Source: Candidatus Sumerlaeaceae bacterium (GTDB taxonomy: Bacteria > Sumerlaeota > Sumerlaeia > Sumerlaeales > Sumerlaeaceae). From it: DNA of 64,000 bases. The notes under the pieces were generated by a model. The model did no database searches. It saw only the letters and a program-made list of their open reading frames with translations, and was not told the DNA's origin. Position 1 is the first letter of the stretch; the number at the start of each line of letters is the position of its first letter. Positions 1 through 64,000 of this stretch are shown piece after piece. Position numbers and translations under genes: made by a program. The stretch lies in contig JBMFRB010000004.1 of the NCBI GenBank assembly GCA_049968255.1, positions 228,986 to 292,985 of the forward strand, written 5' to 3'.

Positions 1-43
1 CACGACTGGTGTCCTTGCGATTTATAAACGATAGTGGGCGACG

Positions 44-1177
44 ATGACTTCGGATATCAGTTTCCTGAAAACCGATGAAATGCTTGTGAACATGGGGCCG
101 CAGCACCCATCCACGCACGGCGTTCTGCGCGTGGTGGTTCGCACGGATGGCGAAGTGGTACGCAAAGCGGTTCCTCACATTGGTTATCTCCACCGGTGTA
201 AGGAGAAATGCGCGGAGGCGGTGACCTATTCGCAATTCATTCCTTACACTGATCGGATGGACTATCTCGCTTCGATGTCGAACAACTTCGCGTTCTGCTG
301 GGCGGTCGAGAAGCTCGGCGGTATCGAAGTGCCGGAACGCGCGGAATACATTCGCGTCATCGTGGCCGAACTGCAGCGCATCGCATCCCACCTTGTTGCG
401 TTCGGCACATATGGCTTGGATTTGGGAGCGGTCACGCCGTTTCTCTACGCGTTTCGCGAGCGCGAAAAAATTTTGGACATCTTTGAACGCATTTCCGGTG
501 CTCGTCTTACCTATTCCTATGGCCGCATCGGCGGCGTGATGCGGGATTTCGATCAAGTTGCCGTCGATATGACGCATCGGTTCCTGGATGATTTCGAGCG
601 CCGGTGGGAAGAGTACAACGCGCTGCTTACAGAAAACGAAATTTTCATCAAGCGCACCGCAAACATCGGCGTCATCCCGAAAGATCTCGCTATTGCTTAT
701 GGTCTAAGCGGGCCTTGTCTGCGGGCAAGCGGGGTTCGCTTCGACATTCGACGTGCTGAGCCTTATTCTGTCTATGATCGCTTCGAGTTTGACATCCCGG
801 TCGGCGAAGGCAAAATGGGAGCCGTGGGTGACTGCTGGGACCGCTATTGGGTCCGCATGGCTGAGATGAAAGAAAGTTGTCGGATCATACGTCAAGCTCT
901 CGATGCTCTTCCCGAGGGACCTGTGAGCAACCCAAAGGTTTTGCGCGTCTTAAAGCCAGCAGCTGGCGAAATTTACTTTCGCGCGGAGAACCCTCGTGGT
1001 GAACTTGCCTTCTACATCGTGAGTGTAGGGGAGAAAAAACCTTACCGTTGTCGTGTCCGTGGACCGAGTTTTTGCAACCTTAGTGTGCTAAGCGAGGTGG
1101 CCAAAGACTGTCTTATTGCCGATGTGGTCGCGATTATCGGTTCGATTGATATTGTGCTCGGCGAGTGCGATCGCTAG
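44..1177 (+). CDS. nuoD: NADH-quinone oxidoreductase subunit D
   Basis: NMGPQHPSTHGVLR, GYLHR, DRMDY, ENPRGEL and GSIDIVLGECDR motifs; no NiFe-binding CxxC pairs. Confidence 0.95.
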   Translation: MTSDISFLKTDEMLVNMGPQHPSTHGVLRVVVRTDGEVVRKAVPHIGYLHRCKEKCAEAVTYSQFIPYTDRMDYLASMSNNFAFCWAVEKLGGIEVPERAEYIRVIVAELQRIASHLVAFGTYGLDLGAVTPFLYAFREREKILDIFERISGARLTYSYGRIGGVMRDFDQVAVDMTHRFLDDFERRWEEYNALLTENEIFIKRTANIGVIPKDLAIAYGLSGPCLRASGVRFDIRRAEPYSVYDRFEFDIPVGEGKMGAVGDCWDRYWVRMAEMKESCRIIRQALDALPEGPVSNPKVLRVLKPAAGEIYFRAENPRGELAFYIVSVGEKKPYRCRVRGPSFCNLSVLSEVAKDCLIADVVAIIGSIDIVLGECDR

Positions 1178-1179
1178 TT

Positions 1180-2418
1180 CTACCACGGCGGCTGGGTGGT
1201 CTCAAACTCATGCAGCGCCTCCTCAAATACGGCTAGCACACCCTTGACATATTGTTCGACGGAGAAGCGTGCACGGCAATGCTCATAGGCCGCTTGCCCC
1301 ATGCGCTGCCGCAGCTGTGGCGCATAGGCCAGCTCCGTGACAGCGGCCACGAAATCTTCCAAATAATACCAGAACACTTTATCGTCGCGAGCCTGCTCAT
1401 TGCCGATCAAGATCCCGGTCTCATTTTGAATGATGAGCTCTTGGATACCACCGACGCGGCTTGCAATTGTCGGCACACCTGCAGCGGCAGCTTCGATCAC
1501 CACCCGACCGAACCCCTCGTCATTGCTTATCAATACGTGCAAGTCGAGCGCCGCAAAAATGTCGGCAATTCGTTCTTGGAACGACAAAAATTTCACACGG
1601 GACGCGACGCCTAATTTTTCTGCAAAGCTACGAAGCTCATCGGCATAATGCTGCTGCCCGGGACTCGGATCGCCAACGAAAAGAATATACGCGGAAGGAA
1701 CCTTCTGAAGAATGACGGGCGCCGCCTCGAGCAAAAACATCGGCCGTTTCCGCGGCATCAGCAGCCCAATGCTTCCGATGACAAAGTCATCTCGACCAAA
1801 GCCCAGTCGCTGCCGAGTGCGGTCCCGTCGTTTCCAGGCCTGCTCGAACTCCTCAAAATCAATCCCATTGTAAACCACACGCACTTTTTGCATAAACCAC
1901 GGTTCGCCACGAAAATCCTGCGCGGCCGCATGCGAGACGGCAATGAGACGGCTTGCCTCGCCTAGGAGGTAGTTCTCAGTCATGCGTGGCGTGACGGAGA
2001 GCCGATTATGCGTCACGATGGGTTGTCTTGGTTTGCCAAATTGGCGCTTTAGCGTGACGTTGCAAAAGAGTTCTTTCCAGAGGGCGGCCTTGGAACTCGC
2101 TGCCACCGCATGTGGATTTGGATAAATTTCATTGCAATGGATAAGGTCTATGGATTTTTCCACAAGCAGCTGTCGCAAATCTCTAACCCGGCTTGGAATA
2201 ATCTTCCATGCGTAGCCTTTGCGCCAAGGAGGAAGCTCGAGCGCAATCCAGGGCAGTTTGCGCCTGTCTAATTCTTCTGTCAGCGGACCTGGGCGCGGAA
2301 CAAGGACAAGCGGCTCAAATCGGCTTCCAGCGATTGCCTTCACGAGTGTCAGAAGACTGCGCCGCGCTCCAAGAAGCCGGACGCTTGGGGTGATGTGTAG
2401 CACTCGAATGTGTTTCAT
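1180..2418 (-). CDS. GT4 family glycosyltransferase
   Basis: GT-B motifs VVYNGID, K-R-P, and EGFGRVVIEAAAAGVPTIASRVGGIQE. Confidence 0.9.
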   Translation of the reverse strand: MKHIRVLHITPSVRLLGARRSLLTLVKAIAGSRFEPLVLVPRPGPLTEELDRRKLPWIALELPPWRKGYAWKIIPSRVRDLRQLLVEKSIDLIHCNEIYPNPHAVAASSKAALWKELFCNVTLKRQFGKPRQPIVTHNRLSVTPRMTENYLLGEASRLIAVSHAAAQDFRGEPWFMQKVRVVYNGIDFEEFEQAWKRRDRTRQRLGFGRDDFVIGSIGLLMPRKRPMFLLEAAPVILQKVPSAYILFVGDPSPGQQHYADELRSFAEKLGVASRVKFLSFQERIADIFAALDLHVLISNDEGFGRVVIEAAAAGVPTIASRVGGIQELIIQNETGILIGNEQARDDKVFWYYLEDFVAAVTELAYAPQLRQRMGQAAYEHCRARFSVEQYVKGVLAVFEEALHEFETTQPPW

Positions 2419-2448
2419 TGCTCCGTCTATTCGCCCAACGGGTGGGTC

Positions 2449-3180
2449 TTAGGCAAGCGGGTGTTTAAAAGCTTTGGCATGCTCACGTGGAAAACGCTCC
2501 GGCACATCGCCAACACGCTCCACCACAAAAAGCACTCGATCTTGGTGATCGCCGCCCAACCGATAGCGCACAGCCTCCCTCAACTCGGCGCCTAATTGTC
2601 CGAGCACCTTGGAAGTGCGCTCCGCTTCGGCGAAAGAAGCTTCCGTCTTAAAAAGAACAAGTCGCCCACCCTTCCTAAGTAGTGCCACACCAATCTCACA
2701 CAGCGAGGCAAATGCCCCAACGGCTCGGGCGGTCACGACGTCGAAAGTACCACGATGCTCAGAACGAGCCACCTGTTCAGCGCGCTGCGGGAGGACTTCC
2801 ACATTCTCAATACAGCAGTGCGAGACCGCGCGGCGAAGAAATGCCGCTTTCTTGCCAATGGATTCGACGGCATACCATCGGCAGGCGCTCATGGAGACCG
2901 CGAGGGGGATAACCGGAAAGCCGGCTCCCGCTCCTATGTCCGCTGCTTTGTGGCTTCCCGAGAACCAATATAACAATCTCAGCGGAGCCAACGAATCGGC
3001 GAAATGTAATTTTGCGATCGCTTGAGGATCACGAATTGCAGTAAGGTTATGACGCTGATTCTCCTCGATCAGATACGCCATAAACGTGGCTAAAGTTTCA
3101 ATCCGTGCGTCTTCTGACACCAGGTCTCGGATCCACGGCTCCGCAAGCAGATAGTTTCGGTATGTGACTGCTGTATCCAT
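2449..3180 (-). CDS. rsmG: 16S rRNA m7G527 methyltransferase RsmG (GidB)
   Basis: NLTAI, HFADSL, DIGAGAGFP, ES.GKK.AFL, RAE and VTARAV motifs; start moved to the ATG at 3180 (MDTAV) to avoid overlap with dnaE. Confidence 0.92.
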   Translation of the reverse strand: MDTAVTYRNYLLAEPWIRDLVSEDARIETLATFMAYLIEENQRHNLTAIRDPQAIAKLHFADSLAPLRLLYWFSGSHKAADIGAGAGFPVIPLAVSMSACRWYAVESIGKKAAFLRRAVSHCCIENVEVLPQRAEQVARSEHRGTFDVVTARAVGAFASLCEIGVALLRKGGRLVLFKTEASFAEAERTSKVLGQLGAELREAVRYRLGGDHQDRVLFVVERVGDVPERFPREHAKAFKHPLA

Positions 3181-3349
3181 TGAGTCGCAATGTTGGGCCA
3201 GAAGAGACGTATCCAAATGAACGAACGCAAGTCGGAAAAACGTTCCTATCCTGTTGCCAAAGAATATTGAAATTGAACCCCAGCTGCAGGGCGTAGTTTG
3301 ATGATCCGCAAAGCATGGCGATAGCCCTTTCTGTGTTGGAGAAACGGCG

Positions 3350-6300
3350 GTGAGCACACCTGAATTCGTTCATCTTCACTTGCATAGCGAGTACAGTCTT
3401 CTCGACGGCGCTTGCCGATTTGATTCGCTACCCAAACGTGTTGCGCAGCTGGGAATGAAAGCTGTGGCATGCACGGATCATGGCAATCTGTTCGGCGTGG
3501 TGAATTTTTATGATGCTTGCCTAGCCAATGGGATCAAACCCATCATCGGGGCGGAACTCTATATCACCCCGCGTAGTCGTTTAGAGAAAAGGGTCGAAGG
3601 AGAGCGGCGGACATCTGCCAATCATATCCTTATCCTCGCTGAGAATTCTGAAGGGTACGCAAATCTGTGCAAACTCTCATCTCTTGGCTTCCTCGAAGGG
3701 TTTTACGGAAAACCACGCATTGATTTTGAGGCCCTCGCCGCCCACGCCAAAGGACTCATTGTCACCACAGCTTGCCTCAAAGGCCTTGTGCCCGAGGCGC
3801 TGACCCAGCAAAATCTCAAGCAGGCTCAAGAGTACCTCGGCACATTTCGCGACATCCTTGGTCCCGATAATTTCTACGTCGAGCTCATGGACCATGGAAT
3901 TCCCGAGCAGAAAAAAATTCTGCCGCAGCTTGTCCAATTAGCTAAACGTGAAAAACTCCGCGTGATTGCGACCAATGATTGTCATTATCTGACGCGAGAA
4001 GATGCGCGAATGCACGATATTCTCCTCTGCGTGCAGACAGGCACAAAGCTGAGCGATCCCAATCGCATGCGCTACGAACCAACCGAATTTTACCTGAAGT
4101 CGCCCGAGGAGATGTACCAAATCTTTCGCGAGATTCCTGAAGCATGTCGCGAGACCGTTGCGATAGCAGAGCGTTGCAACGTTGAGCTCCAGTTCCAGCA
4201 AAAATTGCTACCCATATTCAAAACTCCGGATGGAAGCACACCGGAAGAGTATCTTCGTCGGCTCGCGCTCGAAGGGCTCGAGGCGCGCTATGGCACACCT
4301 ACAGAGGAGCATTTCAAGCGTCTCGAGCTTGAGCTCAACACGATATGCCGCATGAACTTAGCCTCGTATTTCCTCGTCGTATGGGATTTCGTTCATTACG
4401 CGAAGGTCAACCGCATTCCGGTGGGCCCGGGACGCGGTAGCGCCGCGGGCGCTCTCGTCGCTTACTGCCTTGGCATCACCGACATAGATCCGCTTCCGCA
4501 CAACCTGCTGTTCGAGCGTTTTCTCAATCCGGAACGTGTTTCGATGCCAGACATAGACATCGATTTCTGCTATGAAAAACGCGGGAAGGTCATCGAATAC
4601 GTCAAGCGCAAATACGGGGAGCGCAACGTTGCACAAATCATTACGTTCGGGACGCTCAAGCCTAAGAACGCAGTGCGTGACGTCGGGCGGGTGCTTGAAG
4701 TGCCGCTCGATAAGGTGGACCGCATTTGCAAGCTCATTCCCGACATGCTGAAGCCCGAAAAGGGAGAAAAGGCAATCGATCGCGCACTGCGCGATAGCCC
4801 GGAACTGAAAGCTCTCTACGATTCGGATCCCGAAGCGCGCCAAATCATTGACTACGCCAGACAGATTGAAGGCATGGCCCGCCACGCCTCCACCCATGCT
4901 GCGGGCGTTGTTATCTGCGACCGCGACCTGACGGACGTGCTTCCACTCTACAGGGTCACGGATAGCAACGACATTGTTACCCAGTTCCCCATGGGAATTG
5001 TCGAGCGTCTCGGCCTCCTAAAAATGGACTTCCTGGGGCTAAAAAACCTTACCATTATCGAGAACGCCCTGAAGAGCATTCACAAAAACTACGGGTTGGA
5101 GATTGATTGGCAGAAAATAGGTCTCGATGACCCTGCGACCTATAAACTTTTGCGTGAAGGCCGCACGCTTGGGGTTTTCCAGCTTGAATCCGAGGGCATG
5201 ACTAAACTCGTGCGCGAGCTTGCCCCCACCCGCTTCGAGGACCTCGTGGCGCTCCTGGCCCTTTATCGCCCCGGCCCTCTTGGCACCAACATGCATACGG
5301 AATTTGTTGAGTGCAAGCACGGCCGAAAAGAGGTCGTTTATGACCATCCTTCCCTCGAACCGATCCTGCGCGACACCTACGGCATGATTCTCTATCAAGA
5401 GCAAGTGATGCAAATTGCGCAGGTGCTAGCAGGCTTTAGCTTGGGTCAAGCCGACCTCATGCGGCGCGCTATGGGTAAAAAGAAAAAGGACGAGATGGCT
5501 AAGATCCGCAGCGATTTTATCGAAGGAGCTGTCTCACGCGGCGTGGATCGCCAACTTGCCGAGCAAATTTTCGAAAAGATCGAGTACTTCTCTGGTTACG
5601 GATTCAACAAATCTCACAGCGCCGCTTATGCACTCATTTCTTTTCGGACTGCATATCTAAAGGCGCACTTCCCAGTGGACTACCTCGCCGCGCTGATGAC
5701 GAACGCCATCGGCGACAAAATCGAAGAGATGGAAAAATACTTTTCCGAGGCAAACGAGATCGGCGTTCAAATTCTCCCGCCAGACATTAACGAATCGGAT
5801 AAATATTTTACCGTTAGCCACGGAAACATCCGGTTTGGGTTGGCTGCCATCAAAAATGTTGGAGCAGCAGCCGTCGAGGCCATCATCGCCGCGCGAGAAA
5901 AAGGTGGCCCATTCCGCAATTTCGTGGATTTCTGCGAGCGCGTGGATCTCGTTCTCCTCAACGCTCGCATGATGGACTCTCTCATCAAAGTTGGCGCTTT
6001 CGATTCGCTCGGTATTCGCCGAAGCCAGCTCCTAGAAACTTATCAACATGTTATTGAGCTAGTACAAGAGCGCAAAAAAGAGCGTGAGCTCGGGCAGGGC
6101 TCGCTGTTTGACATATTCGCCGTCGATAGCTCCGCAGAGGGCAATTCCGCTCTGAGCCTTGAGTCTTGGCAACTCCCCGATATTCCTGAAATCTCTGACC
6201 AGCAGAAAATGCAGTTCGAGAAAGAGCTCCTCGGCTACTACGTGAGCGGCCATCCTATGCAGGCCTACGAAGCGGACGTTGAGGCATTTGCAACGGCAAG

Positions 6301-6865
6301 TCTTGGCCGAATTACCGAGCGACAGAGAAAAATCGCTTCTTCAGAGGAGCAAGTGGCCGTCGTTGGCCGCGTGGAGAAAGTCACAAGAAAGACTGACCGC
6401 CAAGGCCGAAGCATGGCTTTTGTCGAGCTGACAGACACGTTCTCTTCGCTCGAAGCGATTTTTTTCGCTAGTGTCTATGCCCAGTTTGCCGACCTCCTTG
6501 TGCGCGATCAGGTGATCTGGCTGAGTGGAAGCCTCGACACGCGCAACGGCCAAGCCAAGCTCCTGGTACGTGACGTAGCCCCGATCGAAATGCTTCGCAA
6601 AACCCGCAAGTATGACGTGCAAATCCACGCACGATTTGAGAAGAAGTGGCCCGAGCGGGAGTGGCTCAGGGAGTTACTCAAACTCCTTGAGCGGCACAAA
6701 GGGCGCAGGCGAGTGACGTGTGTGCTCACTCTAGGTACACTCGGCGAACTATCGGCCGAGCTACCCAAAAAATGCGCTGTAGAAGTCAGCGACGATCTTG
6801 TGCTGGCACTTCGCAAGTTCCCCCATGTCACCAAAGTTCGCTATCTTCTGCACGAAAGTGAATAG
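3350..6865 (+). CDS. dnaE: DNA polymerase III alpha subunit
   Basis: PHP domain HLHLHSEYSLLDG/TDHGN, GPGRGSAAG, catalytic MPDIDIDF, YGFNKSH, C-terminal OB fold; normal length. Confidence 0.98.
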   Translation: MSTPEFVHLHLHSEYSLLDGACRFDSLPKRVAQLGMKAVACTDHGNLFGVVNFYDACLANGIKPIIGAELYITPRSRLEKRVEGERRTSANHILILAENSEGYANLCKLSSLGFLEGFYGKPRIDFEALAAHAKGLIVTTACLKGLVPEALTQQNLKQAQEYLGTFRDILGPDNFYVELMDHGIPEQKKILPQLVQLAKREKLRVIATNDCHYLTREDARMHDILLCVQTGTKLSDPNRMRYEPTEFYLKSPEEMYQIFREIPEACRETVAIAERCNVELQFQQKLLPIFKTPDGSTPEEYLRRLALEGLEARYGTPTEEHFKRLELELNTICRMNLASYFLVVWDFVHYAKVNRIPVGPGRGSAAGALVAYCLGITDIDPLPHNLLFERFLNPERVSMPDIDIDFCYEKRGKVIEYVKRKYGERNVAQIITFGTLKPKNAVRDVGRVLEVPLDKVDRICKLIPDMLKPEKGEKAIDRALRDSPELKALYDSDPEARQIIDYARQIEGMARHASTHAAGVVICDRDLTDVLPLYRVTDSNDIVTQFPMGIVERLGLLKMDFLGLKNLTIIENALKSIHKNYGLEIDWQKIGLDDPATYKLLREGRTLGVFQLESEGMTKLVRELAPTRFEDLVALLALYRPGPLGTNMHTEFVECKHGRKEVVYDHPSLEPILRDTYGMILYQEQVMQIAQVLAGFSLGQADLMRRAMGKKKKDEMAKIRSDFIEGAVSRGVDRQLAEQIFEKIEYFSGYGFNKSHSAAYALISFRTAYLKAHFPVDYLAALMTNAIGDKIEEMEKYFSEANEIGVQILPPDINESDKYFTVSHGNIRFGLAAIKNVGAAAVEAIIAAREKGGPFRNFVDFCERVDLVLLNARMMDSLIKVGAFDSLGIRRSQLLETYQHVIELVQERKKERELGQGSLFDIFAVDSSAEGNSALSLESWQLPDIPEISDQQKMQFEKELLGYYVSGHPMQAYEADVEAFATASLGRITERQRKIASSEEQVAVVGRVEKVTRKTDRQGRSMAFVELTDTFSSLEAIFFASVYAQFADLLVRDQVIWLSGSLDTRNGQAKLLVRDVAPIEMLRKTRKYDVQIHARFEKKWPEREWLRELLKLLERHKGRRRVTCVLTLGTLGELSAELPKKCAVEVSDDLVLALRKFPHVTKVRYLLHESE

Positions 6866-6873
6866 TCCTTTCC

Positions 6874-9000
6874 ATGAACAAGCCTGAAAGAACAGTGACG
6901 CCGTGGCACGATCTCGACGAAGAAATGTTATTGCGGCGAGGGGCATTCGTCGTCGCTCTGCTGGCGCTCGTTGTGAGATTAGCTTATTATGTCGAGCTCG
7001 CCTCGAAACCATATTTCGGCGTGCCCATCCTCGATAGTCGCTGGTGGTTAGACGAAGCGCAGCGTGTCGTCACATCCGGGTTTGCAGCAGGCAGAGCCTT
7101 TTTCCGCCCCCCTCTCTATACGTTATTTCTTGCCGGGGGAACAGCGCTTCTTGGCCGCGATACGACACTGATCGTCCCCCTTCTTCAATTACTCCTCGGA
7201 GTTGGCTTTTGCGTGGTCCTAGTTTTCCTCGGCACCAGAGTTTGCAATCCGCCCGCCGGCCTTGCAGCAGGGTGTTTAGCCGCACTCTACGCGCCACTTG
7301 TTTTCTATGAGGCAGAGCTCCTCAGTGATTCGCTCGCACTGTTCTGGTTGACGGTTTTTCTTTTTTTCTTTGTCGCTGGGCTCCAGCGTAGCAGGGCATC
7401 TCTGTTTTTTTTGGCCGGAGCATCCGTAGGGCTTGCTGCCCTCACTCGCGCTAATGCATTTCCCATCGGCTTGACATTTCTTGTCGGACTTCTCCTTGGG
7501 GGAAGTTGCCAAAGCCGTCGCGACCTGCGAATGCTAGGGGCCGGAGCGTTTGCAGCACCATTTCTCATTCTGGTCGCGCTCCCAACTTTGCACAATATCC
7601 GGATGGGCGATCCTGTGGTGATATGTGGCCAAGGCGGCATCAATTTTTACCTAGGCAACAATCCCCAAGCCAACGGCGCTAATGTAATTTTTCCCCGGCT
7701 TACTGAACAAGGTGCCCGCTATCGCGACGCGGTCGAGGAGTATGCCGTGCTCGGTTACTACGCGGCACAACACGGTTACGACCAAGCCATGCTTCGTTAC
7801 GCCGCCGGCGACCGTCCCCGCTGGAGCGACCTTGACCGTTATTGGTATCACCAAGGACTGGCCTTTTGGGTTCATCAACCAGAAGCGGCCTTCCGGCTCT
7901 ACGTAAAGAAGCTCGTCGCCCTTCTGAATAACCGTGAAGTTCGGAACAATCGGGACTTTCATTTCGCTCGCGAACACGAGTCTCTTGTTTTGCGCTTGCT
8001 TCCGTTTGGATATGGTATCGCATTGGCGCTAGGCGTTTGTGGACTTCTCGCACCCAGGGGCATGCACAAGCCAGGTTTCGGCTGGCTCATGCTTTATCTT
8101 GCTGCATCGTCTTCGACTGTGCTGCTTTACTTCGTTGCGGGCCGTCTTCGCCTCATTGTGTTACCCGCGCTTTTCATTTTTGCAGGTATAGGCGTCGAAC
8201 GATTGTTTACTGCGCTCGCGGAACGCCGTTGGCGCGAGGTGACACGATCGCTTGCGATCATCCTCTGTGTCGGTGCAGCTTCGCTTTATCCTTGGCCGCA
8301 ATTTGATTTTCGGTTCTCCGACGACCAGCTTTTCGGTAGTGGAATTGCCGCCACAGCGTTTCCGGCGGGAGAGTGGGCCATGCTCGCAAACGCATCCCTG
8401 GAAAATGGCCATCCAGAGGCAGCAATCCGTTATGCAAGTCAGGCCGTGACAGCTGAGCCCGGCTTTGCATTCGGATGGCTGGTGTTGGGCAATGCTGCCT
8501 TGGCGTTAGGTGATAACCCGATGGCGCTCGACGCATACAAACGGGCACTCAAGCTCGAACCAACGAGTCTGCGTACGCGCAACAATTTTGCTGTGGCACT
8601 GGAAAATATGGGAAAATATCAGCGTGCCGCAGAAGTCTATCTCGATGTTTTGCGCCAAGACCCCGCTGAACCACGTGCGAACGCAAACTTGTCAGCGTTG
8701 CTTTACAGATGCGGCGACAAGAGTGCTGCGCGCATGTTTGCCCAGATAGCGCTCGACAGTGAGCCAACACTGGCACCCGCGCGCGCTGTTGCAGCTCTGA
8801 CAGACCCAGTGTCCACAACGTCGCCTGCGAGCGTTATCAAGAACCTACCACAGGGATTGCTCGCCGAGCTGACGACACCATTACCGGAGCGGATTGATTT
8901 GACCTCTACGCGCCCGGTCGAGTCAATATTGGCTGAGCTCGAGGGAATGACCTCCGGCGCGCTTACGAGCAAAAAATACAACCACACTATGCAGCGTTGA
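6874..9000 (+). CDS. GT-C (PMT/ArnT-like) polytopic membrane glycosyltransferase with C-terminal TPR repeats
   Basis: About 12 hydrophobic segments, LDS..W and FFRPPLY motifs, GGINFYLGNNP loop; TPR-like helices (WLVLGNAALALGDNPMALDAYKRALKLEP). Confidence 0.75.
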   Translation: MNKPERTVTPWHDLDEEMLLRRGAFVVALLALVVRLAYYVELASKPYFGVPILDSRWWLDEAQRVVTSGFAAGRAFFRPPLYTLFLAGGTALLGRDTTLIVPLLQLLLGVGFCVVLVFLGTRVCNPPAGLAAGCLAALYAPLVFYEAELLSDSLALFWLTVFLFFFVAGLQRSRASLFFLAGASVGLAALTRANAFPIGLTFLVGLLLGGSCQSRRDLRMLGAGAFAAPFLILVALPTLHNIRMGDPVVICGQGGINFYLGNNPQANGANVIFPRLTEQGARYRDAVEEYAVLGYYAAQHGYDQAMLRYAAGDRPRWSDLDRYWYHQGLAFWVHQPEAAFRLYVKKLVALLNNREVRNNRDFHFAREHESLVLRLLPFGYGIALALGVCGLLAPRGMHKPGFGWLMLYLAASSSTVLLYFVAGRLRLIVLPALFIFAGIGVERLFTALAERRWREVTRSLAIILCVGAASLYPWPQFDFRFSDDQLFGSGIAATAFPAGEWAMLANASLENGHPEAAIRYASQAVTAEPGFAFGWLVLGNAALALGDNPMALDAYKRALKLEPTSLRTRNNFAVALENMGKYQRAAEVYLDVLRQDPAEPRANANLSALLYRCGDKSAARMFAQIALDSEPTLAPARAVAALTDPVSTTSPASVIKNLPQGLLAELTTPLPERIDLTSTRPVESILAELEGMTSGALTSKKYNHTMQR

Positions 9001-9071
9001 GAGCTGAATAACTCAACGCCAGTCGCGTATATTCGGTGCGGTTTCTTCACGCGCTCGCTGAGGTCAAACTC

Positions 9072-9147
<76 letters not shown>

Positions 9148-9294
9148 CCTCTCTCACCCCGCGGGGAAACCGTATTTCTTTTCGGTCGGCACTTCTCGGG
9201 GCGCCCGTGGCTGAGCTACTTTTCGGAATCCGAGACGAGGCCTGTTTTCTCTCCAAACATTCTGTTGTCCTTCGACCAAACAACGACTTATTAG

Positions 9295-9330
9295 AAAAAA
9301 CTGTGTCCTTTCCGGTGGGGAAAGGACGCA
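9295..9330 (-). terminator. Intrinsic terminator downstream of nuclease paralog 1
   Basis: Inverted repeat TGTGTCCTTTCC / GGAAAGGACGCA followed on the minus strand by a T6 run. Confidence 0.7.
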
Positions 9331-9373
9331 AAATGTTACTCTGGCCTAGATGTTGGCCACCACCCGCTGTGCG

Positions 9374-12154
9374 TTAGTAGCGTCGCCAACCCTCAACACT
9401 TGCACCTGGTCCAATCGTCACGTCTGCGGAATTTAGAGGTGTCTTGCTCGACACGTTCTGCAAATCAGTGGCGTTGTTGTCCGTGTCGGTGTAAGGGCCA
9501 ACGTTCCCCCCTGGGCGTTTTCGAGCGAACGTTACGGTTGAGCTCCCTGCACTTCCTCCGAAAGCGGTTCCTTCATGGAGATTGTTTGGGTTTGTGGCGC
9601 CACCCAGGAACGAGAATCCATCAATTCTCGATCCACTACCATTAAACACCCCTATCGAGCGGCCCGTGCTGTCACCCATGCCCCCGAACAGCCCGTTCGT
9701 ATTCGTATCTTGAAGGTCCGGCGTCTTTCCTTCGCAAGTTCCTCCATAAGCCTGTGAAGAAATGAGGAAATGTCCGTAGCCAGGCACCGTCCCGTTCAAA
9801 TTGAGCACTTTGTCAGTGGTGTCTCCACCGGCACGACTGCGGAGCTGCCAGCCACTCAGCGAGACCGGAGCACTGGATTGATTAGCCAAAACGATGAATT
9901 CCTTACCTGCGGTTCCATCGCTGCCGCGGGTTGAAACCATTACAATTTTTATCGTGCCCGAGTTCGGGTTCTGAACTGCGACTGGGGTCGTTCCCTGGGA
10001 AGCAAACGTAGGGTCTACGTCCGCACCGCCGCTAGGTGCATGAACAATGCCGTTTGCGGTCAGGGTAATTTGGAAGTTTGTGGCGTCCGGAGCGCTTGCC
10101 GCAAGATCGGCAGCAACAACAAAGCGACTTGTGGTCGGTGTAATTCGCCAACTGCCCGCGCCAAAGTAAAAGCCGCCACCACTGATGGTCGTTGAGTCAA
10201 TGAGCGTGTCGCCCGGCGTGACCGACTGGCTATTGTCAGCGTCATAATAGAGCTTCACTGCGGAAATCCCGCTGTCAGGACACGTGCCAGATTTTGTGAA
10301 GCTCATCGTGTTCACGTCCCATTCGTTGGAGTTCGCTGTGAGGGCGACACTGAGCAATGCAACATTTGTGGCGCCGGCTAAAACCGTCGAAGGAGCCACG
10401 TTGCCGACTGCAACAGAAAGTGTATCTCCGTCGGACACCCCGCCTGTCACGGTGGCGCTGTTGCTGGCGAACGTCGAAAACGTCGGATTGATGTCACTCC
10501 CACCGGTGGAAGAGCTGACAAGGCCATTTGAGTTCACAGCGAGGGCAATAGTCCGGCCATTGACAAGTGTGCCACTGAAGGTGGCCACGAGAAGCAAATC
10601 AACCTGAGTGTTTGTAATCCGCAACGGCGATGACAGGGAAAGTGTGGCGCTGCTGCCAGAAAATGTCGCCGACGCCAGAAGCACATCGCCATTGTCCACG
10701 ATCGCGTTCGCATTGGCATCGTGGTATAGCTCGGTTGAGATCACGCTGCTGTCGGCCAGCGTCCCACTCTTGCTCACGGAGACGCTTCCGAGATCCCACT
10801 CGTTAGAAGCGGCAGCACACCGTATTCGGATGAACGGGACATCGGTCAGGCCCGGCGTGATAGTCGTCGGCGCAAGATCCGCGAAGGTCACATTCAACGG
10901 GTCACCATTTGACACCCCTCCCGTCACAGTTGCCGCGTTGCTAGCAAAGGCACTGAAGCTAGGATCGAGATCGTTTCCTCCCGACGTGGCGTGAATGATC
11001 GAATTCGCGTCGATCTGCAGCCGCAATGCCTGGCCACTTGGCGCAGAACTTGACACTGTGGCAACAACGAGAAACGCTGCCGGTGTTGTAGTAACCCGCG
11101 ACGGCAAGCTGCATGTCAAAGTTGCTGTTGCGCCGCTGAAAGTCTGTGTCGCTACGAGCGTGTCCGCACTTGTGACAGTTCCACTTTGATCAACGTCACG
11201 GTAAAGGCGGACTTGCGTGATATTTGACGAGGCCAGAGTGCCAATGTTGCGCACTGTCACTGCAGACAAGTCCCATTCATGGGCCGATGCCGTCAGCGTA
11301 AACGAAATCACCGGATAATTTACGGCTCCAGCACTCACCGTTGCCATGGCCCTGTTTGTAAAACTCACACTGACAGAGTCACCGTTGCTTACCGGAGACC
11401 AAATGAGATTGGCAAACTCTGGCCGGTCGATGAAGGGGTTTCGATTGTGCTGATAGGTTTGGTAGATTTTATCGTTGCGGGTGCGCTCGGCATCGTCCGG
11501 CGGATCCTGAGCGTGCCACTGGAGCAAGGTCGAAAGGACTCCCATTTGACCATAGTTTGGGGAAACAGTGTCGAGCAATAGGAGATCAGACTCGCCCCCC
11601 GTTCCGTCGTACCGCACGTCCATGTAGAAAAGCGCGCGGGCCACGTCGCCCTTCTGCGCATCGCGCGGTTCGAACTTGGTAGAAGTCCAGTAATTCCCGT
11701 AGCCGGAGCCCGTGTAGGACGGGTAAACATTGTCGAACACACTGTTGCCCCGGCTGCTATTGAGCGACGCGTCTTCGGCAAACAGGTGATGAAGATCGCT
11801 CTTTTTGGGCGAAACGTCGGCACCAAGCGATTGCGGCCACAAATGCTCACGGTTCCATGTAGAGCCAAATGATGATTTCGGTACCGACGTTCCCTTGTAA
11901 TGCAACAGAACATTGTTCGAGTTGTTCGGATCCTCGTCGAGATCCTTGAGAGCCCCTTCGGTCGCTGTGTAAGAAATCACCGTGTGGTTCTTGATAATGT
12001 TATGGAGGGCATTCTTGAGTGCTGTGCCCGACAATCCTTCCGCACTGTCATAATATCCCGGAGGTGGGCCTGCAATAGCGGCTAAGGCGAAAAAAACTGC
12101 GACTGAACATGCACCTCTGCGGGAATACGAGTGAAGTGATATTCGCGAGCTCAT
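9374..12154 (-). CDS. Secreted endonuclease I family nuclease with 3 tandem 159-aa repeats and lamin-tail-like domain (paralog 1)
   Basis: Signal-like N-terminus (ALAAIA-GPPPGYY); WNREHLWPQS, DLHH, NSSRGN, KGDVARALFYMDVRY and QHNRNPFID motifs; LTD-like EFIVLAN...SLSGWQL; start moved to the ATG at 12154. Confidence 0.9.
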   Translation of the reverse strand: MSSRISLHSYSRRGACSVAVFFALAAIAGPPPGYYDSAEGLSGTALKNALHNIIKNHTVISYTATEGALKDLDEDPNNSNNVLLHYKGTSVPKSSFGSTWNREHLWPQSLGADVSPKKSDLHHLFAEDASLNSSRGNSVFDNVYPSYTGSGYGNYWTSTKFEPRDAQKGDVARALFYMDVRYDGTGGESDLLLLDTVSPNYGQMGVLSTLLQWHAQDPPDDAERTRNDKIYQTYQHNRNPFIDRPEFANLIWSPVSNGDSVSVSFTNRAMATVSAGAVNYPVISFTLTASAHEWDLSAVTVRNIGTLASSNITQVRLYRDVDQSGTVTSADTLVATQTFSGATATLTCSLPSRVTTTPAAFLVVATVSSSAPSGQALRLQIDANSIIHATSGGNDLDPSFSAFASNAATVTGGVSNGDPLNVTFADLAPTTITPGLTDVPFIRIRCAAASNEWDLGSVSVSKSGTLADSSVISTELYHDANANAIVDNGDVLLASATFSGSSATLSLSSPLRITNTQVDLLLVATFSGTLVNGRTIALAVNSNGLVSSSTGGSDINPTFSTFASNSATVTGGVSDGDTLSVAVGNVAPSTVLAGATNVALLSVALTANSNEWDVNTMSFTKSGTCPDSGISAVKLYYDADNSQSVTPGDTLIDSTTISGGGFYFGAGSWRITPTTSRFVVAADLAASAPDATNFQITLTANGIVHAPSGGADVDPTFASQGTTPVAVQNPNSGTIKIVMVSTRGSDGTAGKEFIVLANQSSAPVSLSGWQLRSRAGGDTTDKVLNLNGTVPGYGHFLISSQAYGGTCEGKTPDLQDTNTNGLFGGMGDSTGRSIGVFNGSGSRIDGFSFLGGATNPNNLHEGTAFGGSAGSSTVTFARKRPGGNVGPYTDTDNNATDLQNVSSKTPLNSADVTIGPGASVEGWRRY
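9960..11390 (-). repeat. Three intragenic ~477-bp (159-aa) tandem repeats
   Basis: Units start GDSVSV, GDPLNV and GDTLSV about 477 nt apart; each has an (H/N)EWD, LY.D.(D/N)....V..(G/A)D and (S/T)GG.D..P.F motif; boundaries approximate. Confidence 0.85.
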
Positions 12155-12218
12155 GGGATTCCCTTTCCTGAACTTGAAAAAGATACCTACACCACGCAGA
12201 GACAAAACGGTTTGCAAC

Positions 12219-12254
12219 AAAAAAAAAGCGGCTAGCGTAGCCTCGGCCAGCCGC
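12219..12254 (-). terminator. Intrinsic terminator between the two nuclease paralogs
   Basis: Minus strand reads GCGGCTGGC-loop-GCTAGCCGC followed by T9. Confidence 0.85.
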
Positions 12255-12280
12255 CGCGGTTTCGCTGATGCCTTCCTGTG

Positions 12281-15076
12281 TCACTCTACGGAGAAAGCGG
12301 AAAGGACTGTTGGCAAATTCATAGCCGAAGACTTTGGTGTTTTGCTTGCCACCACCAGGAGATCCGTAGAATTATTGTCTGTGTCGAAGTAATATAGCGT
12401 CCCCGGCACGGTCTTTCTAGCATACGAGTTTATAGCACTACCGCTATTCCCCGAGAAAGCTGTACCATCCCGGTAATAATTCACGTCATTTGTCGCACCG
12501 CCAGCAAACGAAAATCCATCGATTTTGTTCGCTGACGCCGCTGTCCCGTCGTAAAGAGCAATCGAACGTCCTGTAGTGTCGGCCATTCCGCCAAATAAAC
12601 CGTTCGTGTTTGTGTCCGAAAAGTCAGGCGTAAGCCCCTCGCAAGAACTTCCGTACGGGTTCGATGCGATAAGGAAAAATGATTTTGCGGGAATGGTTCC
12701 TGTCAACGTGATAGGAGAGCCATCGCTTGTTGAACTACCTGCCCGAGTCCTGAGTTGCCAATTGTTGAGCGATACCGGAGAGGCCTCGTGGTTAGCTAGC
12801 ACGATAAACTCCTGAGATGCAGTTCCAGCGCTGCTCCGTGTCGATACCATCACAATCTTCACCTTGGGTAAAGTTGGATTGATGACGGCTACAAGGTTAC
12901 TCGCTTGGTCAGCGAATGTGGGATTTGTATCGGTGCCTCCCGAAGGGGAATAAACGATTCCGTTGGCATTGACCTTGATTCCAACCATGCGTCCGCTTGG
13001 CGACGATGCGGCGAGGTCAGCGGCAATGATAAGCCTCACCGGTGCGGGCGTCACACGCACAGCGCCCCCTACCTGAAATGTAGCTGCGCCACTGCTAAGC
13101 GTGCGGAAATCAATCAGGGCTTCCTCACTGTCAATCTGGTCATTTCCGTTTTCATCCACATAAAGTTTCACCGCTGCAACGGCCGAATCATCCGCATTTC
13201 CCAACTTCGACACCGCGATCGTTCCGACATCCCACTCGTTCGCACTGGCTGTGAGCGTGAGTTTCAGGAGTGGAACATTTGTCGCACCAAGCGTTGCTGT
13301 CGTGGGTGCAAGGTTTGTGCTTGATACGCTTAGCGTGTCACCATCGTGAACTCCTCCGGTGACGGTGGCAAGCGCGGTTGAAAAATTCGAGACAGAAGGA
13401 TTGAAATCGTTGCCACCGGTCGGTGAGCTCGTGAAGCTGTTTCCAAGCACCTGAATGCCAATGGTCTGACCGTTGGAAAGTAAACTCGCGGTGTCCAACG
13501 TCACCAAAAACTGGGCGCCTACCGTTGTCACCCGCTGTGGCTGAGTCAAAGAAAAGGTTGCCTGCCCACCGGCGAAGGCACGTGTATCCAACAATGTGTC
13601 GCCGGCGTCGGCCACACCGTCCTGATCATTATCGAGATAGAGCCTTACAGCCGTGATTTGATTATCAGGCACGGTTCCTGTTTTGGCCACGCTGAAACCA
13701 GCAAGGTCCCATTCGTTCGAATTCGCGGTCAGATTCACTGAGACAAACGCTACGTTTGAAGCACTTGGCACAATCGTTGCAGGCGCTCTGTCGGTAAAGC
13801 TGATATTTACTGTATCGCCGTCGCTCACACCGCCGCTCACTACAGCCGCAGTGCTACTGAACGCGGTGAAAGAAGGATCCACATCGTTTCCCCCGGTGCT
13901 CGCGTGCATTAGGCTGTTGGCGTTCACTTGGATCTGCAAGGTCTGGCCTGACGGCGCGGTTGTCGCGATGTCGGCTGTGATGAGGAAGTGGACGGTCTGA
14001 GTCGTGACGCGTGAAGGATAGGCACAGTTTAGGGTTGCATTTGCCGAACTGAACGTTGAAGTGGCTAACAAAATATCGCCAGGCGATACGCTCCCACTAT
14101 TATCCATATCGCGGAAAAGTCGAACGGCCTGGATGAAGTTGTCGGCCAATGTCCCAACATTGGACACACCCACCGACTGAATGTCCCACTCACCCGTGTT
14201 TGCCGTCAGTTCTAAAGACAGCAGAGAATAATTCGTGGCGCCAGCAGCCACCGTTGCAGCTGCGCGGTTTGTGTAACTCAAAGACACTGTGTCATTGTCG
14301 GTCACCGGCCCCCAGATCAAATAAACAAACTCTGGATGATCTACAAAAGGGTTTCGGTTGTGCTGAAACAACGCGTAAATCTGGTCGTTGCGTTGCTGCT
14401 CGCGTGCATCTGGAAGATCAAACCAGTGCCATTGCAGAAGCGTTGGGAGGACCCCCATTTCGTCATAGGCCGGCGCTGTTGTATTCTTAAGGACAAGGTC
14501 CGGTTCCCCGCCAGTTCCATCGTATCGCACGTCCATATACAGGAGTGCCCGTGCAACGTCGCCCTTTTGCGGATCCCGCACCTCGAAGCGTGTACCGGTC
14601 CAATAATTGCCGTAGGCCGAATTTGTCTGGTTCGGGTAAACGTTATCAAACACGCTGTTGCCGCGGCTGCTGTTGAGCACAGCATCCTCCGAAAAAATAT
14701 GGTGGAGATCTGTGTTCGGAGGAAGAACATCAGCGCCGAGGGACTGTGGCCAGAGATGCTCGCGGTTCCATGTTGTGCCAAAATTCGCCTTTGGCTCTGA
14801 GGTTCCCTTGTAATGCAGCAAGACGTTATTGGTGTTATTCGGGTCCTCATCCAGGAGTTTGAGGGCTGCCCGCGTGTCCGTCGTGCTGCTGCTCGTGTAA
14901 GGCAGCACCGTGTGGTTCTTGATGATGTTGTGCAATGCTTGGCGCAAAGCATTGCCAGACAGCCCCATGGCGGAGTCATAGTAGCCTGGTGGCGGCGCCG
15001 CCAACACATTGGCAACAAGGGCCCCGCAAATGATGCCCCAGAGGAGGCGTGGCAGGCGTGGGTTTTGCGTTGTCAT
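12281..15076 (-). CDS. Secreted endonuclease I family nuclease with 3 tandem 159-aa repeats and lamin-tail-like domain (paralog 2)
   Basis: Signal peptide ending VLA-APPPGYY; WNREHLWPQS, DLHH, KGDVARALLYMDVRY and QHNRNPFVDHPE motifs; colinear with paralog 1; ATG at 15076 preceded by AGGGAAG. Confidence 0.9.
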   Translation of the reverse strand: MTTQNPRLPRLLWGIICGALVANVLAAPPPGYYDSAMGLSGNALRQALHNIIKNHTVLPYTSSSTTDTRAALKLLDEDPNNTNNVLLHYKGTSEPKANFGTTWNREHLWPQSLGADVLPPNTDLHHIFSEDAVLNSSRGNSVFDNVYPNQTNSAYGNYWTGTRFEVRDPQKGDVARALLYMDVRYDGTGGEPDLVLKNTTAPAYDEMGVLPTLLQWHWFDLPDAREQQRNDQIYALFQHNRNPFVDHPEFVYLIWGPVTDNDTVSLSYTNRAAATVAAGATNYSLLSLELTANTGEWDIQSVGVSNVGTLADNFIQAVRLFRDMDNSGSVSPGDILLATSTFSSANATLNCAYPSRVTTQTVHFLITADIATTAPSGQTLQIQVNANSLMHASTGGNDVDPSFTAFSSTAAVVSGGVSDGDTVNISFTDRAPATIVPSASNVAFVSVNLTANSNEWDLAGFSVAKTGTVPDNQITAVRLYLDNDQDGVADAGDTLLDTRAFAGGQATFSLTQPQRVTTVGAQFLVTLDTASLLSNGQTIGIQVLGNSFTSSPTGGNDFNPSVSNFSTALATVTGGVHDGDTLSVSSTNLAPTTATLGATNVPLLKLTLTASANEWDVGTIAVSKLGNADDSAVAAVKLYVDENGNDQIDSEEALIDFRTLSSGAATFQVGGAVRVTPAPVRLIIAADLAASSPSGRMVGIKVNANGIVYSPSGGTDTNPTFADQASNLVAVINPTLPKVKIVMVSTRSSAGTASQEFIVLANHEASPVSLNNWQLRTRAGSSTSDGSPITLTGTIPAKSFFLIASNPYGSSCEGLTPDFSDTNTNGLFGGMADTTGRSIALYDGTAASANKIDGFSFAGGATNDVNYYRDGTAFSGNSGSAINSYARKTVPGTLYYFDTDNNSTDLLVVASKTPKSSAMNLPTVLSAFSVE
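12870..14300 (-). repeat. Three intragenic ~477-bp (159-aa) tandem repeats
   Basis: Units start DNDTVS, DGDTVN and DGDTLS 477 nt apart, with conserved EWD and DxDxxG-like loops; boundaries approximate. Confidence 0.85.
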
Positions 15077-15168
15077 CTCGGTCACTTCCCTTTGCGAGGA
15101 TTGAACCACTAAAACAGATCAGAATAGCGACAGCCTTATTCCCAATTCAATAGGATTTGTCGCCGCGT

Positions 15169-16347
15169 TCAAATCTGCGCCAGGGCTTGAGCCAGATCAT
15201 CGATGAGATCTTGCGAATCCTCAATTCCCACCGATAGGCGAACCAGCTCGTCCAAAATTCCCAAGCGTTTGCGTTCTTCGGGCGGATAATCGTAATAGGA
15301 AATGGTCATAGGATGAGTGACAAGCGCCTCGACACCACCAAAAGAGGGACCGATCTTGAAAAGTCTCAGCGCAGATAAGAACTTCAATGTCCGCTCCAGG
15401 TTCGCATTGAGTTCAAACGTGACCACTCCGCCGCAACCGCGCATGTACTTCAGCGCGAGCCTGTGGTCGTGGTGCGACGGAAGCCCAGGATAATAGACCT
15501 TGCGGACGCGTGGATGGCGCTCGAGAAATTGCGCCACCAGAAAACCGTTTGTGTTGTGCCGCTCCATGCGTATGGCCAGTGTCTTCAAACCGCGCAGGAG
15601 CAGGTAACTCGTCACAGGATCCATGACCCCGCCAGTCGTGTTACGGTAGTCGCGGATAAGCTCGATGAGATCCTTGCGACCCAACGCTGCGCCGCCGAGC
15701 AAGTCGTTGTGCCCGCCCAGGTATTTGGTCGCGCTATGCACAACGAGATCTGCTCCTTGCGCGAGCGGTTGCTGGTTCACAGGTGTTGCAAACGTCGCAT
15801 CTACCACAAGAAGGAAACCATAGCGCTCCTTGAGCTCGCGTAGGGTGTCCATGTCCGCAATGTTGAGGTAAGGATTCGTCGGCGACTCACTAAGCACGAG
15901 TTTGGTTTCGGGGTGCTCACGCAGGACCTGTTCCATTTCATTGTAGTCGCCCATTTTCACCACACTTGTGCGAATGCCGAAGCGCGGAAGCACCTTTTCA
16001 CAAAACATCAACGTCTTCTTGTAGACGTCATCAGTAAGGATGAGGCGATCACCTTCGTGCAGGAGACCAAGAAGCGTGCAGCTCACCGCCGTCATTCCAG
16101 AATCGAAAACTTCCGCGTCTTCCGCCCCTTCGAGCTCACGAAGTTTTTTGATCACCACAGCGGTGGTGGGATTACCGTATCGACCGTACTCAAAACGGTC
16201 AACTTTGCCAGTGACGTAATCCAGAACCTCTTCCATTGTGGCAAATGTATACGAGGAGGTGAGGACGATAGGCGTCGTGATAGAATCCATGTACTGACGT
16301 TCGGGCTCACCTGCATGAACCGCTCGTGTCGAAATCCCCAGAGTCAT
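15169..16347 (-). CDS. PLP-dependent transsulfuration enzyme (cystathionine gamma-synthase/lyase family)
   Basis: YGRYGNPT, ESPTNP, DATFATP and the PLP-lysine motif HSATKYLGGH, RLSVGIE; start moved to the ATG at 16347. Confidence 0.92.
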   Translation of the reverse strand: MTLGISTRAVHAGEPERQYMDSITTPIVLTSSYTFATMEEVLDYVTGKVDRFEYGRYGNPTTAVVIKKLRELEGAEDAEVFDSGMTAVSCTLLGLLHEGDRLILTDDVYKKTLMFCEKVLPRFGIRTSVVKMGDYNEMEQVLREHPETKLVLSESPTNPYLNIADMDTLRELKERYGFLLVVDATFATPVNQQPLAQGADLVVHSATKYLGGHNDLLGGAALGRKDLIELIRDYRNTTGGVMDPVTSYLLLRGLKTLAIRMERHNTNGFLVAQFLERHPRVRKVYYPGLPSHHDHRLALKYMRGCGGVVTFELNANLERTLKFLSALRLFKIGPSFGGVEALVTHPMTISYYDYPPEERKRLGILDELVRLSVGIEDSQDLIDDLAQALAQI

Positions 16348-16595
16348 TGAATAAATCTCCAGTTTATTAGTCGAGATTTTCCGCAACCACTCCTAAAATC
16401 GCAGGTGCACTAGATTCAGCCTCGTTCTTCTCTCCATAAAAACCACTTGCACACTGCGGCTCCATTCAGCGAGGAATTAGGGCGAGAAATGCAAGACAGA
16501 TCGGCGAGGCCCACGGACTCTCACCGCGAGGCTTCGCCGAATGAGCGATTTTGGAACGTTTTATTTCAATCTATTCTGTTCGAGGAAAGTGCCAC

Positions 16596-18203
16596 GTGCC
16601 TACTAAGCAAAATCCCATAGGGTACCTCTGTCTGGTTCTCCACGCCCATCTGCCCTTTGTGCGACATCCGGAGTTTGAAGATCCGCTCGAGGAGGACTGG
16701 CTCCACGAGGCCATCACAGAAACCTATCTGCCCTTGCTCAGCTACATGGAAGATTTCCTTCGCGATGGCATAGATTTTCGCCTCACGATGAGCATCACGC
16801 CCCCCCTTGCGGCCATGCTGGGCGACAAACTCCTTCAAGATCGCTATATTCGGCATCTAGAAAAGCTCATCGAACTGGCTGAAAAAGAAACTATACGCAC
16901 GCGATTCCAACCTGAGTTCAACGCTCTCGCCCACATGTATTTGCGTAAATTTCGCCATTGCTACAGCATGTTTGCTGAAAAGTACCGAGGGAACATTCTC
17001 GAAGGCTTCCGCCAGGTGCAGGAAACGGGTAAGCTGGAAATTATCACATGTGGCGCAACACATGGCTTCCTCCCGCTTCTCAATGTCAACGATGCCGCCG
17101 TGCGCGCCCAAGTGACTGTCGGCCGACAGGCCTACGAGCATACCTTTGGGCGCTCGCCGCGTGGAATCTGGAACGGAGAATGTGGGTACTATCCAGGCCT
17201 CGATGAGCATTTGGCAGCCAACGGAATCCGCTTCTTCTTTGTGGACGCTCACGGCATTCTCCACGCAAGCAAGCGCCCACGCTATGGCGTCTATGCGCCG
17301 CTTTATTGCCCCAGTGGCGTTGCGGCTTTCGGTCGCGATCCTGAATCGTCTAAATCCGTCTGGAGTGCCGAAGAAGGCTATCCCGGCGATTACAACTATC
17401 GCGAGTTCTATCGCGACATCGGTTTCGATCTCGACTACGAGTACATCCGCCCCTACATCCATGAGAGTGGGCTACGTATCAATACGGGGATAAAGTACTA
17501 CCGCATCACAGGCAAAACTGCCCACAAAGAGCCTTACAACTACGAGCGCGCACTTGAGGTCGCGGCGACTCACGCGGGCAACTTTATGTTCAACCGTCAG
17601 AAGCAGGCCGAGTACCTTCGTAGCCTCATGGATCGGCCGGCTATTATTGTGTCACCCTACGACGCAGAACTTTTTGGACATTGGTGGTACGAAGGGCCAG
17701 ATTTTCTCAATTTCCTCACTCGCAAAATGCATTTCGATCAAGACATGCTGGCCATGATCACACCGAGCGAGTACCTCGAACTTTACCCCAAAAATCAGGT
17801 AGCTGTGCCTTCGCTCTCGAGCTGGGGACACAAAGGCTATTGCGAGGTCTGGCTAGAGGGCAGCAACGATTGGATCTATCGACATCTCCATAAAGCGGCG
17901 GACCGCATGGTGGAGCTCGCTAACCAATATCGACACACCTCTGATCGTCTCATTGAGCGAACACTCAACCAAGCCGCACGGGAACTGTTGCTGGCGCAAT
18001 CGAGCGATTGGGCGTTCATCATGAAAACGCGGACAATGGTCGAATATGCGGTGAGACGCACCAAGCAGCACATTTTGGCTTTCACGGACCTCTATGAAAT
18101 GGTCAAGCGGGGTCAGATTGACGAGGGCTATCTCAGTGACCTCGAATACCGGAACAATATATTCCCCTTCCTCGACTTCCGAGTCTACGCGACGGAGAAG
18201 TGA
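16596..18203 (+). CDS. GH57 1,4-alpha-glucan branching enzyme (DUF1957-containing)
   Basis: LVLHAHLPFVRHP, ATHGFLP, W.GECGY, PYDAELFGHWWYEG and LLAQSSDWAF motifs; GTG start at 16596 after GAGGA. Confidence 0.93.
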   Translation: MPTKQNPIGYLCLVLHAHLPFVRHPEFEDPLEEDWLHEAITETYLPLLSYMEDFLRDGIDFRLTMSITPPLAAMLGDKLLQDRYIRHLEKLIELAEKETIRTRFQPEFNALAHMYLRKFRHCYSMFAEKYRGNILEGFRQVQETGKLEIITCGATHGFLPLLNVNDAAVRAQVTVGRQAYEHTFGRSPRGIWNGECGYYPGLDEHLAANGIRFFFVDAHGILHASKRPRYGVYAPLYCPSGVAAFGRDPESSKSVWSAEEGYPGDYNYREFYRDIGFDLDYEYIRPYIHESGLRINTGIKYYRITGKTAHKEPYNYERALEVAATHAGNFMFNRQKQAEYLRSLMDRPAIIVSPYDAELFGHWWYEGPDFLNFLTRKMHFDQDMLAMITPSEYLELYPKNQVAVPSLSSWGHKGYCEVWLEGSNDWIYRHLHKAADRMVELANQYRHTSDRLIERTLNQAARELLLAQSSDWAFIMKTRTMVEYAVRRTKQHILAFTDLYEMVKRGQIDEGYLSDLEYRNNIFPFLDFRVYATEK

Positions 18204-18271
18204 TTCCCCCGCAGGATTTCGGGATTTCGCTCATGCGTGGCCAGTCTGGAACTCGTGTCCTAGACTGGCCA

Positions 18272-18955
18272 CTATTCTTGTTTGGTCCCTGATAGCGCAC
18301 GGATCCGAAGGATGTCGAGCACCTGCATAAGAGGATTCATCCTCTTTTTTGCGAGTTCCGGATTTTGCGCAATCGCCAGTTTTTCATCCACCTCCGCAAA
18401 GGGATCTGCGTAGTTCAATTTTGCGGCTGTGGCAACGAATTCTTCCGGCGACATATTTAGAAGTTCTGCGAGACGGCTGTTAGCTTCGCTTAAAGCCTCG
18501 AACTGAATCTTCATGTCATCGGTGATATTCTTTTGTTCAGATAACTTGCTAACCGAAGCAGCAAGATCAAGCACCTCGATATAGAGGCTCTTATGCTCTG
18601 GCAGGGATTTGTGTGCTTCGATTTCATCGGCGATCACCTGTCGCGCACGTTTTGTCACTTTTCGATGTGCACTGATAAGGTCATCAATGGTTTGCGGAGT
18701 CATTGTTCGCCAAATCCATAGACCAGCAACAATTCCCCCTGCAATGATGACGAAGATGACGACAAGGAATAGCACGCGGCCTCCAGAACCTGTCGTCTGC
18801 TGTTCAATAGTTGACGCTGGCGGACGTGCATAAGTTTCTCCCGCATATTCGCGTTCTCGCACCTTGCTGAACACAGCTCCGCAATAGTCGCAAATCTCTT
18901 CATTTTGCGAGAGCTCTCCGCATTTTGGGCACCGCCAGCCACTGTAATCTTCCAT
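18272..18955 (-). CDS. Hypothetical membrane-anchored protein with N-terminal zinc ribbon
   Basis: CPKC...CDYCG, a single TM helix (VLFLVVIFVIIAGGIVAGLWIW), helical C-terminal region; GGAGA RBS. Confidence 0.75.
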   Translation of the reverse strand: MEDYSGWRCPKCGELSQNEEICDYCGAVFSKVREREYAGETYARPPASTIEQQTTGSGGRVLFLVVIFVIIAGGIVAGLWIWRTMTPQTIDDLISAHRKVTKRARQVIADEIEAHKSLPEHKSLYIEVLDLAASVSKLSEQKNITDDMKIQFEALSEANSRLAELLNMSPEEFVATAAKLNYADPFAEVDEKLAIAQNPELAKKRMNPLMQVLDILRIRALSGTKQE

Positions 18956-19039
18956 TGCAAATTCTCCGTCTTTTCACTCAGTAGGGTCTAGAGCGAGCGT
19001 ACCGCGCGTCAGTTTATCTGATCTGTTTGATGCCGCTGT

Positions 19040-20359
19040 CTAGAGTTCGATAAAACGGTCCCAAATTACCTGCGCCAGACGTTGTGCTTTATCAAGCTCT
19101 TCGTAAAGGCGCTCATCCACGAGTTTGTGGTTCCTCACAAGCCATTGTCCCGCCACCATTGTGGAATGCACGAATCCCGGGGCAAAACAGAAAAACCAGT
19201 GGCCGGCAAGATTTTCCGAAGTCAGCGGCGTTGCGGCGGGATAATCGAGTAAAACCAGATCTGCTGGCGTCCCAGGTCGTAGCAGTCCCAAGGGGATATC
19301 AAGGAGCTCGCTGGCAAGTTGAGCCGCTCCACCTAGCCAGCGTAGCGGCGCATCGAACGGCAATCGCGCACCCACATCACGCATCTTGAAAAAGGCTGTT
19401 TTCGATTCGCTGAACATGTCGGCGTCAATGCCATCAGTGCCTAACGCGAGACGGCCTCGCGACAGTTCCTCGATACGCGCATATCCCACACCGTTGTTCA
19501 TGTTTGAGCGAGGATTGTGTGCAATCCAACAACCTAAATCGTATGCTAGACGGATTTCGTCAGCGGTGAGATGTGTGCAATGAGCCAACACTGTGCCAGG
19601 GCGCAAAATTCCTGCTTGAGCCAAACGCCCAATCACCCGTTGCCCGCACCGCTGCAGCGCGTCCTGGTTGTCGGATTCTGCCTCCGCGCAATGGATATGA
19701 ATGCCCACAGCGTAATGATCCGCAAGTTCTGCCAGCTTGTGCAGTGCGTCGTCGCCTAAAGTGAAAGAAGCGTGGGCCCCCACAAGTCCGGCGTACCAAT
19801 TCTGGATTCGGCCGTTAGCAAGAAAATCCGCGTTTTCATCCAGTCCGTCCCGCGATCCCCTCAAACCATTGCGATCGGTCACTTCGTAGCAAAGTACGCC
19901 ACGCAGTCCCACACGTTCGAGAGCACGACGCACCAGTCCCAAAGATCCCCGGATGCACGACGGTGAGGCATGGTGATCAATCAGCGTTCCTGCGCCACAC
20001 AGCGCGCCACGCACCGCTCCCACGAGGGCACTGTAATAGATACCCTCTTCGTCAAGAGCCCGATCGAGCTTCCACCAAATTTCCTCGAGAATCTCCACAA
20101 AGTTGGTCGGGGTTTTGCGCGGAGCAGGTAGACCCGTGGCCAGACTTGAATAGAGATGGGTATGCCCCACAACCAGAGCTGGCATGGCAAGAAGTCCTGA
20201 ACAATCCACGCACTCCCCGCTACCAACGATCCCACTGGGCACGGGTGCCTTCTCGAAGACATTCACAATGCTATCGCCCTCAACGAGAATCGAGCACCGT
20301 GGCACGACTCGCGGGGGACAGTACTCAACAAGCGTCACATTTTCTAGAAGCGTGGCCAT
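19040..20359 (-). CDS. Metal-dependent amidohydrolase, SsnA-like aminohydrolase
   Basis: GHTHLYS, WWKLDRALD, IDHHASP, HIHCAE, HNPRSNMNNGVG and LGTDG motifs; ATG at 20359 after AAAGGA. Confidence 0.85.
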   Translation of the reverse strand: MATLLENVTLVEYCPPRVVPRCSILVEGDSIVNVFEKAPVPSGIVGSGECVDCSGLLAMPALVVGHTHLYSSLATGLPAPRKTPTNFVEILEEIWWKLDRALDEEGIYYSALVGAVRGALCGAGTLIDHHASPSCIRGSLGLVRRALERVGLRGVLCYEVTDRNGLRGSRDGLDENADFLANGRIQNWYAGLVGAHASFTLGDDALHKLAELADHYAVGIHIHCAEAESDNQDALQRCGQRVIGRLAQAGILRPGTVLAHCTHLTADEIRLAYDLGCWIAHNPRSNMNNGVGYARIEELSRGRLALGTDGIDADMFSESKTAFFKMRDVGARLPFDAPLRWLGGAAQLASELLDIPLGLLRPGTPADLVLLDYPAATPLTSENLAGHWFFCFAPGFVHSTMVAGQWLVRNHKLVDERLYEELDKAQRLAQVIWDRFIEL

Positions 20360-20554
20360 TGCTTCAGTTCCTTTTTCAAAACCATTGGTTCTTAGAGACC
20401 GCGGTGCCATTGCGCGCGATCATGTTGTTTCGAAATCACAATGCTTTCGCAATAGCTCTTGGGATTGCTAGAAGAATGCGACAAAAGAGTGCACACTTCG
20501 TTCTGAATCGTCTGCGCGATCAGGATTATCTGAAAACAAAAGGTTGGTGAAAAC

Positions 20555-21697
20555 GTGAGCACGCAATCTATTCTTATGGGCGAGATTCCTCGTTGGTTAC
20601 TCACTCGAGCAGAGTTTGCTGGAATCCCAGAGGTTGCGGAAAAGGTGGCAGCTGGCGAGCGGCTTAGTTTCGAGGACGGAGTGCGCCTCTTCGAGTGTCC
20701 TGATCTTCCGCTATTGGGTTTTCTTGCAGAAATTGTTCGCCGCAAAAAAGTAGGCAACTACGCATTTTTTAATCGCAACCTGCGGATCGACTACACGAAC
20801 ATCTGCAACAAGAAGTGCCTCTTTTGCGCATTCGACCGCTTGCCCGGTGAACCCGGGGGCTATGTCCTTGACCCTCAAGAAATTCACGCCAAAGTTGTTG
20901 AGCATCTCGCAACAGGCATCACCGAGGTGCATATGGTCGGGGGAATTAATCCAAAGCTCCCGTTTCAGTATTACCTCGACGCACTGTGTGCAATTAAGGC
21001 TGCAAATCCGCAAATCCACGTGAAAGCTTTTACAGCTGTCGAAATCGCCCAGATTATCAGAATCTCCAAGCTTTCACCTGAAGAAACGCTCCAGGCTCTG
21101 CGCGAAGCAGGCCTCGATTCATGCCCCGGTGGTGGGGCGGAAGTGCTCAGTGATCGCGTTCATGACGAACTTTATCCGATTAAAATCGGGCCCAAGCAAT
21201 GGCTCGATATTCAGCGCCTTATTCACAAATCGGGACTGCGTTCCACAGCAACCATGCTCTACGGTCATATTGAAACACGCCAAGAGCGAGTGGAGCATAT
21301 GGTTCTGCTGCGCGAGCTGCAGGACGAAACTGGCGGCTTTCTCGCATTCGTCCCTCTTGCCTTCCATCCGGGAAATACAGAGCTATCTTACTTGCCAGGA
21401 CCGACAGGAGCTGAGGACCTACGTACCATTGCCGTCTCGCGTCTCATGCTCGACAATTTTGACCATATCAAAGCATACTGGGTCATGCTCACCCCCAAAG
21501 TTGCCCAAACGAGCCTAGCTTTTGGCGCTGATGATCTCGACGGTACAGTCATCAACGAAACCATTGTTCACGAAGCCGGAGCCAAAACACCACTTGGCCT
21601 CACTGTGGAAGAGCTGGTACGTCTTATCCGCGAGGCTGGCCGCGTCCCTGCCGAACGCGATTCTCTCTATCGGGTCATTCACACATGGCATAACTGA
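20555..21697 (+). CDS. mqnE: Aminofutalosine synthase MqnE (radical SAM, futalosine menaquinone pathway)
   Basis: CNKKCLFC, EVHMVGG, KAFTAVEI, PGGGAE, ATMLYGHIE, HIKAYWVM and FGADDLDGT motifs. Confidence 0.88.
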   Translation: MSTQSILMGEIPRWLLTRAEFAGIPEVAEKVAAGERLSFEDGVRLFECPDLPLLGFLAEIVRRKKVGNYAFFNRNLRIDYTNICNKKCLFCAFDRLPGEPGGYVLDPQEIHAKVVEHLATGITEVHMVGGINPKLPFQYYLDALCAIKAANPQIHVKAFTAVEIAQIIRISKLSPEETLQALREAGLDSCPGGGAEVLSDRVHDELYPIKIGPKQWLDIQRLIHKSGLRSTATMLYGHIETRQERVEHMVLLRELQDETGGFLAFVPLAFHPGNTELSYLPGPTGAEDLRTIAVSRLMLDNFDHIKAYWVMLTPKVAQTSLAFGADDLDGTVINETIVHEAGAKTPLGLTVEELVRLIREAGRVPAERDSLYRVIHTWHN

Positions 21698-21859
21698 TTG
21701 CTTTGCGATGGGGTAGGCCACATGAGCTCGAGGGCAATGCCAACGCGACAGTTTTTCCTGGCTCCTTGCTCGCACGAGTGAATGCTGAGATGGAACTGTC
21801 TCTATCCTTTCAATGTCTAAGTCAGAAACCGATGTTTTTGGGAAGGAGCATAGGAGGAA

Positions 21860-22783
21860 GTGACAGCCGCTGTTACTTTATTAGTATTTGTTGCTGTGCT
21901 TGTTTTTGGCATACGTCGCCAGTGGTCTCGCACGATGAACGTCTGTCAGTCGCATGAAGAAGCGAAGTACACGTTCTGGTGCGATTCACAGGGCTGTCTC
22001 CGGTTAGTTACCTTCGCAACGGACCTCCTCTCTATTCCAGCAGCTCGTTCCCTTGCTGCCCGTCTTTCGCCGATTCATATGTTCTCGCTTGGAACAGTCC
22101 TTGGAGCTGGCACCATCCTTCGCCTCGGTCAATTGATCTTGCCCCAAAGCATGCTTGACCTGCCGACTTGGGCACTCGTGTGGGTAGCCTTTTTGGCCAC
22201 CGTTTGGTTGGGGGTGTTTGTCGCGGAGCGTTGCTTCGTGACGTCTCGTTTTGCCGAAAGCTCCCTCGGGGAAGAAGCTTCTCGAGAAGCATTCGACGGA
22301 GTGTTGCTCGCAGGAGTCCTTTACCATCTTAGCACGCGCCATAGGCTCTTGTTGCTTACTTTTGCTGCCATGGGGCTTCCCGCGCCGTGGCACGTGACCC
22401 TATTGTTCCTGCTTGGGATTGCTGCAATCTACGCGTATTTCTCCCGCGGTGCAGCACGGCATATTCTTTTCACCGCAATCCCCAGTGAACTGGAACGTCC
22501 ATTTTTGCCCATAAAAGACCAAATGCGTGATGGAGTGTGGGTCGCGCCGGCAGGCCTTCTTCTCGTCCTCGGTGCAGCAACGCTCCTGTTCTTCAATGAC
22601 GTTAGCTCCTTTACCGTAGCGGCACTGTGCACCATTGGCTGCGGACTCGTCGTGGCAAGCGAAAGGCTCTCGCGAATCTACTCCCATCATGTGTCTCTGG
22701 CGCAATTTCGCCAGCGCCTGAACCACCGTGGACGCGGAAAAAGTATTTTCCAGTTAGCAGAAGAAAATCCCCACTCTTGCTGA
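21860..22783 (+). CDS. Hypothetical polytopic membrane protein
   Basis: AGGAGG RBS before GTG; about 7 hydrophobic segments. Confidence 0.7.
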   Translation: MTAAVTLLVFVAVLVFGIRRQWSRTMNVCQSHEEAKYTFWCDSQGCLRLVTFATDLLSIPAARSLAARLSPIHMFSLGTVLGAGTILRLGQLILPQSMLDLPTWALVWVAFLATVWLGVFVAERCFVTSRFAESSLGEEASREAFDGVLLAGVLYHLSTRHRLLLLTFAAMGLPAPWHVTLLFLLGIAAIYAYFSRGAARHILFTAIPSELERPFLPIKDQMRDGVWVAPAGLLLVLGAATLLFFNDVSSFTVAALCTIGCGLVVASERLSRIYSHHVSLAQFRQRLNHRGRGKSIFQLAEENPHSC

Positions 22784-22885
22784 CGGGGATTCTCTTGCGT
22801 CCTCACTCATAGCCTCCACAATACGGGTTTGTTGTTTTCGAGTAAACCCGAGCGGCAGCCCATACGTGGGAGGAAGCCCTCGGGG

Positions 22886-24400
22886 ATGTCCGACAAAATC
22901 GACGAAGTGCTGACCGCGACTGCAATCATGCCACGAACACAGCGCGAAAATCGAACACCACCAGCCGGCGTTGGCGTGCTGCCAACGACAGAACTTCCAT
23001 CAAGCCCGGAAGCGGAACAGGCGATCTTGGGAGCTATGGTACTCGATGCGGAAGCTATTGACACGGCAGTTCACGATCTGCGGCCTGAACACTTTTTTCT
23101 CGAAGCCCACGCGACGCTCTTTGCCGTGATCGCCGATCTGCACCAAAAACAGCTTCCCGTCGATATAACAAACCTCGTTGCTGAGCTCAAACTTCGCCGA
23201 CTCTTGGATAAGGTCGGTGGCCCCGACTACGTTGCTTCCCTTCCCGCACAAGTTTTTTCTGTCGCTAGCATTGATCATTACATTGCGCAAGTGCGTGAGA
23301 CGTACGAGAAGCGCGAACTGCTGCGGCTCGCGGAGCAGATCCGTCATCACGTATTCGAAAGCCATCGTGACGTCCCAGGCGTGATCGAACTTGTTGAACG
23401 CCAATTATTCGAGCTGTCGCTCAAACGCGAGGCACGAGAGTTTCTGTCCACTTCCGATCTCATGCCCGCTGTTCTCGAAGAGCTGGAAAAGCGCCGAACA
23501 GAAGCACACAGTCCGCGTGGGGTGATTACGGGGTTTCCCGATCTCGACGCGATGACCGGAGGGTTACAGCCTAGTGACCTCATCATTCTTGCGGCTCGGC
23601 CCTCCGTCGGAAAAACAGCACTAGCGATGAACATTGCGCTCAATGTGGGAGCTGGTCGAACAAAGGCAATGCGTGCAAACTTAGGTTTGGCTCGCCCCGT
23701 AGGGATCTTTTCGTTGGAAATGAGCGCTCAGCAGATCACCCAGCGCCTTTTGGCTACCCTGAGCCGGATTTCTCTGAAACTTTTGCGACACCATCGGCTT
23801 ACCGATCGCCAAAAGGCCGAGGTGGAAAAGGCTTCTCAATCCCTTGCCGAAGCTCCCATTTTCATCGACGACACACCTTATCTCACTATCGTCGAGCTTC
23901 GCTCGAAAGCCCGACGCCTGAAAGGTCGCGTGCCAGAACTTGCTCTCATCGTTGTGGATTATTTGCAACTGATGCATGTCGGCGGTCGTGTCGAGAATCG
24001 CCAGCAGGAAGTGGCGGAGATCACGCGCTCGCTCAAAGCCTTGGCGCGTGAGCTCGATGTGCCCGTGCTGGCTTTGAGTCAGCTTAGTCGGCAAGTCGAA
24101 CAGCGCAAGGGTCGCAAGGCTCGCCCCATGCTTAGCGATCTGCGCGAAAGCGGAGCAATCGAACAAGATGCCGATATTGTCATGTTCATCCATCGCGACA
24201 GAAATGAGCAGAGCGAGCGTTATGAAGACGAAGATGGGAAAAAGAATCTTGCGCCGGTGCCCACCGAACTCATTATTGCTAAGCACCGCAACGGACCGAT
24301 TGGAACCGTCGAATTACTCTTTTTCCCTCACCTGACCATGTTTGCGAGCCCTTACCGGGGAACTGACGAACATGATGACGAAAAAGACCTCGGTTACTAG
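22886..24400 (+). CDS. dnaB: Replicative DNA helicase DnaB
   Basis: EAEQAILG, AARPSVGKT (Walker A), FSLEMS, VDYLQLM, LSQLSR, DLRESGAIEQDAD and IAKHRNGP; start may be 22886 or 22928. Confidence 0.97.
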   Translation: MSDKIDEVLTATAIMPRTQRENRTPPAGVGVLPTTELPSSPEAEQAILGAMVLDAEAIDTAVHDLRPEHFFLEAHATLFAVIADLHQKQLPVDITNLVAELKLRRLLDKVGGPDYVASLPAQVFSVASIDHYIAQVRETYEKRELLRLAEQIRHHVFESHRDVPGVIELVERQLFELSLKREAREFLSTSDLMPAVLEELEKRRTEAHSPRGVITGFPDLDAMTGGLQPSDLIILAARPSVGKTALAMNIALNVGAGRTKAMRANLGLARPVGIFSLEMSAQQITQRLLATLSRISLKLLRHHRLTDRQKAEVEKASQSLAEAPIFIDDTPYLTIVELRSKARRLKGRVPELALIVVDYLQLMHVGGRVENRQQEVAEITRSLKALARELDVPVLALSQLSRQVEQRKGRKARPMLSDLRESGAIEQDADIVMFIHRDRNEQSERYEDEDGKKNLAPVPTELIIAKHRNGPIGTVELLFFPHLTMFASPYRGTDEHDDEKDLGY

Positions 24401-24458
24401 GTCGCGATGATCCATCGAACACAAGTTTTCCATACATTCTGCGCCGTCGGAGGGAGCC

Positions 24459-24671
24459 ATGAAACGTCAATTCATTGCGCGAATCGTTGTGCTGGAACGC
24501 CACGCGGACGGCTCTGCGCGCCAATTTACCGTCACGCGCACGATCGATGAAGATGTCACTGTCCGAGAACTCTTTGACTGGCGCCAAAAGCGCGTCCACG
24601 ATCCCGTCAATGGTGAATTTGCGAGCAAAGAAATTATCCTCACGCCGGATGATAAAGACGAACCATGGTGA
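24459..24671 (+). CDS. Small hypothetical protein (70 aa)
   Basis: GGAGGG RBS just upstream of the ATG; fills the gap between dnaB and tRNA-Arg. Confidence 0.65.
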   Translation: MKRQFIARIVVLERHADGSARQFTVTRTIDEDVTVRELFDWRQKRVHDPVNGEFASKEIILTPDDKDEPW

Positions 24672-24680
24672 ATTAAAAAG

Positions 24681-24753
24681 CGCGCCCGGAGAGATTCGAA
24701 CTCCCGACCCGCTGATCCGAAGTCAGCAGCTCTATCCACTGAGCTACGGGCGC
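24681..24753 (-). tRNA. tRNA-Arg (TCG), CCA not encoded
   Basis: Minus strand GCGCCCGTAGCTCAGTGGATAGAGC-T-GCTGA CTTCGGA TCAGC-GGGTC-GGGAGTTCGAATCTCTC-CGGGCGC-G. Confidence 0.93.
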
Positions 24754-24836
24754 GCAACTGTGCAACTTCGGCTGTCAACCGTCTAGAAATACTTGCAACG
24801 TCAGCACTGCATTCGCTTCGGAGTCGCAAGCTTTGC

Positions 24837-27215
24837 TCACGACGAACGTGCCTCTTGAGCTTTTTCACCAAGCGCCAGATCTAGCACTTCTTGCACGTGT
24901 TTCACTGGGTGAAACTGCAATTTTTCGCGAATCTCCGGCGGCAGCTCGTCCAAATCGTTCATGTTACGCTCAGGCAAGATGATCTCTTGGATCTTTGCTC
25001 TCGCAGCTGCCAGGACTTTTTCCTTTATTCCACCCACGGGCAACACGTTGCCCTTCAGCGTTATCTCACCCGTCATCGCAAGGTAGTCTTTAACAAGGCG
25101 ATTTGTTAGCAGCGAAGCAAGTGCGGTGCAGATAGTGATGCCCGCCGAAGGCCCATCCTTGGGTACAGCGCCAGCCGGCACGTGAATATGAATATCACGC
25201 TGGGAAAAAAGTTCGTCGGGTATTTGCCAACGCGTCGCATTTGCTCGCAAATAAGTGAGTGCTGCCTGAGCGCTCTCGCGCATAACCTCGCCAAGTTGAC
25301 CAGTAAGAGTGAAGCGTCCACTTCCTGGCGTCAAGCTAGCTTCAATAAAAAGAATTTCCCCACCCGTCGGCGTCCAGGCCAACCCAACAGCCACTCCAGG
25401 CAGACCCATCCGTTGAGCGGTCTCGCTATAGTACCGAGGTGGCCCCAGCAGCGACGAAAGATTTCGCGGCGTGACCCGCATTCGAAAATCTGGGGTTTCG
25501 GCCACGCGGCGAGCTACCTTGCGGCACACGGCTGCAATCTCGCGCTCAAGGTTTCTGAGCCCTGCTTCTCGAGTGTAATCGTCGATAATTCTGATCACTG
25601 CCGAGTCCGTGATCCGGCACTGCTCGGGGCGCAGACCGTTATTTTCGATTTGTTTGGGGATGATGTAACGCTTGGCGATTTGCAGTTTTTCGCCGAGCGA
25701 ATAACCTGGCAATTCGATTACTTCCATACGATCGCGCAAGGGGCCGGGCACGGGATCTATGTGATTAGCGGTCGTGATGAACATCACGTTCGAAAGGTCG
25801 AACGGAATGTCGAGATAGTTATCGACAAACGAGTTATTTTGCTCGGGGTCCAGCACCTCGAGCAGCGCTGCGGCCGGGTCGCCGCGGTAATCGCTGCCGA
25901 GCTTGTCAATTTCGTCGAGCATCAGAACAGGATTGTTTGCCCCCGCACTCTTGATTGCTTTGATAATTCGTCCCGGCATGGCACCGATATAGGTGCGTCG
26001 GTGGCCGCGAATCTCCGCTTCATCGCGCATCCCCCCCAATGCAATGCGCACGAACTTTCTGCCTACCGCACGTGCGATAGAGCGACCGAGCGATGTTTTG
26101 CCGACTCCCGGAGGACCAACAAAACACAGGATCGGCCCTTTCATGTCATTCTTGAGTTTGCGAACGCTCAGATACTCCAGGATTCGCTCCTTGATCTTGT
26201 CCAGATCGTAGTGATCTTCATCCAGTATGCGCTTAGCTCGTTTGATGTCGAGCGTGTCCTCGGTACTCTCAAGCCATGGCAATTCCAGAATCCAATCGAG
26301 GTAGGTTCGAGTCACGGTATATTCCGGACTTGCTGGTTGCATGAGTCGCAGGCGGTTTAGCTCCTTCTCAGCAACCTCGCGTGCATGCTGCGGAAGAGCT
26401 TTCTGTTTCACGCGCTCTTGAAGTTCCTCGATCTCGCGCGAAGTTGTTTCATCCTCCCCAAGTTCCTTGCGGATTGCTTTGAGTTGTTCGCGCAAGTAAT
26501 ACTCCCGCTGGGTTTTGTCGAGCTCACTCTTGACCTGGCTACGAATTTTGGTGCCTAGCTCGAGAACCTGCATTTCCCGCGTGAGCAGATAGTGCACTTT
26601 TCTAATGCGTTCACGAACGCTCGTGAGGCTCAGCACTTCGATGAGCTCCGGAATTTTCAGGGGCAGATTGGTTGCAACCAAATCGGCAAGCCTGCCCGGA
26701 TCTGTGAGATTCATCACCGCGGTGGCCAATTCTTCGGGCATGGCCGAAAGCTGGACCGCTTTGCCTAGAAGAGCCTGTATGCTGCGCACCAGCGCCTGGG
26801 TTTCTATGTCATCGGTCGGCTCTTCTCGGAGTTCCTCCACCCTTGCCTTGAGATATGGAGTCGTCGCGAGAGGCTCGACTATCCGAATGCGAGCGATCCC
26901 ATGGAGGAGGACGCGCACGATCCCGTCTGGCGTGCGCACCATTTTTACAATCTTCGCTGCTGTTCCTACGTGGTAAATGTTGTCGAAGTTATTCGCGTCA
27001 GGGGCGTCGATTTTTTTTGTAAACACGCCAACTAAGCGTGGACCACTGACGACCTCGTTGATCAGCTCTTTGCTTTTTTCCTCTCCAACGATGATCGGCG
27101 CCACCATTGCAGGAAAAAGCACAAATTGGTCGAGCGGCAGAACGGGCAACTCGCTCGGAATTTCCAGAACATCGCCCTGTGTAACCTGATTATTTACGGC
27201 AATCCCTTCGGTCAT
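24837..27215 (-). CDS. lon: ATP-dependent Lon protease
   Basis: LON N-domain, Walker A GPPGVGKT, EIRGHRRTYIG, catalytic KDGPSAG and GGIKEK. Confidence 0.98.
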   Translation of the reverse strand: MTEGIAVNNQVTQGDVLEIPSELPVLPLDQFVLFPAMVAPIIVGEEKSKELINEVVSGPRLVGVFTKKIDAPDANNFDNIYHVGTAAKIVKMVRTPDGIVRVLLHGIARIRIVEPLATTPYLKARVEELREEPTDDIETQALVRSIQALLGKAVQLSAMPEELATAVMNLTDPGRLADLVATNLPLKIPELIEVLSLTSVRERIRKVHYLLTREMQVLELGTKIRSQVKSELDKTQREYYLREQLKAIRKELGEDETTSREIEELQERVKQKALPQHAREVAEKELNRLRLMQPASPEYTVTRTYLDWILELPWLESTEDTLDIKRAKRILDEDHYDLDKIKERILEYLSVRKLKNDMKGPILCFVGPPGVGKTSLGRSIARAVGRKFVRIALGGMRDEAEIRGHRRTYIGAMPGRIIKAIKSAGANNPVLMLDEIDKLGSDYRGDPAAALLEVLDPEQNNSFVDNYLDIPFDLSNVMFITTANHIDPVPGPLRDRMEVIELPGYSLGEKLQIAKRYIIPKQIENNGLRPEQCRITDSAVIRIIDDYTREAGLRNLEREIAAVCRKVARRVAETPDFRMRVTPRNLSSLLGPPRYYSETAQRMGLPGVAVGLAWTPTGGEILFIEASLTPGSGRFTLTGQLGEVMRESAQAALTYLRANATRWQIPDELFSQRDIHIHVPAGAVPKDGPSAGITICTALASLLTNRLVKDYLAMTGEITLKGNVLPVGGIKEKVLAAARAKIQEIILPERNMNDLDELPPEIREKLQFHPVKHVQEVLDLALGEKAQEARSS

Positions 27216-27226
27216 CTGCAGTCGCC

Positions 27227-27679
27227 TTACTGAATCGCAATGCGCACTTCTTGGGGGTGATATGGGATCTTTTTGAGTTCAATCGTCAGAAAACCATTCT
27301 GCAATGTCGCCTTCACATCCTGGGGCTCAAAGTGCTCTGGTAGCGCAAAAACGCGCTCAAAAGCACCGTACTGGATTTCCATGAGATGATACTGATCCTT
27401 GCGAACTCTCGAATCGTCGTCGCGCTTGCCTTGCACCACCAGATAACGTCCGGACAATCTCACGTCGAGATCCTTCTCCTGAACGCCGGCGATTTCCATT
27501 TTGATGTGGATAGCATCCTCAGTTTCAAAAACGTCCGCAGGCGGAGTCCAAGTCCGTTTGGCCGGCATAAACTGCGGCCTCGAGTGAGCGAATAACGCAG
27601 AAGCCCAACGCAACAGGTCCTCTTCAAACGCATCGCTGGCATTGGCCATCTGACGAATAATGAGATTCACAGATTTCAT
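27227..27679 (-). CDS. Small heat shock protein, Hsp20/alpha-crystallin family
   Basis: WTPPADVFET, EIAGV, EIQYGAFERVFALP and ATLQNGFLTI motifs; 11 nt upstream of lon. Confidence 0.93.
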   Translation of the reverse strand: MKSVNLIIRQMANASDAFEEDLLRWASALFAHSRPQFMPAKRTWTPPADVFETEDAIHIKMEIAGVQEKDLDVRLSGRYLVVQGKRDDDSRVRKDQYHLMEIQYGAFERVFALPEHFEPQDVKATLQNGFLTIELKKIPYHPQEVRIAIQ

Positions 27680-27868
27680 TGAATCAAAGTCCTTTGCGCC
27701 AGTTCACGACTAGTCGCGGTTTCTTTGCCTTATACTTATTTGGAAGATCTTCCACTGCTTGCCAACGTCGCAAGTGAGAAATCGCCCGCCACACCCCAAC
27801 CCGATTCTAGGCGCCTCTGTGTAATGATAATATGCAGTGCCCTGCGGGGCTCATTTGCGCCATGCGCC

Positions 27869-29113
27869 CTAGAACCATCGCCGCCGCGATGGCGGATCAG
27901 CAATTGACAGAACCTTGCCCGTAATCGCCTCGCGAGGCACAAGGCAGGCTTTATCCCAATCCCTAAAGATCCATCCGCGCTGAAAAAGCGTCGGCGGCTC
28001 GCCTGCAATGAGACTCGCGAACGCGTCTCGAGGAATGACGGTGACAGGCAAAAAATAGTACCGCTCGGGAATTGCGAACCGGAAAGGCACAGTCAGGTTA
28101 TCTGCTCCGAAGGGATAAAGAGAACGAGAAAGCAGTTGTCCGTTCCTCAAAATCAGAGGAGGAGAAATCTGGATCGTGTCCCCTCCGACACCGCAAACAC
28201 GCTGGAAATAATCTTGGATATTGATAACAAATGTTTCGCTACTCAATGTTCCCGGTTTTTCGACCACAAAACGCGGCGGATCAAAGTGAACAACCTCGCC
28301 GAGCTGGGGCGAGCGGAACCAATAGGCGCCGTACCAAACAAGCAAGAGATCACCGGCTCGCAGCTCGGTGAAATCCAAATCCTTTGTAACGCGAACTAAC
28401 GCAAACACTCGCCCACTTCCGCGCAGCCCCGCTACAGGCACAAGCAGACCTAGCGCGACACCCGCAATGGCTGCCCACGTTTTCCATCCAACGGTTTTGT
28501 GTCGAAGTCGGCCGACCGAGCTGAGGACCACCAACACAAAAAACGTTCCAGAAAGGAAAAGAAAGGGCAGCAAAAATTGAAAAGCGGTGAACAGGCACCC
28601 CGCATAGAAGACCATCGCAAACCACGCGGCAACGCTGTTGCGAAATGACCATGTTTCGCCATTGATCCGGATGGCCGTGACGAAAGCGTCAGTTGCAACT
28701 GTGATCCAGAGCAACAGCAGGAGGAGCAAAAAACAATTGCTCCACCATGCTCGGAGATTCAATAGCGCCACTCCGACGCCGAGCCAAAACGCTCCCCCGA
28801 ACAGACCTGCTTTTCTCCACTGAGAATTATAAATTTGCCCCAGCGGGGGAAAAATACTCAGATTGGCGGCAAGCCACGGATGCCTGTAGGGAAGCGCCCG
28901 GCTTGGCAGTTGCCAAAATTTTTGAAATATCCGGTGGCCCCATAGCTGTTCAACAAAACCTAGAAGCCTCTCTCTAAGGGATTCTCTGAGGAGAGAAAGC
29001 CGGAGTTTGCGCGGCTGGGGTGTTTGCCATTCTGGATCAAGGACACTATTGCAGCGTACGCAGCGCGTATTCTCGTCAGGATTGCGAAAGCTGCAAAGCT
29101 TGCACACCTTCAT
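27869..29113 (-). CDS. Zinc-ribbon membrane protein with degenerate S26 signal-peptidase-like domain
   Basis: CKLC...CVRC, PWLAANLSIFPPLGQIYN, several TM helices, then GDLLLV, P..GEVVHF.PP, YFQRVCGVGGDTI and LVPREAITGKV; start moved to the ATG at 29113. Confidence 0.75.
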   Translation of the reverse strand: MKVCKLCSFRNPDENTRCVRCNSVLDPEWQTPQPRKLRLSLLRESLRERLLGFVEQLWGHRIFQKFWQLPSRALPYRHPWLAANLSIFPPLGQIYNSQWRKAGLFGGAFWLGVGVALLNLRAWWSNCFLLLLLLLWITVATDAFVTAIRINGETWSFRNSVAAWFAMVFYAGCLFTAFQFLLPFLFLSGTFFVLVVLSSVGRLRHKTVGWKTWAAIAGVALGLLVPVAGLRGSGRVFALVRVTKDLDFTELRAGDLLLVWYGAYWFRSPQLGEVVHFDPPRFVVEKPGTLSSETFVINIQDYFQRVCGVGGDTIQISPPLILRNGQLLSRSLYPFGADNLTVPFRFAIPERYYFLPVTVIPRDAFASLIAGEPPTLFQRGWIFRDWDKACLVPREAITGKVLSIADPPSRRRWF

Positions 29114-29123
29114 AGGATATCGG

Positions 29124-29348
29124 CTATCCTTGCTCGCGTCCTTGCTGCAACTCCTGTGTTCGAGTGCCTGCCAGCTTAACGTCACGCTCCCACGGCGGCG
29201 GCTCGAACTTTACGAAATGCGAAATCGGTCCCAGCACCTCCTCAAGAAAGACTCGGAAGTCGCGCAGCCGCTGCTCGTCGGCCCCATCGATGCAAATTTC
29301 GATCTGGCCGCGTTTTGTGACTGTCACCCGAATGTTCTCGTATGGCAT
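29124..29348 (-). CDS. Small protein, DUF2997-like
   Basis: IRVTVTKRGQIEICIDG...FLEEVLG pattern resembles DUF2997 proteins; 74 aa; 10 nt upstream of the next gene. Confidence 0.55.
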   Translation of the reverse strand: MPYENIRVTVTKRGQIEICIDGADEQRLRDFRVFLEEVLGPISHFVKFEPPPWERDVKLAGTRTQELQQGREQG

Positions 29349-29445
29349 GCTGCAATGAGCTTTCCCAGACTGGCAACTCTTCGTGGTAACATTGCCGCTT
29401 TTGGTACCTGATTTCTTACGTCGCGTGCACTTCCCCAGACAAATG

Positions 29446-29472
29446 AAAAACAGAGCGAGCCACGCTCGCCCC
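29446..29472 (-). terminator. Probable intrinsic terminator after secG
   Basis: Minus strand GGGCGAGC-GTG-GCTCGCTC-TGTTTTT. Confidence 0.6.
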
Positions 29473-29501
29473 GCAGTTTGTTGGAAGTAGTGCCCCTTTG
29501 C

Positions 29502-29942
29502 TTACTCAGAGCTTTGTGATGAGGACGGCTTTGGGGCCAACGGTGCCGGTGATTGAGCTGGCTTAGGCTGGGCAGTTGTTGTGGCCTGGTTCTGGCCTTC
29601 CGATTTCTGAACGGCCTGTGGAGGTGCCTCAGCAGGGGCAACAGCTGCTGTTGCGCCGTCCCCCCCCATGAGGAACTTCTCGGCGCGGCTGCGGGCAATC
29701 TGTTCGCCGTAGAATGTGAGGGCAATTGTCAGTACGACAAAAGCTATAGCCGCATTGCGGGTCCATTTGCGCAGCGCGGTGCTCGCGGCTCCAAAGCCGA
29801 AAGTCTCACCGATGGCCGAAGCACCCGCGAGTCCTGAGAGCCCTCCACCTTTGCCTTCCTGAGCAAGGATGACCAGGATAAGAAACAGACACGCAAAAAA
29901 GTAAATCACGAGCAGCACGTAAAAGCCGATCAGCATTAACAT
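29502..29942 (-). CDS. secG: Preprotein translocase subunit SecG
   Basis: Two TM helices flanking LILVILAQEGKGGGLSG...FG...LRKWT; Pro/Ala/Gln-rich tail. Confidence 0.9.
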   Translation of the reverse strand: MLMLIGFYVLLVIYFFACLFLILVILAQEGKGGGLSGLAGASAIGETFGFGAASTALRKWTRNAAIAFVVLTIALTFYGEQIARSRAEKFLMGGDGATAAVAPAEAPPQAVQKSEGQNQATTTAQPKPAQSPAPLAPKPSSSQSSE

Positions 29943-30226
29943 CTTTGCCTAGATTCCTCTCGCCAGAAACAAGCTTCTGGAAATTTCGAAAAAACGTCAC
30001 ATCTTTCCGCGCAACTGCTACAGATTTTCGCAAAAAAAATTGTTGCAGAAGACGAACAAGCGCGTGTATCTGCGTCAAGCACAAGATTGTGCTTCAATGA
30101 TGATGACACATTTTTCTCGATTTCTCGTAGCCCGACAGGTAACGAAAACGTTCATTCAGAGATCCCCTTTTGGTAGGCGGTGCGAAAGTAAGAAGCCAAA
30201 TCCCAAATTACCGTGAAGGAGCAACC

Positions 30227-31681
30227 ATGGGTAAGGTCCCAATTACTGTGGCATACGGCGATGGCATAGGACCGGAAATCATGGACGCCACGCTGCGTAT
30301 ACTCGATGCGGCAGGGGCGCGAATTGCCCCAGAGGTCGTTGAAATCGGCGAAAAAGTTTACCTCCGCGGCATTCCTGAAGGCATTGAGCCCTCTGCTTTC
30401 GAGTCCATACGCCGCACGCGCGTATTTCTCAAGGCCCCCATCACTACACCGCAAGGTGGTGGTTACAAGAGCCTCAACGTAACCACCCGCATGGCATTTG
30501 GTCTTTACGCCAACGTACGGCCGTGCAAATCTTACTATCCTTATGTGAAAACCAAACACCCCGAGCTCGACGTCGTGATCATTCGCGAGAACCAAGAAGA
30601 CCTTTACACCGGGATTGAGCACCAGCAGACACCCGAAGTCGTACAATCTCTCAAGCTTATCTCGCGGCCCGGATGCGAAAAGATTGTTCGTTACGCATTC
30701 GAATACGCGCGTGCCAACAATCGGCGCAAAGTGACCTGTTTTACCAAAGACAACATCATGAAAATGGCGGACGGGCTGTTCCACCGCGTGTTCGATGAGA
30801 TCGGTGCTGACTACCCCGACCTTGAAAAAGAACACTGGATTGTGGACATTGGTGCGGCTAAACTGGCCGACACCCCAGAGCAATTTGACGTTGTGGTCAT
30901 GCCAAACTTATATGGTGATATTCTCTCGGATGTGGCAGCGCAGATTGCAGGAAGCGTTGGGTTGGCCGGTTCCGCAAACGTCGGCGAGCAGTGTGCTATG
31001 TTCGAGGCCATCCACGGCTCGGCTCCGCGGCGTGCGGGACAAAATCTCGCCAACCCTTCGGGGCTGCTCATGGGCGCAGTCATGATGCTCGTGCACATCG
31101 GCCAGCCTGACGTTGCCGAGCGAGTTCAGAACGCTTGGCTCAAAACCATCGAAGATGGAATTCATACCTACGACATCTATAACCCTGCTACCAGTAACCA
31201 GAAGGTTGGAACACGGGAGTTTGCCGACGCAGTCATCGCAAGGCTGGGCGAACTTCCGAGAAAGCTCAAGCCGGTAAAATACGCTGCAAGCACGGTGACC
31301 AAGCCGGCGGCACCGGTCACCATCCACCAGCCCTCTCAAGCGCGTGCACTTCCAGCTGAGCAGACCCTTGTGGGCGTGGATCTTTTCGTGCGCTGGGATG
31401 GCAAGTCGCCCAACGAACTCGCCGATTTCATGGCACCACTTGGTGCAGACGTGTTCGAGCTCACTCGCATTAGCAATCGCGGCCAGCGCGTCTGGCCCAC
31501 TGGTTATGAGGGCACCATGCTCGTCGATCACTGGCGCTGCCGTTTCCTTGCGAAGACTAAACCACTTGCCCCAAAGGCTATCGTGGACCTGTTGAGTCGG
31601 ACCGACGCGAAGGGGATTCAGTTCATCAAGCTTGAGAACCTCTACGAATTCGACGGCAAACCGGCATTCGCCTCGATTTAG
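30227..31681 (+). CDS. icd: NADP-dependent isocitrate dehydrogenase (long form with C-terminal extension)
   Basis: ITVAYGDGIGPEI, KAPITTPQGGGYKSLNV, KDNIMK, NLYGDILSD and FEAIHGSAP; ATG at 30227 after AAGGAG. Confidence 0.95.
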   Translation: MGKVPITVAYGDGIGPEIMDATLRILDAAGARIAPEVVEIGEKVYLRGIPEGIEPSAFESIRRTRVFLKAPITTPQGGGYKSLNVTTRMAFGLYANVRPCKSYYPYVKTKHPELDVVIIRENQEDLYTGIEHQQTPEVVQSLKLISRPGCEKIVRYAFEYARANNRRKVTCFTKDNIMKMADGLFHRVFDEIGADYPDLEKEHWIVDIGAAKLADTPEQFDVVVMPNLYGDILSDVAAQIAGSVGLAGSANVGEQCAMFEAIHGSAPRRAGQNLANPSGLLMGAVMMLVHIGQPDVAERVQNAWLKTIEDGIHTYDIYNPATSNQKVGTREFADAVIARLGELPRKLKPVKYAASTVTKPAAPVTIHQPSQARALPAEQTLVGVDLFVRWDGKSPNELADFMAPLGADVFELTRISNRGQRVWPTGYEGTMLVDHWRCRFLAKTKPLAPKAIVDLLSRTDAKGIQFIKLENLYEFDGKPAFASI

Positions 31682-31710
31682 ACGTGCAGACGTTTCTCCA
31701 GGCCAAAATC

Positions 31711-31749
31711 AATCCCCGCAGATCAAACGAGACTCCTGCGGGGATTTTT
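31711..31749 (+). terminator. Intrinsic terminator after icd
   Basis: AATCCCCGCAG ... CTGCGGGGATT followed by TTT. Confidence 0.75.
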
Positions 31750-31777
31750 CCCTAGCACGTGAATGGGCTGCCAAAGC

Positions 31778-32284
31778 TCAAGAGGCCAGACGTGGATCAA
31801 ATTCTACCTCGGCCGGAGTTTGGGCAGGCTGCTCTTCTTTAGCAGGAGATGCAGAAGGCGGTCCGACGCTTTCATAAAGCACGGGAATGGGCACCTCCTT
31901 TTTTCCATCTGTTTTCGCGGACCTTGCCCCGCTTGGTCGCGCGACCGAGTTCGTGCTCTGCAGTGCGGTTCGGCCTTTGAGGTCATACAACGATTTACCT
32001 CCAGGGGAGCCAACCAGCGCCGTTGTCGTTGATGGTGGCGACGGTAGTGCCTGACTCTGCCCACCAGGAGTCTCACTTTTTCCCCACGATTTCTCCGCTG
32101 AGGCTTTTTTGCTCGCGCGAGCAGGGACTACGGTGATTGTGGAATTGCTCTTTCCCAAAGGCGGCGGCGGCACAAAAACACGCGTTAGTCCAGGGCCAGC
32201 CTGCGAAGCGGTGCCGGCACATCCCGTCAGCCCAATCAGGGCCACGCCTGCACATCCCAGTGTCAGAGCCTTGCCGAGTCTCAC
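31778..32284 (-). CDS. Hypothetical Pro/Ser-rich lipoprotein
   Basis: GGAGG RBS, GTG start, lipobox LTGC after a hydrophobic stretch; low-complexity body. Confidence 0.7.
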   Translation of the reverse strand: MRLGKALTLGCAGVALIGLTGCAGTASQAGPGLTRVFVPPPPLGKSNSTITVVPARASKKASAEKSWGKSETPGGQSQALPSPPSTTTALVGSPGGKSLYDLKGRTALQSTNSVARPSGARSAKTDGKKEVPIPVLYESVGPPSASPAKEEQPAQTPAEVEFDPRLAS

Positions 32285-32367
32285 AATCGTTCCTCCGTCG
32301 TTTCACATGCTCGCCGCAGGTGGTTTTCGGTTTTCCCACGGCCTTTCGTTACTCACACCGCGGCTCT

Positions 32368-33000
32368 TCAAATCTCACCTGAGTTATTCACACACTTATC
32401 CACAGCCTCGAGCTCGTGCCTTTGCAAGTCGATTTCTTCGAGAATTGTCCGAAAAAGTTTCTCATCCGAGTCCTGAGCGATATCGCGATAATACTCCTCC
32501 GTCCGTTCTAGATAACGACGGACCTTAGCGACGTCAGGATTCGTGCGGAGGGAAATGATATTGTCCAGCCGGTCACAGAGCTTGATGAGTCTAATATGCA
32601 GTGGAGCTCGCAGAATCTGTTGCTTATATTGGCTCGCTGAAAGTTGTTTATCACGAGTCGTTTTGCTAAGCGTCTCCACATCGCGCGCAATTGCATTCCC
32701 AAACAGCTCCGCTAGCCGGTACCGCGTCCACTCAGGCGAATCCTCCAGGACATCGTGGAGCAGAGCCGCAACCGTTTGTTCAGGCGTCGCTTGCGGATAG
32801 ACCATGAGAAAGTGGATCGCCACGCGAAGGGGATGAACCATGAACGGTTCTCCGCCATCGCGATATTGCCCCGCATGGGCAGCTTCGGCAATTTCCAGCG
32901 CACGGACGATGTTCTCTTCGCTTCCCCAGCGGTAGCGTGCATATGCTCGCAAAGTGTGTTTGAGTGGCTCCAAATAAAGACGATGAAAACTTTCCATCAT
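32368..33000 (-). CDS. Stand-alone HD-domain small alarmone hydrolase (SAH/Mesh1-like)
   Basis: AHAGQYRDGGEPFMVHPLRVA, ALLHDVLED and IKLCDRLDN motifs of RelA/SpoT hydrolase domains; no synthetase domain. Confidence 0.85.
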   Translation of the reverse strand: MMESFHRLYLEPLKHTLRAYARYRWGSEENIVRALEIAEAAHAGQYRDGGEPFMVHPLRVAIHFLMVYPQATPEQTVAALLHDVLEDSPEWTRYRLAELFGNAIARDVETLSKTTRDKQLSASQYKQQILRAPLHIRLIKLCDRLDNIISLRTNPDVAKVRRYLERTEEYYRDIAQDSDEKLFRTILEEIDLQRHELEAVDKCVNNSGEI

Positions 33001-33824
33001 TTTCTGAACCTTAGGAACAGATCGAAACCAAAGAGTGCATGTGCCAAGCCTTTACGGATAAAAATCCGCCATCGCAAAAAGGAATCTAGGATGAACAGCA
33101 TCCCGCAAATGGCTAGCATGACGGTTTTCAATGGGATGACAAAATGGCTCGCGCTCGCGGCAAGTGTGAACCATTCGCTCAGCCAAACGACTGTGCCTAG
33201 GACTACCATTGCTCCGGCGCTGGCCTCAAGCAGACATCCGTTTCTGAACATCGCATAAAAATCCCACTGGCGTGGTTGATACAATCTTTCGGCACTTGAT
33301 CCAAAAATCAACGTCAGCGGAAGCCCGAGAAGAATATCCCAAAAAAGGCCCCATGAGCCGCTCGCAGAACGTTGCTGGTTTCTCCGAGTCAGCTCTGCTT
33401 CGCGACTATAAGCGTAAGTATGCCGAACCGGTTCGTCACTCGGCCAAGGTTCAAGGATGTATTCGAACTCGTTCGGAGCGACTCGTCGAATCCCAGTAAC
33501 CGCATAAAAATTTTCGCGATAAATTACCGTTGTGGGCACTCCACGCTGAACTGTCACACCGCTAATAAAAGCATCGCGAAGCGGGGTCCACTCTTTCTTC
33601 AATTCGGTAGTTCGAATCCGCAATTCAGGACGGTACGGCTGTCCGTAACCTATGACAAGGTCGCCCGGAATACTGACGTCGGCAAACCGCCAAGCGTGCG
33701 GTGGTTCATGCCAGACAATGGGATCGTACCGGTCGGCTGGAGCCTCAACCTCTTCACCCCTTTCTGGGGTATGTCCGATGTCTTCCGCCACGCGCGTTGT
33801 TCCTCGAGATAATGGCGAGCTCAT
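32997..33824 (-). CDS. Hypothetical protein with C-terminal transmembrane helices
   Basis: 275-aa ORF; soluble N-terminal part and about 3 TM segments; stop overlaps the start of the HD gene (ATGA). Confidence 0.7.
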   Translation of the reverse strand: MSSPLSRGTTRVAEDIGHTPERGEEVEAPADRYDPIVWHEPPHAWRFADVSIPGDLVIGYGQPYRPELRIRTTELKKEWTPLRDAFISGVTVQRGVPTTVIYRENFYAVTGIRRVAPNEFEYILEPWPSDEPVRHTYAYSREAELTRRNQQRSASGSWGLFWDILLGLPLTLIFGSSAERLYQPRQWDFYAMFRNGCLLEASAGAMVVLGTVVWLSEWFTLAASASHFVIPLKTVMLAICGMLFILDSFLRWRIFIRKGLAHALFGFDLFLRFRK

Positions 33825-34105
33825 TCTTCACTGAAATCTTCGCCCCGTGCCTTTGAGCCTAAGTGGCTTATTCCAAATTGTTCAGGCAAACACCAATCGC
33901 CCAAGAACGTGTTCGCTCTGATCACGGGCGGCCTCGGAGAGCGATGTACACTCACCTTCAAAAATGAATCCAAGAACAGGACGCTGGTATCGAAAACACA
34001 TGTTACTTTTGTCCGCCAGCGGGCAAACTTAGCTTTTTTTGCTTTACCCTAGTTCTGGGTTGTGTCATAGCCAGGGGATCAATTTGCCAGAAAAGGAGGC
34101 GCCAC

Positions 34106-35044
34106 ATGACGACATTATCGGTGAACGGCCGGCAGGCCTTTGTTGCCGCGATGTGGATCGTGGTCCTACCTCTTGCGGGTAAAACCGCGGGAGCGATGCC
34201 TGAGGGCACAGCGCAGCGCAAGACTCCGCTGGTTGCGGAAAAGGCGATGCGAACCGCGCAGCGCAACAGTCTCCCTACGGCAAAACGATCGAAGACCCAG
34301 TCGACTCCCTCAGCAAAAGCTGCCTCACCGAAGCCGAATTTTTACGCAGAATCGTCAACAACCGCCAAGAAGCCCGCAACGAAAGGCGGCGGTTCTAGTG
34401 CTCGTTTAGAGAAAACCCGGAAGGCGGTAACTCAAGGTTCTGCCTCGACAGTGGCCGGACCCTCATCGGTACGGCGTTTGCAGCCTGCCAATGTGTCTAT
34501 CGAGACCGCATCTTACTTGCCGCCCGACCAGACCCTTAACCCCCGTGCAAAATCCTTGTTCCGCAGTTCAGGCGAGAGCATCCCTAATCTTTCCCCGCAA
34601 GTGTCTGCCGACACAACAGAAAAGAAAAGCCCTTGGGCCCGTCTTAATCCGTTGAGCCTTTTCGAAAGTCGCAGGCCAAAGTTTGTTCCAAGTGGCTATA
34701 TTCAAACGGGAATCGCCTCTTGGTATGGTTCGGATTTTCACGGAGGTCCAACAGCATCAGGAGAGCGCTATGATATGCACGAGCTCACGGCCGCCCATCC
34801 CTCACTCCCATTCGGGACACTGCTCCAGGTTACGAATCTGCGAAACGGCAAAAAAGTTGTTGTGAGGGTCAACAACCGTGGCCCTTATGTTCGCAACCGG
34901 ATCCTTGATCTCTCAAAGGAAGCTGCACGTCAGTTGGGAATGGTGGGATCAGGTCTGGCTAAAGTGCGTGTCGAGGTGTTGGAAGCAGTAGAGCCCGTTG
35001 GCGTCTGGGGCCAGCAGGCACTTCGAAAGCTAGCTCGGCAATAG
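34106..35044 (+). CDS. rlpA: RlpA family lytic transglycosylase (DPBB domain)
   Basis: GIASWYGSDFHG..TASGERY, TAAHPSLPFGT and VRVNNRGPY...RILDLS; AGGAGG RBS; long Lys/Ser/Ala-rich N-terminal region. Confidence 0.88.
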   Translation: MTTLSVNGRQAFVAAMWIVVLPLAGKTAGAMPEGTAQRKTPLVAEKAMRTAQRNSLPTAKRSKTQSTPSAKAASPKPNFYAESSTTAKKPATKGGGSSARLEKTRKAVTQGSASTVAGPSSVRRLQPANVSIETASYLPPDQTLNPRAKSLFRSSGESIPNLSPQVSADTTEKKSPWARLNPLSLFESRRPKFVPSGYIQTGIASWYGSDFHGGPTASGERYDMHELTAAHPSLPFGTLLQVTNLRNGKKVVVRVNNRGPYVRNRILDLSKEAARQLGMVGSGLAKVRVEVLEAVEPVGVWGQQALRKLARQ

Positions 35045-35098
35045 CCCTGGAACGATGTGGACGAGGAGAGCCGTGCCAGAACTGCGGCCCTTTTTATT

Positions 35099-35932
35099 TT
35101 AGCCCTTGTGCTCATTGGTCTGACGGGCGGTCTTGACGGCCTCTGCCAGCTCGTGCAACCACGCTCCCACATCGCGAATCGCGTCCTCGAGGTCTGAAGC
35201 CGCTCTAATTCTCTCAATGAGCGCGCTTCCGACGACGGCTCCATCAGCCAGTCGAGCCACTTCCTGGGCCTGGAAGGCAGTCGCAATACCGAACCCGACG
35301 ACAACGGGAAGGTTGGTAAGCAGACGCAACTCGGACAATGGGCCCTCAATGGCGAACCTAGTGTCCGCTCGCGCACCCGTCACGCCTTTCACGGAAATGT
35401 AGTACAGAAATCCCGATGCCCGCTCGACGATTACTTTCTTTCTTTCGAATGGCGTGGTGGGAGCCACTAATTCAATCAAGTGGAGTCCACGTGCACTGAG
35501 AGCGGGTCTCACGCTGTCAGTCTCTTCTACTGGCACATCGGGAATGAGAACAGCGTCTGCTCCGACTTGGGCCGCGTCCGCAGCAAACTGCTCCAAACCA
35601 TAATGGAAGAAAGGGTTAAACGCTCCAAACAGTACTATCGGCGTTTCGAATTCGCGTCGGAATTCCGCCACGACGTCAAGCACGCTTCGCAGAGAGGCTC
35701 CTTGTTCAAGAGCCACTTTGCACGCAGCTTGAATCGTAGGTCCATCGGCGATGGGATCACTGAACGGCACCCCCAGCTCGATGATATCGGCACCATTTTC
35801 GGCGAGCATTTTCAAAAGGGGCAAAGTCCACGTCAGCTGTGGAAAGCCCGCGGTGAGGTAGGGGACAAGAGCAGCCTCGTTTCGTTCTCTCAATCTCACA
35901 AAGATCGTATCGATGCGATTTGCGTCAGCCAT
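35099..35932 (-). CDS. trpA: Tryptophan synthase alpha chain
   Basis: YLTAGFP, IELGVPFSDPIADGPTIQ, LVAPTT, GVTGAR, VGFGI and ADGAVVGSA motifs. Confidence 0.97.
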   Translation of the reverse strand: MADANRIDTIFVRLRERNEAALVPYLTAGFPQLTWTLPLLKMLAENGADIIELGVPFSDPIADGPTIQAACKVALEQGASLRSVLDVVAEFRREFETPIVLFGAFNPFFHYGLEQFAADAAQVGADAVLIPDVPVEETDSVRPALSARGLHLIELVAPTTPFERKKVIVERASGFLYYISVKGVTGARADTRFAIEGPLSELRLLTNLPVVVGFGIATAFQAQEVARLADGAVVGSALIERIRAASDLEDAIRDVGAWLHELAEAVKTARQTNEHKG

Positions 35933-36113
35933 TTTTCCTTGTCCTTAGCAAAGAGAACCATGCGTACATGCATACCTCAACGTCTGTGCACCTGAGCAAA
36001 GAGATTCTCCACATTCAGGTGAAGCGAAAAGTGCAGAAAATTGTTGCGCCCCCTGCATTTCGTGCCATTGCTCGCAATAACTAATCTCAGCCCAGAGAAA
36101 TTGGTGAGCCCCC

Positions 36114-36977
36114 ATGCCGCTGATCGTTGACAAACGCGAGCTCGCGCCACGAACGCACTACTTTCGCGTGAAAGTCCCTCTCGTCGCGACCCACGCCCAA
36201 CCTGGACAATTTATCATTTTGCGTGTCCACGAGCGCGGCGAACGAATCCCGCTAACGATTGCCGATAGCAATCCGCAAGATGGGACTGTTACACTTATTG
36301 TCCAGGAGATTGGTGCGACAACAAAGCAGCTTGCGAAGCTGCACTCGGGCGACGAAATCCGGGATATCCTCGGACCTCTGGGCACCCCCTCTGAAATCGA
36401 AAAATTCGGAACAGTCCTCCTTCTTGGAGGGGGCTTTGGAATAGCGGCTATTCACCCCATTGCCAAAGCGCTTCGCAAAGTAGGCAACACAATTGTTTCG
36501 ATCATTGGAGCCCGGACACGGGATCTCCTTATCATGGAAAACGAGATGAGAGCAGTGTCGGACGAGTTGGTCATTATGACTGACGACGGCTCCTACGGTC
36601 GACAAGGATTTGTTATCGAGCCGCTTCGGGAACTGATCGAAGAAGGCAGACAGATCGATCGCGTCATTGCAATTGGCCCACTGCCCATGATGCGGGCTGT
36701 AGCCGAGCTCACTCGCCCTTACCGCATCAAAACTGTTGCCAGCCTAAATCCGGTGATGGTTGACGGCACAGGTATGTGCGGGGGATGCCGGGTTACGGTG
36801 GGTCAGACAAGCAAGTTCGCCTGTGTGGATGGTCCCGAGTTCGATGCCCACCTGGTTGATTTCGACGAGTTGGCTGCGCGAACGCAAATGTACCGCGATT
36901 TCGAAAAAGTTCATGTTTGCCGAATTGAAGAGCGCCTTCAACAGCTCGAAAGTAGGGAAAGTGTAGCGGGACAATGA
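36114..36977 (+). CDS. nfnA: NfnA-type FAD/NAD-binding 2Fe-2S subunit (electron-bifurcating transhydrogenase small subunit)
   Basis: PGQFIIL, GERIPLTIAD, GPLG, GGGFG, DGTGMCGGCRV and ACVDGPEF motifs. Confidence 0.88.
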   Translation: MPLIVDKRELAPRTHYFRVKVPLVATHAQPGQFIILRVHERGERIPLTIADSNPQDGTVTLIVQEIGATTKQLAKLHSGDEIRDILGPLGTPSEIEKFGTVLLLGGGFGIAAIHPIAKALRKVGNTIVSIIGARTRDLLIMENEMRAVSDELVIMTDDGSYGRQGFVIEPLRELIEEGRQIDRVIAIGPLPMMRAVAELTRPYRIKTVASLNPVMVDGTGMCGGCRVTVGQTSKFACVDGPEFDAHLVDFDELAARTQMYRDFEKVHVCRIEERLQQLESRESVAGQ

Positions 36978-38383
36978 CTCTCACGCCCCAACAACGGATG
37001 AAGATTCCTCGCCACCCCATGCCGGCACGCGAGCCTGAGGTTCGTATGCGTTGCTTCGATGAAGTAGCCTTAGGCTACGACGAGCAGACTGCGCGCGAAG
37101 AGGCCATGCGTTGCCTGCAATGCAAGCATCCCTATTGCATGGAAGGCTGTCCGGTCGCGATAGACATTCCTGGCTTTTTGCGCGAAGTTGTCGCCGGCAA
37201 CCTCGACACGGCTGCCGCAATCATTAAAAAGACGAATAGCCTGCCAAGCATTTGCGGCCGCGTCTGTCCCCAGGAAACTCAATGCGAGGAAAAGTGCGTC
37301 CTAGCGAAAAAAGGTAAGCCGGTCGCCATAGGGGCGCTGGAGCGATTCGTTGCTGATTACGACCGAAAGTTTAGCCTCACGAAGCTGCGGGTTGCCGCCA
37401 AGCCGTCCGGCAAGAAAGTCGCCGTCGTCGGATCTGGCCCGGCAGGCCTTACTGCTGCGGGCACACTTGCGCAGATGGGGCACAGTGTAACCGTCTTTGA
37501 AGCGCTTCACGAGCCGGGAGGAGTTCTAGTTTATGGCATTCCTGAGTTTCGGTTGCCAAAGGAGATTGTGCGCCAGGAGGTTTCATCGCTCCTGAATCTC
37601 GGAGTCGAGTTCGATCTCAACGTTCTTATCGGGCGCACTCTGACGATCGACGAGCTGCTCGCCGACACCTATTCGGCTGTGTTTCTCGCTCCGGGGGCTG
37701 GCGTGCCCCAATTCATGGGGATTCCTGGTGAGAATCTTAACGGCGTGAGCTCCGCGAACGAATTCCTTACGCGTATCAATCTCATGAAGGCATTTCTGTT
37801 CCCTGAGTATGATACGCCGGTCTATTGCGGCAAACGTGTTGCAGTCATCGGCGGGGGAAACACGGCTATGGACGCAGCACGGACAGCTTTGCGGCTTGGC
37901 CCAGAAAAGGTCTATATCGTCTACCGGCGAAGCGAAAAGGAGATGCCAGCGCGTCGAGAGGAAATCGAGCACGCAAAGGAGGAAGGCATCGAGTTCCTGT
38001 GTCTGACAGCCCCGGTAGCCTACCACAGCGATACGCGCGGGTGGGTCACAGAAATGGAATGCATTCGCATGGATCTCTCTGAGCCTGACGAGTCGGGACG
38101 TCGTCGACCCGTGCCGATTCCAGGTTCAAACTTCCGTGTTCCCGTGGACACCGTGATCGTGGCCATCGGGGCCAAGACAAACGATCTTATCGTGAAAACC
38201 ACTGGCGGGCTTTCTGTGGCCAAGAAGGGCTATCTGCTCGTAGACCCCAAAACGCAAATGACCTCGCGTCCAGGGATTTTTGCTGGCGGCGACATTGCCG
38301 GGGGAGAAGCGACGGTGATCGCTGCGATGGGACAAGGCCGCGTCGCAGCGCACAGCATCCACCGTTACATCACGGAGCAGTGA
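36974..38383 (+). CDS. nfnB: NfnB / GltD-like NADPH-dependent flavoprotein with 2 [4Fe-4S] clusters
   Basis: RCLQCKHPYCMEGCP, CGRVCPQETQCE, GSGPAG, YGIPEFRLPK and GGGNTAMDAAR; ATGA overlap with nfnA. Confidence 0.88.
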   Translation: MTLTPQQRMKIPRHPMPAREPEVRMRCFDEVALGYDEQTAREEAMRCLQCKHPYCMEGCPVAIDIPGFLREVVAGNLDTAAAIIKKTNSLPSICGRVCPQETQCEEKCVLAKKGKPVAIGALERFVADYDRKFSLTKLRVAAKPSGKKVAVVGSGPAGLTAAGTLAQMGHSVTVFEALHEPGGVLVYGIPEFRLPKEIVRQEVSSLLNLGVEFDLNVLIGRTLTIDELLADTYSAVFLAPGAGVPQFMGIPGENLNGVSSANEFLTRINLMKAFLFPEYDTPVYCGKRVAVIGGGNTAMDAARTALRLGPEKVYIVYRRSEKEMPARREEIEHAKEEGIEFLCLTAPVAYHSDTRGWVTEMECIRMDLSEPDESGRRRPVPIPGSNFRVPVDTVIVAIGAKTNDLIVKTTGGLSVAKKGYLLVDPKTQMTSRPGIFAGGDIAGGEATVIAAMGQGRVAAHSIHRYITEQ

Positions 38384-38415
38384 ACCGCAAGTGAGGGGCA
38401 CATAAGCCCAGTGAC

Positions 38416-38889
38416 TCAAAAGTACTGAAGGCTTTCCTTCTTGTACTCTTTCGTACTCAACAACAGACGATACTCCGTCACGCCCGTTTTTTCTGAAACT
38501 TCGCGCGCAATTTGTTCGCAGCGCTCGAAAGTTTCACAGTGCATCATACCGAAGAGGTTGTAGGGCCAGGTCGGGTAGGTTGGCCGCTCATAGCAGTGTG
38601 TGATTTCCTTATAGCTCATAAGCACTTCCGCTACTTCACGCGCCTTTTGCCTGTCCGGAACTCGCCAAACACTCATCGCATTGAAAACTTTTCCGACTTT
38701 CTGGTGCTTCAGCACAGCTCCCATCCGTCGGATGATGCCTTTCTTCTTCCACTCGGCAATTTTCTCGAACAATTGGTTTTCGCTCATGCCACAGCGTCGC
38801 GCGATCTCCTCGTATGGATGCAGAGTATCTAGCGGAATCGTTCCCTGAAGTTCGCGGACGATGGACTTCTCAAGATCAGTGAGGGCCAT
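38416..38889 (-). CDS. ahbB: Siroheme decarboxylase subunit beta (AhbB/NirH-like, Lrp/AsnC fold)
   Basis: GIIRRMGAVLKHQKVG, NAMSVW, THCYERP..WPYNLFGMMH and STKEYKK motifs. Confidence 0.88.
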   Translation of the reverse strand: MALTDLEKSIVRELQGTIPLDTLHPYEEIARRCGMSENQLFEKIAEWKKKGIIRRMGAVLKHQKVGKVFNAMSVWRVPDRQKAREVAEVLMSYKEITHCYERPTYPTWPYNLFGMMHCETFERCEQIAREVSEKTGVTEYRLLLSTKEYKKESLQYF

Positions 38890-38892
38890 GAT

Positions 38893-39423
38893 TCACTCCT
38901 CCGTACCCGCTGTATCGGGCGCCGTTGCCTGGGTGGACGGGCCAATTTCAAAATTCACAAAAATCTTGTGCATACGGACCGTTGGCAGGTAGAGCACGTC
39001 CGTCACCCCGGTGCGCTTCTTAATTTCATCCAAAGTGTCCATGAGCTGCTGGCGAGAAGGTGCTGCAAGCGTAAACCAGAGGTTGTAGTCGTGTTCACGT
39101 TTATAGTTGTGCGACACTCCTGCATACTCGCTCACAAACTCGCCAACTTCATCTATGCGTTCCGGCGGGACGCGCATGGCAATGAGTGCGCTCATAAACC
39201 CGAGCTTTTTGGTGTCAAAAACCGCGCCAAGTCGCCGAATAATTCCGCGCTCGACCAGATCAAGAACGCACTCAAACACCTGTTCTTCTGTCACATTTCC
39301 GATTTGCTTCGCCATCTCAGCATAAGGGGAGTGCGCAACAGGAAAGCCGGTCTGGATCACGTTCAGAACAGCCCGATCCAGCTCCGACAGAGAGTCAACA
39401 AGAGATTTGCCATGTGTGCTCAT
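38893..39423 (-). CDS. ahbA: Siroheme decarboxylase subunit alpha (AhbA/NirD-like)
   Basis: LNVIQTGFPV...PY, GIIRRLGAVFD..KLG, GVSHNYKR and YNLWFT motifs. Confidence 0.88.
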   Translation of the reverse strand: MSTHGKSLVDSLSELDRAVLNVIQTGFPVAHSPYAEMAKQIGNVTEEQVFECVLDLVERGIIRRLGAVFDTKKLGFMSALIAMRVPPERIDEVGEFVSEYAGVSHNYKREHDYNLWFTLAAPSRQQLMDTLDEIKKRTGVTDVLYLPTVRMHKIFVNFEIGPSTQATAPDTAGTEE

Positions 39424-39468
39424 GGGAAGAGAGCCTTAGCTGCGCGATAGAGAACATCGTTAGTCCAC

Positions 39469-40935
39469 TTACCGTTGTCGTGTCTGGGCATTCGCACCAG
39501 GCAGAGCATGTTCCTCCGTGGAAAAAACCCGTGGAAAACCTAAGGATCGGCGCGGTTTTCTTCCGATCACAACAGCGGAAAGGCCGAAGGGCAAACTCAA
39601 TCGATCCAGTAGGGTTGCGAGGGGGAGTAGCAACTTCTGCAGCCACAGATGGCCAGGGCGAATCTCCTTCGCCCGAAAAATTTTACCTGCAACGAACCAC
39701 CCTATTGCGCCTATTGGGTTAAAGTAATATTGATCCTCCACCGCGAATCCGGCCTCGCGTACTTTTGCGGCGAGCTCGGCCAGCGAATAGCGCCGGAAAT
39801 GGCCCAGATTTCTGTCCATTTTGCAATAAAGACTTTGGTGAGCAGGGACAAGAAGAAGCAAGCGTCCCCCGGCTTGCAGGATTTCAAACATGTGCCGAAG
39901 GGCAGCGCGGTCCTCCTCAATATGTTCCAGAACATTCGTGCAGACCATGGTGTCGGCTCCGAACGCGATGAGGTCCGCCGGCGGTGGCTGTGTTGCATCG
40001 TAATGCATGACTTGCAAGTTTGTTCGCCCGCGAAATTTCTCATTAAGGTACTCGACGTAGTCGCTCCGCACATCAGTCACCAACACCGCACGGTTGGAGT
40101 TTCGGCAAAGGAATTCGATGTTGTTCCCGATACCAGCGCCTATTTCGACGACGCATTGCCCAAGAAATGGCTCCAATTTACCGTAGATCCATTCGGCGTA
40201 GGCGCCGAAACTCTCGAGGTTCCGCAAGGTAGCTTTGCCATAATCTCTGTACCGGCCACGCGCGTACTTCAGAATGCACCAAATGGCCTGCAGCCCATCC
40301 TTCCAGCCGATTTTTTTCCCTTCAGCGTAGCTGCGCCCGTCGTAAGAAATACCAACCTCATAAATGCGCAGATCCATTCGGGCCAGTTTTGCCGTGATCT
40401 CCGGCTCGAAACCAAATCGGTCCTGCTCAATCTGGATCTGCTTCAGCACGTCGGCACGGATCATTTTATAACATGTTTCCATATCCGTGAGAGTGAGGTT
40501 GGTGAACATATTTGAGAGCAACGTGAGAAACTTGTTTCCCACGGCATGCCAGAAATAGAGCACGCGGTGTGCTTTTCCTGTGAGAAAGCGCGAGCCGTAG
40601 ACCACATCGGCTTTGCCTTGCAGGATTGGCTCGAGAAGCAAATGGTATTCCTGCGGGTCGTACTCAAGGTCAGCGTCCTGGATGATTACGTAATCGCCGG
40701 TGACATGTTGGACCCCGGTGCGGATTGCAGCACCTTTGCCCATGTTTTTCTCGTGGAAAACAACCTTATCCACGAAGGTATGCAACTCCGATTCGAGCAG
40801 CTCACGAGTCCCATCCGTCGAGCAGTCGTCTACCACAATAATTTCCTTTGGAATATCAACTGCTCGAACACGCTCGATGATTTTGCGAAGCGTGGCGCGC
40901 TCGTTATAAACAGGTATGATGATGCTGAGTTTCAT
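39469..40935 (-). CDS. Fusion of DPM-synthase-like GT2 glycosyltransferase and class I SAM-dependent methyltransferase
   Basis: [41 protein letters not shown]; then [19 protein letters not shown] and GHFRRY. Confidence 0.9.
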
Positions 40936-41181
40936 ACCTCTCCAGAGTGTCCGTCCTTGTAGTGGGTCATGTTTCAGGCGTTGCGAACACCTGTTGCAAG
41001 CTCCTTTTTGTTCGGCCGGTGGAGGTTTGTGGTGTTTGTGTGCAGACGGTTGACCAGGACTGTTGTCTCAGCCGGGTGCGAAAAAGCCCTCGTGGTGTCA
41101 CCGAGCGCACAAGAAAAACTGTTGCCGTGGCAAGTCTCAGCATGATGAACTCTTCAAGAGAACATTAGCGGAGGAATATCC

Positions 41182-42948
41182 ATGCGCCAAAAACGTCACT
41201 CCTTCTCTCACCTCCTGTTTGCATGCTTGTGCTTGTCGGCATTGCTAGCCCTCTCCCATGCCGCGGCGCCAAAAAGCGAAAGCCGAGCGGAATCTCTCCA
41301 GCAAGGTCTCGCGCAGCGCAAGGTTCCACGGCTAGCCGTGCTCATCGTGTTTGATCAATTTGCCTATCAATACTTGGTGCGATTCGCCGACCTTTATCTG
41401 CCGCCAATTAATCCTAAAGATGGGAAAATCGGCGGATTCCGATATCTGATGGAAAAAGGAGCCTGGTTAGCAGATGCTCACTTTTCCCACATACCAACGT
41501 TTACCGGTCCTGGCCACTCGGTGCTTATGACCGGCGCGCCCCTATCGGAAACGGGAATTGTCGGCAACAGTTGGATCACGCCAGAAGGCAAACGACTGAA
41601 CTGTGTCGAAGATCCTAACCAAAAGATCATAGGAGCAGAGAATCCGCGGGCTAGAGCCGCCTCGCCGGTAAACCTGCGAGCCTCGACCGTTGGCGATGAA
41701 TTGCGGCTTGCCACAAACGGTGTGGCAAGAGTTGTGGGCGTCGCCATCAAAGACCGTGGGTCGGTCCTGCCCGCCGGTCACAATCCTACCGCATGTGTCT
41801 GGTTCGACGATGGGACTGGAAACTGGGTGACGAGCACCTGGTACACAACCGGTACGCTTCCTCGTTTTGCCGAGAAGGTGAACAAAGAGCGTCTTTCTGA
41901 CAAGTGGTTTGGGGCAAGTTGGGACCGCGCTCTTGAGCCGAAAGTTTATGAAACCCGCTGCACGCGGCCTCGTCCGGACTTTCAGGGAAACGCCGGCGGC
42001 CTTGGGGCAGGTTGGCCAAAGCGACTGGCTCCGCCGAATACCGATGCTCCCAATCAGGAGTACTATTCGCGCCTCACGAATAGTCCCTACGGTGTTGTGA
42101 TGACCTTTGAGGTTGCCCAGGCTGCCATCGAGGATGAGCGCTTAGGAGCCGACGAAGTTCCAGACATCCTGACAATTAGCTGTTCCTCGCCTGACTATGC
42201 CCTGCATTCCTACGGCCCTAACAGCGAGGAAGCTCTAGATATGGCGGTTCGCTGCGATCGTGCGCTCAGCGATTTCCTCAACGTCCTGAAGGAGCAGGTC
42301 CCGGGCGGCCTCGATTCGGTTGTGCTGGCGGTCACTGCCGACCATGGTATCGTTGCGATCCCTGAAGTTGCTCACGATGAAGAAAAACTGCAGGTCGGCC
42401 ACGTGGAATCTAAAGCCATCGAAGCAGCGGCACACGGCGCCATCGCTAAGCGAACGGGCAATACCACAGCTGCAGAAAAGCTTTTGTTTGGTTATAGCGA
42501 GCCTTATATCTACTTGGACCGCAAGCTGGCTGCTGACCGGCATCTTGATTTGAGCAGCTTGCGAGCCGCTATCGCGGAAGAGGTACTCAAACTCGACGGT
42601 GTCTACTGCGTCTTCACTTACGACCAGATTGCCAAAGGCCAGCTTCCTCAGGGGCGAGTCGCCGAACTTGTCTACAATGGTTTTGATCCCAAGCGCAGCG
42701 GCGATGTCATCGTGATTCTCGACCCTGGTTGGCTCCCCGGCAGCGGATACAAAGGGACCTCTCACGGCTCGCCTTGGACCTACGACACGCATATTCCCCT
42801 GCTCTTTGTGGGCAAATACATTGTGCCAGGTGTCTACACGAACCGTGCCGATGCGAAGGATATTGCGCCGACCTTCTCCTTCTTGCTGGGAATTAATCCC
42901 CCTAACTGTTCGCGCGGCCGCATCCTCGGCGAGATTTTACAAAAGTAA
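41182..42948 (+). CDS. Secreted alkaline phosphatase, PafA-like
   Basis: Signal peptide (LSHA-A), FDQF, nucleophile region PTFTGPGHS, KDRGS, DYALH, TADHG and HGSPWTYDTHIPL. Confidence 0.88.
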   Translation: MRQKRHSFSHLLFACLCLSALLALSHAAAPKSESRAESLQQGLAQRKVPRLAVLIVFDQFAYQYLVRFADLYLPPINPKDGKIGGFRYLMEKGAWLADAHFSHIPTFTGPGHSVLMTGAPLSETGIVGNSWITPEGKRLNCVEDPNQKIIGAENPRARAASPVNLRASTVGDELRLATNGVARVVGVAIKDRGSVLPAGHNPTACVWFDDGTGNWVTSTWYTTGTLPRFAEKVNKERLSDKWFGASWDRALEPKVYETRCTRPRPDFQGNAGGLGAGWPKRLAPPNTDAPNQEYYSRLTNSPYGVVMTFEVAQAAIEDERLGADEVPDILTISCSSPDYALHSYGPNSEEALDMAVRCDRALSDFLNVLKEQVPGGLDSVVLAVTADHGIVAIPEVAHDEEKLQVGHVESKAIEAAAHGAIAKRTGNTTAAEKLLFGYSEPYIYLDRKLAADRHLDLSSLRAAIAEEVLKLDGVYCVFTYDQIAKGQLPQGRVAELVYNGFDPKRSGDVIVILDPGWLPGSGYKGTSHGSPWTYDTHIPLLFVGKYIVPGVYTNRADAKDIAPTFSFLLGINPPNCSRGRILGEILQK

Positions 42949-43033
42949 TGCGCAAGAGCTCTGGCGCAACGGACGCCTAACCGAAATATGGGCCTTGAAT
43001 GAGAGGCGACGCTTTGCGCGTCGCCTCTCGCAT

Positions 43034-44002
43034 TTATTGCGACGGAGCGTTTGTTTGAACCTTCTGAGGCCAAGCTTCGGAAGGAAGATGAAAATAGACA
43101 AAACTCAGTTCATAGGGGGCGAGGGGCTGATTGATCTGCAGGCTGTCAAAATACCACTCTGAGCGACGCGCAAGGCTCCCGTCTGCTGCGTACTCGTATT
43201 TGATCCGATGCGCAGGAATCCAAATTTGATTTCCCGCCTTGCCGAGAACAATCATCGTTTCGAAGATCTTGCGCCCTCCGCTAAACCTTCCGATGTATTC
43301 GGCCAAATATCCTTTTGATGGATTAATAAGATAACGCAATGATTCGCTTGGCGCCCCAGGATTCGAGAAGAGCACCCACAGCCGTGGGCCATCTTTTTCC
43401 TTGGTGGGCACGATCTGTGGTGGGGCCTCCATTGCCTTCTGCGTTGCGTAAAGATCGGCTAACGTTACTGGCTCGTCAGCCAATTGCTCGATCCGAAATG
43501 AAACGATGGGATTGCGCTCGTGCACGGCAGGATTGTAAGGCGTCCGTTTGACCCAGCCGTTGGGATTCTTCGGCGCCGGTTTTATCGCGTACACCAAGTC
43601 ATCGCGCACCAGGTAGGCAGCCAGGACTTTATCCCACTCGGGTTTTTCTCGCAAATGGCCAACAGGTGTTTTTCCATCCCAAGGCAGGATGAGATTTACG
43701 CTTGCCGTACTGGAGTAGGCAAAATGCACAAGTCTCAGGGGCGGAACCTGCGAGGTGCGCGTGGTATAGTTATCTTCTCGCCACACGGCAACTCCACGAG
43801 CAGAGTGAATTTGGTCGAGCGTTTCTCGTTGGCGCGCCACAACTTGGGCTAAGGTGATGGTTGTGCTTTGCATCGGTCGAACGGGGCGTACTGTCGCCAG
43901 CGAGGGAGTCTCAGCAATCGCGAGGGATTCCATGGTAGCGAGAGCCATGACCAATCCGATACGAGCATATGAGAGTTTCTTACTCAGATTAAACCCAATC
44001 AT
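43034..44002 (-). CDS. Exported hypothetical protein (possibly LolA-like fold)
   Basis: Signal-like N-terminus (LAIA-E); beta-rich body ending IWIP...LQINQPL...F; start overlaps the GH13 stop. Confidence 0.65.
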   Translation of the reverse strand: MIGFNLSKKLSYARIGLVMALATMESLAIAETPSLATVRPVRPMQSTTITLAQVVARQRETLDQIHSARGVAVWREDNYTTRTSQVPPLRLVHFAYSSTASVNLILPWDGKTPVGHLREKPEWDKVLAAYLVRDDLVYAIKPAPKNPNGWVKRTPYNPAVHERNPIVSFRIEQLADEPVTLADLYATQKAMEAPPQIVPTKEKDGPRLWVLFSNPGAPSESLRYLINPSKGYLAEYIGRFSGGRKIFETMIVLGKAGNQIWIPAHRIKYEYAADGSLARRSEWYFDSLQINQPLAPYELSFVYFHLPSEAWPQKVQTNAPSQ

Positions 44003-45441
44003 TGTTTTGTCCCGATATTCCTCCCATTATCATAGCCACTAAAAAAGCTATAGCGTGGACGCTTTGCATCGGAGGGGACAAAGAATGCCACATCGTAAGG
44101 CTCGAATCGAGCCACAAAACTGCCGCTTTCCATGCGCGAAACGCGTTCGGGCTGCAAAACATCCACCAGAGGCAATGAATCAAACATCGAGCTCAACGGT
44201 ACAAAAAAACGCCCTTTCACATCCGTTTCGCCCACGTTGGCCAAAACGACGACGGTGTCTTTTGGGTGCTCTGTTGTTCGAGCAAACGCCAGTATCGTCG
44301 GATACGCAGGTTGAGGGAGACTCTCGAAGCCGCCTTCACGAAGCGCAGGATACTTCGCGCGAAGTGACAATAACAATTTAGCAAATTCGAACATCGGAAT
44401 ATCCCACTCGGCTGAGTCCCATAGCATTGGCGCACGATTCATGGGATCACGTCCCCCGCGCATTCCAATCTCTTCGCCATAATAAATCATCGGCACTCCC
44501 GGGAAGCTGCACGCGAGGGCAAAGGCCAGGCGTCGACGCTCGATGTCAGGAAATAACGAGGCGATGCGTGGCGTGTCGTGGCTGGCGAGCATGTTCCACG
44601 AACGCAACAGCGCGGGATAATGGTAGCGTTTCACCATTCTTTTTAGGTTTGTGGCCGCTTGCGCACTCGAAATCTCACCAGAAAGTAAGGCGAGCACCGT
44701 GGCGCGGAAGTAATAATTCATCACACCGTGAAGCCCCTCTTCGCGCACAAATTCCTGTGCGTACGCCATCACTTCGCCGATAGCCCCGTCGGGGGCCTGC
44801 TCCTCTTCGGTAATTTCGGCAATACGCCCGCTAAGCGTGGGGCCCAGATCATTAGCGCAGTCGAGACGCCACCCCGTGGCTCCCCGCCGAAGCCAATGGC
44901 GAACAACAGAATCGGGCCCTTCGATAAGGGTTTCGCGAACGTGGGGATGATCTAGGTTCAGCTCTGGCAAGCCCTTGTGACTTTGCCAGCATTCGTAGTC
45001 GTGCGGATGTTCGATCCAGGAAAAGTAGGCCAATTCTGGCGACGATGCATCGTTTCTCGCCTGCACAAACCAGTGGTGGGTTGATCCCACATGATTGAAA
45101 ACGCCATCCAAGAATAACCCAAGATCTCGACGTTGGCAATCCTTCACCAAACGTTCGAAAGCCGCGTTACCGCCGAAAGATTCATCAACGTGGTAGTAAT
45201 CAGCCACGTCGTACTTATGATTCGAAGGTGCTGTGAAAATTGGTGTCAGGTAAAGCGCATCGCAGCCTAGTCCGGTAATATGGGTAAGGCGGTGACCGAT
45301 CCCATCCAAACTCCCCCCTGCGTGAACTTTCCAAGGCGAATTATACTCAGGAAGGGAAAGTTGTTCACCCTGAGGACCGGCGAAGCGATCAACAAAAATC
45401 TCGTACACGGCCGTGCGAGGCCGTCCCAGAAAACGTCGCAT
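43999..45441 (-). CDS. GH13 alpha-amylase family (neopullulanase/cyclomaltodextrinase-like)
   Basis: YEIFVDRF, LYLTPIF, SNHKYD, DGVFNH, and the catalytic triad in WRLDCA, IGEVM and SHDTPR; start moved to the ATG at 45441. Confidence 0.92.
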   Translation of the reverse strand: MRRFLGRPRTAVYEIFVDRFAGPQGEQLSLPEYNSPWKVHAGGSLDGIGHRLTHITGLGCDALYLTPIFTAPSNHKYDVADYYHVDESFGGNAAFERLVKDCQRRDLGLFLDGVFNHVGSTHHWFVQARNDASSPELAYFSWIEHPHDYECWQSHKGLPELNLDHPHVRETLIEGPDSVVRHWLRRGATGWRLDCANDLGPTLSGRIAEITEEEQAPDGAIGEVMAYAQEFVREEGLHGVMNYYFRATVLALLSGEISSAQAATNLKRMVKRYHYPALLRSWNMLASHDTPRIASLFPDIERRRLAFALACSFPGVPMIYYGEEIGMRGGRDPMNRAPMLWDSAEWDIPMFEFAKLLLSLRAKYPALREGGFESLPQPAYPTILAFARTTEHPKDTVVVLANVGETDVKGRFFVPLSSMFDSLPLVDVLQPERVSRMESGSFVARFEPYDVAFFVPSDAKRPRYSFFSGYDNGRNIGTKQ

Positions 45442-45443
45442 GA

Positions 45444-46448
45444 CTACGTCCTTCCATAGCTTCGAAGTGCCATCAATGTTGATTCGAAATCCGCTGGGAG
45501 AGGCGAGTCGAATTCCAGCGTCTGGCCAGTGCGCGGGTGTTGAAAACTTAGAGACTTCGCGTGAAGCATCTGTCGTGTAACTTGCCCAAGCACGCGGAGG
45601 AGCATCTGATTCTTGGGCGCCACGAGCTGCATCGCGCGCTTGACGTCGCCCCCATATGCGGGGTCGCCCAGAACGGGATGGCCAATGCTCGACATGTGAA
45701 CACGGATCTGATGCGTGCGGCCAGTTTCGAGCTGACACTTGACTAGACAAAATCCGTGGAAGCGTTCAAGTACCCAGTAATGGGTGACAGCGTGCCGGCC
45801 TCCTTGGCGCACAGCGGCCATCTTCGTGCGTTGTGCAGGGTGGCGCGCAATTGGAGTATCCACCGTCCCAACGTTGTGGCGAAGCTCGCGCAGCACAATC
45901 GCCAAGTAAACACGATGAATGTCACGTCGTGCTAGAGCCTCAGAAAGCCGCCTGTGTGCCATGTCGTTTTTCGCCACGAGCATGAGTCCGGTGGTATCCT
46001 TGTCCAAGCGATGAACGATGCCCGGTCGCTCAACCCCTCCCACGGTGGACAGGTGTCCCAACCGTGCCAACAGAGCATTGACAAGAGTGCCGTCGGGTGT
46101 TCCGGCCCCGGGATGAACAGCAAGTCCGGACGGCTTGTTGATAACAAGCAAATCATCGTCTTCATAGATCACGTCGATGGGTATGTCCTGCGCGATCGGT
46201 TTCGCCGGCTTCGGCGGCGGAATCGCGACCGATATGCGTTGTCCTTTTTCTACTTTGTCCTTTGCACGAGGGACCGCGGATATGTAGGTGTGCACCGCTC
46301 CTGCCTCGATGAGTTGCTGAATTCGGTTACGCGACAACCATGGCAACTTTTTTGCCAAGTAAACGTCCAACCTTTGGCCAGCATCCGCCGCGACCACTTC
46401 CAACTCAATGCACTCTGGCGGAGAACTGTGCTCTGCGTACTCGGTCAT
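45444..46448 (-). CDS. rluD: RluA/RluD family 23S rRNA pseudouridine synthase with S4 domain
   Basis: RLDVYL S4 domain, NKPSGL.VHPG, catalytic GIVHRLDKDTTG, LETGRTHQIRVH and GDPAYG. Confidence 0.9.
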   Translation of the reverse strand: MTEYAEHSSPPECIELEVVAADAGQRLDVYLAKKLPWLSRNRIQQLIEAGAVHTYISAVPRAKDKVEKGQRISVAIPPPKPAKPIAQDIPIDVIYEDDDLLVINKPSGLAVHPGAGTPDGTLVNALLARLGHLSTVGGVERPGIVHRLDKDTTGLMLVAKNDMAHRRLSEALARRDIHRVYLAIVLRELRHNVGTVDTPIARHPAQRTKMAAVRQGGRHAVTHYWVLERFHGFCLVKCQLETGRTHQIRVHMSSIGHPVLGDPAYGGDVKRAMQLVAPKNQMLLRVLGQVTRQMLHAKSLSFQHPRTGQTLEFDSPLPADFESTLMALRSYGRT

Positions 46449-46581
46449 GTGAATAGAATCTCTGGTCAATATTGGAACGATTCTATAAAAATTTCACTCA
46501 TCCATTTCGCATCTTTGCGGAATGCGGACGACGGAAAATTGTATAGTCAAACGCGCATGCCAGTGTGCGCGTAGGTGGCGA

Positions 46582-46657
46582 GCTGATGTAGCTCAGCTGG
46601 CAGAGCAGCTGATTCGTAATCAGCAGGTCGTCGGTTCGAATCCGACCATCAGCTCCA
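46582..46657 (+). tRNA. tRNA-Thr (CGT)
   Basis: GCTGATGTAGCTCAGCTGGCAGAGC-A-GCTGA TTCGTAA TCAGC...GGTTCGAATCC...CCA; 76 nt. Confidence 0.96.
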
Positions 46658-46726
46658 CTTTTTCCACCCACGGAATTTGAACGCTCGGTGTCTGCCGTCC
46701 CTGTTGATCTTTGACTCACGAGAAAA

Positions 46727-46804
46727 TGGTACGCCCGGCAGGATTCGAACCTGCGACCTTTTGCTCCGGAGGCAAACGCTCTATCCGGGCTGAGCTACGG
46801 GCGC
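46727..46804 (-). tRNA. tRNA-Arg (CCG)
   Basis: Minus strand GCGCCCGTAGCTCAGCCCGGATAGAGC-G-TTTGC CTCCGGA GCAAA...GGTTCGAATCC...ACCA. Confidence 0.96.
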
Positions 46805-46958
46805 ACCTTGTACTTGTTCCAAGATTACTACCGCCAGCCAGCAAGGATTATTGTCACACGTCTGAGAAATTGCGCTTCCTCCGTTCTGGAGTCTATCACC
46901 TAGAGTACGACAGCTTTGAGAGTCTGAAACGGGCCAAGAAATCAAACGGATGGTGCCG

Positions 46959-49900
46959 TCAGTTGCCTAGTTGGAGGGTGATCCCCCTCAGCTGTTGGCC
47001 TGGGCCTATCCAGAAAGAGGGAAGAGCTAGCCACTGGCCGCCACCCACCAATGAGGAGTCAAAGTATAGAAGCTGGTGCGACCCGCTCATGACATGTCCG
47101 ATGATGAAATCACCGGACGAGTTCGTTGTCGCTTTACGAACAAGCGAGTAATAAACGTTGCGCGGAACCCCAAATCCGTCGAACACAGGCATAAGCTGCA
47201 CAGCGACGCCTGCAACTCCAGCACCCGCTGCGTTGCTCGCTTTACCGGCCACGTAGCTAGTTGGGAGTTCGAATAGCATCCTATTTTCGCCCCTCTGAAG
47301 GTATGCTGTTTGCCACACCGCATAGCTCGAAGCAGGTCCGTATCCTGTGGACCAGGCAAAGTACTGTCCGGGCGGCACCGAGTTGATCCGGAACTGAGCG
47401 TTGGTGAGACCGCCATCGTAGCGGATGTCCTCGATCACGTTTCCGTATTCGTCAAAAGGTTGCAAATGGACAGTTCCGCTGCGCACAACCCCTTGACCCG
47501 ATACCACCGAGCCGACAACGTTCGCGCTTGTCTCAAGTTGGAAGTTCTGCTCGGATGTTTCTCCAGCCACGATGTCCACTGGGCGAAAGACGTAAACGCG
47601 TCGGCCACTGACGTTAGCTTCCACCACCAACGGCCAGCGGCCCGGTCGCACGCCAAGCAAAAGATAGTTGCCGAAGGAATTTGTCCGCGTTTCTTTCGTA
47701 GGATAAACACCGCTGACGCGCACTTTTGCCCAGTTAACCCCGTAGCCATCCTCATCAAGCACGACCCCTTGCACGCTTCCGCCAGCTTCCAAATAAATGC
47801 GTCCAAGGTCGGTGGTCCCACGCTGACGCACGACAACTTGGTCAATCCTTGAGGAGATGTAATTCGGATGTTCGAGCTCTAACACGTAGGTGCCGGCGGC
47901 TGCCGTTCCCACGCGGAAGAAACCCGAGTAATCCGTGCGTGCCGTTAGGGCCGTCTGGCGCGCTTCCTCTTCGGTCTTCTCTGGATTTGCCAAGCGTACG
48001 GTCACGTCGTTGATAGGACGATCCGTTTCCGACGAGTAGACATACCCAATCACGCCGCCGGCTTGCTTCAGGCGAATTTTCGGAATGACGGTGCGCCGAG
48101 ACGGTCCGATCACAAGGTTTTCGTTCTGGAAAACTTCGTAGCCCTCTGCTGTGAGCGTGAAGGAATAAATCCCGCGTGGGATGTTCACGATGCGGAAAAA
48201 TCCGCGAGCGGAAAAACAGTCGCGGTCCAGGTTGAAGATAAAATCTTGTTTTGGGGAAGTGTCTCGACGCGACCTCAGCCGAATGTGGAAGTTGTCAACG
48301 GGTCGGTTATCCTCTCCCTCCACTGTTCCCACCGCACTGTTGTTGACGTCGCATTCGATCTCCAAATTTGTTGTCCCAGCCTTCACATCTAACCGGAAGA
48401 ATTCATAGTTTTGTTCCCCGTCTGGAGTTTTCAGCGGGAAATTGGCCCGCACGTCGAAAAGGCCGCGACCAAGATTCTTCAGCACGTAGTTTCCCAATTT
48501 GTCTGTCAGTGTTTCATCGCGGCCAGGGACGTATTTATGCGGAACAGCGCGCACCCGTGCATCAGCAATCGGTTTGCCCTCAAGCGTGATTAGACGTCCG
48601 GTGATCTGAAGACCCTCCACCAAAGTGAAGTTCACGTCCTCTTTGCGCTCCCCCTCAGCCAGCTGAAGACTACGGTAACCATCGACAAAGCCAGATTTTG
48701 AAACGCGGAGTCGCCCCTTGCCAGGCGTGCAGAAGCTAATGGAGTAAGACCCATCCGCGGCGGTCTGGACTGATCGCGGCTTGTATGACGGATCCATCGG
48801 AAATTCTTCGCTCGTGAACTCCACCTGTGCGTCAGCGATTGGGAGTTTGCGCTCATCCGTGACACGCCCCGAAACACTCGCGCCCGGGGTGAGGACAATT
48901 TGCGTCGAGGCATAGGGTTTCGACGCAGTGAGGTCAATGAGCTTACTTCGAGCTCGCGCGTAGCCTGTCTTTTGTGCGCTTGCATACAATTGCAGGTGCT
49001 CGCCAACATCAATGCCCCACAATTTGAAATAGCCGCTCGCATCGGTTTTCCCTTTCAAGCTATCCACATTGATGCGCCGTGGCGTGGTGGCTGAGACGAA
49101 GAGCTGCACCTCTGCGCCTTCCACACCTCGTCCCAAATGGTCCAAGACGAAGCCATCCACACTGCCGCCCCGGCCTAAGCGCAAACTAACGTCAGATTTG
49201 CGTTCGCCTGGCAAGAGCGTGAAGGTCTGCGCACTTGCACCGCTTGATGCGCTGGGAACGTAGCCTTGCGCCTCGGCCTGAAGTCGCACCAAACCCGCTG
49301 GCAGCGCCTGCAACTCGAAACCACCCGTCGCGTCCGTCACAGCACGGAACTCCCGTTTGCGCGGCTGAAGCAAACCGTAAGTGCATTCCGCGCGCACCTT
49401 TGCATTGCTAATGGGCGTGTCGCTTGCCGCATCCAATACCCGGCCCTTCACCAGGCACTTTTCATAAACTTCGAGAACAGCCTGCGGTGAAGGTTTGTCC
49501 CGCTCACATTTTATCCCCTCGAGCGGCTCGCTGGCGATATCGGGGCTAATGCAGAAAAGCTTGTAACTGCCATAGGGGAGTCTCACGAGTGCAAAAGCGC
49601 CTGTGGCATCTGATTTCGCTTCGCGCGTAACCGTTGTTCCTTTTATGCTGGCCTGAGCCGCGATAGTGATGGCAGCGGGCGTAGTTGGGCGATCAATAAA
49701 CACCGCAGCTCCCCGAATGGAAGCCCCTCGCTCGAGACGGCAAACTTGGCGCAAAGTCCCGGGCGAAACTAGGGGAAAGATAGCCGGCGCAAAATCTTGA
49801 TGCTCGACCGAAAGATCGTAGAAGCCCTCTGTCGCCAGTTTTTCGAAAGCAAATTCGCCTTTGCTGTTCGACAGACGTTTGTAGCGATCCTCATCCGGGA

Positions 49901-50831
49901 GCAAAACAGTTGGATATCCTAACGGTTTATACGCAGTCAGCCTAACTGTGGCGGAGGCTATCGGCGTGTCTTTTTCATCCGTCACAATTCCCGCGATTCG
50001 CCCGCTGCGACGAAGCACGAATTCTAGATCCTGCCTGGCTGTTTGCTCAGAGATCTCGAGATTCTGCACGAGTAGGTCGTAACCGCGACAGCGAACCTCA
50101 AAAATGTGCTCGCCCTGACCCACCCCTTTGAGCGTGAACGTTCCCTCGGTGTCGGTTTGCGAGCTTTTGTAAGTTGAGTCATCAAGATAGATGTTGCCAC
50201 CCGTGGCGACTTGTTCCAGTCGCTTACGCCGAGCGCTTACCGTGGCGCCGGTAACGGGGCGTCCCTCTTCGTCACGAACGATCCCATGGAGAGTTGCACC
50301 CAAAGGAAGAGTAAAAACAACCCTCTCGCGTTTCCGGTTCGCAGGCGGGGTGTAATCGGTTCGAATGAGAGGCACAAAGTCCGGATGGGCGACCAAAATG
50401 TCGTAACTCTGTACTTCGAGGTCTCGAAGCTCGAATTCGCCCGTCGGTCCGGTCTCGATTTCTATGGAAAAGTCACTGGTACCGCTCCGACGCAAACTGA
50501 TCCGAACACCTTTGATAGGGCGTAGCTGCTCATCAAGGACCTGACCGCACAGACTGAATCCCCAGTTTAGGGCTGTCGGCTGGGAAGGTGAGGAAAAAAC
50601 GGTTTGCGTCTCCGACGTGGCATCAGATTTCTTTGTCCGTTTTCCACTTATGATTTCACTAAGCCAGCCACGCAATCGATTAGAGCCTCGGCCAATGCGA
50701 TGGACAGTAGTGTCAGGAAGGTCAAGCCCATCAGCGTTTCCCCCCAGATAAAAAAGCCAGCTCGCCAATGCGGTCACGGCAATGACCCAAACAACTACCC
50801 ACAACCCCACTGGCTGTCCGCGCACGCGCAC
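46959..50831 (-). CDS. Large membrane-anchored protein with many tandem carboxypeptidase-regulatory-like (prealbumin-like) domains
   Basis: N-terminal TM helix, then about 12-13 units of G.V.D..G.P(I/V).GA.V ... TD..G.F.L ... G.Y.L. Confidence 0.85.
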   Translation of the reverse strand: MRVRGQPVGLWVVVWVIAVTALASWLFYLGGNADGLDLPDTTVHRIGRGSNRLRGWLSEIISGKRTKKSDATSETQTVFSSPSQPTALNWGFSLCGQVLDEQLRPIKGVRISLRRSGTSDFSIEIETGPTGEFELRDLEVQSYDILVAHPDFVPLIRTDYTPPANRKRERVVFTLPLGATLHGIVRDEEGRPVTGATVSARRKRLEQVATGGNIYLDDSTYKSSQTDTEGTFTLKGVGQGEHIFEVRCRGYDLLVQNLEISEQTARQDLEFVLRRSGRIAGIVTDEKDTPIASATVRLTAYKPLGYPTVLLPDEDRYKRLSNSKGEFAFEKLATEGFYDLSVEHQDFAPAIFPLVSPGTLRQVCRLERGASIRGAAVFIDRPTTPAAITIAAQASIKGTTVTREAKSDATGAFALVRLPYGSYKLFCISPDIASEPLEGIKCERDKPSPQAVLEVYEKCLVKGRVLDAASDTPISNAKVRAECTYGLLQPRKREFRAVTDATGGFELQALPAGLVRLQAEAQGYVPSASSGASAQTFTLLPGERKSDVSLRLGRGGSVDGFVLDHLGRGVEGAEVQLFVSATTPRRINVDSLKGKTDASGYFKLWGIDVGEHLQLYASAQKTGYARARSKLIDLTASKPYASTQIVLTPGASVSGRVTDERKLPIADAQVEFTSEEFPMDPSYKPRSVQTAADGSYSISFCTPGKGRLRVSKSGFVDGYRSLQLAEGERKEDVNFTLVEGLQITGRLITLEGKPIADARVRAVPHKYVPGRDETLTDKLGNYVLKNLGRGLFDVRANFPLKTPDGEQNYEFFRLDVKAGTTNLEIECDVNNSAVGTVEGEDNRPVDNFHIRLRSRRDTSPKQDFIFNLDRDCFSARGFFRIVNIPRGIYSFTLTAEGYEVFQNENLVIGPSRRTVIPKIRLKQAGGVIGYVYSSETDRPINDVTVRLANPEKTEEEARQTALTARTDYSGFFRVGTAAAGTYVLELEHPNYISSRIDQVVVRQRGTTDLGRIYLEAGGSVQGVVLDEDGYGVNWAKVRVSGVYPTKETRTNSFGNYLLLGVRPGRWPLVVEANVSGRRVYVFRPVDIVAGETSEQNFQLETSANVVGSVVSGQGVVRSGTVHLQPFDEYGNVIEDIRYDGGLTNAQFRINSVPPGQYFAWSTGYGPASSYAVWQTAYLQRGENRMLFELPTSYVAGKASNAAGAGVAGVAVQLMPVFDGFGVPRNVYYSLVRKATTNSSGDFIIGHVMSGSHQLLYFDSSLVGGGQWLALPSFWIGPGQQLRGITLQLGN

Positions 50832-51043
50832 TGTCGATTGTTTCTACCCCTCGCGCAAGTATGAAAATCAGACAAAAGTCTACATTCGCCCGAGATGCAG
50901 CAAAAACCATGCGAAACTTTTTGGCTGAACACTACCACTAACTGGTAAAATGTAACAACCTGCACTAATGGCTGTTAGCTTAGCCAGCTTAATGTTTAGC
51001 TTGATGCGCGACGGCGCGTGCATCCCTGATTCTGTGTTCGCGC

Positions 51044-52126
51044 TCATTCCAGGGTTTTGAGCTTTTGCGCTTGCTCCTCCAAAATAAGTGCATCGATGAG
51101 CGAATCCAGGTCGCCCTCCATGATTCGATCGAGGCAGTAGAGGGTGAGGTTGATTCGGTGATCCGTCACCCTGTTTTGGGGAAAGTTATAGGTGCGGATA
51201 CGCTCCGAACGATCGCCGCTCCCAACCATCTTGCGTCGGGTTTCTGCGAGTTCGCGCTGCTGGCGCTGCGACTCAATCTCGAAGAGCCGAGCTCGGAGCA
51301 CCTTGAGCGCTTTGGCCTTGTTCTTGTGTTGCGATTTTTCGTCCTGGCAAGTCACGACGAGCCCTGTTGGCAAATGTGTAACCCGCACCGCACTGTCTGT
51401 CGTATTTACGCTTTGGCCACCAGGGCCGCTGCTGCGAAAGACATCAATTTTTAGATCCTCCGGTTTGATTTCAATTTCCACTTCCTCAGCCTCAGGCAAC
51501 ACCGCCACTGTCGCGGCGCTTGTGTGAATGCGGCCTTGCGCCTCAGTTTCTGGCACTCGCTGAACGCGATGCGTTCCAGCTTCGAATTTCATCCGGCTGT
51601 AAACTTGGTCGCCTTCGATCGCGAAAATGACTTCCTTAAAACCATCCAACCCCGTTTCATTGGAGCTGAGGAGTTCAACCTTCCACCCCTTTGACTCAGC
51701 GTATTTTGTATACATTCGGAACAAGTCCGCTGCAAATAGCGCTGCTTCCTCTCCGCCTGTGCCAGCGCGAATCTCGACAATGATGTTCTTTTCATCGAGA
51801 GGGTCTTTGGGTAGCAACAAAAGGCGCAGTTCATGCAAAAGTTTTTCGCGGCGCTCTTCGAGTTCACTAAGCTCGGCTCGCGCAAGGTCTGCTAGCTCTG
51901 GATCGGCGTCGTGCGCTAACGTCTCCGCCTGGGCAATTTCATCCTCGATCGCTTGAAGGTCTCTGTACTTGTTGACGATCCGTCCAAGTTCCGTGTGAAG
52001 CTTTGAATGCTTTTTCAGCTGTTCGGGATCGCTCAGCACAGTAGGATCGCTCAGCGCCGCTTCTACAGAAGCGAATCTGGCTTCAATATCTTTTAGTCTG
52101 TCTCGAATGTCTATCACAGTGCTCAT
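51044..52126 (-). CDS. prfA: Peptide chain release factor 1
   Basis: [16 protein letters not shown]1 PxT motif [21 protein letters not shown] and RTYNFPQ. Confidence 0.98.
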
Positions 52127-52244
52127 TGCGTCGTCGTCATAATCCAGGATTTTGACCTGATCGATTCATCAGGCAAGCGCTTCAGCCGCTTTGCTACTCT
52201 TGTTGACTCTGGGCTCACATCATTCGCAATTACTACTCGGAAAT

Positions 52245-53432
52245 ATGCGGCACAAGAAGCGAAAACGTGAAGCACCAGGCGCACTTATTTTTGTTTTCCG
52301 TAAGCCGACCTGGCATTGGGGCTTGCCGCTTTTCTTGTTGGTGTTAGTGTGGGCCACCTTCACGTTGTATAATTACACCCCTACGATAAAACTCCAGGCG
52401 AATTACTGGCCGTTTGTTCGAAATCATATCCTGAACTTGTGGCGACAGGGGTATACTCCCGGACGCCTGTTCCCTTACTGCGTTGCAGTGAGCCTCGTCC
52501 TATTGGTCGCTATCTATCGTGGGCGTTACAAGATCACGATCACGGAAGATGGAGTGATCGTGCAGTCACCGCTCGGAGAACCGCGTATCCTGCGTTGGGT
52601 TGACGTGGATGAAGTTTACATTCTGCGGATCCGCTATCCGCTCGAAGGAGTCCAGCGTGAACAACGAAAACTCATCCTTTACCAGAAAAAGCGATACCGG
52701 TGGGTTCCATGGCGTGACAAGCTGGTCATCACAAACTGGCAGCTCGACGGGTACCGACAAGCGGAGCGCTTAGCTGTTCAAATTGCAGTTCCTGCAATTG
52801 CGGAACGTTTGCGGGCCCGATTGATGCGTGACGGGGGAAAGGTCGAGTTTGGCAAGCCCTCGCTATGGCAGGATCTGGTGGCCGTCTCGCTGTTTGCCCT
52901 TGGCATTGCAGCTTCCGTCATTGTTGTTCGCATGTGGCGGGCACAAGCGTGGGATTACGCTGCGGCTTTTGCAACTCTGGCCGTTGTAGCCATTTTTGCC
53001 GGAGCTGGACAGTTTCGACGCCGCTGGTATCGTGTGGATGCGGAGCACCTCTACGTCATCCGTCGTGGGTTGCCCACGCTCAAAATTCCGCTACTCTGGC
53101 TTCGCGAAGCTTTCGTCTCGAAAGGAGTGATGAAGCTCACAGCAATTCCGCCCCACACTGAGCAGCGAAAAACTACTATCAAGGACAAAAACTTCTTTCG
53201 CAACCGCGGCGTCATGCTCGCGCTTATTCGCCTGCTGGTGGCAGATTCACTACTAAAGGCCCAGCTTGCCAAGGCTGAGCAACCTCCCAAGCTGGCTGAT
53301 AAGGAGAAAGATTCTTCAGGAGTTGTCGCAATCGAGAATGCTCATCAGGAGTTAGCCACACAGCAGTTTAGACCGACGAGTTTAGAAAGTGGAGAACTAC
53401 CTCGACTCACGAATGAAGAACTCGATGCCTGA
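52245..53432 (+). CDS. Hypothetical membrane protein with two bacterial PH-like regions
   Basis: Two TM hairpins, each followed by a PH-like pattern (ITITEDGVIVQSPLG...LRWVDV; YRVDAEHLYVIR...IPL); ATG at 52245 preferred. Confidence 0.65.
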   Translation: MRHKKRKREAPGALIFVFRKPTWHWGLPLFLLVLVWATFTLYNYTPTIKLQANYWPFVRNHILNLWRQGYTPGRLFPYCVAVSLVLLVAIYRGRYKITITEDGVIVQSPLGEPRILRWVDVDEVYILRIRYPLEGVQREQRKLILYQKKRYRWVPWRDKLVITNWQLDGYRQAERLAVQIAVPAIAERLRARLMRDGGKVEFGKPSLWQDLVAVSLFALGIAASVIVVRMWRAQAWDYAAAFATLAVVAIFAGAGQFRRRWYRVDAEHLYVIRRGLPTLKIPLLWLREAFVSKGVMKLTAIPPHTEQRKTTIKDKNFFRNRGVMLALIRLLVADSLLKAQLAKAEQPPKLADKEKDSSGVVAIENAHQELATQQFRPTSLESGELPRLTNEELDA

Positions 53433-53453
53433 CGACCACCATGTGGTGAAGAA

Positions 53454-54419
53454 CTAGGCATCGCGGGGAACGGCAAGCATCCGTTCGATGGCAAGACGGG
53501 CACGGTTGGCGACTTCTTTATCGACCTCCACTTCGAAAATCTCCTCGCGAAGAGAACGCTCAACTTCCACGAGCGTGATTGTCTTCATGTATGGACAATT
53601 CAGGCGGCAACCAATACAACCGTCGGCAAGGATGAACTCCTTATCAGGATAACGCTTCTTGAGTTGATGAAGAATGCCATTCTCCGTGGCAATGATGAAA
53701 CGTTTTCGGTCGGCAAATCGCGCGACCGCTTGAATCATCCCGCTGGTGGAGCACACCACATCAGCCATTGCGATAATATCCTCCCGACATTCCGGGTGTG
53801 CAATGAGAACAGCGTCCGGCACCAGCTCGCGAACCTTTTTCACATTCGCTCCACGCAACACGTCGTGCACAGGGCAGCAGCCGTCGTAGATAACAATCTC
53901 TTTCTCAGGTACCTGCTTTGCCACCCAGTTACCAAGGTTGCGATCGGGAGTAAAAAGAATCTTTTCCGACGGAACGCATCGGACCACGGAGACTGCGTTC
54001 GCAGAAGTGCAGCAGATGTCGCTCATCGCTTTAACTTCCGCGGTGGAATTAATATAGGTCACCACATAGTGATCTGGATAGCGCAGCTTCCACTCATCAA
54101 GACTCTCTGGCGTAATTGAGTCCGCAAGCGAGCAGCCTGCCGCTAAATTGGGAAGAAGAACTTTCTTTTCGGGGTTCAGGATTTTTGCGGTCTCAGCCAT
54201 GAAGTGGACGCCGCAAAAGACGATGATGTCCGCATTGGTTTTTGTTGCCTCGACAGCGAGCCCAAGGGAATCACCGACATGATCGGCAATTTCCTGCACT
54301 TCGGGAACTTGATAATTGTGAGCGAGGATGACAGCATTTTTTTTCCGAACAAGCTCCCGAATCTCGGCTGCTAGCTCTTGTTGCTCGCGCTGGGCGATTG
54401 CAGCGCTGGACATTTGCAT
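53454..54419 (-). CDS. nadA: Quinolinate synthase NadA
   Basis: ILAHNYQ, GDSLGL, FCGVHFMAETAKIL, AGCSLA, YINS, CTSANA, GCCPVH, AHPEC and CPYMK; start at 54419 or 54413. Confidence 0.97.
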   Translation of the reverse strand: MQMSSAAIAQREQQELAAEIRELVRKKNAVILAHNYQVPEVQEIADHVGDSLGLAVEATKTNADIIVFCGVHFMAETAKILNPEKKVLLPNLAAGCSLADSITPESLDEWKLRYPDHYVVTYINSTAEVKAMSDICCTSANAVSVVRCVPSEKILFTPDRNLGNWVAKQVPEKEIVIYDGCCPVHDVLRGANVKKVRELVPDAVLIAHPECREDIIAMADVVCSTSGMIQAVARFADRKRFIIATENGILHQLKKRYPDKEFILADGCIGCRLNCPYMKTITLVEVERSLREEIFEVEVDKEVANRARLAIERMLAVPRDA

Positions 54420-54608
54420 CCCTCGCTTCCGAACCTGTTTTGTTCTCTTCCTGCTCTTTCCTGTGCTACTTGGCATTTCTATGGTTATTCGCTGGTGGGA
54501 GGGTAAGGAATTTTCGTGGTGCTTTCGCAATTGAGCGTGTCAGCAAGCATCAGTTGATTCGTCAAATGGTAGAAATGCGAGGCCGACATTTTATAGGGGA
54601 GCGCACGC

Positions 54609-55937
54609 GTGCACGCAGCTAAACCAACGTGGCCGTACTGGGCCCTTGCCCTGCTACCTCCCGTTTTTCTCGTTGTTTGTTTAGCAAGATGGTTTGTGCA
54701 CGTGCCTTATCTCGATCAATGGTGGCTGCTGCCGCTCGTAGTGGCGCAAAGAGAAGGCACGTTAGTATTTGCAGAAATTTGGCATCAGAACGCCGAGCAT
54801 CGTCTCTTCTTCCCAAAGATCATCATGCTGTTCCTTGCGCGATGTTCTGACTGGGATTTACGTTGGGAAATTGGAGCGAATCTGTTTTTCAGTTTGTCCG
54901 CCTTTGGCGTTGTTCTCCTGCAGCTACGCCGCACTGAGAAGCTGACTCGATCCCACACGCAACCCATTTTCTATCCGCTTATTTCCTTTGTCCTCTTCAG
55001 CTTGGCCCCCTTCGAGAATTGGCTCTGGTCATGGCAGATGCCATATTTTCTCATCCAGTTCTGCCTGGTTGTCCTCGCTTATGGATTGGGGATGAACCAA
55101 AAACGAGTTTTGTCGTGGGGCCTCGCCATTACAAGTGCTACTGTGGCAAGTCTCTCCTTTGCCACGGGGGTGGCTGTCTGGTTTTCAGGGGCGGGCGTGA
55201 TCCTTCTCACAGCTCCGAAGAGACGCGTTTGGCGTTTTTTGCTGCTTTGGATGCTGTGGGGCAGTATCGTCGTTGCGCTCTATTCCGTCGGTTACCAATT
55301 TCTCCGCTGGAATGACCCGGTAGCGGCGATAACGCGTGTTACGCACCTTATCGGTTACGTCTTCGTTTATCTTGGCGCCGCTCTTGTCCCTACTCACTGG
55401 ATTAATGCGGCTGGTGTACTCGGGGCGTCTTATCTCATTCTCTTTTTCACGCTTTGGGCTATCGCACTTCGTTCGCCAGTTAGGCGTCGCCTTGCTATGG
55501 CCCCTTACCTCGGCTGGATGACGTTTGCCATAGGGGCGGCGCTCCTCACTGCTGCAGGCCGCTCAAATGTTCACGAGATTGTGCAAGCTATGACTCCCCG
55601 CTACATCACCTTCACACAATTGGGATGGTTGGGCGGAGTTCTTGCCCTCAACGTGGGGCGCAAGACCATCCCTACAAACCGATCACTCAGAAGCAAAGCG
55701 ATAGTGCTCGCACAACTTGCCATCAGTGTCGGTTTCGCTGTCGCGTATGCAAACGGCCTCCAAGGAATGAAGTGGCTCAGTGGTGAAATTCGCCAAGGAC
55801 GCGACGCACTCATAACGACGCAAGAGCTTCGCGCGATAAGAAAGCTTTACGTCGTTCCGGAGCAACTACGCGATGAGTTTCTTCCACTCATGACAAAGTA
55901 TCGTCTCGGCCCTTTCGCACGAGAAACGCGGCATTAG
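54609..55937 (+). CDS. Polytopic membrane protein, GT-C-like
   Basis: VPYLDQW and NAEHRLFFPK motifs in the first loop, about 11 TM segments, late PRY motif. Confidence 0.6.
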   Translation: MHAAKPTWPYWALALLPPVFLVVCLARWFVHVPYLDQWWLLPLVVAQREGTLVFAEIWHQNAEHRLFFPKIIMLFLARCSDWDLRWEIGANLFFSLSAFGVVLLQLRRTEKLTRSHTQPIFYPLISFVLFSLAPFENWLWSWQMPYFLIQFCLVVLAYGLGMNQKRVLSWGLAITSATVASLSFATGVAVWFSGAGVILLTAPKRRVWRFLLLWMLWGSIVVALYSVGYQFLRWNDPVAAITRVTHLIGYVFVYLGAALVPTHWINAAGVLGASYLILFFTLWAIALRSPVRRRLAMAPYLGWMTFAIGAALLTAAGRSNVHEIVQAMTPRYITFTQLGWLGGVLALNVGRKTIPTNRSLRSKAIVLAQLAISVGFAVAYANGLQGMKWLSGEIRQGRDALITTQELRAIRKLYVVPEQLRDEFLPLMTKYRLGPFARETRH

Positions 55938-57217
55938 ATGCTCGCCACCTGGGCTTCTGACGCTCCACCGGGACGTTCGATGGCGACGACGGCCACTTGC
56001 CCTCCGAATCCTAACGCCAGTTTCAAAAATTTACTCACTTGTTTACACTCTCCCGATGGCGCAACGAATCGCACGCGAAACTCCGGATCTGGGTCATCGA
56101 GTCCAAAGGTCGGCGGGATGAATCCAGCGTCGAGAGCCAGAAGCGCAAGCGCAAGTTCCACGCTCGCACTTGCGCCCAACAGATGCCCAATGTGGCCTTT
56201 GAAGCTCGACAATAGAGGCTGTTCAGCTCCGAAAATTCTTTCGATGAGCATCGCCTCAGCACGGTCATTCAAAGGAGTACCCGTTCCGTGCGCGTTGATA
56301 TACTCGACGTCCTTCGGTTGCCATTGGGCCTTTCTTAGAGTATTGCAAATAGAGAATTCCGCTGTCTCAGATCCTGGTTCGACCGCCGTAATGTGGTAGG
56401 CCTCAGACCGAAAGTCACCGCCCCGAATAATGCCGAGAGCTCTTGCTCCCCGTGCGAGCGCGTGGGGGAGGGATTCGAGCACAAACACGGCGGCTCCTTC
56501 GCCGGCGTTAAAGCCACTTCGCTCGCGGTGAAAAGGGCGACAACGATCGGATGAAAACGCTCCCATATTGACAAATCCAGCCATCGCGACAGCATTTCTG
56601 GTGCATTCCGCGCTTCCCGCCAGGACGACATCCGCAATGCCGTCGCGGATCAGGCTGGCGCCCAGTAGGACAGAGACCAGTCCCGTCGCACACGCAGCGC
56701 TTACAGAAAGGACAGGGCCGCAAAAACCATGAATCTGCGCCAGCCAGTGGCCAAGGGTGTCTGCGAAAAAACTCTCAACCAACGCACCAACGTTCTGGTC
56801 GCCTGAGTTTCTGGCGACATCATGATACAAACGTCGATGCTCTTCTAAGTAGCACCGAAGGAAGCCCTTACTGCTGCTTACCGTCGAGGCGACCCGCTCA
56901 ACACAGCAGTGATTGTCAATGACGAGACGTGCTTGCTCCAGGGCAGCTCTTGTGGCCCATAGGCCGTAAAGCAGGCCGGGATCAGTTTTGGCAGCCTGCT
57001 GCTTAGCCTCCGGTAACCGGGCAAGTAGCTCCTGGGCATCCCGGAAGAATTCATTAGGAACAAGGCCAAAAAAGACCTCTGCGTCCAACCCAATGTCAGT
57101 AAGCCTAAGGGATGTTTCATTGTCACGTAACGCAGCGATCACTTGGCCGTGCCTATAGCCCAATGGGCACACCACTCCTACTCCGGTGATTGCAACTGGG
57201 GCGTTTTCTCGTGACAT
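55934..57217 (-). CDS. Beta-ketoacyl-ACP synthase (FabF-like), divergent
   Basis: VAITGVG, catalytic Cys in SAACATG, CRPF, GEGAA, INAHGTGT, KGHIGH and GFGG; start moved to the ATG at 57217. Confidence 0.88.
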   Translation of the reverse strand: MSRENAPVAITGVGVVCPLGYRHGQVIAALRDNETSLRLTDIGLDAEVFFGLVPNEFFRDAQELLARLPEAKQQAAKTDPGLLYGLWATRAALEQARLVIDNHCCVERVASTVSSSKGFLRCYLEEHRRLYHDVARNSGDQNVGALVESFFADTLGHWLAQIHGFCGPVLSVSAACATGLVSVLLGASLIRDGIADVVLAGSAECTRNAVAMAGFVNMGAFSSDRCRPFHRERSGFNAGEGAAVFVLESLPHALARGARALGIIRGGDFRSEAYHITAVEPGSETAEFSICNTLRKAQWQPKDVEYINAHGTGTPLNDRAEAMLIERIFGAEQPLLSSFKGHIGHLLGASASVELALALLALDAGFIPPTFGLDDPDPEFRVRFVAPSGECKQVSKFLKLALGFGGQVAVVAIERPGGASEAQVASI

Positions 57218-57303
57218 GATTTTTCCATCTGCGATGAGAGACTTTGCTCCGGTGTGGCAGTCTAACTTTCTCGCAATACGGCCACTCAAGGACATTAGAA
57301 GGA

Positions 57304-57379
57304 TGGTGGAGGTAAGGGGATTCGAACCCCTGACCTATACGTTGCGAACGTATCGCTCTCCCAACTGAGCTATACCCCC
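57304..57379 (-). tRNA. tRNA-Ala (CGC)
   Basis: Minus strand GGGGGTATAGCTCAGTTGGGAGAGC-G-ATACG TTCGCAA CGTAT...GGTTCGAATCC...CCA; G3:U70 pair. Confidence 0.96.
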
Positions 57380-57533
57380 ACCAATAGGCATTTTCCTATA
57401 CCAAAAGATGACTGGCGTTATTCTTCGCGGTCCCACCCCGTGAGCTGTCACTTGGTGGATTGTCGGTGTTTTGCGCTGCATGCAGCAGCTCTCTGCGCGC
57501 CCACTGTGTGAGGCATGCCAAAAAAAGCTCTTT

Positions 57534-59423
57534 TCATCGCGGCGGTGGGGACGCGGGCTGGTAGTCAGGCACTAATTCCTTAAGCACCCGGCGAATTCCC
57601 TCGCCGTCGCTGGCCGCAGCCCGCTCTTCTAGCTCTTCCATTTTTCTCCAGAGGAGTTCACAGTCAACGTTTTCGGGTTCGGCCACAAATACCTTACCAA
57701 TCTCTGTGCGTCTGACGTTCTCTGTCGCGGTGAGCAGCTCCTCAGTTAGCTTTTCGCCCGGCCGCAACCCCGTGTAGACAATTTTGATTTCCCCTTTATC
57801 CGGATCGAAACCGCTGAGTTGGATGAGGCGCCGCGCCAGGTCAGCGATTTTCACGGGCTTTCCCATATCCAGGACGTAGAGCTTTGCCTGTTCATCCATT
57901 GAGCCAGCCTTGATGACGAGTGACACGGCCTCCGGTATTGTCATAAAATAGCGTGTGACTTCCGGATGAGTAAGAGTAATCGGCCCACCCTCGGCAATCT
58001 GTCGTTTGAAGAGAGGGATCACACTCCCGCGGCTTCCTAGCACGTTTCCGAAGCGGACCGCAGCAAACAATGTCTTCGAGCGGCGCGCGATGCAAAACAC
58101 CACCATCTCCGCAACTCGCTTGGTTGCACCCATCACGTTTGTCGGCCGCACAGCTTTGTCGGAACTAATGAGAATGAAACGTTTTGCACCATAGCGATCC
58201 GCCAAAAAAGCAACGTTGAACGTGCCAACAACGTTGTTTTTGACGGCTTCATCGGCATCGTATTCCATCAGCGGTACGTGTTTGTGAGCGGCGGCGTGAA
58301 AAATGACAGTAGGCCGAAACTCCTGGAAAACGCGTTCCATCTTGTGCATGTCGCGGATGTCTGCAACAACTGAGGTGATATTGGCGGAATGGAATCGCCG
58401 GCGCAGCTCGTTGGAAATCTCATAAAGAGAGTTTTCGCCGTGCCCTAGAAGGATCAGACGCTGCGGCTTCAGTTCGAGCACCTGCCGACAAAGCTCGCTA
58501 CCAATCGAACCTCCTGCGCCTGTAACAAGCACAATCTCGTCGCGCACGTAGTTTTTTTCAGGGGGCAGTTGCAAATTTATCTCTTCTCGCCCAAGCAAAT
58601 CCTCGATTTCAACCGGTCGGATCCGACGGAGTGACACTTTGCCTTCGAGGATATCATGAACCGTGGGGAGAATCTTGAAGCTTACCGCTGCGTGCTCGCA
58701 CAGCCGCATAATGTCCTGGAGCCGCACCGGCTCGATGCCTGGAATCGCAATGAGCACTTCATCGACGTTGTAGCTGCGTACGACCTTTCCCACATCGGCA
58801 ATTGGTCCAATCACCGGCAAACCATGGATGAGGCGGCCAATTTTTTCGGGGTCATCGTCGAGAAACCCCACAGCTTGGTACAGCGCAGAGTTGCGCATTT
58901 GGCGGGCCATTGTTTCGCCAACATCACCCGCTCCTAAAATCAGCACGCGGCGGACATCCTCAGCCGGCTTTCGTTCTAGAAAACGAACGTGCCAGGTTCT
59001 CTGGATAAATCGGGAACCTCCAACGAGGATCAGCGTGAAGGCCCATTCCATAATGATAATCGGCCATGAAATACGCTGGATGTGGCCCTCATGCGCGTAA
59101 AGCCAGTTTACCGCCGGCAAGAACGGCACAACGATTCCATTGATTAGCGCAATGAGCAATGTTCCAAGCGTCGTCGCCTTGAAAATAGCCATAAAGTCTG
59201 TTGTGCTCGCGTAGCGGGGGATGAGCCGATAGACGTCGAAAACCGCCAGCAGCCCACACCGCAGAGCCACGACAAGGGGAGCGATAACCAGAAACTGATT
59301 AAAGTAGAGTCGGGGAATCGCAAAATTGAAACGAAGAGCAAAGGCAATATAGAGAGAAAGAACGACCAGTAGCGCATCAAGAGCGCCCGATTTTACAGTG
59401 CGCAAGGAGAAAATTTTTTGCAT
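57534..59423 (-). CDS. Membrane-bound UDP-GlcNAc 4,6-dehydratase (PglF/WbpM/CapD family)
   Basis: 4 N-terminal TM helices, ILGAGDVG, TGAGGSIGSEL, HAAAHKHVP, SDKAVRPTNVMGATK, RFGNVLGSRGSV and RPGEKL. Confidence 0.93.
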   Translation of the reverse strand: MQKIFSLRTVKSGALDALLVVLSLYIAFALRFNFAIPRLYFNQFLVIAPLVVALRCGLLAVFDVYRLIPRYASTTDFMAIFKATTLGTLLIALINGIVVPFLPAVNWLYAHEGHIQRISWPIIIMEWAFTLILVGGSRFIQRTWHVRFLERKPAEDVRRVLILGAGDVGETMARQMRNSALYQAVGFLDDDPEKIGRLIHGLPVIGPIADVGKVVRSYNVDEVLIAIPGIEPVRLQDIMRLCEHAAVSFKILPTVHDILEGKVSLRRIRPVEIEDLLGREEINLQLPPEKNYVRDEIVLVTGAGGSIGSELCRQVLELKPQRLILLGHGENSLYEISNELRRRFHSANITSVVADIRDMHKMERVFQEFRPTVIFHAAAHKHVPLMEYDADEAVKNNVVGTFNVAFLADRYGAKRFILISSDKAVRPTNVMGATKRVAEMVVFCIARRSKTLFAAVRFGNVLGSRGSVIPLFKRQIAEGGPITLTHPEVTRYFMTIPEAVSLVIKAGSMDEQAKLYVLDMGKPVKIADLARRLIQLSGFDPDKGEIKIVYTGLRPGEKLTEELLTATENVRRTEIGKVFVAEPENVDCELLWRKMEELEERAAASDGEGIRRVLKELVPDYQPASPPPR

Positions 59424-59505
59424 GTCTTAGGCACTGAACATAGTGGGATGCCGCTGCAACTCGAAAAATCTTTTTCGTGCACTTGCACCCTGAAACCCCG
59501 CCGCG

Positions 59506-61173
59506 CTAGTCGAGGGAATGTTTTCTCGTTGGTGGAGGCAGGTGAGGAATCGGCCGGCGCTTTTGCTTTGGCACTTCGAGGATCACGTAATTTGGCGTTT
59601 CCCCGACCACCAACCAGCCACCTTGTTTGAAACTTTGGACCTGATGAGAGTCGGATTTCGGAAAAATAGCCAAAGAAACCCCGAGAGAGACCACTTTGTC
59701 TTGGCCCTCGGCCAAAGCTTCCTGAAGTAATCTGCCCCGCTCTTCTGGCCAGGGAACGACCATGGTCTCTGGCATGTCGTAGGGGATCTGATCCGTGGCG
59801 GCAGCAAGATAGGCAGAATAATGATAAGCCTGAGAAAGGAACACCTGTTCCTGCTCACGGGAGTTCAACACTTCGCTTACCCGCTGAACCTCAGCAGGGA
59901 CATAACCGGTGGTCACACCACTTGCCAAAAGGCGCAGGAAAAAGAATGTTTGGTCGAGAAGAATTGATCCGAGAAAAAGAATGACTGTCCTTGTTGGACG
60001 GCGCGGGGAAAGCGTTTGAAGCCAGCGGAGGAGGAACGCCACGCTGGCAATTGCAAGATACCCACGATTGAAATGATACGGTTGTGTGGCCTTCTCCCCT
60101 AGAATGATAAACTGACCTAAGAATGCAAGTTGCGTGAGAAACAGCACCGCCATAAGTCGCCACGCGGGTGTTTGCCACACGTGACGCCGACCAGCAGGGA
60201 AAAGCAATGCCCACAGAACAGCCGGTGCAACAGGGGCAAACCAAGCGATCAACTGAGCGAACGTCGGTGGCGGCGCTATTGGCACTTGGTGCATTAAGGA
60301 GAGTTCCCGAAGAACAGGCCACCGGGGCAACAGCAACGCGTAATAACCAATGCCGGCGAGGGCCGTTGCCATCCAGACCATGAAAACCTGCAGTGCCTCA
60401 TATCGCTGCCTGCCTCTCTTCTGAAGAAGCACCTCGGCGGCAAGCCAGACCAGCGCGGGGGCATAAAGCGCAACAGCGGAAAACGGATGGGAGAACCACG
60501 TGAACATTCCAACGAGTGCTGCCAGTTTTTTTCGTCCTGACAGGAGGAAAGCCAATGCTCCCAGAACCAGTGCATGATAAACGGCTTCCAAAGGAGACCA
60601 GATGTTCTGGGCAAGAAATGGAAGCCACCAATAGAGCGGGCCCATGGCACGCTGGACGTATACGTCGAGTTCAGTCAAACCGTACACACCGGCTGTCTGA
60701 AGCGCAATGGCGATTGCCAAAAATGTAAACCAACCGCCACCAAATGCAGCTGCAACGTAGAACCATCGCCTCCAGGTATTGTTTCTAAAAAGCTCAAACC
60801 CTATCACCGCCAGGGCCGCGCCAGTGCCCGCCGCGCCAACAATGCGAAGAATTTCAAAAGCAGCGGCAAACCCCACAAGTTTACTCAACCACCCAACAGC
60901 GGCAAGTGGCAGCTGAACCAAGACGGGCGGAGCGGGCCAAAAAAGCGCAAAAGGATACGCATAGGTGATGCCATTGGCCGACCGCAAGATGGCCCTCGCC
61001 AATGCTGTGTACACCCACTGGTCGAGGCCGAGAGGAGCTCCTGTGAACACAACGGCGCCCCGGGAAATCAAGCGCGGCTGAATCTGCAAAAATGCTGTCA
61101 TCACCGTGGCGAACGCAAAGCCTAGACTTGCACCGGAGAAAAGAAGCCGTTGTCGCGCATGCATCGTAGCCAT
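59506..61173 (-). CDS. Polytopic membrane protein, GT-C-like
   Basis: About 12 TM segments, acidic first-loop motif GLDQWVY, soluble C-terminal tail; start moved to the ATG at 61173. Confidence 0.55.
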   Translation of the reverse strand: MATMHARQRLLFSGASLGFAFATVMTAFLQIQPRLISRGAVVFTGAPLGLDQWVYTALARAILRSANGITYAYPFALFWPAPPVLVQLPLAAVGWLSKLVGFAAAFEILRIVGAAGTGAALAVIGFELFRNNTWRRWFYVAAAFGGGWFTFLAIAIALQTAGVYGLTELDVYVQRAMGPLYWWLPFLAQNIWSPLEAVYHALVLGALAFLLSGRKKLAALVGMFTWFSHPFSAVALYAPALVWLAAEVLLQKRGRQRYEALQVFMVWMATALAGIGYYALLLPRWPVLRELSLMHQVPIAPPPTFAQLIAWFAPVAPAVLWALLFPAGRRHVWQTPAWRLMAVLFLTQLAFLGQFIILGEKATQPYHFNRGYLAIASVAFLLRWLQTLSPRRPTRTVILFLGSILLDQTFFFLRLLASGVTTGYVPAEVQRVSEVLNSREQEQVFLSQAYHYSAYLAAATDQIPYDMPETMVVPWPEERGRLLQEALAEGQDKVVSLGVSLAIFPKSDSHQVQSFKQGGWLVVGETPNYVILEVPKQKRRPIPHLPPPTRKHSLD

Positions 61174-61282
61174 TCCCGCAATCCGTCGCTCCGTGAGCCG
61201 CTCGCCAGCTTGCGCAGTGTTTTGCTTTGCGATAACGCAAACACTTGAAGTTGAGCTGCAGTAGCTGTCACACAAGCATCTC

Positions 61283-62188
61283 ATGCTTGGTTATCTTTTT
61301 GTCATCTTAGCGGCTGTTTTTTGGGGAATTTCTGGCATTCTCGCCAAGAGGATTTTTGTGACCGGACTGGCGACACCGCTCACCATTTCGGAAACGAGAG
61401 TTTTTGTCGGGTGGTTGGCTTTCTTACTTTACGCAATCGCACGTGGAGGGCTAGCGGCACTGCGCGTTCCCCTGAGTGACCTCTGGCGTTTCGCTTTGCT
61501 CGGTGTTATCGGTGTCGCGGGTGCGAACTTCGGCTTGTACTTTGCAATTTCGAAGATGGATGCAGCCCTGGCCGATGTGATTCAGTTTACTGCCCCAGCC
61601 ATGGTCGCCGCATGGATGTGGCTGCGTGGTGAGGAGCAATTCGACGCAAAGAAACTCCTCGCTCTTGTTGCAACCACGCTCGGCGTTGCTTTGGCACTTG
61701 GCTTGGCCACCAAGACCGTGAGGATGTCGCCTCTGGGGACGATCTCAGCTCTCATTTCTGCTCTCTCTTACACGTTTCTCATGGTGTGGGGAAAGCACCT
61801 CAGCATGAAATACGATCGCGTGGTCATCCTTCATTATGCGATGCTCGGTGCGTTTCTGTTCTGGCTCTGCATTCAACCCCCCGCAAAATTGGCTCTCCAG
61901 CTATCCTTTTCCTCGTTTTTCCTTTTGGGAGCCTTTGGTGTCGTCTCGGTCGTGATCCCCTACACATGCTTTTTTCTCGGTCTAAGCCGAGTCCCTGCAA
62001 GCGGAGCAGGAATTGTGAGCACGCTCGAGCCGGTGGTGATTGCGATTGGAGCCCATTTTACTTTAGGCGAGCACCTCACTTTTTCGCAGATCGTTGGCGT
62101 CGCGCTCGTTCTCTGCGGTGTCGGTCTCGTGGAATTCTCACGTAATGCGAGAAATGCTCCCAGCAAGAACCGCGCGGCATACGGCTGA
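61283..62188 (+). CDS. DMT/EamA family transporter
   Basis: 10 TM helices in two EamA repeats; FWGISG, QFTAP and STLEPVV motifs. Confidence 0.92.
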   Translation: MLGYLFVILAAVFWGISGILAKRIFVTGLATPLTISETRVFVGWLAFLLYAIARGGLAALRVPLSDLWRFALLGVIGVAGANFGLYFAISKMDAALADVIQFTAPAMVAAWMWLRGEEQFDAKKLLALVATTLGVALALGLATKTVRMSPLGTISALISALSYTFLMVWGKHLSMKYDRVVILHYAMLGAFLFWLCIQPPAKLALQLSFSSFFLLGAFGVVSVVIPYTCFFLGLSRVPASGAGIVSTLEPVVIAIGAHFTLGEHLTFSQIVGVALVLCGVGLVEFSRNARNAPSKNRAAYG

Positions 62189-62197
62189 GAACAGATC

Positions 62198-62929
62198 TTA
62201 TCGCGCGTTGGCCGGCTTCCCGATTGGCAACACTGCAAGCGGGATCTCGCTTGGCGCAAGCTCAAGGCATTTGCCCACCATAGGGTCATCGAATGCGCCC
62301 ACAATTACCGTGCCCAGCCCTAGCGCCGTGGTCTGCAGATACACGTTCTGTGCTGCGTGTCCGATCTCCATGTGGACGTATTGGATGCCGCGCTTGCCGT
62401 AGCGTTTTGTTGTCCGCTCGAGGACAGCTGCGAGTACGATGCTGGCGGGTGCCTCTCGCACCCACTCTTGGCCAAGGCAAGCGACAGCGAGTACTGCTCG
62501 CCTGTCGCCCCCACAATGCTGACGCAAGCAGTGCCTGCTCGGGTCGTAGTGATAAACGGCAGGAGGCAACCCCTTAACGTGCCCCACAACAAGATACGTT
62601 TCCAGGGGATACGTTGCTCCTGCCGAGGGTGCAGTGCGAAACCCCTCTGGGTTTGTCACTCCTTGCGCAGCCCACAGCAGCTGGCTTATATTCTCCAGCG
62701 TCAGCGCATCAGTCGTGAATTCTCTAATCGAACGGCGCCGATGCAATGCCTCCTCGACACTCATCTCCCCCCTAAGCTTGGGATTTGGAAGTTTGATCAT
62801 TTCCCCTTTCTCACCGTTTCTTTCACCGAGGAAACGTGTTGGTTGCTGTCCGTGCTCGCCAGCAAAACAACTCATGGCAACCAAACAGAGGATCGTCTTA
62901 CAGGATTTTCTAAATTGACGCGTAGCCAT
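62198..62929 (-). CDS. SagB/ThcOx-family nitroreductase-like flavoprotein
   Basis: RRRSIREF, LLWAAQG, RTAPSAGATYPLE, EIGHAAQNVYL and GAFDD; N-terminal extension may be a signal peptide (alternative start 62800). Confidence 0.9.
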   Translation of the reverse strand: MATRQFRKSCKTILCLVAMSCFAGEHGQQPTRFLGERNGEKGEMIKLPNPKLRGEMSVEEALHRRRSIREFTTDALTLENISQLLWAAQGVTNPEGFRTAPSAGATYPLETYLVVGHVKGLPPAVYHYDPSRHCLRQHCGGDRRAVLAVACLGQEWVREAPASIVLAAVLERTTKRYGKRGIQYVHMEIGHAAQNVYLQTTALGLGTVIVGAFDDPMVGKCLELAPSEIPLAVLPIGKPANAR

Positions 62930-62954
62930 TGCCGCAGCCAGGGGGAGACTGTGA

Positions 62955-63890
62955 TCAACTGCGTATTGAAGTCAACGATTTATCAAAAACGACGTATTTG
63001 AAACCCAGCTGAAAGGCTTTTTCGACAATTGGCACATATTCCTCAGCGTAAAGGCGCCGTTGTAGCTGCGGTTCGAGATAAGTGCAATAGGCGGGATGAT
63101 ACTGCGCCATGATATTGACACCCACATCGGTGCCAAGGGTGCTACGCAACCATTCGAGCGATTCGATAGTTCCTGAAAGATTATTCGGAAGAACGAGTAA
63201 GCGCACGAGCACTCCTTGAACAGCAAGTCCACGTTCATCAAGGCGGAGCCCTCCAACCTGCCGATACATTTCAGTGATGGCAGCACGGGCACGCCCAGGG
63301 TAATCTGCAGGCGCGCCGAGACGTTCGGCAACCCTTGAGTTCGCATATTTCAGATCTGGCAAATAGATGTCCACAATGCCGGCGATAGCCTTGAGTGCCT
63401 CCAGGCTGTCGTAGCTGTGCGTGTTGTAGACGAGCGGAAGCCATAAGCCTTGTTCAGTTGCGAGCTGACATGCTTGCACGATTCCATATAGCTGATGGGT
63501 GGGGGAAACACAGTTGATGTTGTGGCATCCCAGAGTCTGAAGTGCCAGCATTGCGGAGGCCACGACGTCGGGAGTTGTTTCGCAGCGTTGCGCGAGGAGG
63601 TGATTTTGACTAATGTCCGCATTTTGGCAATAAATGCAATGCAGATTGCAGTGGCCGAAAAAAAGCGTTCCTGATCCCTGCCAGCCAGATAGGCATGATT
63701 CCTCGCCATGATGCGGTCCATAAGAGACAAGGCTAATGTCTCTTCCGGCGCCGCACTCACCCCGCTCGGTTTGTAATCGCCTTGCACCGCACTCGCGCGG
63801 ACACAAACGGCACGTCTCGGCTAAGGTCTTCAGTATTTCGAGGCGATCTTCCCAACTATTCTTTGAAAGTAAAGTGCGGCGCGGTGTCAT
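62955..63890 (-). CDS. PflX-like radical SAM protein
   Basis: CRLCPREC, HHGEE, GSGTLFF, CNLHCIYCQN, VSPTH, YLPDLKY and MAQYHP motifs. Confidence 0.9.
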   Translation of the reverse strand: MTPRRTLLSKNSWEDRLEILKTLAETCRLCPRECGARRLQTERGECGAGRDISLVSYGPHHGEESCLSGWQGSGTLFFGHCNLHCIYCQNADISQNHLLAQRCETTPDVVASAMLALQTLGCHNINCVSPTHQLYGIVQACQLATEQGLWLPLVYNTHSYDSLEALKAIAGIVDIYLPDLKYANSRVAERLGAPADYPGRARAAITEMYRQVGGLRLDERGLAVQGVLVRLLVLPNNLSGTIESLEWLRSTLGTDVGVNIMAQYHPAYCTYLEPQLQRRLYAEEYVPIVEKAFQLGFKYVVFDKSLTSIRS

Positions 63891-63946
63891 CTTCGCAGGA
63901 CCGCCTCATCGCAGGTTCTCGCGTCGCGTGGCCCATAAAAGGTAAA

Positions 63947-64000
63947 TGGTGGGCGATAGTGGATTCGAACCACTGACCTCCACGATGTCAACGTGGCGCT
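63947..64000 (-). tRNA. tRNA-Val (GAC), 5' part outside window
   Basis: Minus strand ...AGC-G-CCACG TTGACAT CGTGG-AGGTC-AGTGGTTCGAATCCACT-ATCGCCC-ACCA. Confidence 0.92.

Follow-up and report, generated by a model that had tools for sequence, protein, structure and literature searches.

Two conserved short C-terminal tails on tandem secreted nucleases of Sumerlaeota

Two adjacent genes in a 64,000-nucleotide stretch of DNA from a Candidatus Sumerlaeaceae bacterium (the window) encode secreted nucleases that can be aligned almost to their ends and then finish in two different short peptides. Are these endings signals under selection, and what could they be for? Short C-terminal tags determine whether bacterial exoenzymes remain on the cell or go free, and to our knowledge all well-described ones need either a membrane helix or an entire folded domain. 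A sequence-only reading of the locus had proposed that the two endings are interchangeable tags recognised by an export or surface-attachment machinery. Our analysis confirmed the observation behind this proposal and partly supported its interpretation.

The nuclease gene pair and its products

The two genes lie in tandem on the minus strand, at positions 9374-12154 (paralog 1, stop codon 9374-9376) and 12281-15076 (paralog 2, stop codon 12281-12283), within ORFs spanning 9374-12220 and 12281-15109 of the same strand. The internal ATG codons at 12154 and 15076 are the starts of the database forms P0003 and P0018, and give proteins of 926 and 931 amino acids, respectively. Both genes are closed by real stops, followed by terminator-like hairpins with a T-run, at 9305-9327 (minus strand) after paralog 1 and at 12230-12242 (minus strand; stem longer by eye) between the genes. 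The hairpin scan found 4 sites against a shuffle mean of 6.9, i.e. no excess over shuffled sequence, so only the position of the hairpins right after the stops counts. The neighbouring genes in the window encode DnaE, a PMT_2/TPR membrane protein, a tRNA-Phe and a Cys/Met PLP enzyme, and no candidate partner for the tails adjoins the nuclease genes there. A total of 55 related loci (995 kb) were retrieved, two of them from Sumerlaeota (L001 and L002). L001 has unannotated ORFs that match the window neighbours in size and order.

BLASTP comparison found 512 identities over 895 positions (57%) between the two paralogs, and the local alignment breaks off exactly at ...SKTP-L-N-S-A in paralog 1 and ...SKTP-K-S-S-A in paralog 2. 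Colinearity thus runs to the end of the last domain, and the tails beyond it, of 16 residues in paralog 1 (T1) and 13 residues in paralog 2 (T2), are unrelated, as the sequence-only reading had described. The gene for the T2 protein followed by that for the T1 protein was found in all three Sumerlaeota loci (window, L001 and L002).

Both proteins begin with a signal peptide, judged by eye in agreement with the earlier claim, of 28 residues in paralog 1 (12071-12154, minus strand) and 26 residues in paralog 2 (14999-15076, minus strand). Each has a basic n-region, a hydrophobic core of 14-15 residues and a small-x-small site directly preceding P-P-P-G-Y-Y, the conserved start of the mature protein; among the full-length relatives listed, this start is likewise preceded by a variable hydrophobic N-terminus. 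An Endonuclease I domain (Pfam PF04231) follows, at 11417-12028 (minus strand; residues 65-268 of P0001) in paralog 1 and at 14330-14956 (minus strand; residues 52-260 of P0002) in paralog 2, with E values of 1.6e-40 and 2.7e-31 and scores of 139.8 and 109.5 bits, respectively, against a cut-off of 25. The nuclease heads were modelled poorly by AF2, with pLDDT below 50 over residues 56-170 and 1-164. The Sumerlaeota nucleases probably serve to forage extracellular DNA.

The head is followed by a stalk of three Ig-like repeats, which match no Pfam family in either paralog. In paralog 1 the repeats, of about 155 residues each (9986-11374, minus strand), are beta-sandwiches in the AF2 model, with block pLDDT mostly 80-96; those of paralog 2 (12887-14287, minus strand) were likewise modelled with AF2, and a Foldseek search matched tandem Ig-like arrays, e.g. 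those of PrgB and pilins. By these matches, the layout of head, stalk and C-terminus resembles that of surface-anchored proteins.

The last domain is a lamin-tail domain (LTD, PF00932), at 9425-9967 (minus strand, as far as ...T-P-x-N-S-A; Pfam match to residues 752-867 of P0001) in paralog 1 and at 12323-12865 (minus strand; Pfam match to residues 749-865 of P0002) in paralog 2. The latter scores 36.2 bits, above the gathering score of 34.3, and the former 31.2 bits, below it; the LTD region of paralog 1 is colinear with that of paralog 2 and forms a beta-sandwich in AF2. A sequence search of the PDB found no solved relative of the LTD and tail.

Conservation, disorder and modularity of the tails

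The T1 tail and its linker occupy 9377-9424 (minus strand), with a nine-residue core, [A/S]-x-V-x-x-W-x-x-Y, at 9377-9403. The T2 tail and its linker occupy 12284-12322 (minus strand), with an 11-residue core, hydrophobic-P-[V/T]-x-L-S-x-F-x-V-E-COOH, at 12284-12316. Comparison of 27 cluster representatives gave the T2 consensus [hydrophobic]-P-V-x-[LVI]-S-x-[F/L/Y]-x-[hydrophobic]-[E/D]-COOH, in which 27/27 have P at -10, S at -6, E/D at -1 and hydrophobic residues at -7 and -2, and 25/27 have V at -9. No T2 protein (0/27) extends beyond the motif, and the linker positions -12 to -18 hold about 0.8-1.9 bits each. The T1 consensus, from 14 cluster representatives, is [A/S]-x-[V/I]-x-x-W-x-x-Y, with W and V/I present in all 14 and Y in 13. 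All 16 matches to the T1 PSSM at 17 bits or more sit 0-7 residues from the C-terminus. Four of the 14 T1 tails carry 3-7 residues past the motif; the free end is therefore not needed for T1.

The motifs are invariant although the LTD regions of their bearers are only 40-61% identical. Codon comparison between the window, L001 and L002 revealed synonymous changes that leave the key tail residues intact, and the position of the stop is fixed across the three loci despite the use of TGA, TAG or TAA. Not one of the other 503 ORFs of at least 60 amino acids in the window has the strict T2 pattern, and among 2380 ORFs of at least 80 amino acids from the 55 loci it occurred only in the two Sumerlaeota nuclease orthologues, which excludes chance. 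Judged by these comparisons, T1 and T2 are conserved motifs under selection and not products of drift, so the two endings are the genuine motifs that they had been taken for.

The T2 PSSM gives T1 tails -4 to -19 bits, and a single motif in a shared register was rejected; the two were accordingly treated as distinct. MAFFT stacks T1 on T2, and hydrophobic residues stand at -2, -4 and -7 in both. Two proteins with T2 bodies, P0134 and P0272, end in Y. The possibility that T1 is a copy of an internal LTD segment was weakly supported, the best LTD-type matches reaching 10-11 bits against 17-27 bits for real tails.

The earlier reading had named structure prediction as a check on whether the tails are simply the final strand of the LTD. 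In both AF2 models the LTD block has pLDDT mostly 70-90 and its last strands end before the tails, at about residue 901 of P0003 and residues 906-909 of P0018, and the tails (residues 917-926 of paralog 1 and 923-931 of paralog 2) have pLDDT below 50 and no strand. Being disordered, the tails are not the last LTD strand, and that explanation was rejected; they lie outside the LTD fold.

Motif bearers number 41, with three further variants, and those named belong to Ca. Sumerlaeaceae or Sumerlaeales, except for one labelled Hydrogenedentota. The tails were found in several contexts, as expected of the modular elements that had been proposed. In some bearers the tail directly follows the LTD; in P0024, P0025 and P0033 it follows the LTD, about 80 further residues and a G-rich linker; in P0027 it follows an fn3 domain, with no LTD even at E<=5; and in P0034 and P0035 it follows a region without a Pfam name. 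It is also carried by P0131, a beta-helix and LTD protein, and by P0129, a protein of 218 amino acids consisting of a signal peptide and LTD.

The further claim that the tails occur on unrelated secreted proteins was not supported: each of the 41 bearers and the three variants carries Endonuclease I or an LTD of this subfamily. The window, the 55 loci (of which the two from Sumerlaeota are syntenic with it) and the homologue searches yielded no unrelated bearer. Some four further proteins of the window that have signal peptides are tailless; the N-terminal part of P0131 as query gave three weak matches besides itself, all tailless; and the Ig-like repeats, which are almost restricted to the nuclease family, gave five matches outside it, again all tailless. 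The last 24 residues, used as a query against the ESM Atlas, returned no usable match.

In a tree computed after removal of the last 20 residues, the tailed proteins formed one group of 37 with support of 99. On this tree the T1 and T2 labels require at least six changes, and T1/T2 sister pairs were found in P0034/P0035 (support 98) and P0128/P0133 (support 96). A single T1 clade was rejected (p-AU 4e-43; the test group was named after the tree was seen). Evidently, one tail type has repeatedly replaced the other, and the tails are swappable as suggested.

Comparison with known sorting signals and the probable origin of T2

Neither tail fits a known class of sorting signal, in line with the earlier reading. 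Pfam searches of both paralogs found no Por_Secre_tail, autotransporter or other sorting domain, and the NCBIfam sorting-signal models gave no match at E<=0.1 with the whole proteins or at E<=10 with the last 45 residues.

The best-known tripartite signals are paired with dedicated enzymes (LPXTG with sortase, PEP-CTERM with exosortase, GlyGly-CTERM with rhombosortase and MYXO-CTERM with myxosortase), and known sorting signals mark many unrelated families. The LPXTG signal consists of L-P-x-T-G, a hydrophobic helix and a basic tail. T2 in the window begins L-P-T-V-L, with only six residues after it and no helix, and this assignment was rejected; the fourth position of the T2 motif is variable across the family (S7, T7, A5, E3 and others). 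PEP-CTERM-type domains combine a signature motif with a transmembrane helix and a basic cluster. PEP-CTERM, GlyGly-CTERM, MYXO-CTERM, PGF-CTERM and related NCBIfam domains were rejected, as no HMM matched at E<=10 and the tails have no long hydrophobic run. Only 13-16 residues come after the LTD, and so a transmembrane helix and a basic cluster are both lacking. T1 and T2 are like LPXTG, PEP-CTERM, GlyGly-CTERM and MYXO-CTERM in being short, lineage-restricted C-terminal signatures of proteins exported by Sec, which a linker separates from the final folded domain, at a position where homologues elsewhere carry such modules. They differ from the tripartite signals in lacking the helix and the basic cluster, in not having been seen on unrelated families and, for T2, in ending with an invariant acidic residue.

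Two further classes were rejected. The T9SS sorting domain (Por_Secre_tail, PF18962) is a C-terminal beta-sandwich of about 70-100 residues, and neither paralog matches it; 34 of the 120 Endonuclease I homologues listed carry it, and none of the 31 tail bearers among them does. Autotransporters and outer-membrane barrels have a C-terminal beta-barrel with alternating hydrophobic residues and an aromatic last residue; no such barrel was found by Pfam or AF2, and T2 ends in E/D. T1 is like the beta-signal of outer-membrane proteins, or a PDZ ligand, in its aromatic end and upstream hydrophobic residues. Unlike in the beta-signal, however, 4/14 T1 tails are not terminal, the hydrophobic residues at -2, -4 and -7 do not strictly alternate, and AF2 predicts Ig-like domains and an LTD but no beta-barrel.

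The proteins also resemble the extracellular nucleases of the ExeM/Xds type in Shewanella and Vibrio, which, in the sections of PMC6085458 that deal with them, join a nuclease to an LTD and to a module for localisation at the C-terminus. ExeM of Shewanella is described there as an LTD nuclease with an N-terminal LTD, an EEP nuclease domain and a GlyGly-CTERM-type anchor made up of a helix and four arginines. The Sumerlaeota proteins differ in having Endonuclease I, a C-terminal LTD and a tail without a helix. A literature search, covering its sources in part, returned no description of the T1 or T2 motifs, and the portions of PMC8092238 and PMC10866078 retrieved under envelope and secretion terms held nothing relevant.

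Homologues in other phyla have an FN3-like domain that separates the LTD from the T9SS sorting domain, and T2 matches the first strand of this FN3-like domain. P0066 and P0116 have the order LTD, a domain starting L-P-V-x-L-S-S-F-T-A-T, and then Por_Secre_tail, and the starts of these domains are the best internal matches of the T2 PSSM among 280 proteins, at 23.4 and 21.2 bits (training median 23.4 bits). The FN3-like domains of P0066, P0116 and P0221 are related to each other and weakly related to fn3 regions. All three proteins thus agree with the resemblance first noted between tail 2 and a strand ahead of T9SS sorting domains. T2 shares with the strand of T9SS cargo its P, V, hydrophobic, S, F and small hydrophobic positions. 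The Sumerlaeota proteins, unlike T9SS cargo, stop after the strand, with E/D replacing T, and have neither the rest of the FN3-like domain nor Por_Secre_tail. A local search of the window, L001 and L002 for this remainder as a separate ORF found none at E<=10. T2 was probably derived, on this sequence likeness, from the first strand of an FN3-like domain, the rest of which was lost while the strand was kept and re-used.

Possible functions of the tails

The reading that we prefer, at a probability of about 0.4, is that the tails are peptides for docking or retention, which would engage a partner outside the nuclease. Both nucleases are Sec-exported, stalk-shaped extracellular proteins, with an Endonuclease I head, three Ig-like repeats and an LTD, after which a short low-complexity linker leads to a linear motif of 9-11 residues, unfolded alone. 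We infer that this motif would bind its partner, most likely by contributing a beta-strand, the candidates being a scaffold of the envelope or surface or a factor in export or processing, and that binding would set the destination of the enzyme, e.g. held at the cell versus released. T2 would require a free carboxyl end directly after the acidic residue, and T1, built around V-x-x-W-x-x-Y, would tolerate a few extra residues. The two tail types may then give the tandem paralogs different partners or fates. Such binding would be like donor-strand complementation in chaperone-usher and type V pili, where a short terminal peptide with patterned hydrophobic residues is unfolded alone; the tail could complete an Ig-like fold in the partner, and T2 would by origin itself be a strand of an Ig-like (FN3) fold. 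Unlike in the donor-strand systems, no acceptor with an incomplete fold was found in the window, L001 or L002, and there are no pilus genes nearby. If this reading is true, a conserved 10-residue helix-free tag in two interchangeable flavours is a different solution from the described tags, and a first handle on how surface enzymes are organised in an uncultured phylum.

The tails could instead act within the nuclease family, each binding a domain that belongs to this family, either in cis or on another molecule (e.g. T1 with a T2 protein), in regulation or oligomer formation and with no outside machinery. This we consider unlikely, although the restriction of the tails to proteins with the nuclease or this LTD speaks for it, as do the tandem T1 and T2 genes in 3/3 loci, the recurring T1/T2 sister pairs, and the resemblance of T2 to a conserved internal LTD segment, P-V-x-L-S-G-W, which gives weak T2 PSSM matches (12.7 bits in P0010 and P0011). 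However, AF2 docks neither tail onto its own chain, a result that leaves room for tail-head contact because the head is poorly modelled. A complex prediction of LTD with T1 against LTD with T2 gave a score of 0.00 and a mark of 0.32, which argues neither for nor against binding. The tails persist without the LTD in P0027, P0034 and P0035 and without the nuclease in P0129 and P0131, so neither domain is an obligatory receptor. Should the tags be confined to the nuclease family, the finding would be a narrower one, of a peptide for regulation or assembly that is specific to the family, and whose origin, in the re-used first strand of a lost domain, would be unusually clear.

A system of sorting signals spread over many unrelated secreted proteins of the phylum, with a dedicated sorting enzyme or anchor as for LPXTG and PEP-CTERM, draws on the same evidence as the docking-peptide reading. 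It would also fit the taxonomy of the named bearers, Sumerlaeaceae or Sumerlaeales with the one Hydrogenedentota, and the T9SS or GlyGly-CTERM modules that homologous nucleases carry at the position of the tail, as if by a choice of anchor (for GlyGly-CTERM, from the cited sections on ExeM). We nevertheless hold it to be quite unlikely, given that the sequences examined (window, 55 loci and homologue searches) contain no unrelated bearer and that the tails offer an intramembrane enzyme neither a transmembrane helix nor a basic cluster. The fullest form of the idea seems equally doubtful, namely a helix-free C-terminal sorting or anchoring system in Sumerlaeota in which T1 and T2 are the ligands, an FN3-derived 10-residue donor strand inserts into envelope acceptors, the two flavours correspond to two acceptors or fates, and other secreted proteins share the tags.

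By analogy with tail-specific proteases, the tails might also be C-terminal pro-peptides or ligands whose free end is recognised by a PDZ-type processing or quality-control protease, leading to removal or turnover. The strictly terminal position of T2, with E/D last in 27/27, and the short, disordered nature of the tails behind a flexible linker are consistent with this. Against it speak the extension of 4/14 T1 tails and the fact that residues as far as 10 positions from the end are invariant, which is more than typical PDZ ligands are known to show; no PDZ-type protease gene is found nearby, and we rate the protease explanation as highly unlikely.

That T2 is a mere remnant, the first strand of an FN3-like pre-sorting domain since lost, as its match to the domain starts of P0066, P0116 and P0221 might suggest, and T1 lineage noise, neither being functional, is very improbable indeed, as the motifs stay invariant over divergent LTD regions, the stop is fixed despite differing stop codons, the key residues survive synonymous changes, and T1 is no less conserved and turns up again on separate branches.

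The paralogous nuclease genes and their C-terminal position

Two adjoining ORFs on the minus strand, at 9374..12220 (paralog 1) and 12281..15109 (paralog 2), encode nucleases with 57% identity (512/895, BLASTP), and the alignment stops exactly at SKTP-L-N-S-A in the former and SKTP-K-S-S-A in the latter. The database forms begin at internal ATGs, at 12154 for paralog 1 (P0003, 926 residues) and at 15076 for paralog 2 (P0018, 931 residues); the mechanical ORF starts, TTG at 12220 and GTG at 15109, lie upstream of these (stretches 12155-12220 and 15077-15109), and a purine-rich stretch precedes the ATG at 12154. Both proteins carry a predicted signal peptide (judged by eye), followed immediately by a conserved P-P-P-G-Y-Y and then, by Pfam, by Endonuclease I, three repeats of about 155 residues that match no Pfam family, and a lamin-tail domain (LTD, PF00932). 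Beyond the LTD end there are 16 residues in paralog 1 (9377-9424) and 13 in paralog 2 (12284-12322), with zero identical positions between them. A terminator-like hairpin was found 3′ of each gene, and tRNA-Phe downstream of paralog 1. The sequence-only reading had placed and described the pair as colinear paralogs with divergent tails, and the ORFs, the BLASTP end point and the tails all agree with it.

Structure search of paralog 2 with Foldseek returned tandem arrays of Ig-like domains, PrgB and pilins among them, and both paralogs have the appearance of stalked surface enzymes. Each Ig-like repeat (9986-11374 and 12887-14287, minus strand) contains an invariant E-W-D, and the repeats are nearly confined to this nuclease family, with only five outside matches (P0276-P0280), among them an Abditibacteriales protein.

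That neither tail fits a known sorting signal, as first proposed, was borne out: Pfam found no Por_Secre_tail or barrel in the two paralogs, no NCBIfam sorting model matched the whole proteins or, at E<=10, their last 45 residues, and the tails are too short to hold both a transmembrane helix and a basic cluster. Homologues fill the same position with localisation modules, namely Por_Secre_tail in 34 of the 120 Endonuclease I homologues listed (manual count), and a GlyGly-CTERM-like anchor in ExeM of Shewanella (PMC6085458). In other lineages, many of the Endonuclease I homologues (P0046, P0049, P0055, P0062, P0067, P0070, P0080, P0088-P0090, P0094-P0096, P0098, P0102, P0109, P0110 and P0117) share the ending F-[F/L]-R-[L/V]-[R/K]-[V/A]-x-x-x, which from its sequence looks like another lineage-specific C-terminal domain in this position. 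A separate set of LTD proteins from the search of representatives (P0135, P0138, P0141, P0143, P0144, P0161, P0206, P0214, P0226 and P0252) has a conserved C-terminal region of about 45 residues, containing Cys and Trp and ending with two hydrophobic residues and then Glu, which may represent a further C-terminal module with an acidic end.

Conservation and exchange of the T1 and T2 motifs

The full-length search scored 7998 candidates, of which 995 were relatives at E<=0.001 (120 of these listed), and the search of 1.84 billion representatives with LTD plus tail gave 303 matches at E<=0.001 (150 listed). The tail of paralog 2 belongs to motif T2, [L/V/C/T]-P-V-x-[L/V/I]-S-x-[F/L/Y]-x-[hydrophobic]-[E/D]-COOH, found in at least 27 cluster representatives, with P, S and the terminal acidic residue each in 27/27 and V in 25/27; it is the very C-terminus, with extra residues in 0/27. 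The tail of paralog 1 belongs to motif T1, [A/S/T]-x-[V/I]-x-x-W-x-x-Y, found in at least 14 representatives (W and V/I in 14/14, Y in 13/14), four of which have 3-7 residues beyond it. Positions of the preceding linker were much less informative than the motifs. Variants are P0134/P0272 (a T2 body with terminal Y), P0132 and P0038. T1 and T2 are distinct motifs, because T1 tails score negative on the T2 matrix.

Among the matches listed, all named bearers are Candidatus Sumerlaeaceae or Sumerlaeales, bar one labelled Hydrogenedentota. The 14 closest non-self LTD relatives (E<=1e-17) comprised 10 with T2, 2 with T1 and 2 variants, and the other 135 LTD proteins listed included none with the strict T2 pattern and none reaching 17 bits on the T1 matrix. 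On that matrix true tails scored 17-27 bits, with 16/16 within 7 residues of a C-terminus, and no other sequence exceeded 13.8 bits. Of 503 window ORFs, just the two paralog genes contain the motifs. Across 55 loci (2380 ORFs) the strict T2 pattern is confined to the two Sumerlaeota orthologues; the chance background is negligible. In the window and the two syntenic Sumerlaeota loci, L001 and L002, key tail residues were unchanged despite synonymous codon changes, and the stop codon kept its position, being TGA, TAG or TAA. No description of the motifs was found in the literature searched, nor anything relevant on secretion or the envelope in the Sumerlaeota genome papers PMC8092238 and PMC10866078. 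T1 and T2 are thus real, undescribed, lineage-restricted C-terminal motifs.

The proposal that the tails are modular and swappable also held. They occur directly after the LTD; after a stretch of about 80 residues and a run of glycines that follows the LTD (P0024, P0025, P0033); after an fn3 domain in P0027, where LTD was undetected even at E<=5; and after a region unnamed by Pfam (P0034, P0035); as well as on a beta-helix plus LTD protein (P0131) and a 218-residue protein of signal peptide plus LTD (P0129). In a family tree built without the last 20 residues, tailed proteins formed one group of 37 (support 99), within which the T1/T2 labels require at least 6 changes, with supported T1/T2 sister pairs P0034/P0035 (98) and P0128/P0133 (96). 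Constraining T1 to a single clade was 311 log-likelihood units worse (p-AU 4e-43, for a group chosen after tree inspection). The order T2 then T1 was found in 3/3 Sumerlaeota loci, and among the relatives listed three further T1/T2 pairs come from contigs of equal length, which hints at the same arrangement.

Origin and possible role of the tails

Judged by sequence comparison, the evolutionary origin is clear for one of the two motifs, T2. Two T9SS-lineage homologues, P0066 and P0116, have Endonuclease I and LTD, next an unannotated region of about 120 residues, opening with L-P-V-x-L-S-S-F-T-A-T, and then Por_Secre_tail. A T2 matrix built from the 27 tails minus their last residue and scored on all 10-mers of 280 proteins gave its best internal matches at these region starts (23.4 and 21.2 bits; training median 23.4), followed by the T9SS protein P0221 (14.8 bits). 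The three regions are mutually related, and weakly related to fn3 segments called by Pfam. By both position and sequence, T2 is thus the counterpart of the first strand of the FN3-like domain ahead of the T9SS sorting domain, a likeness that the sequence-only reading had correctly pointed out. The Sumerlaeota proteins end immediately after this strand, with an acidic residue replacing threonine. T1 lacks a counterpart of this kind.

AlphaFold2 models of both full-length paralogs, from 23-row alignments, were confident for the Ig-like repeats and reasonably so for the LTD, and the tails (residues 917-926 of paralog 1 and 923-931 of paralog 2) had pLDDT <50 and no secondary structure; a tail forming the last LTD strand, which the sequence-only reading had named as refuting its proposal, was not seen. 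The Endonuclease I heads also had pLDDT <50 (residues 1-164 of paralog 1 and 56-170 of paralog 2) despite their well-known fold, probably because the alignment was too shallow. The models are not reliable there, so a tail might still touch the head.

The interpretation given in the sequence-only reading is supported in part. We tentatively favour, at a probability of about 0.4, the reading that the tails are docking peptides which would bind a partner outside the nuclease, plausibly by adding a beta-strand to it, and would thereby determine localisation or processing. This is suggested by the stalked surface-enzyme appearance and the localisation modules at the same place in homologues, and by a peptide that is short, disordered and strongly selected, with T2 needing a free end. 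A self-binding or pairing element internal to the family is unlikely. A phylum-wide sorting system, the strong form of the original proposal, is somewhat less likely again: each bearer found carries the nuclease or an LTD of this subfamily, two further searches aimed at other tail-bearing families returned none, the window encodes about four more proteins with a signal peptide but no tail, and no candidate reader lies near the gene pair in the window. A pro-peptide or protease ligand is improbable, and a vestige without function very improbable, compared with docking peptides.

Neighbouring genes

A 708-residue membrane protein with PMT_2 (protein mannosyltransferase-like) and TPR regions, at 6874-9000 on the plus strand, adjoins the nuclease pair, and an ORF matching it in size and place lies at 16030-18165 (minus strand) of L001. 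Given how abundant Ser/Thr is in the nuclease stalks, exoprotein glycosylation is conceivable. A 1290-residue protein at 46959-50831 (minus strand), with a hydrophobic N-terminus, at least 7 CarboxypepD_reg repeats and no T1/T2 tail, is probably a large protein of the envelope or surface. Two adjoining genes at 38416-39423 (minus strand) carry NirDL-like HTH and AsnC-type domains, like siroheme decarboxylase subunits, which hints at the alternative haem pathway.
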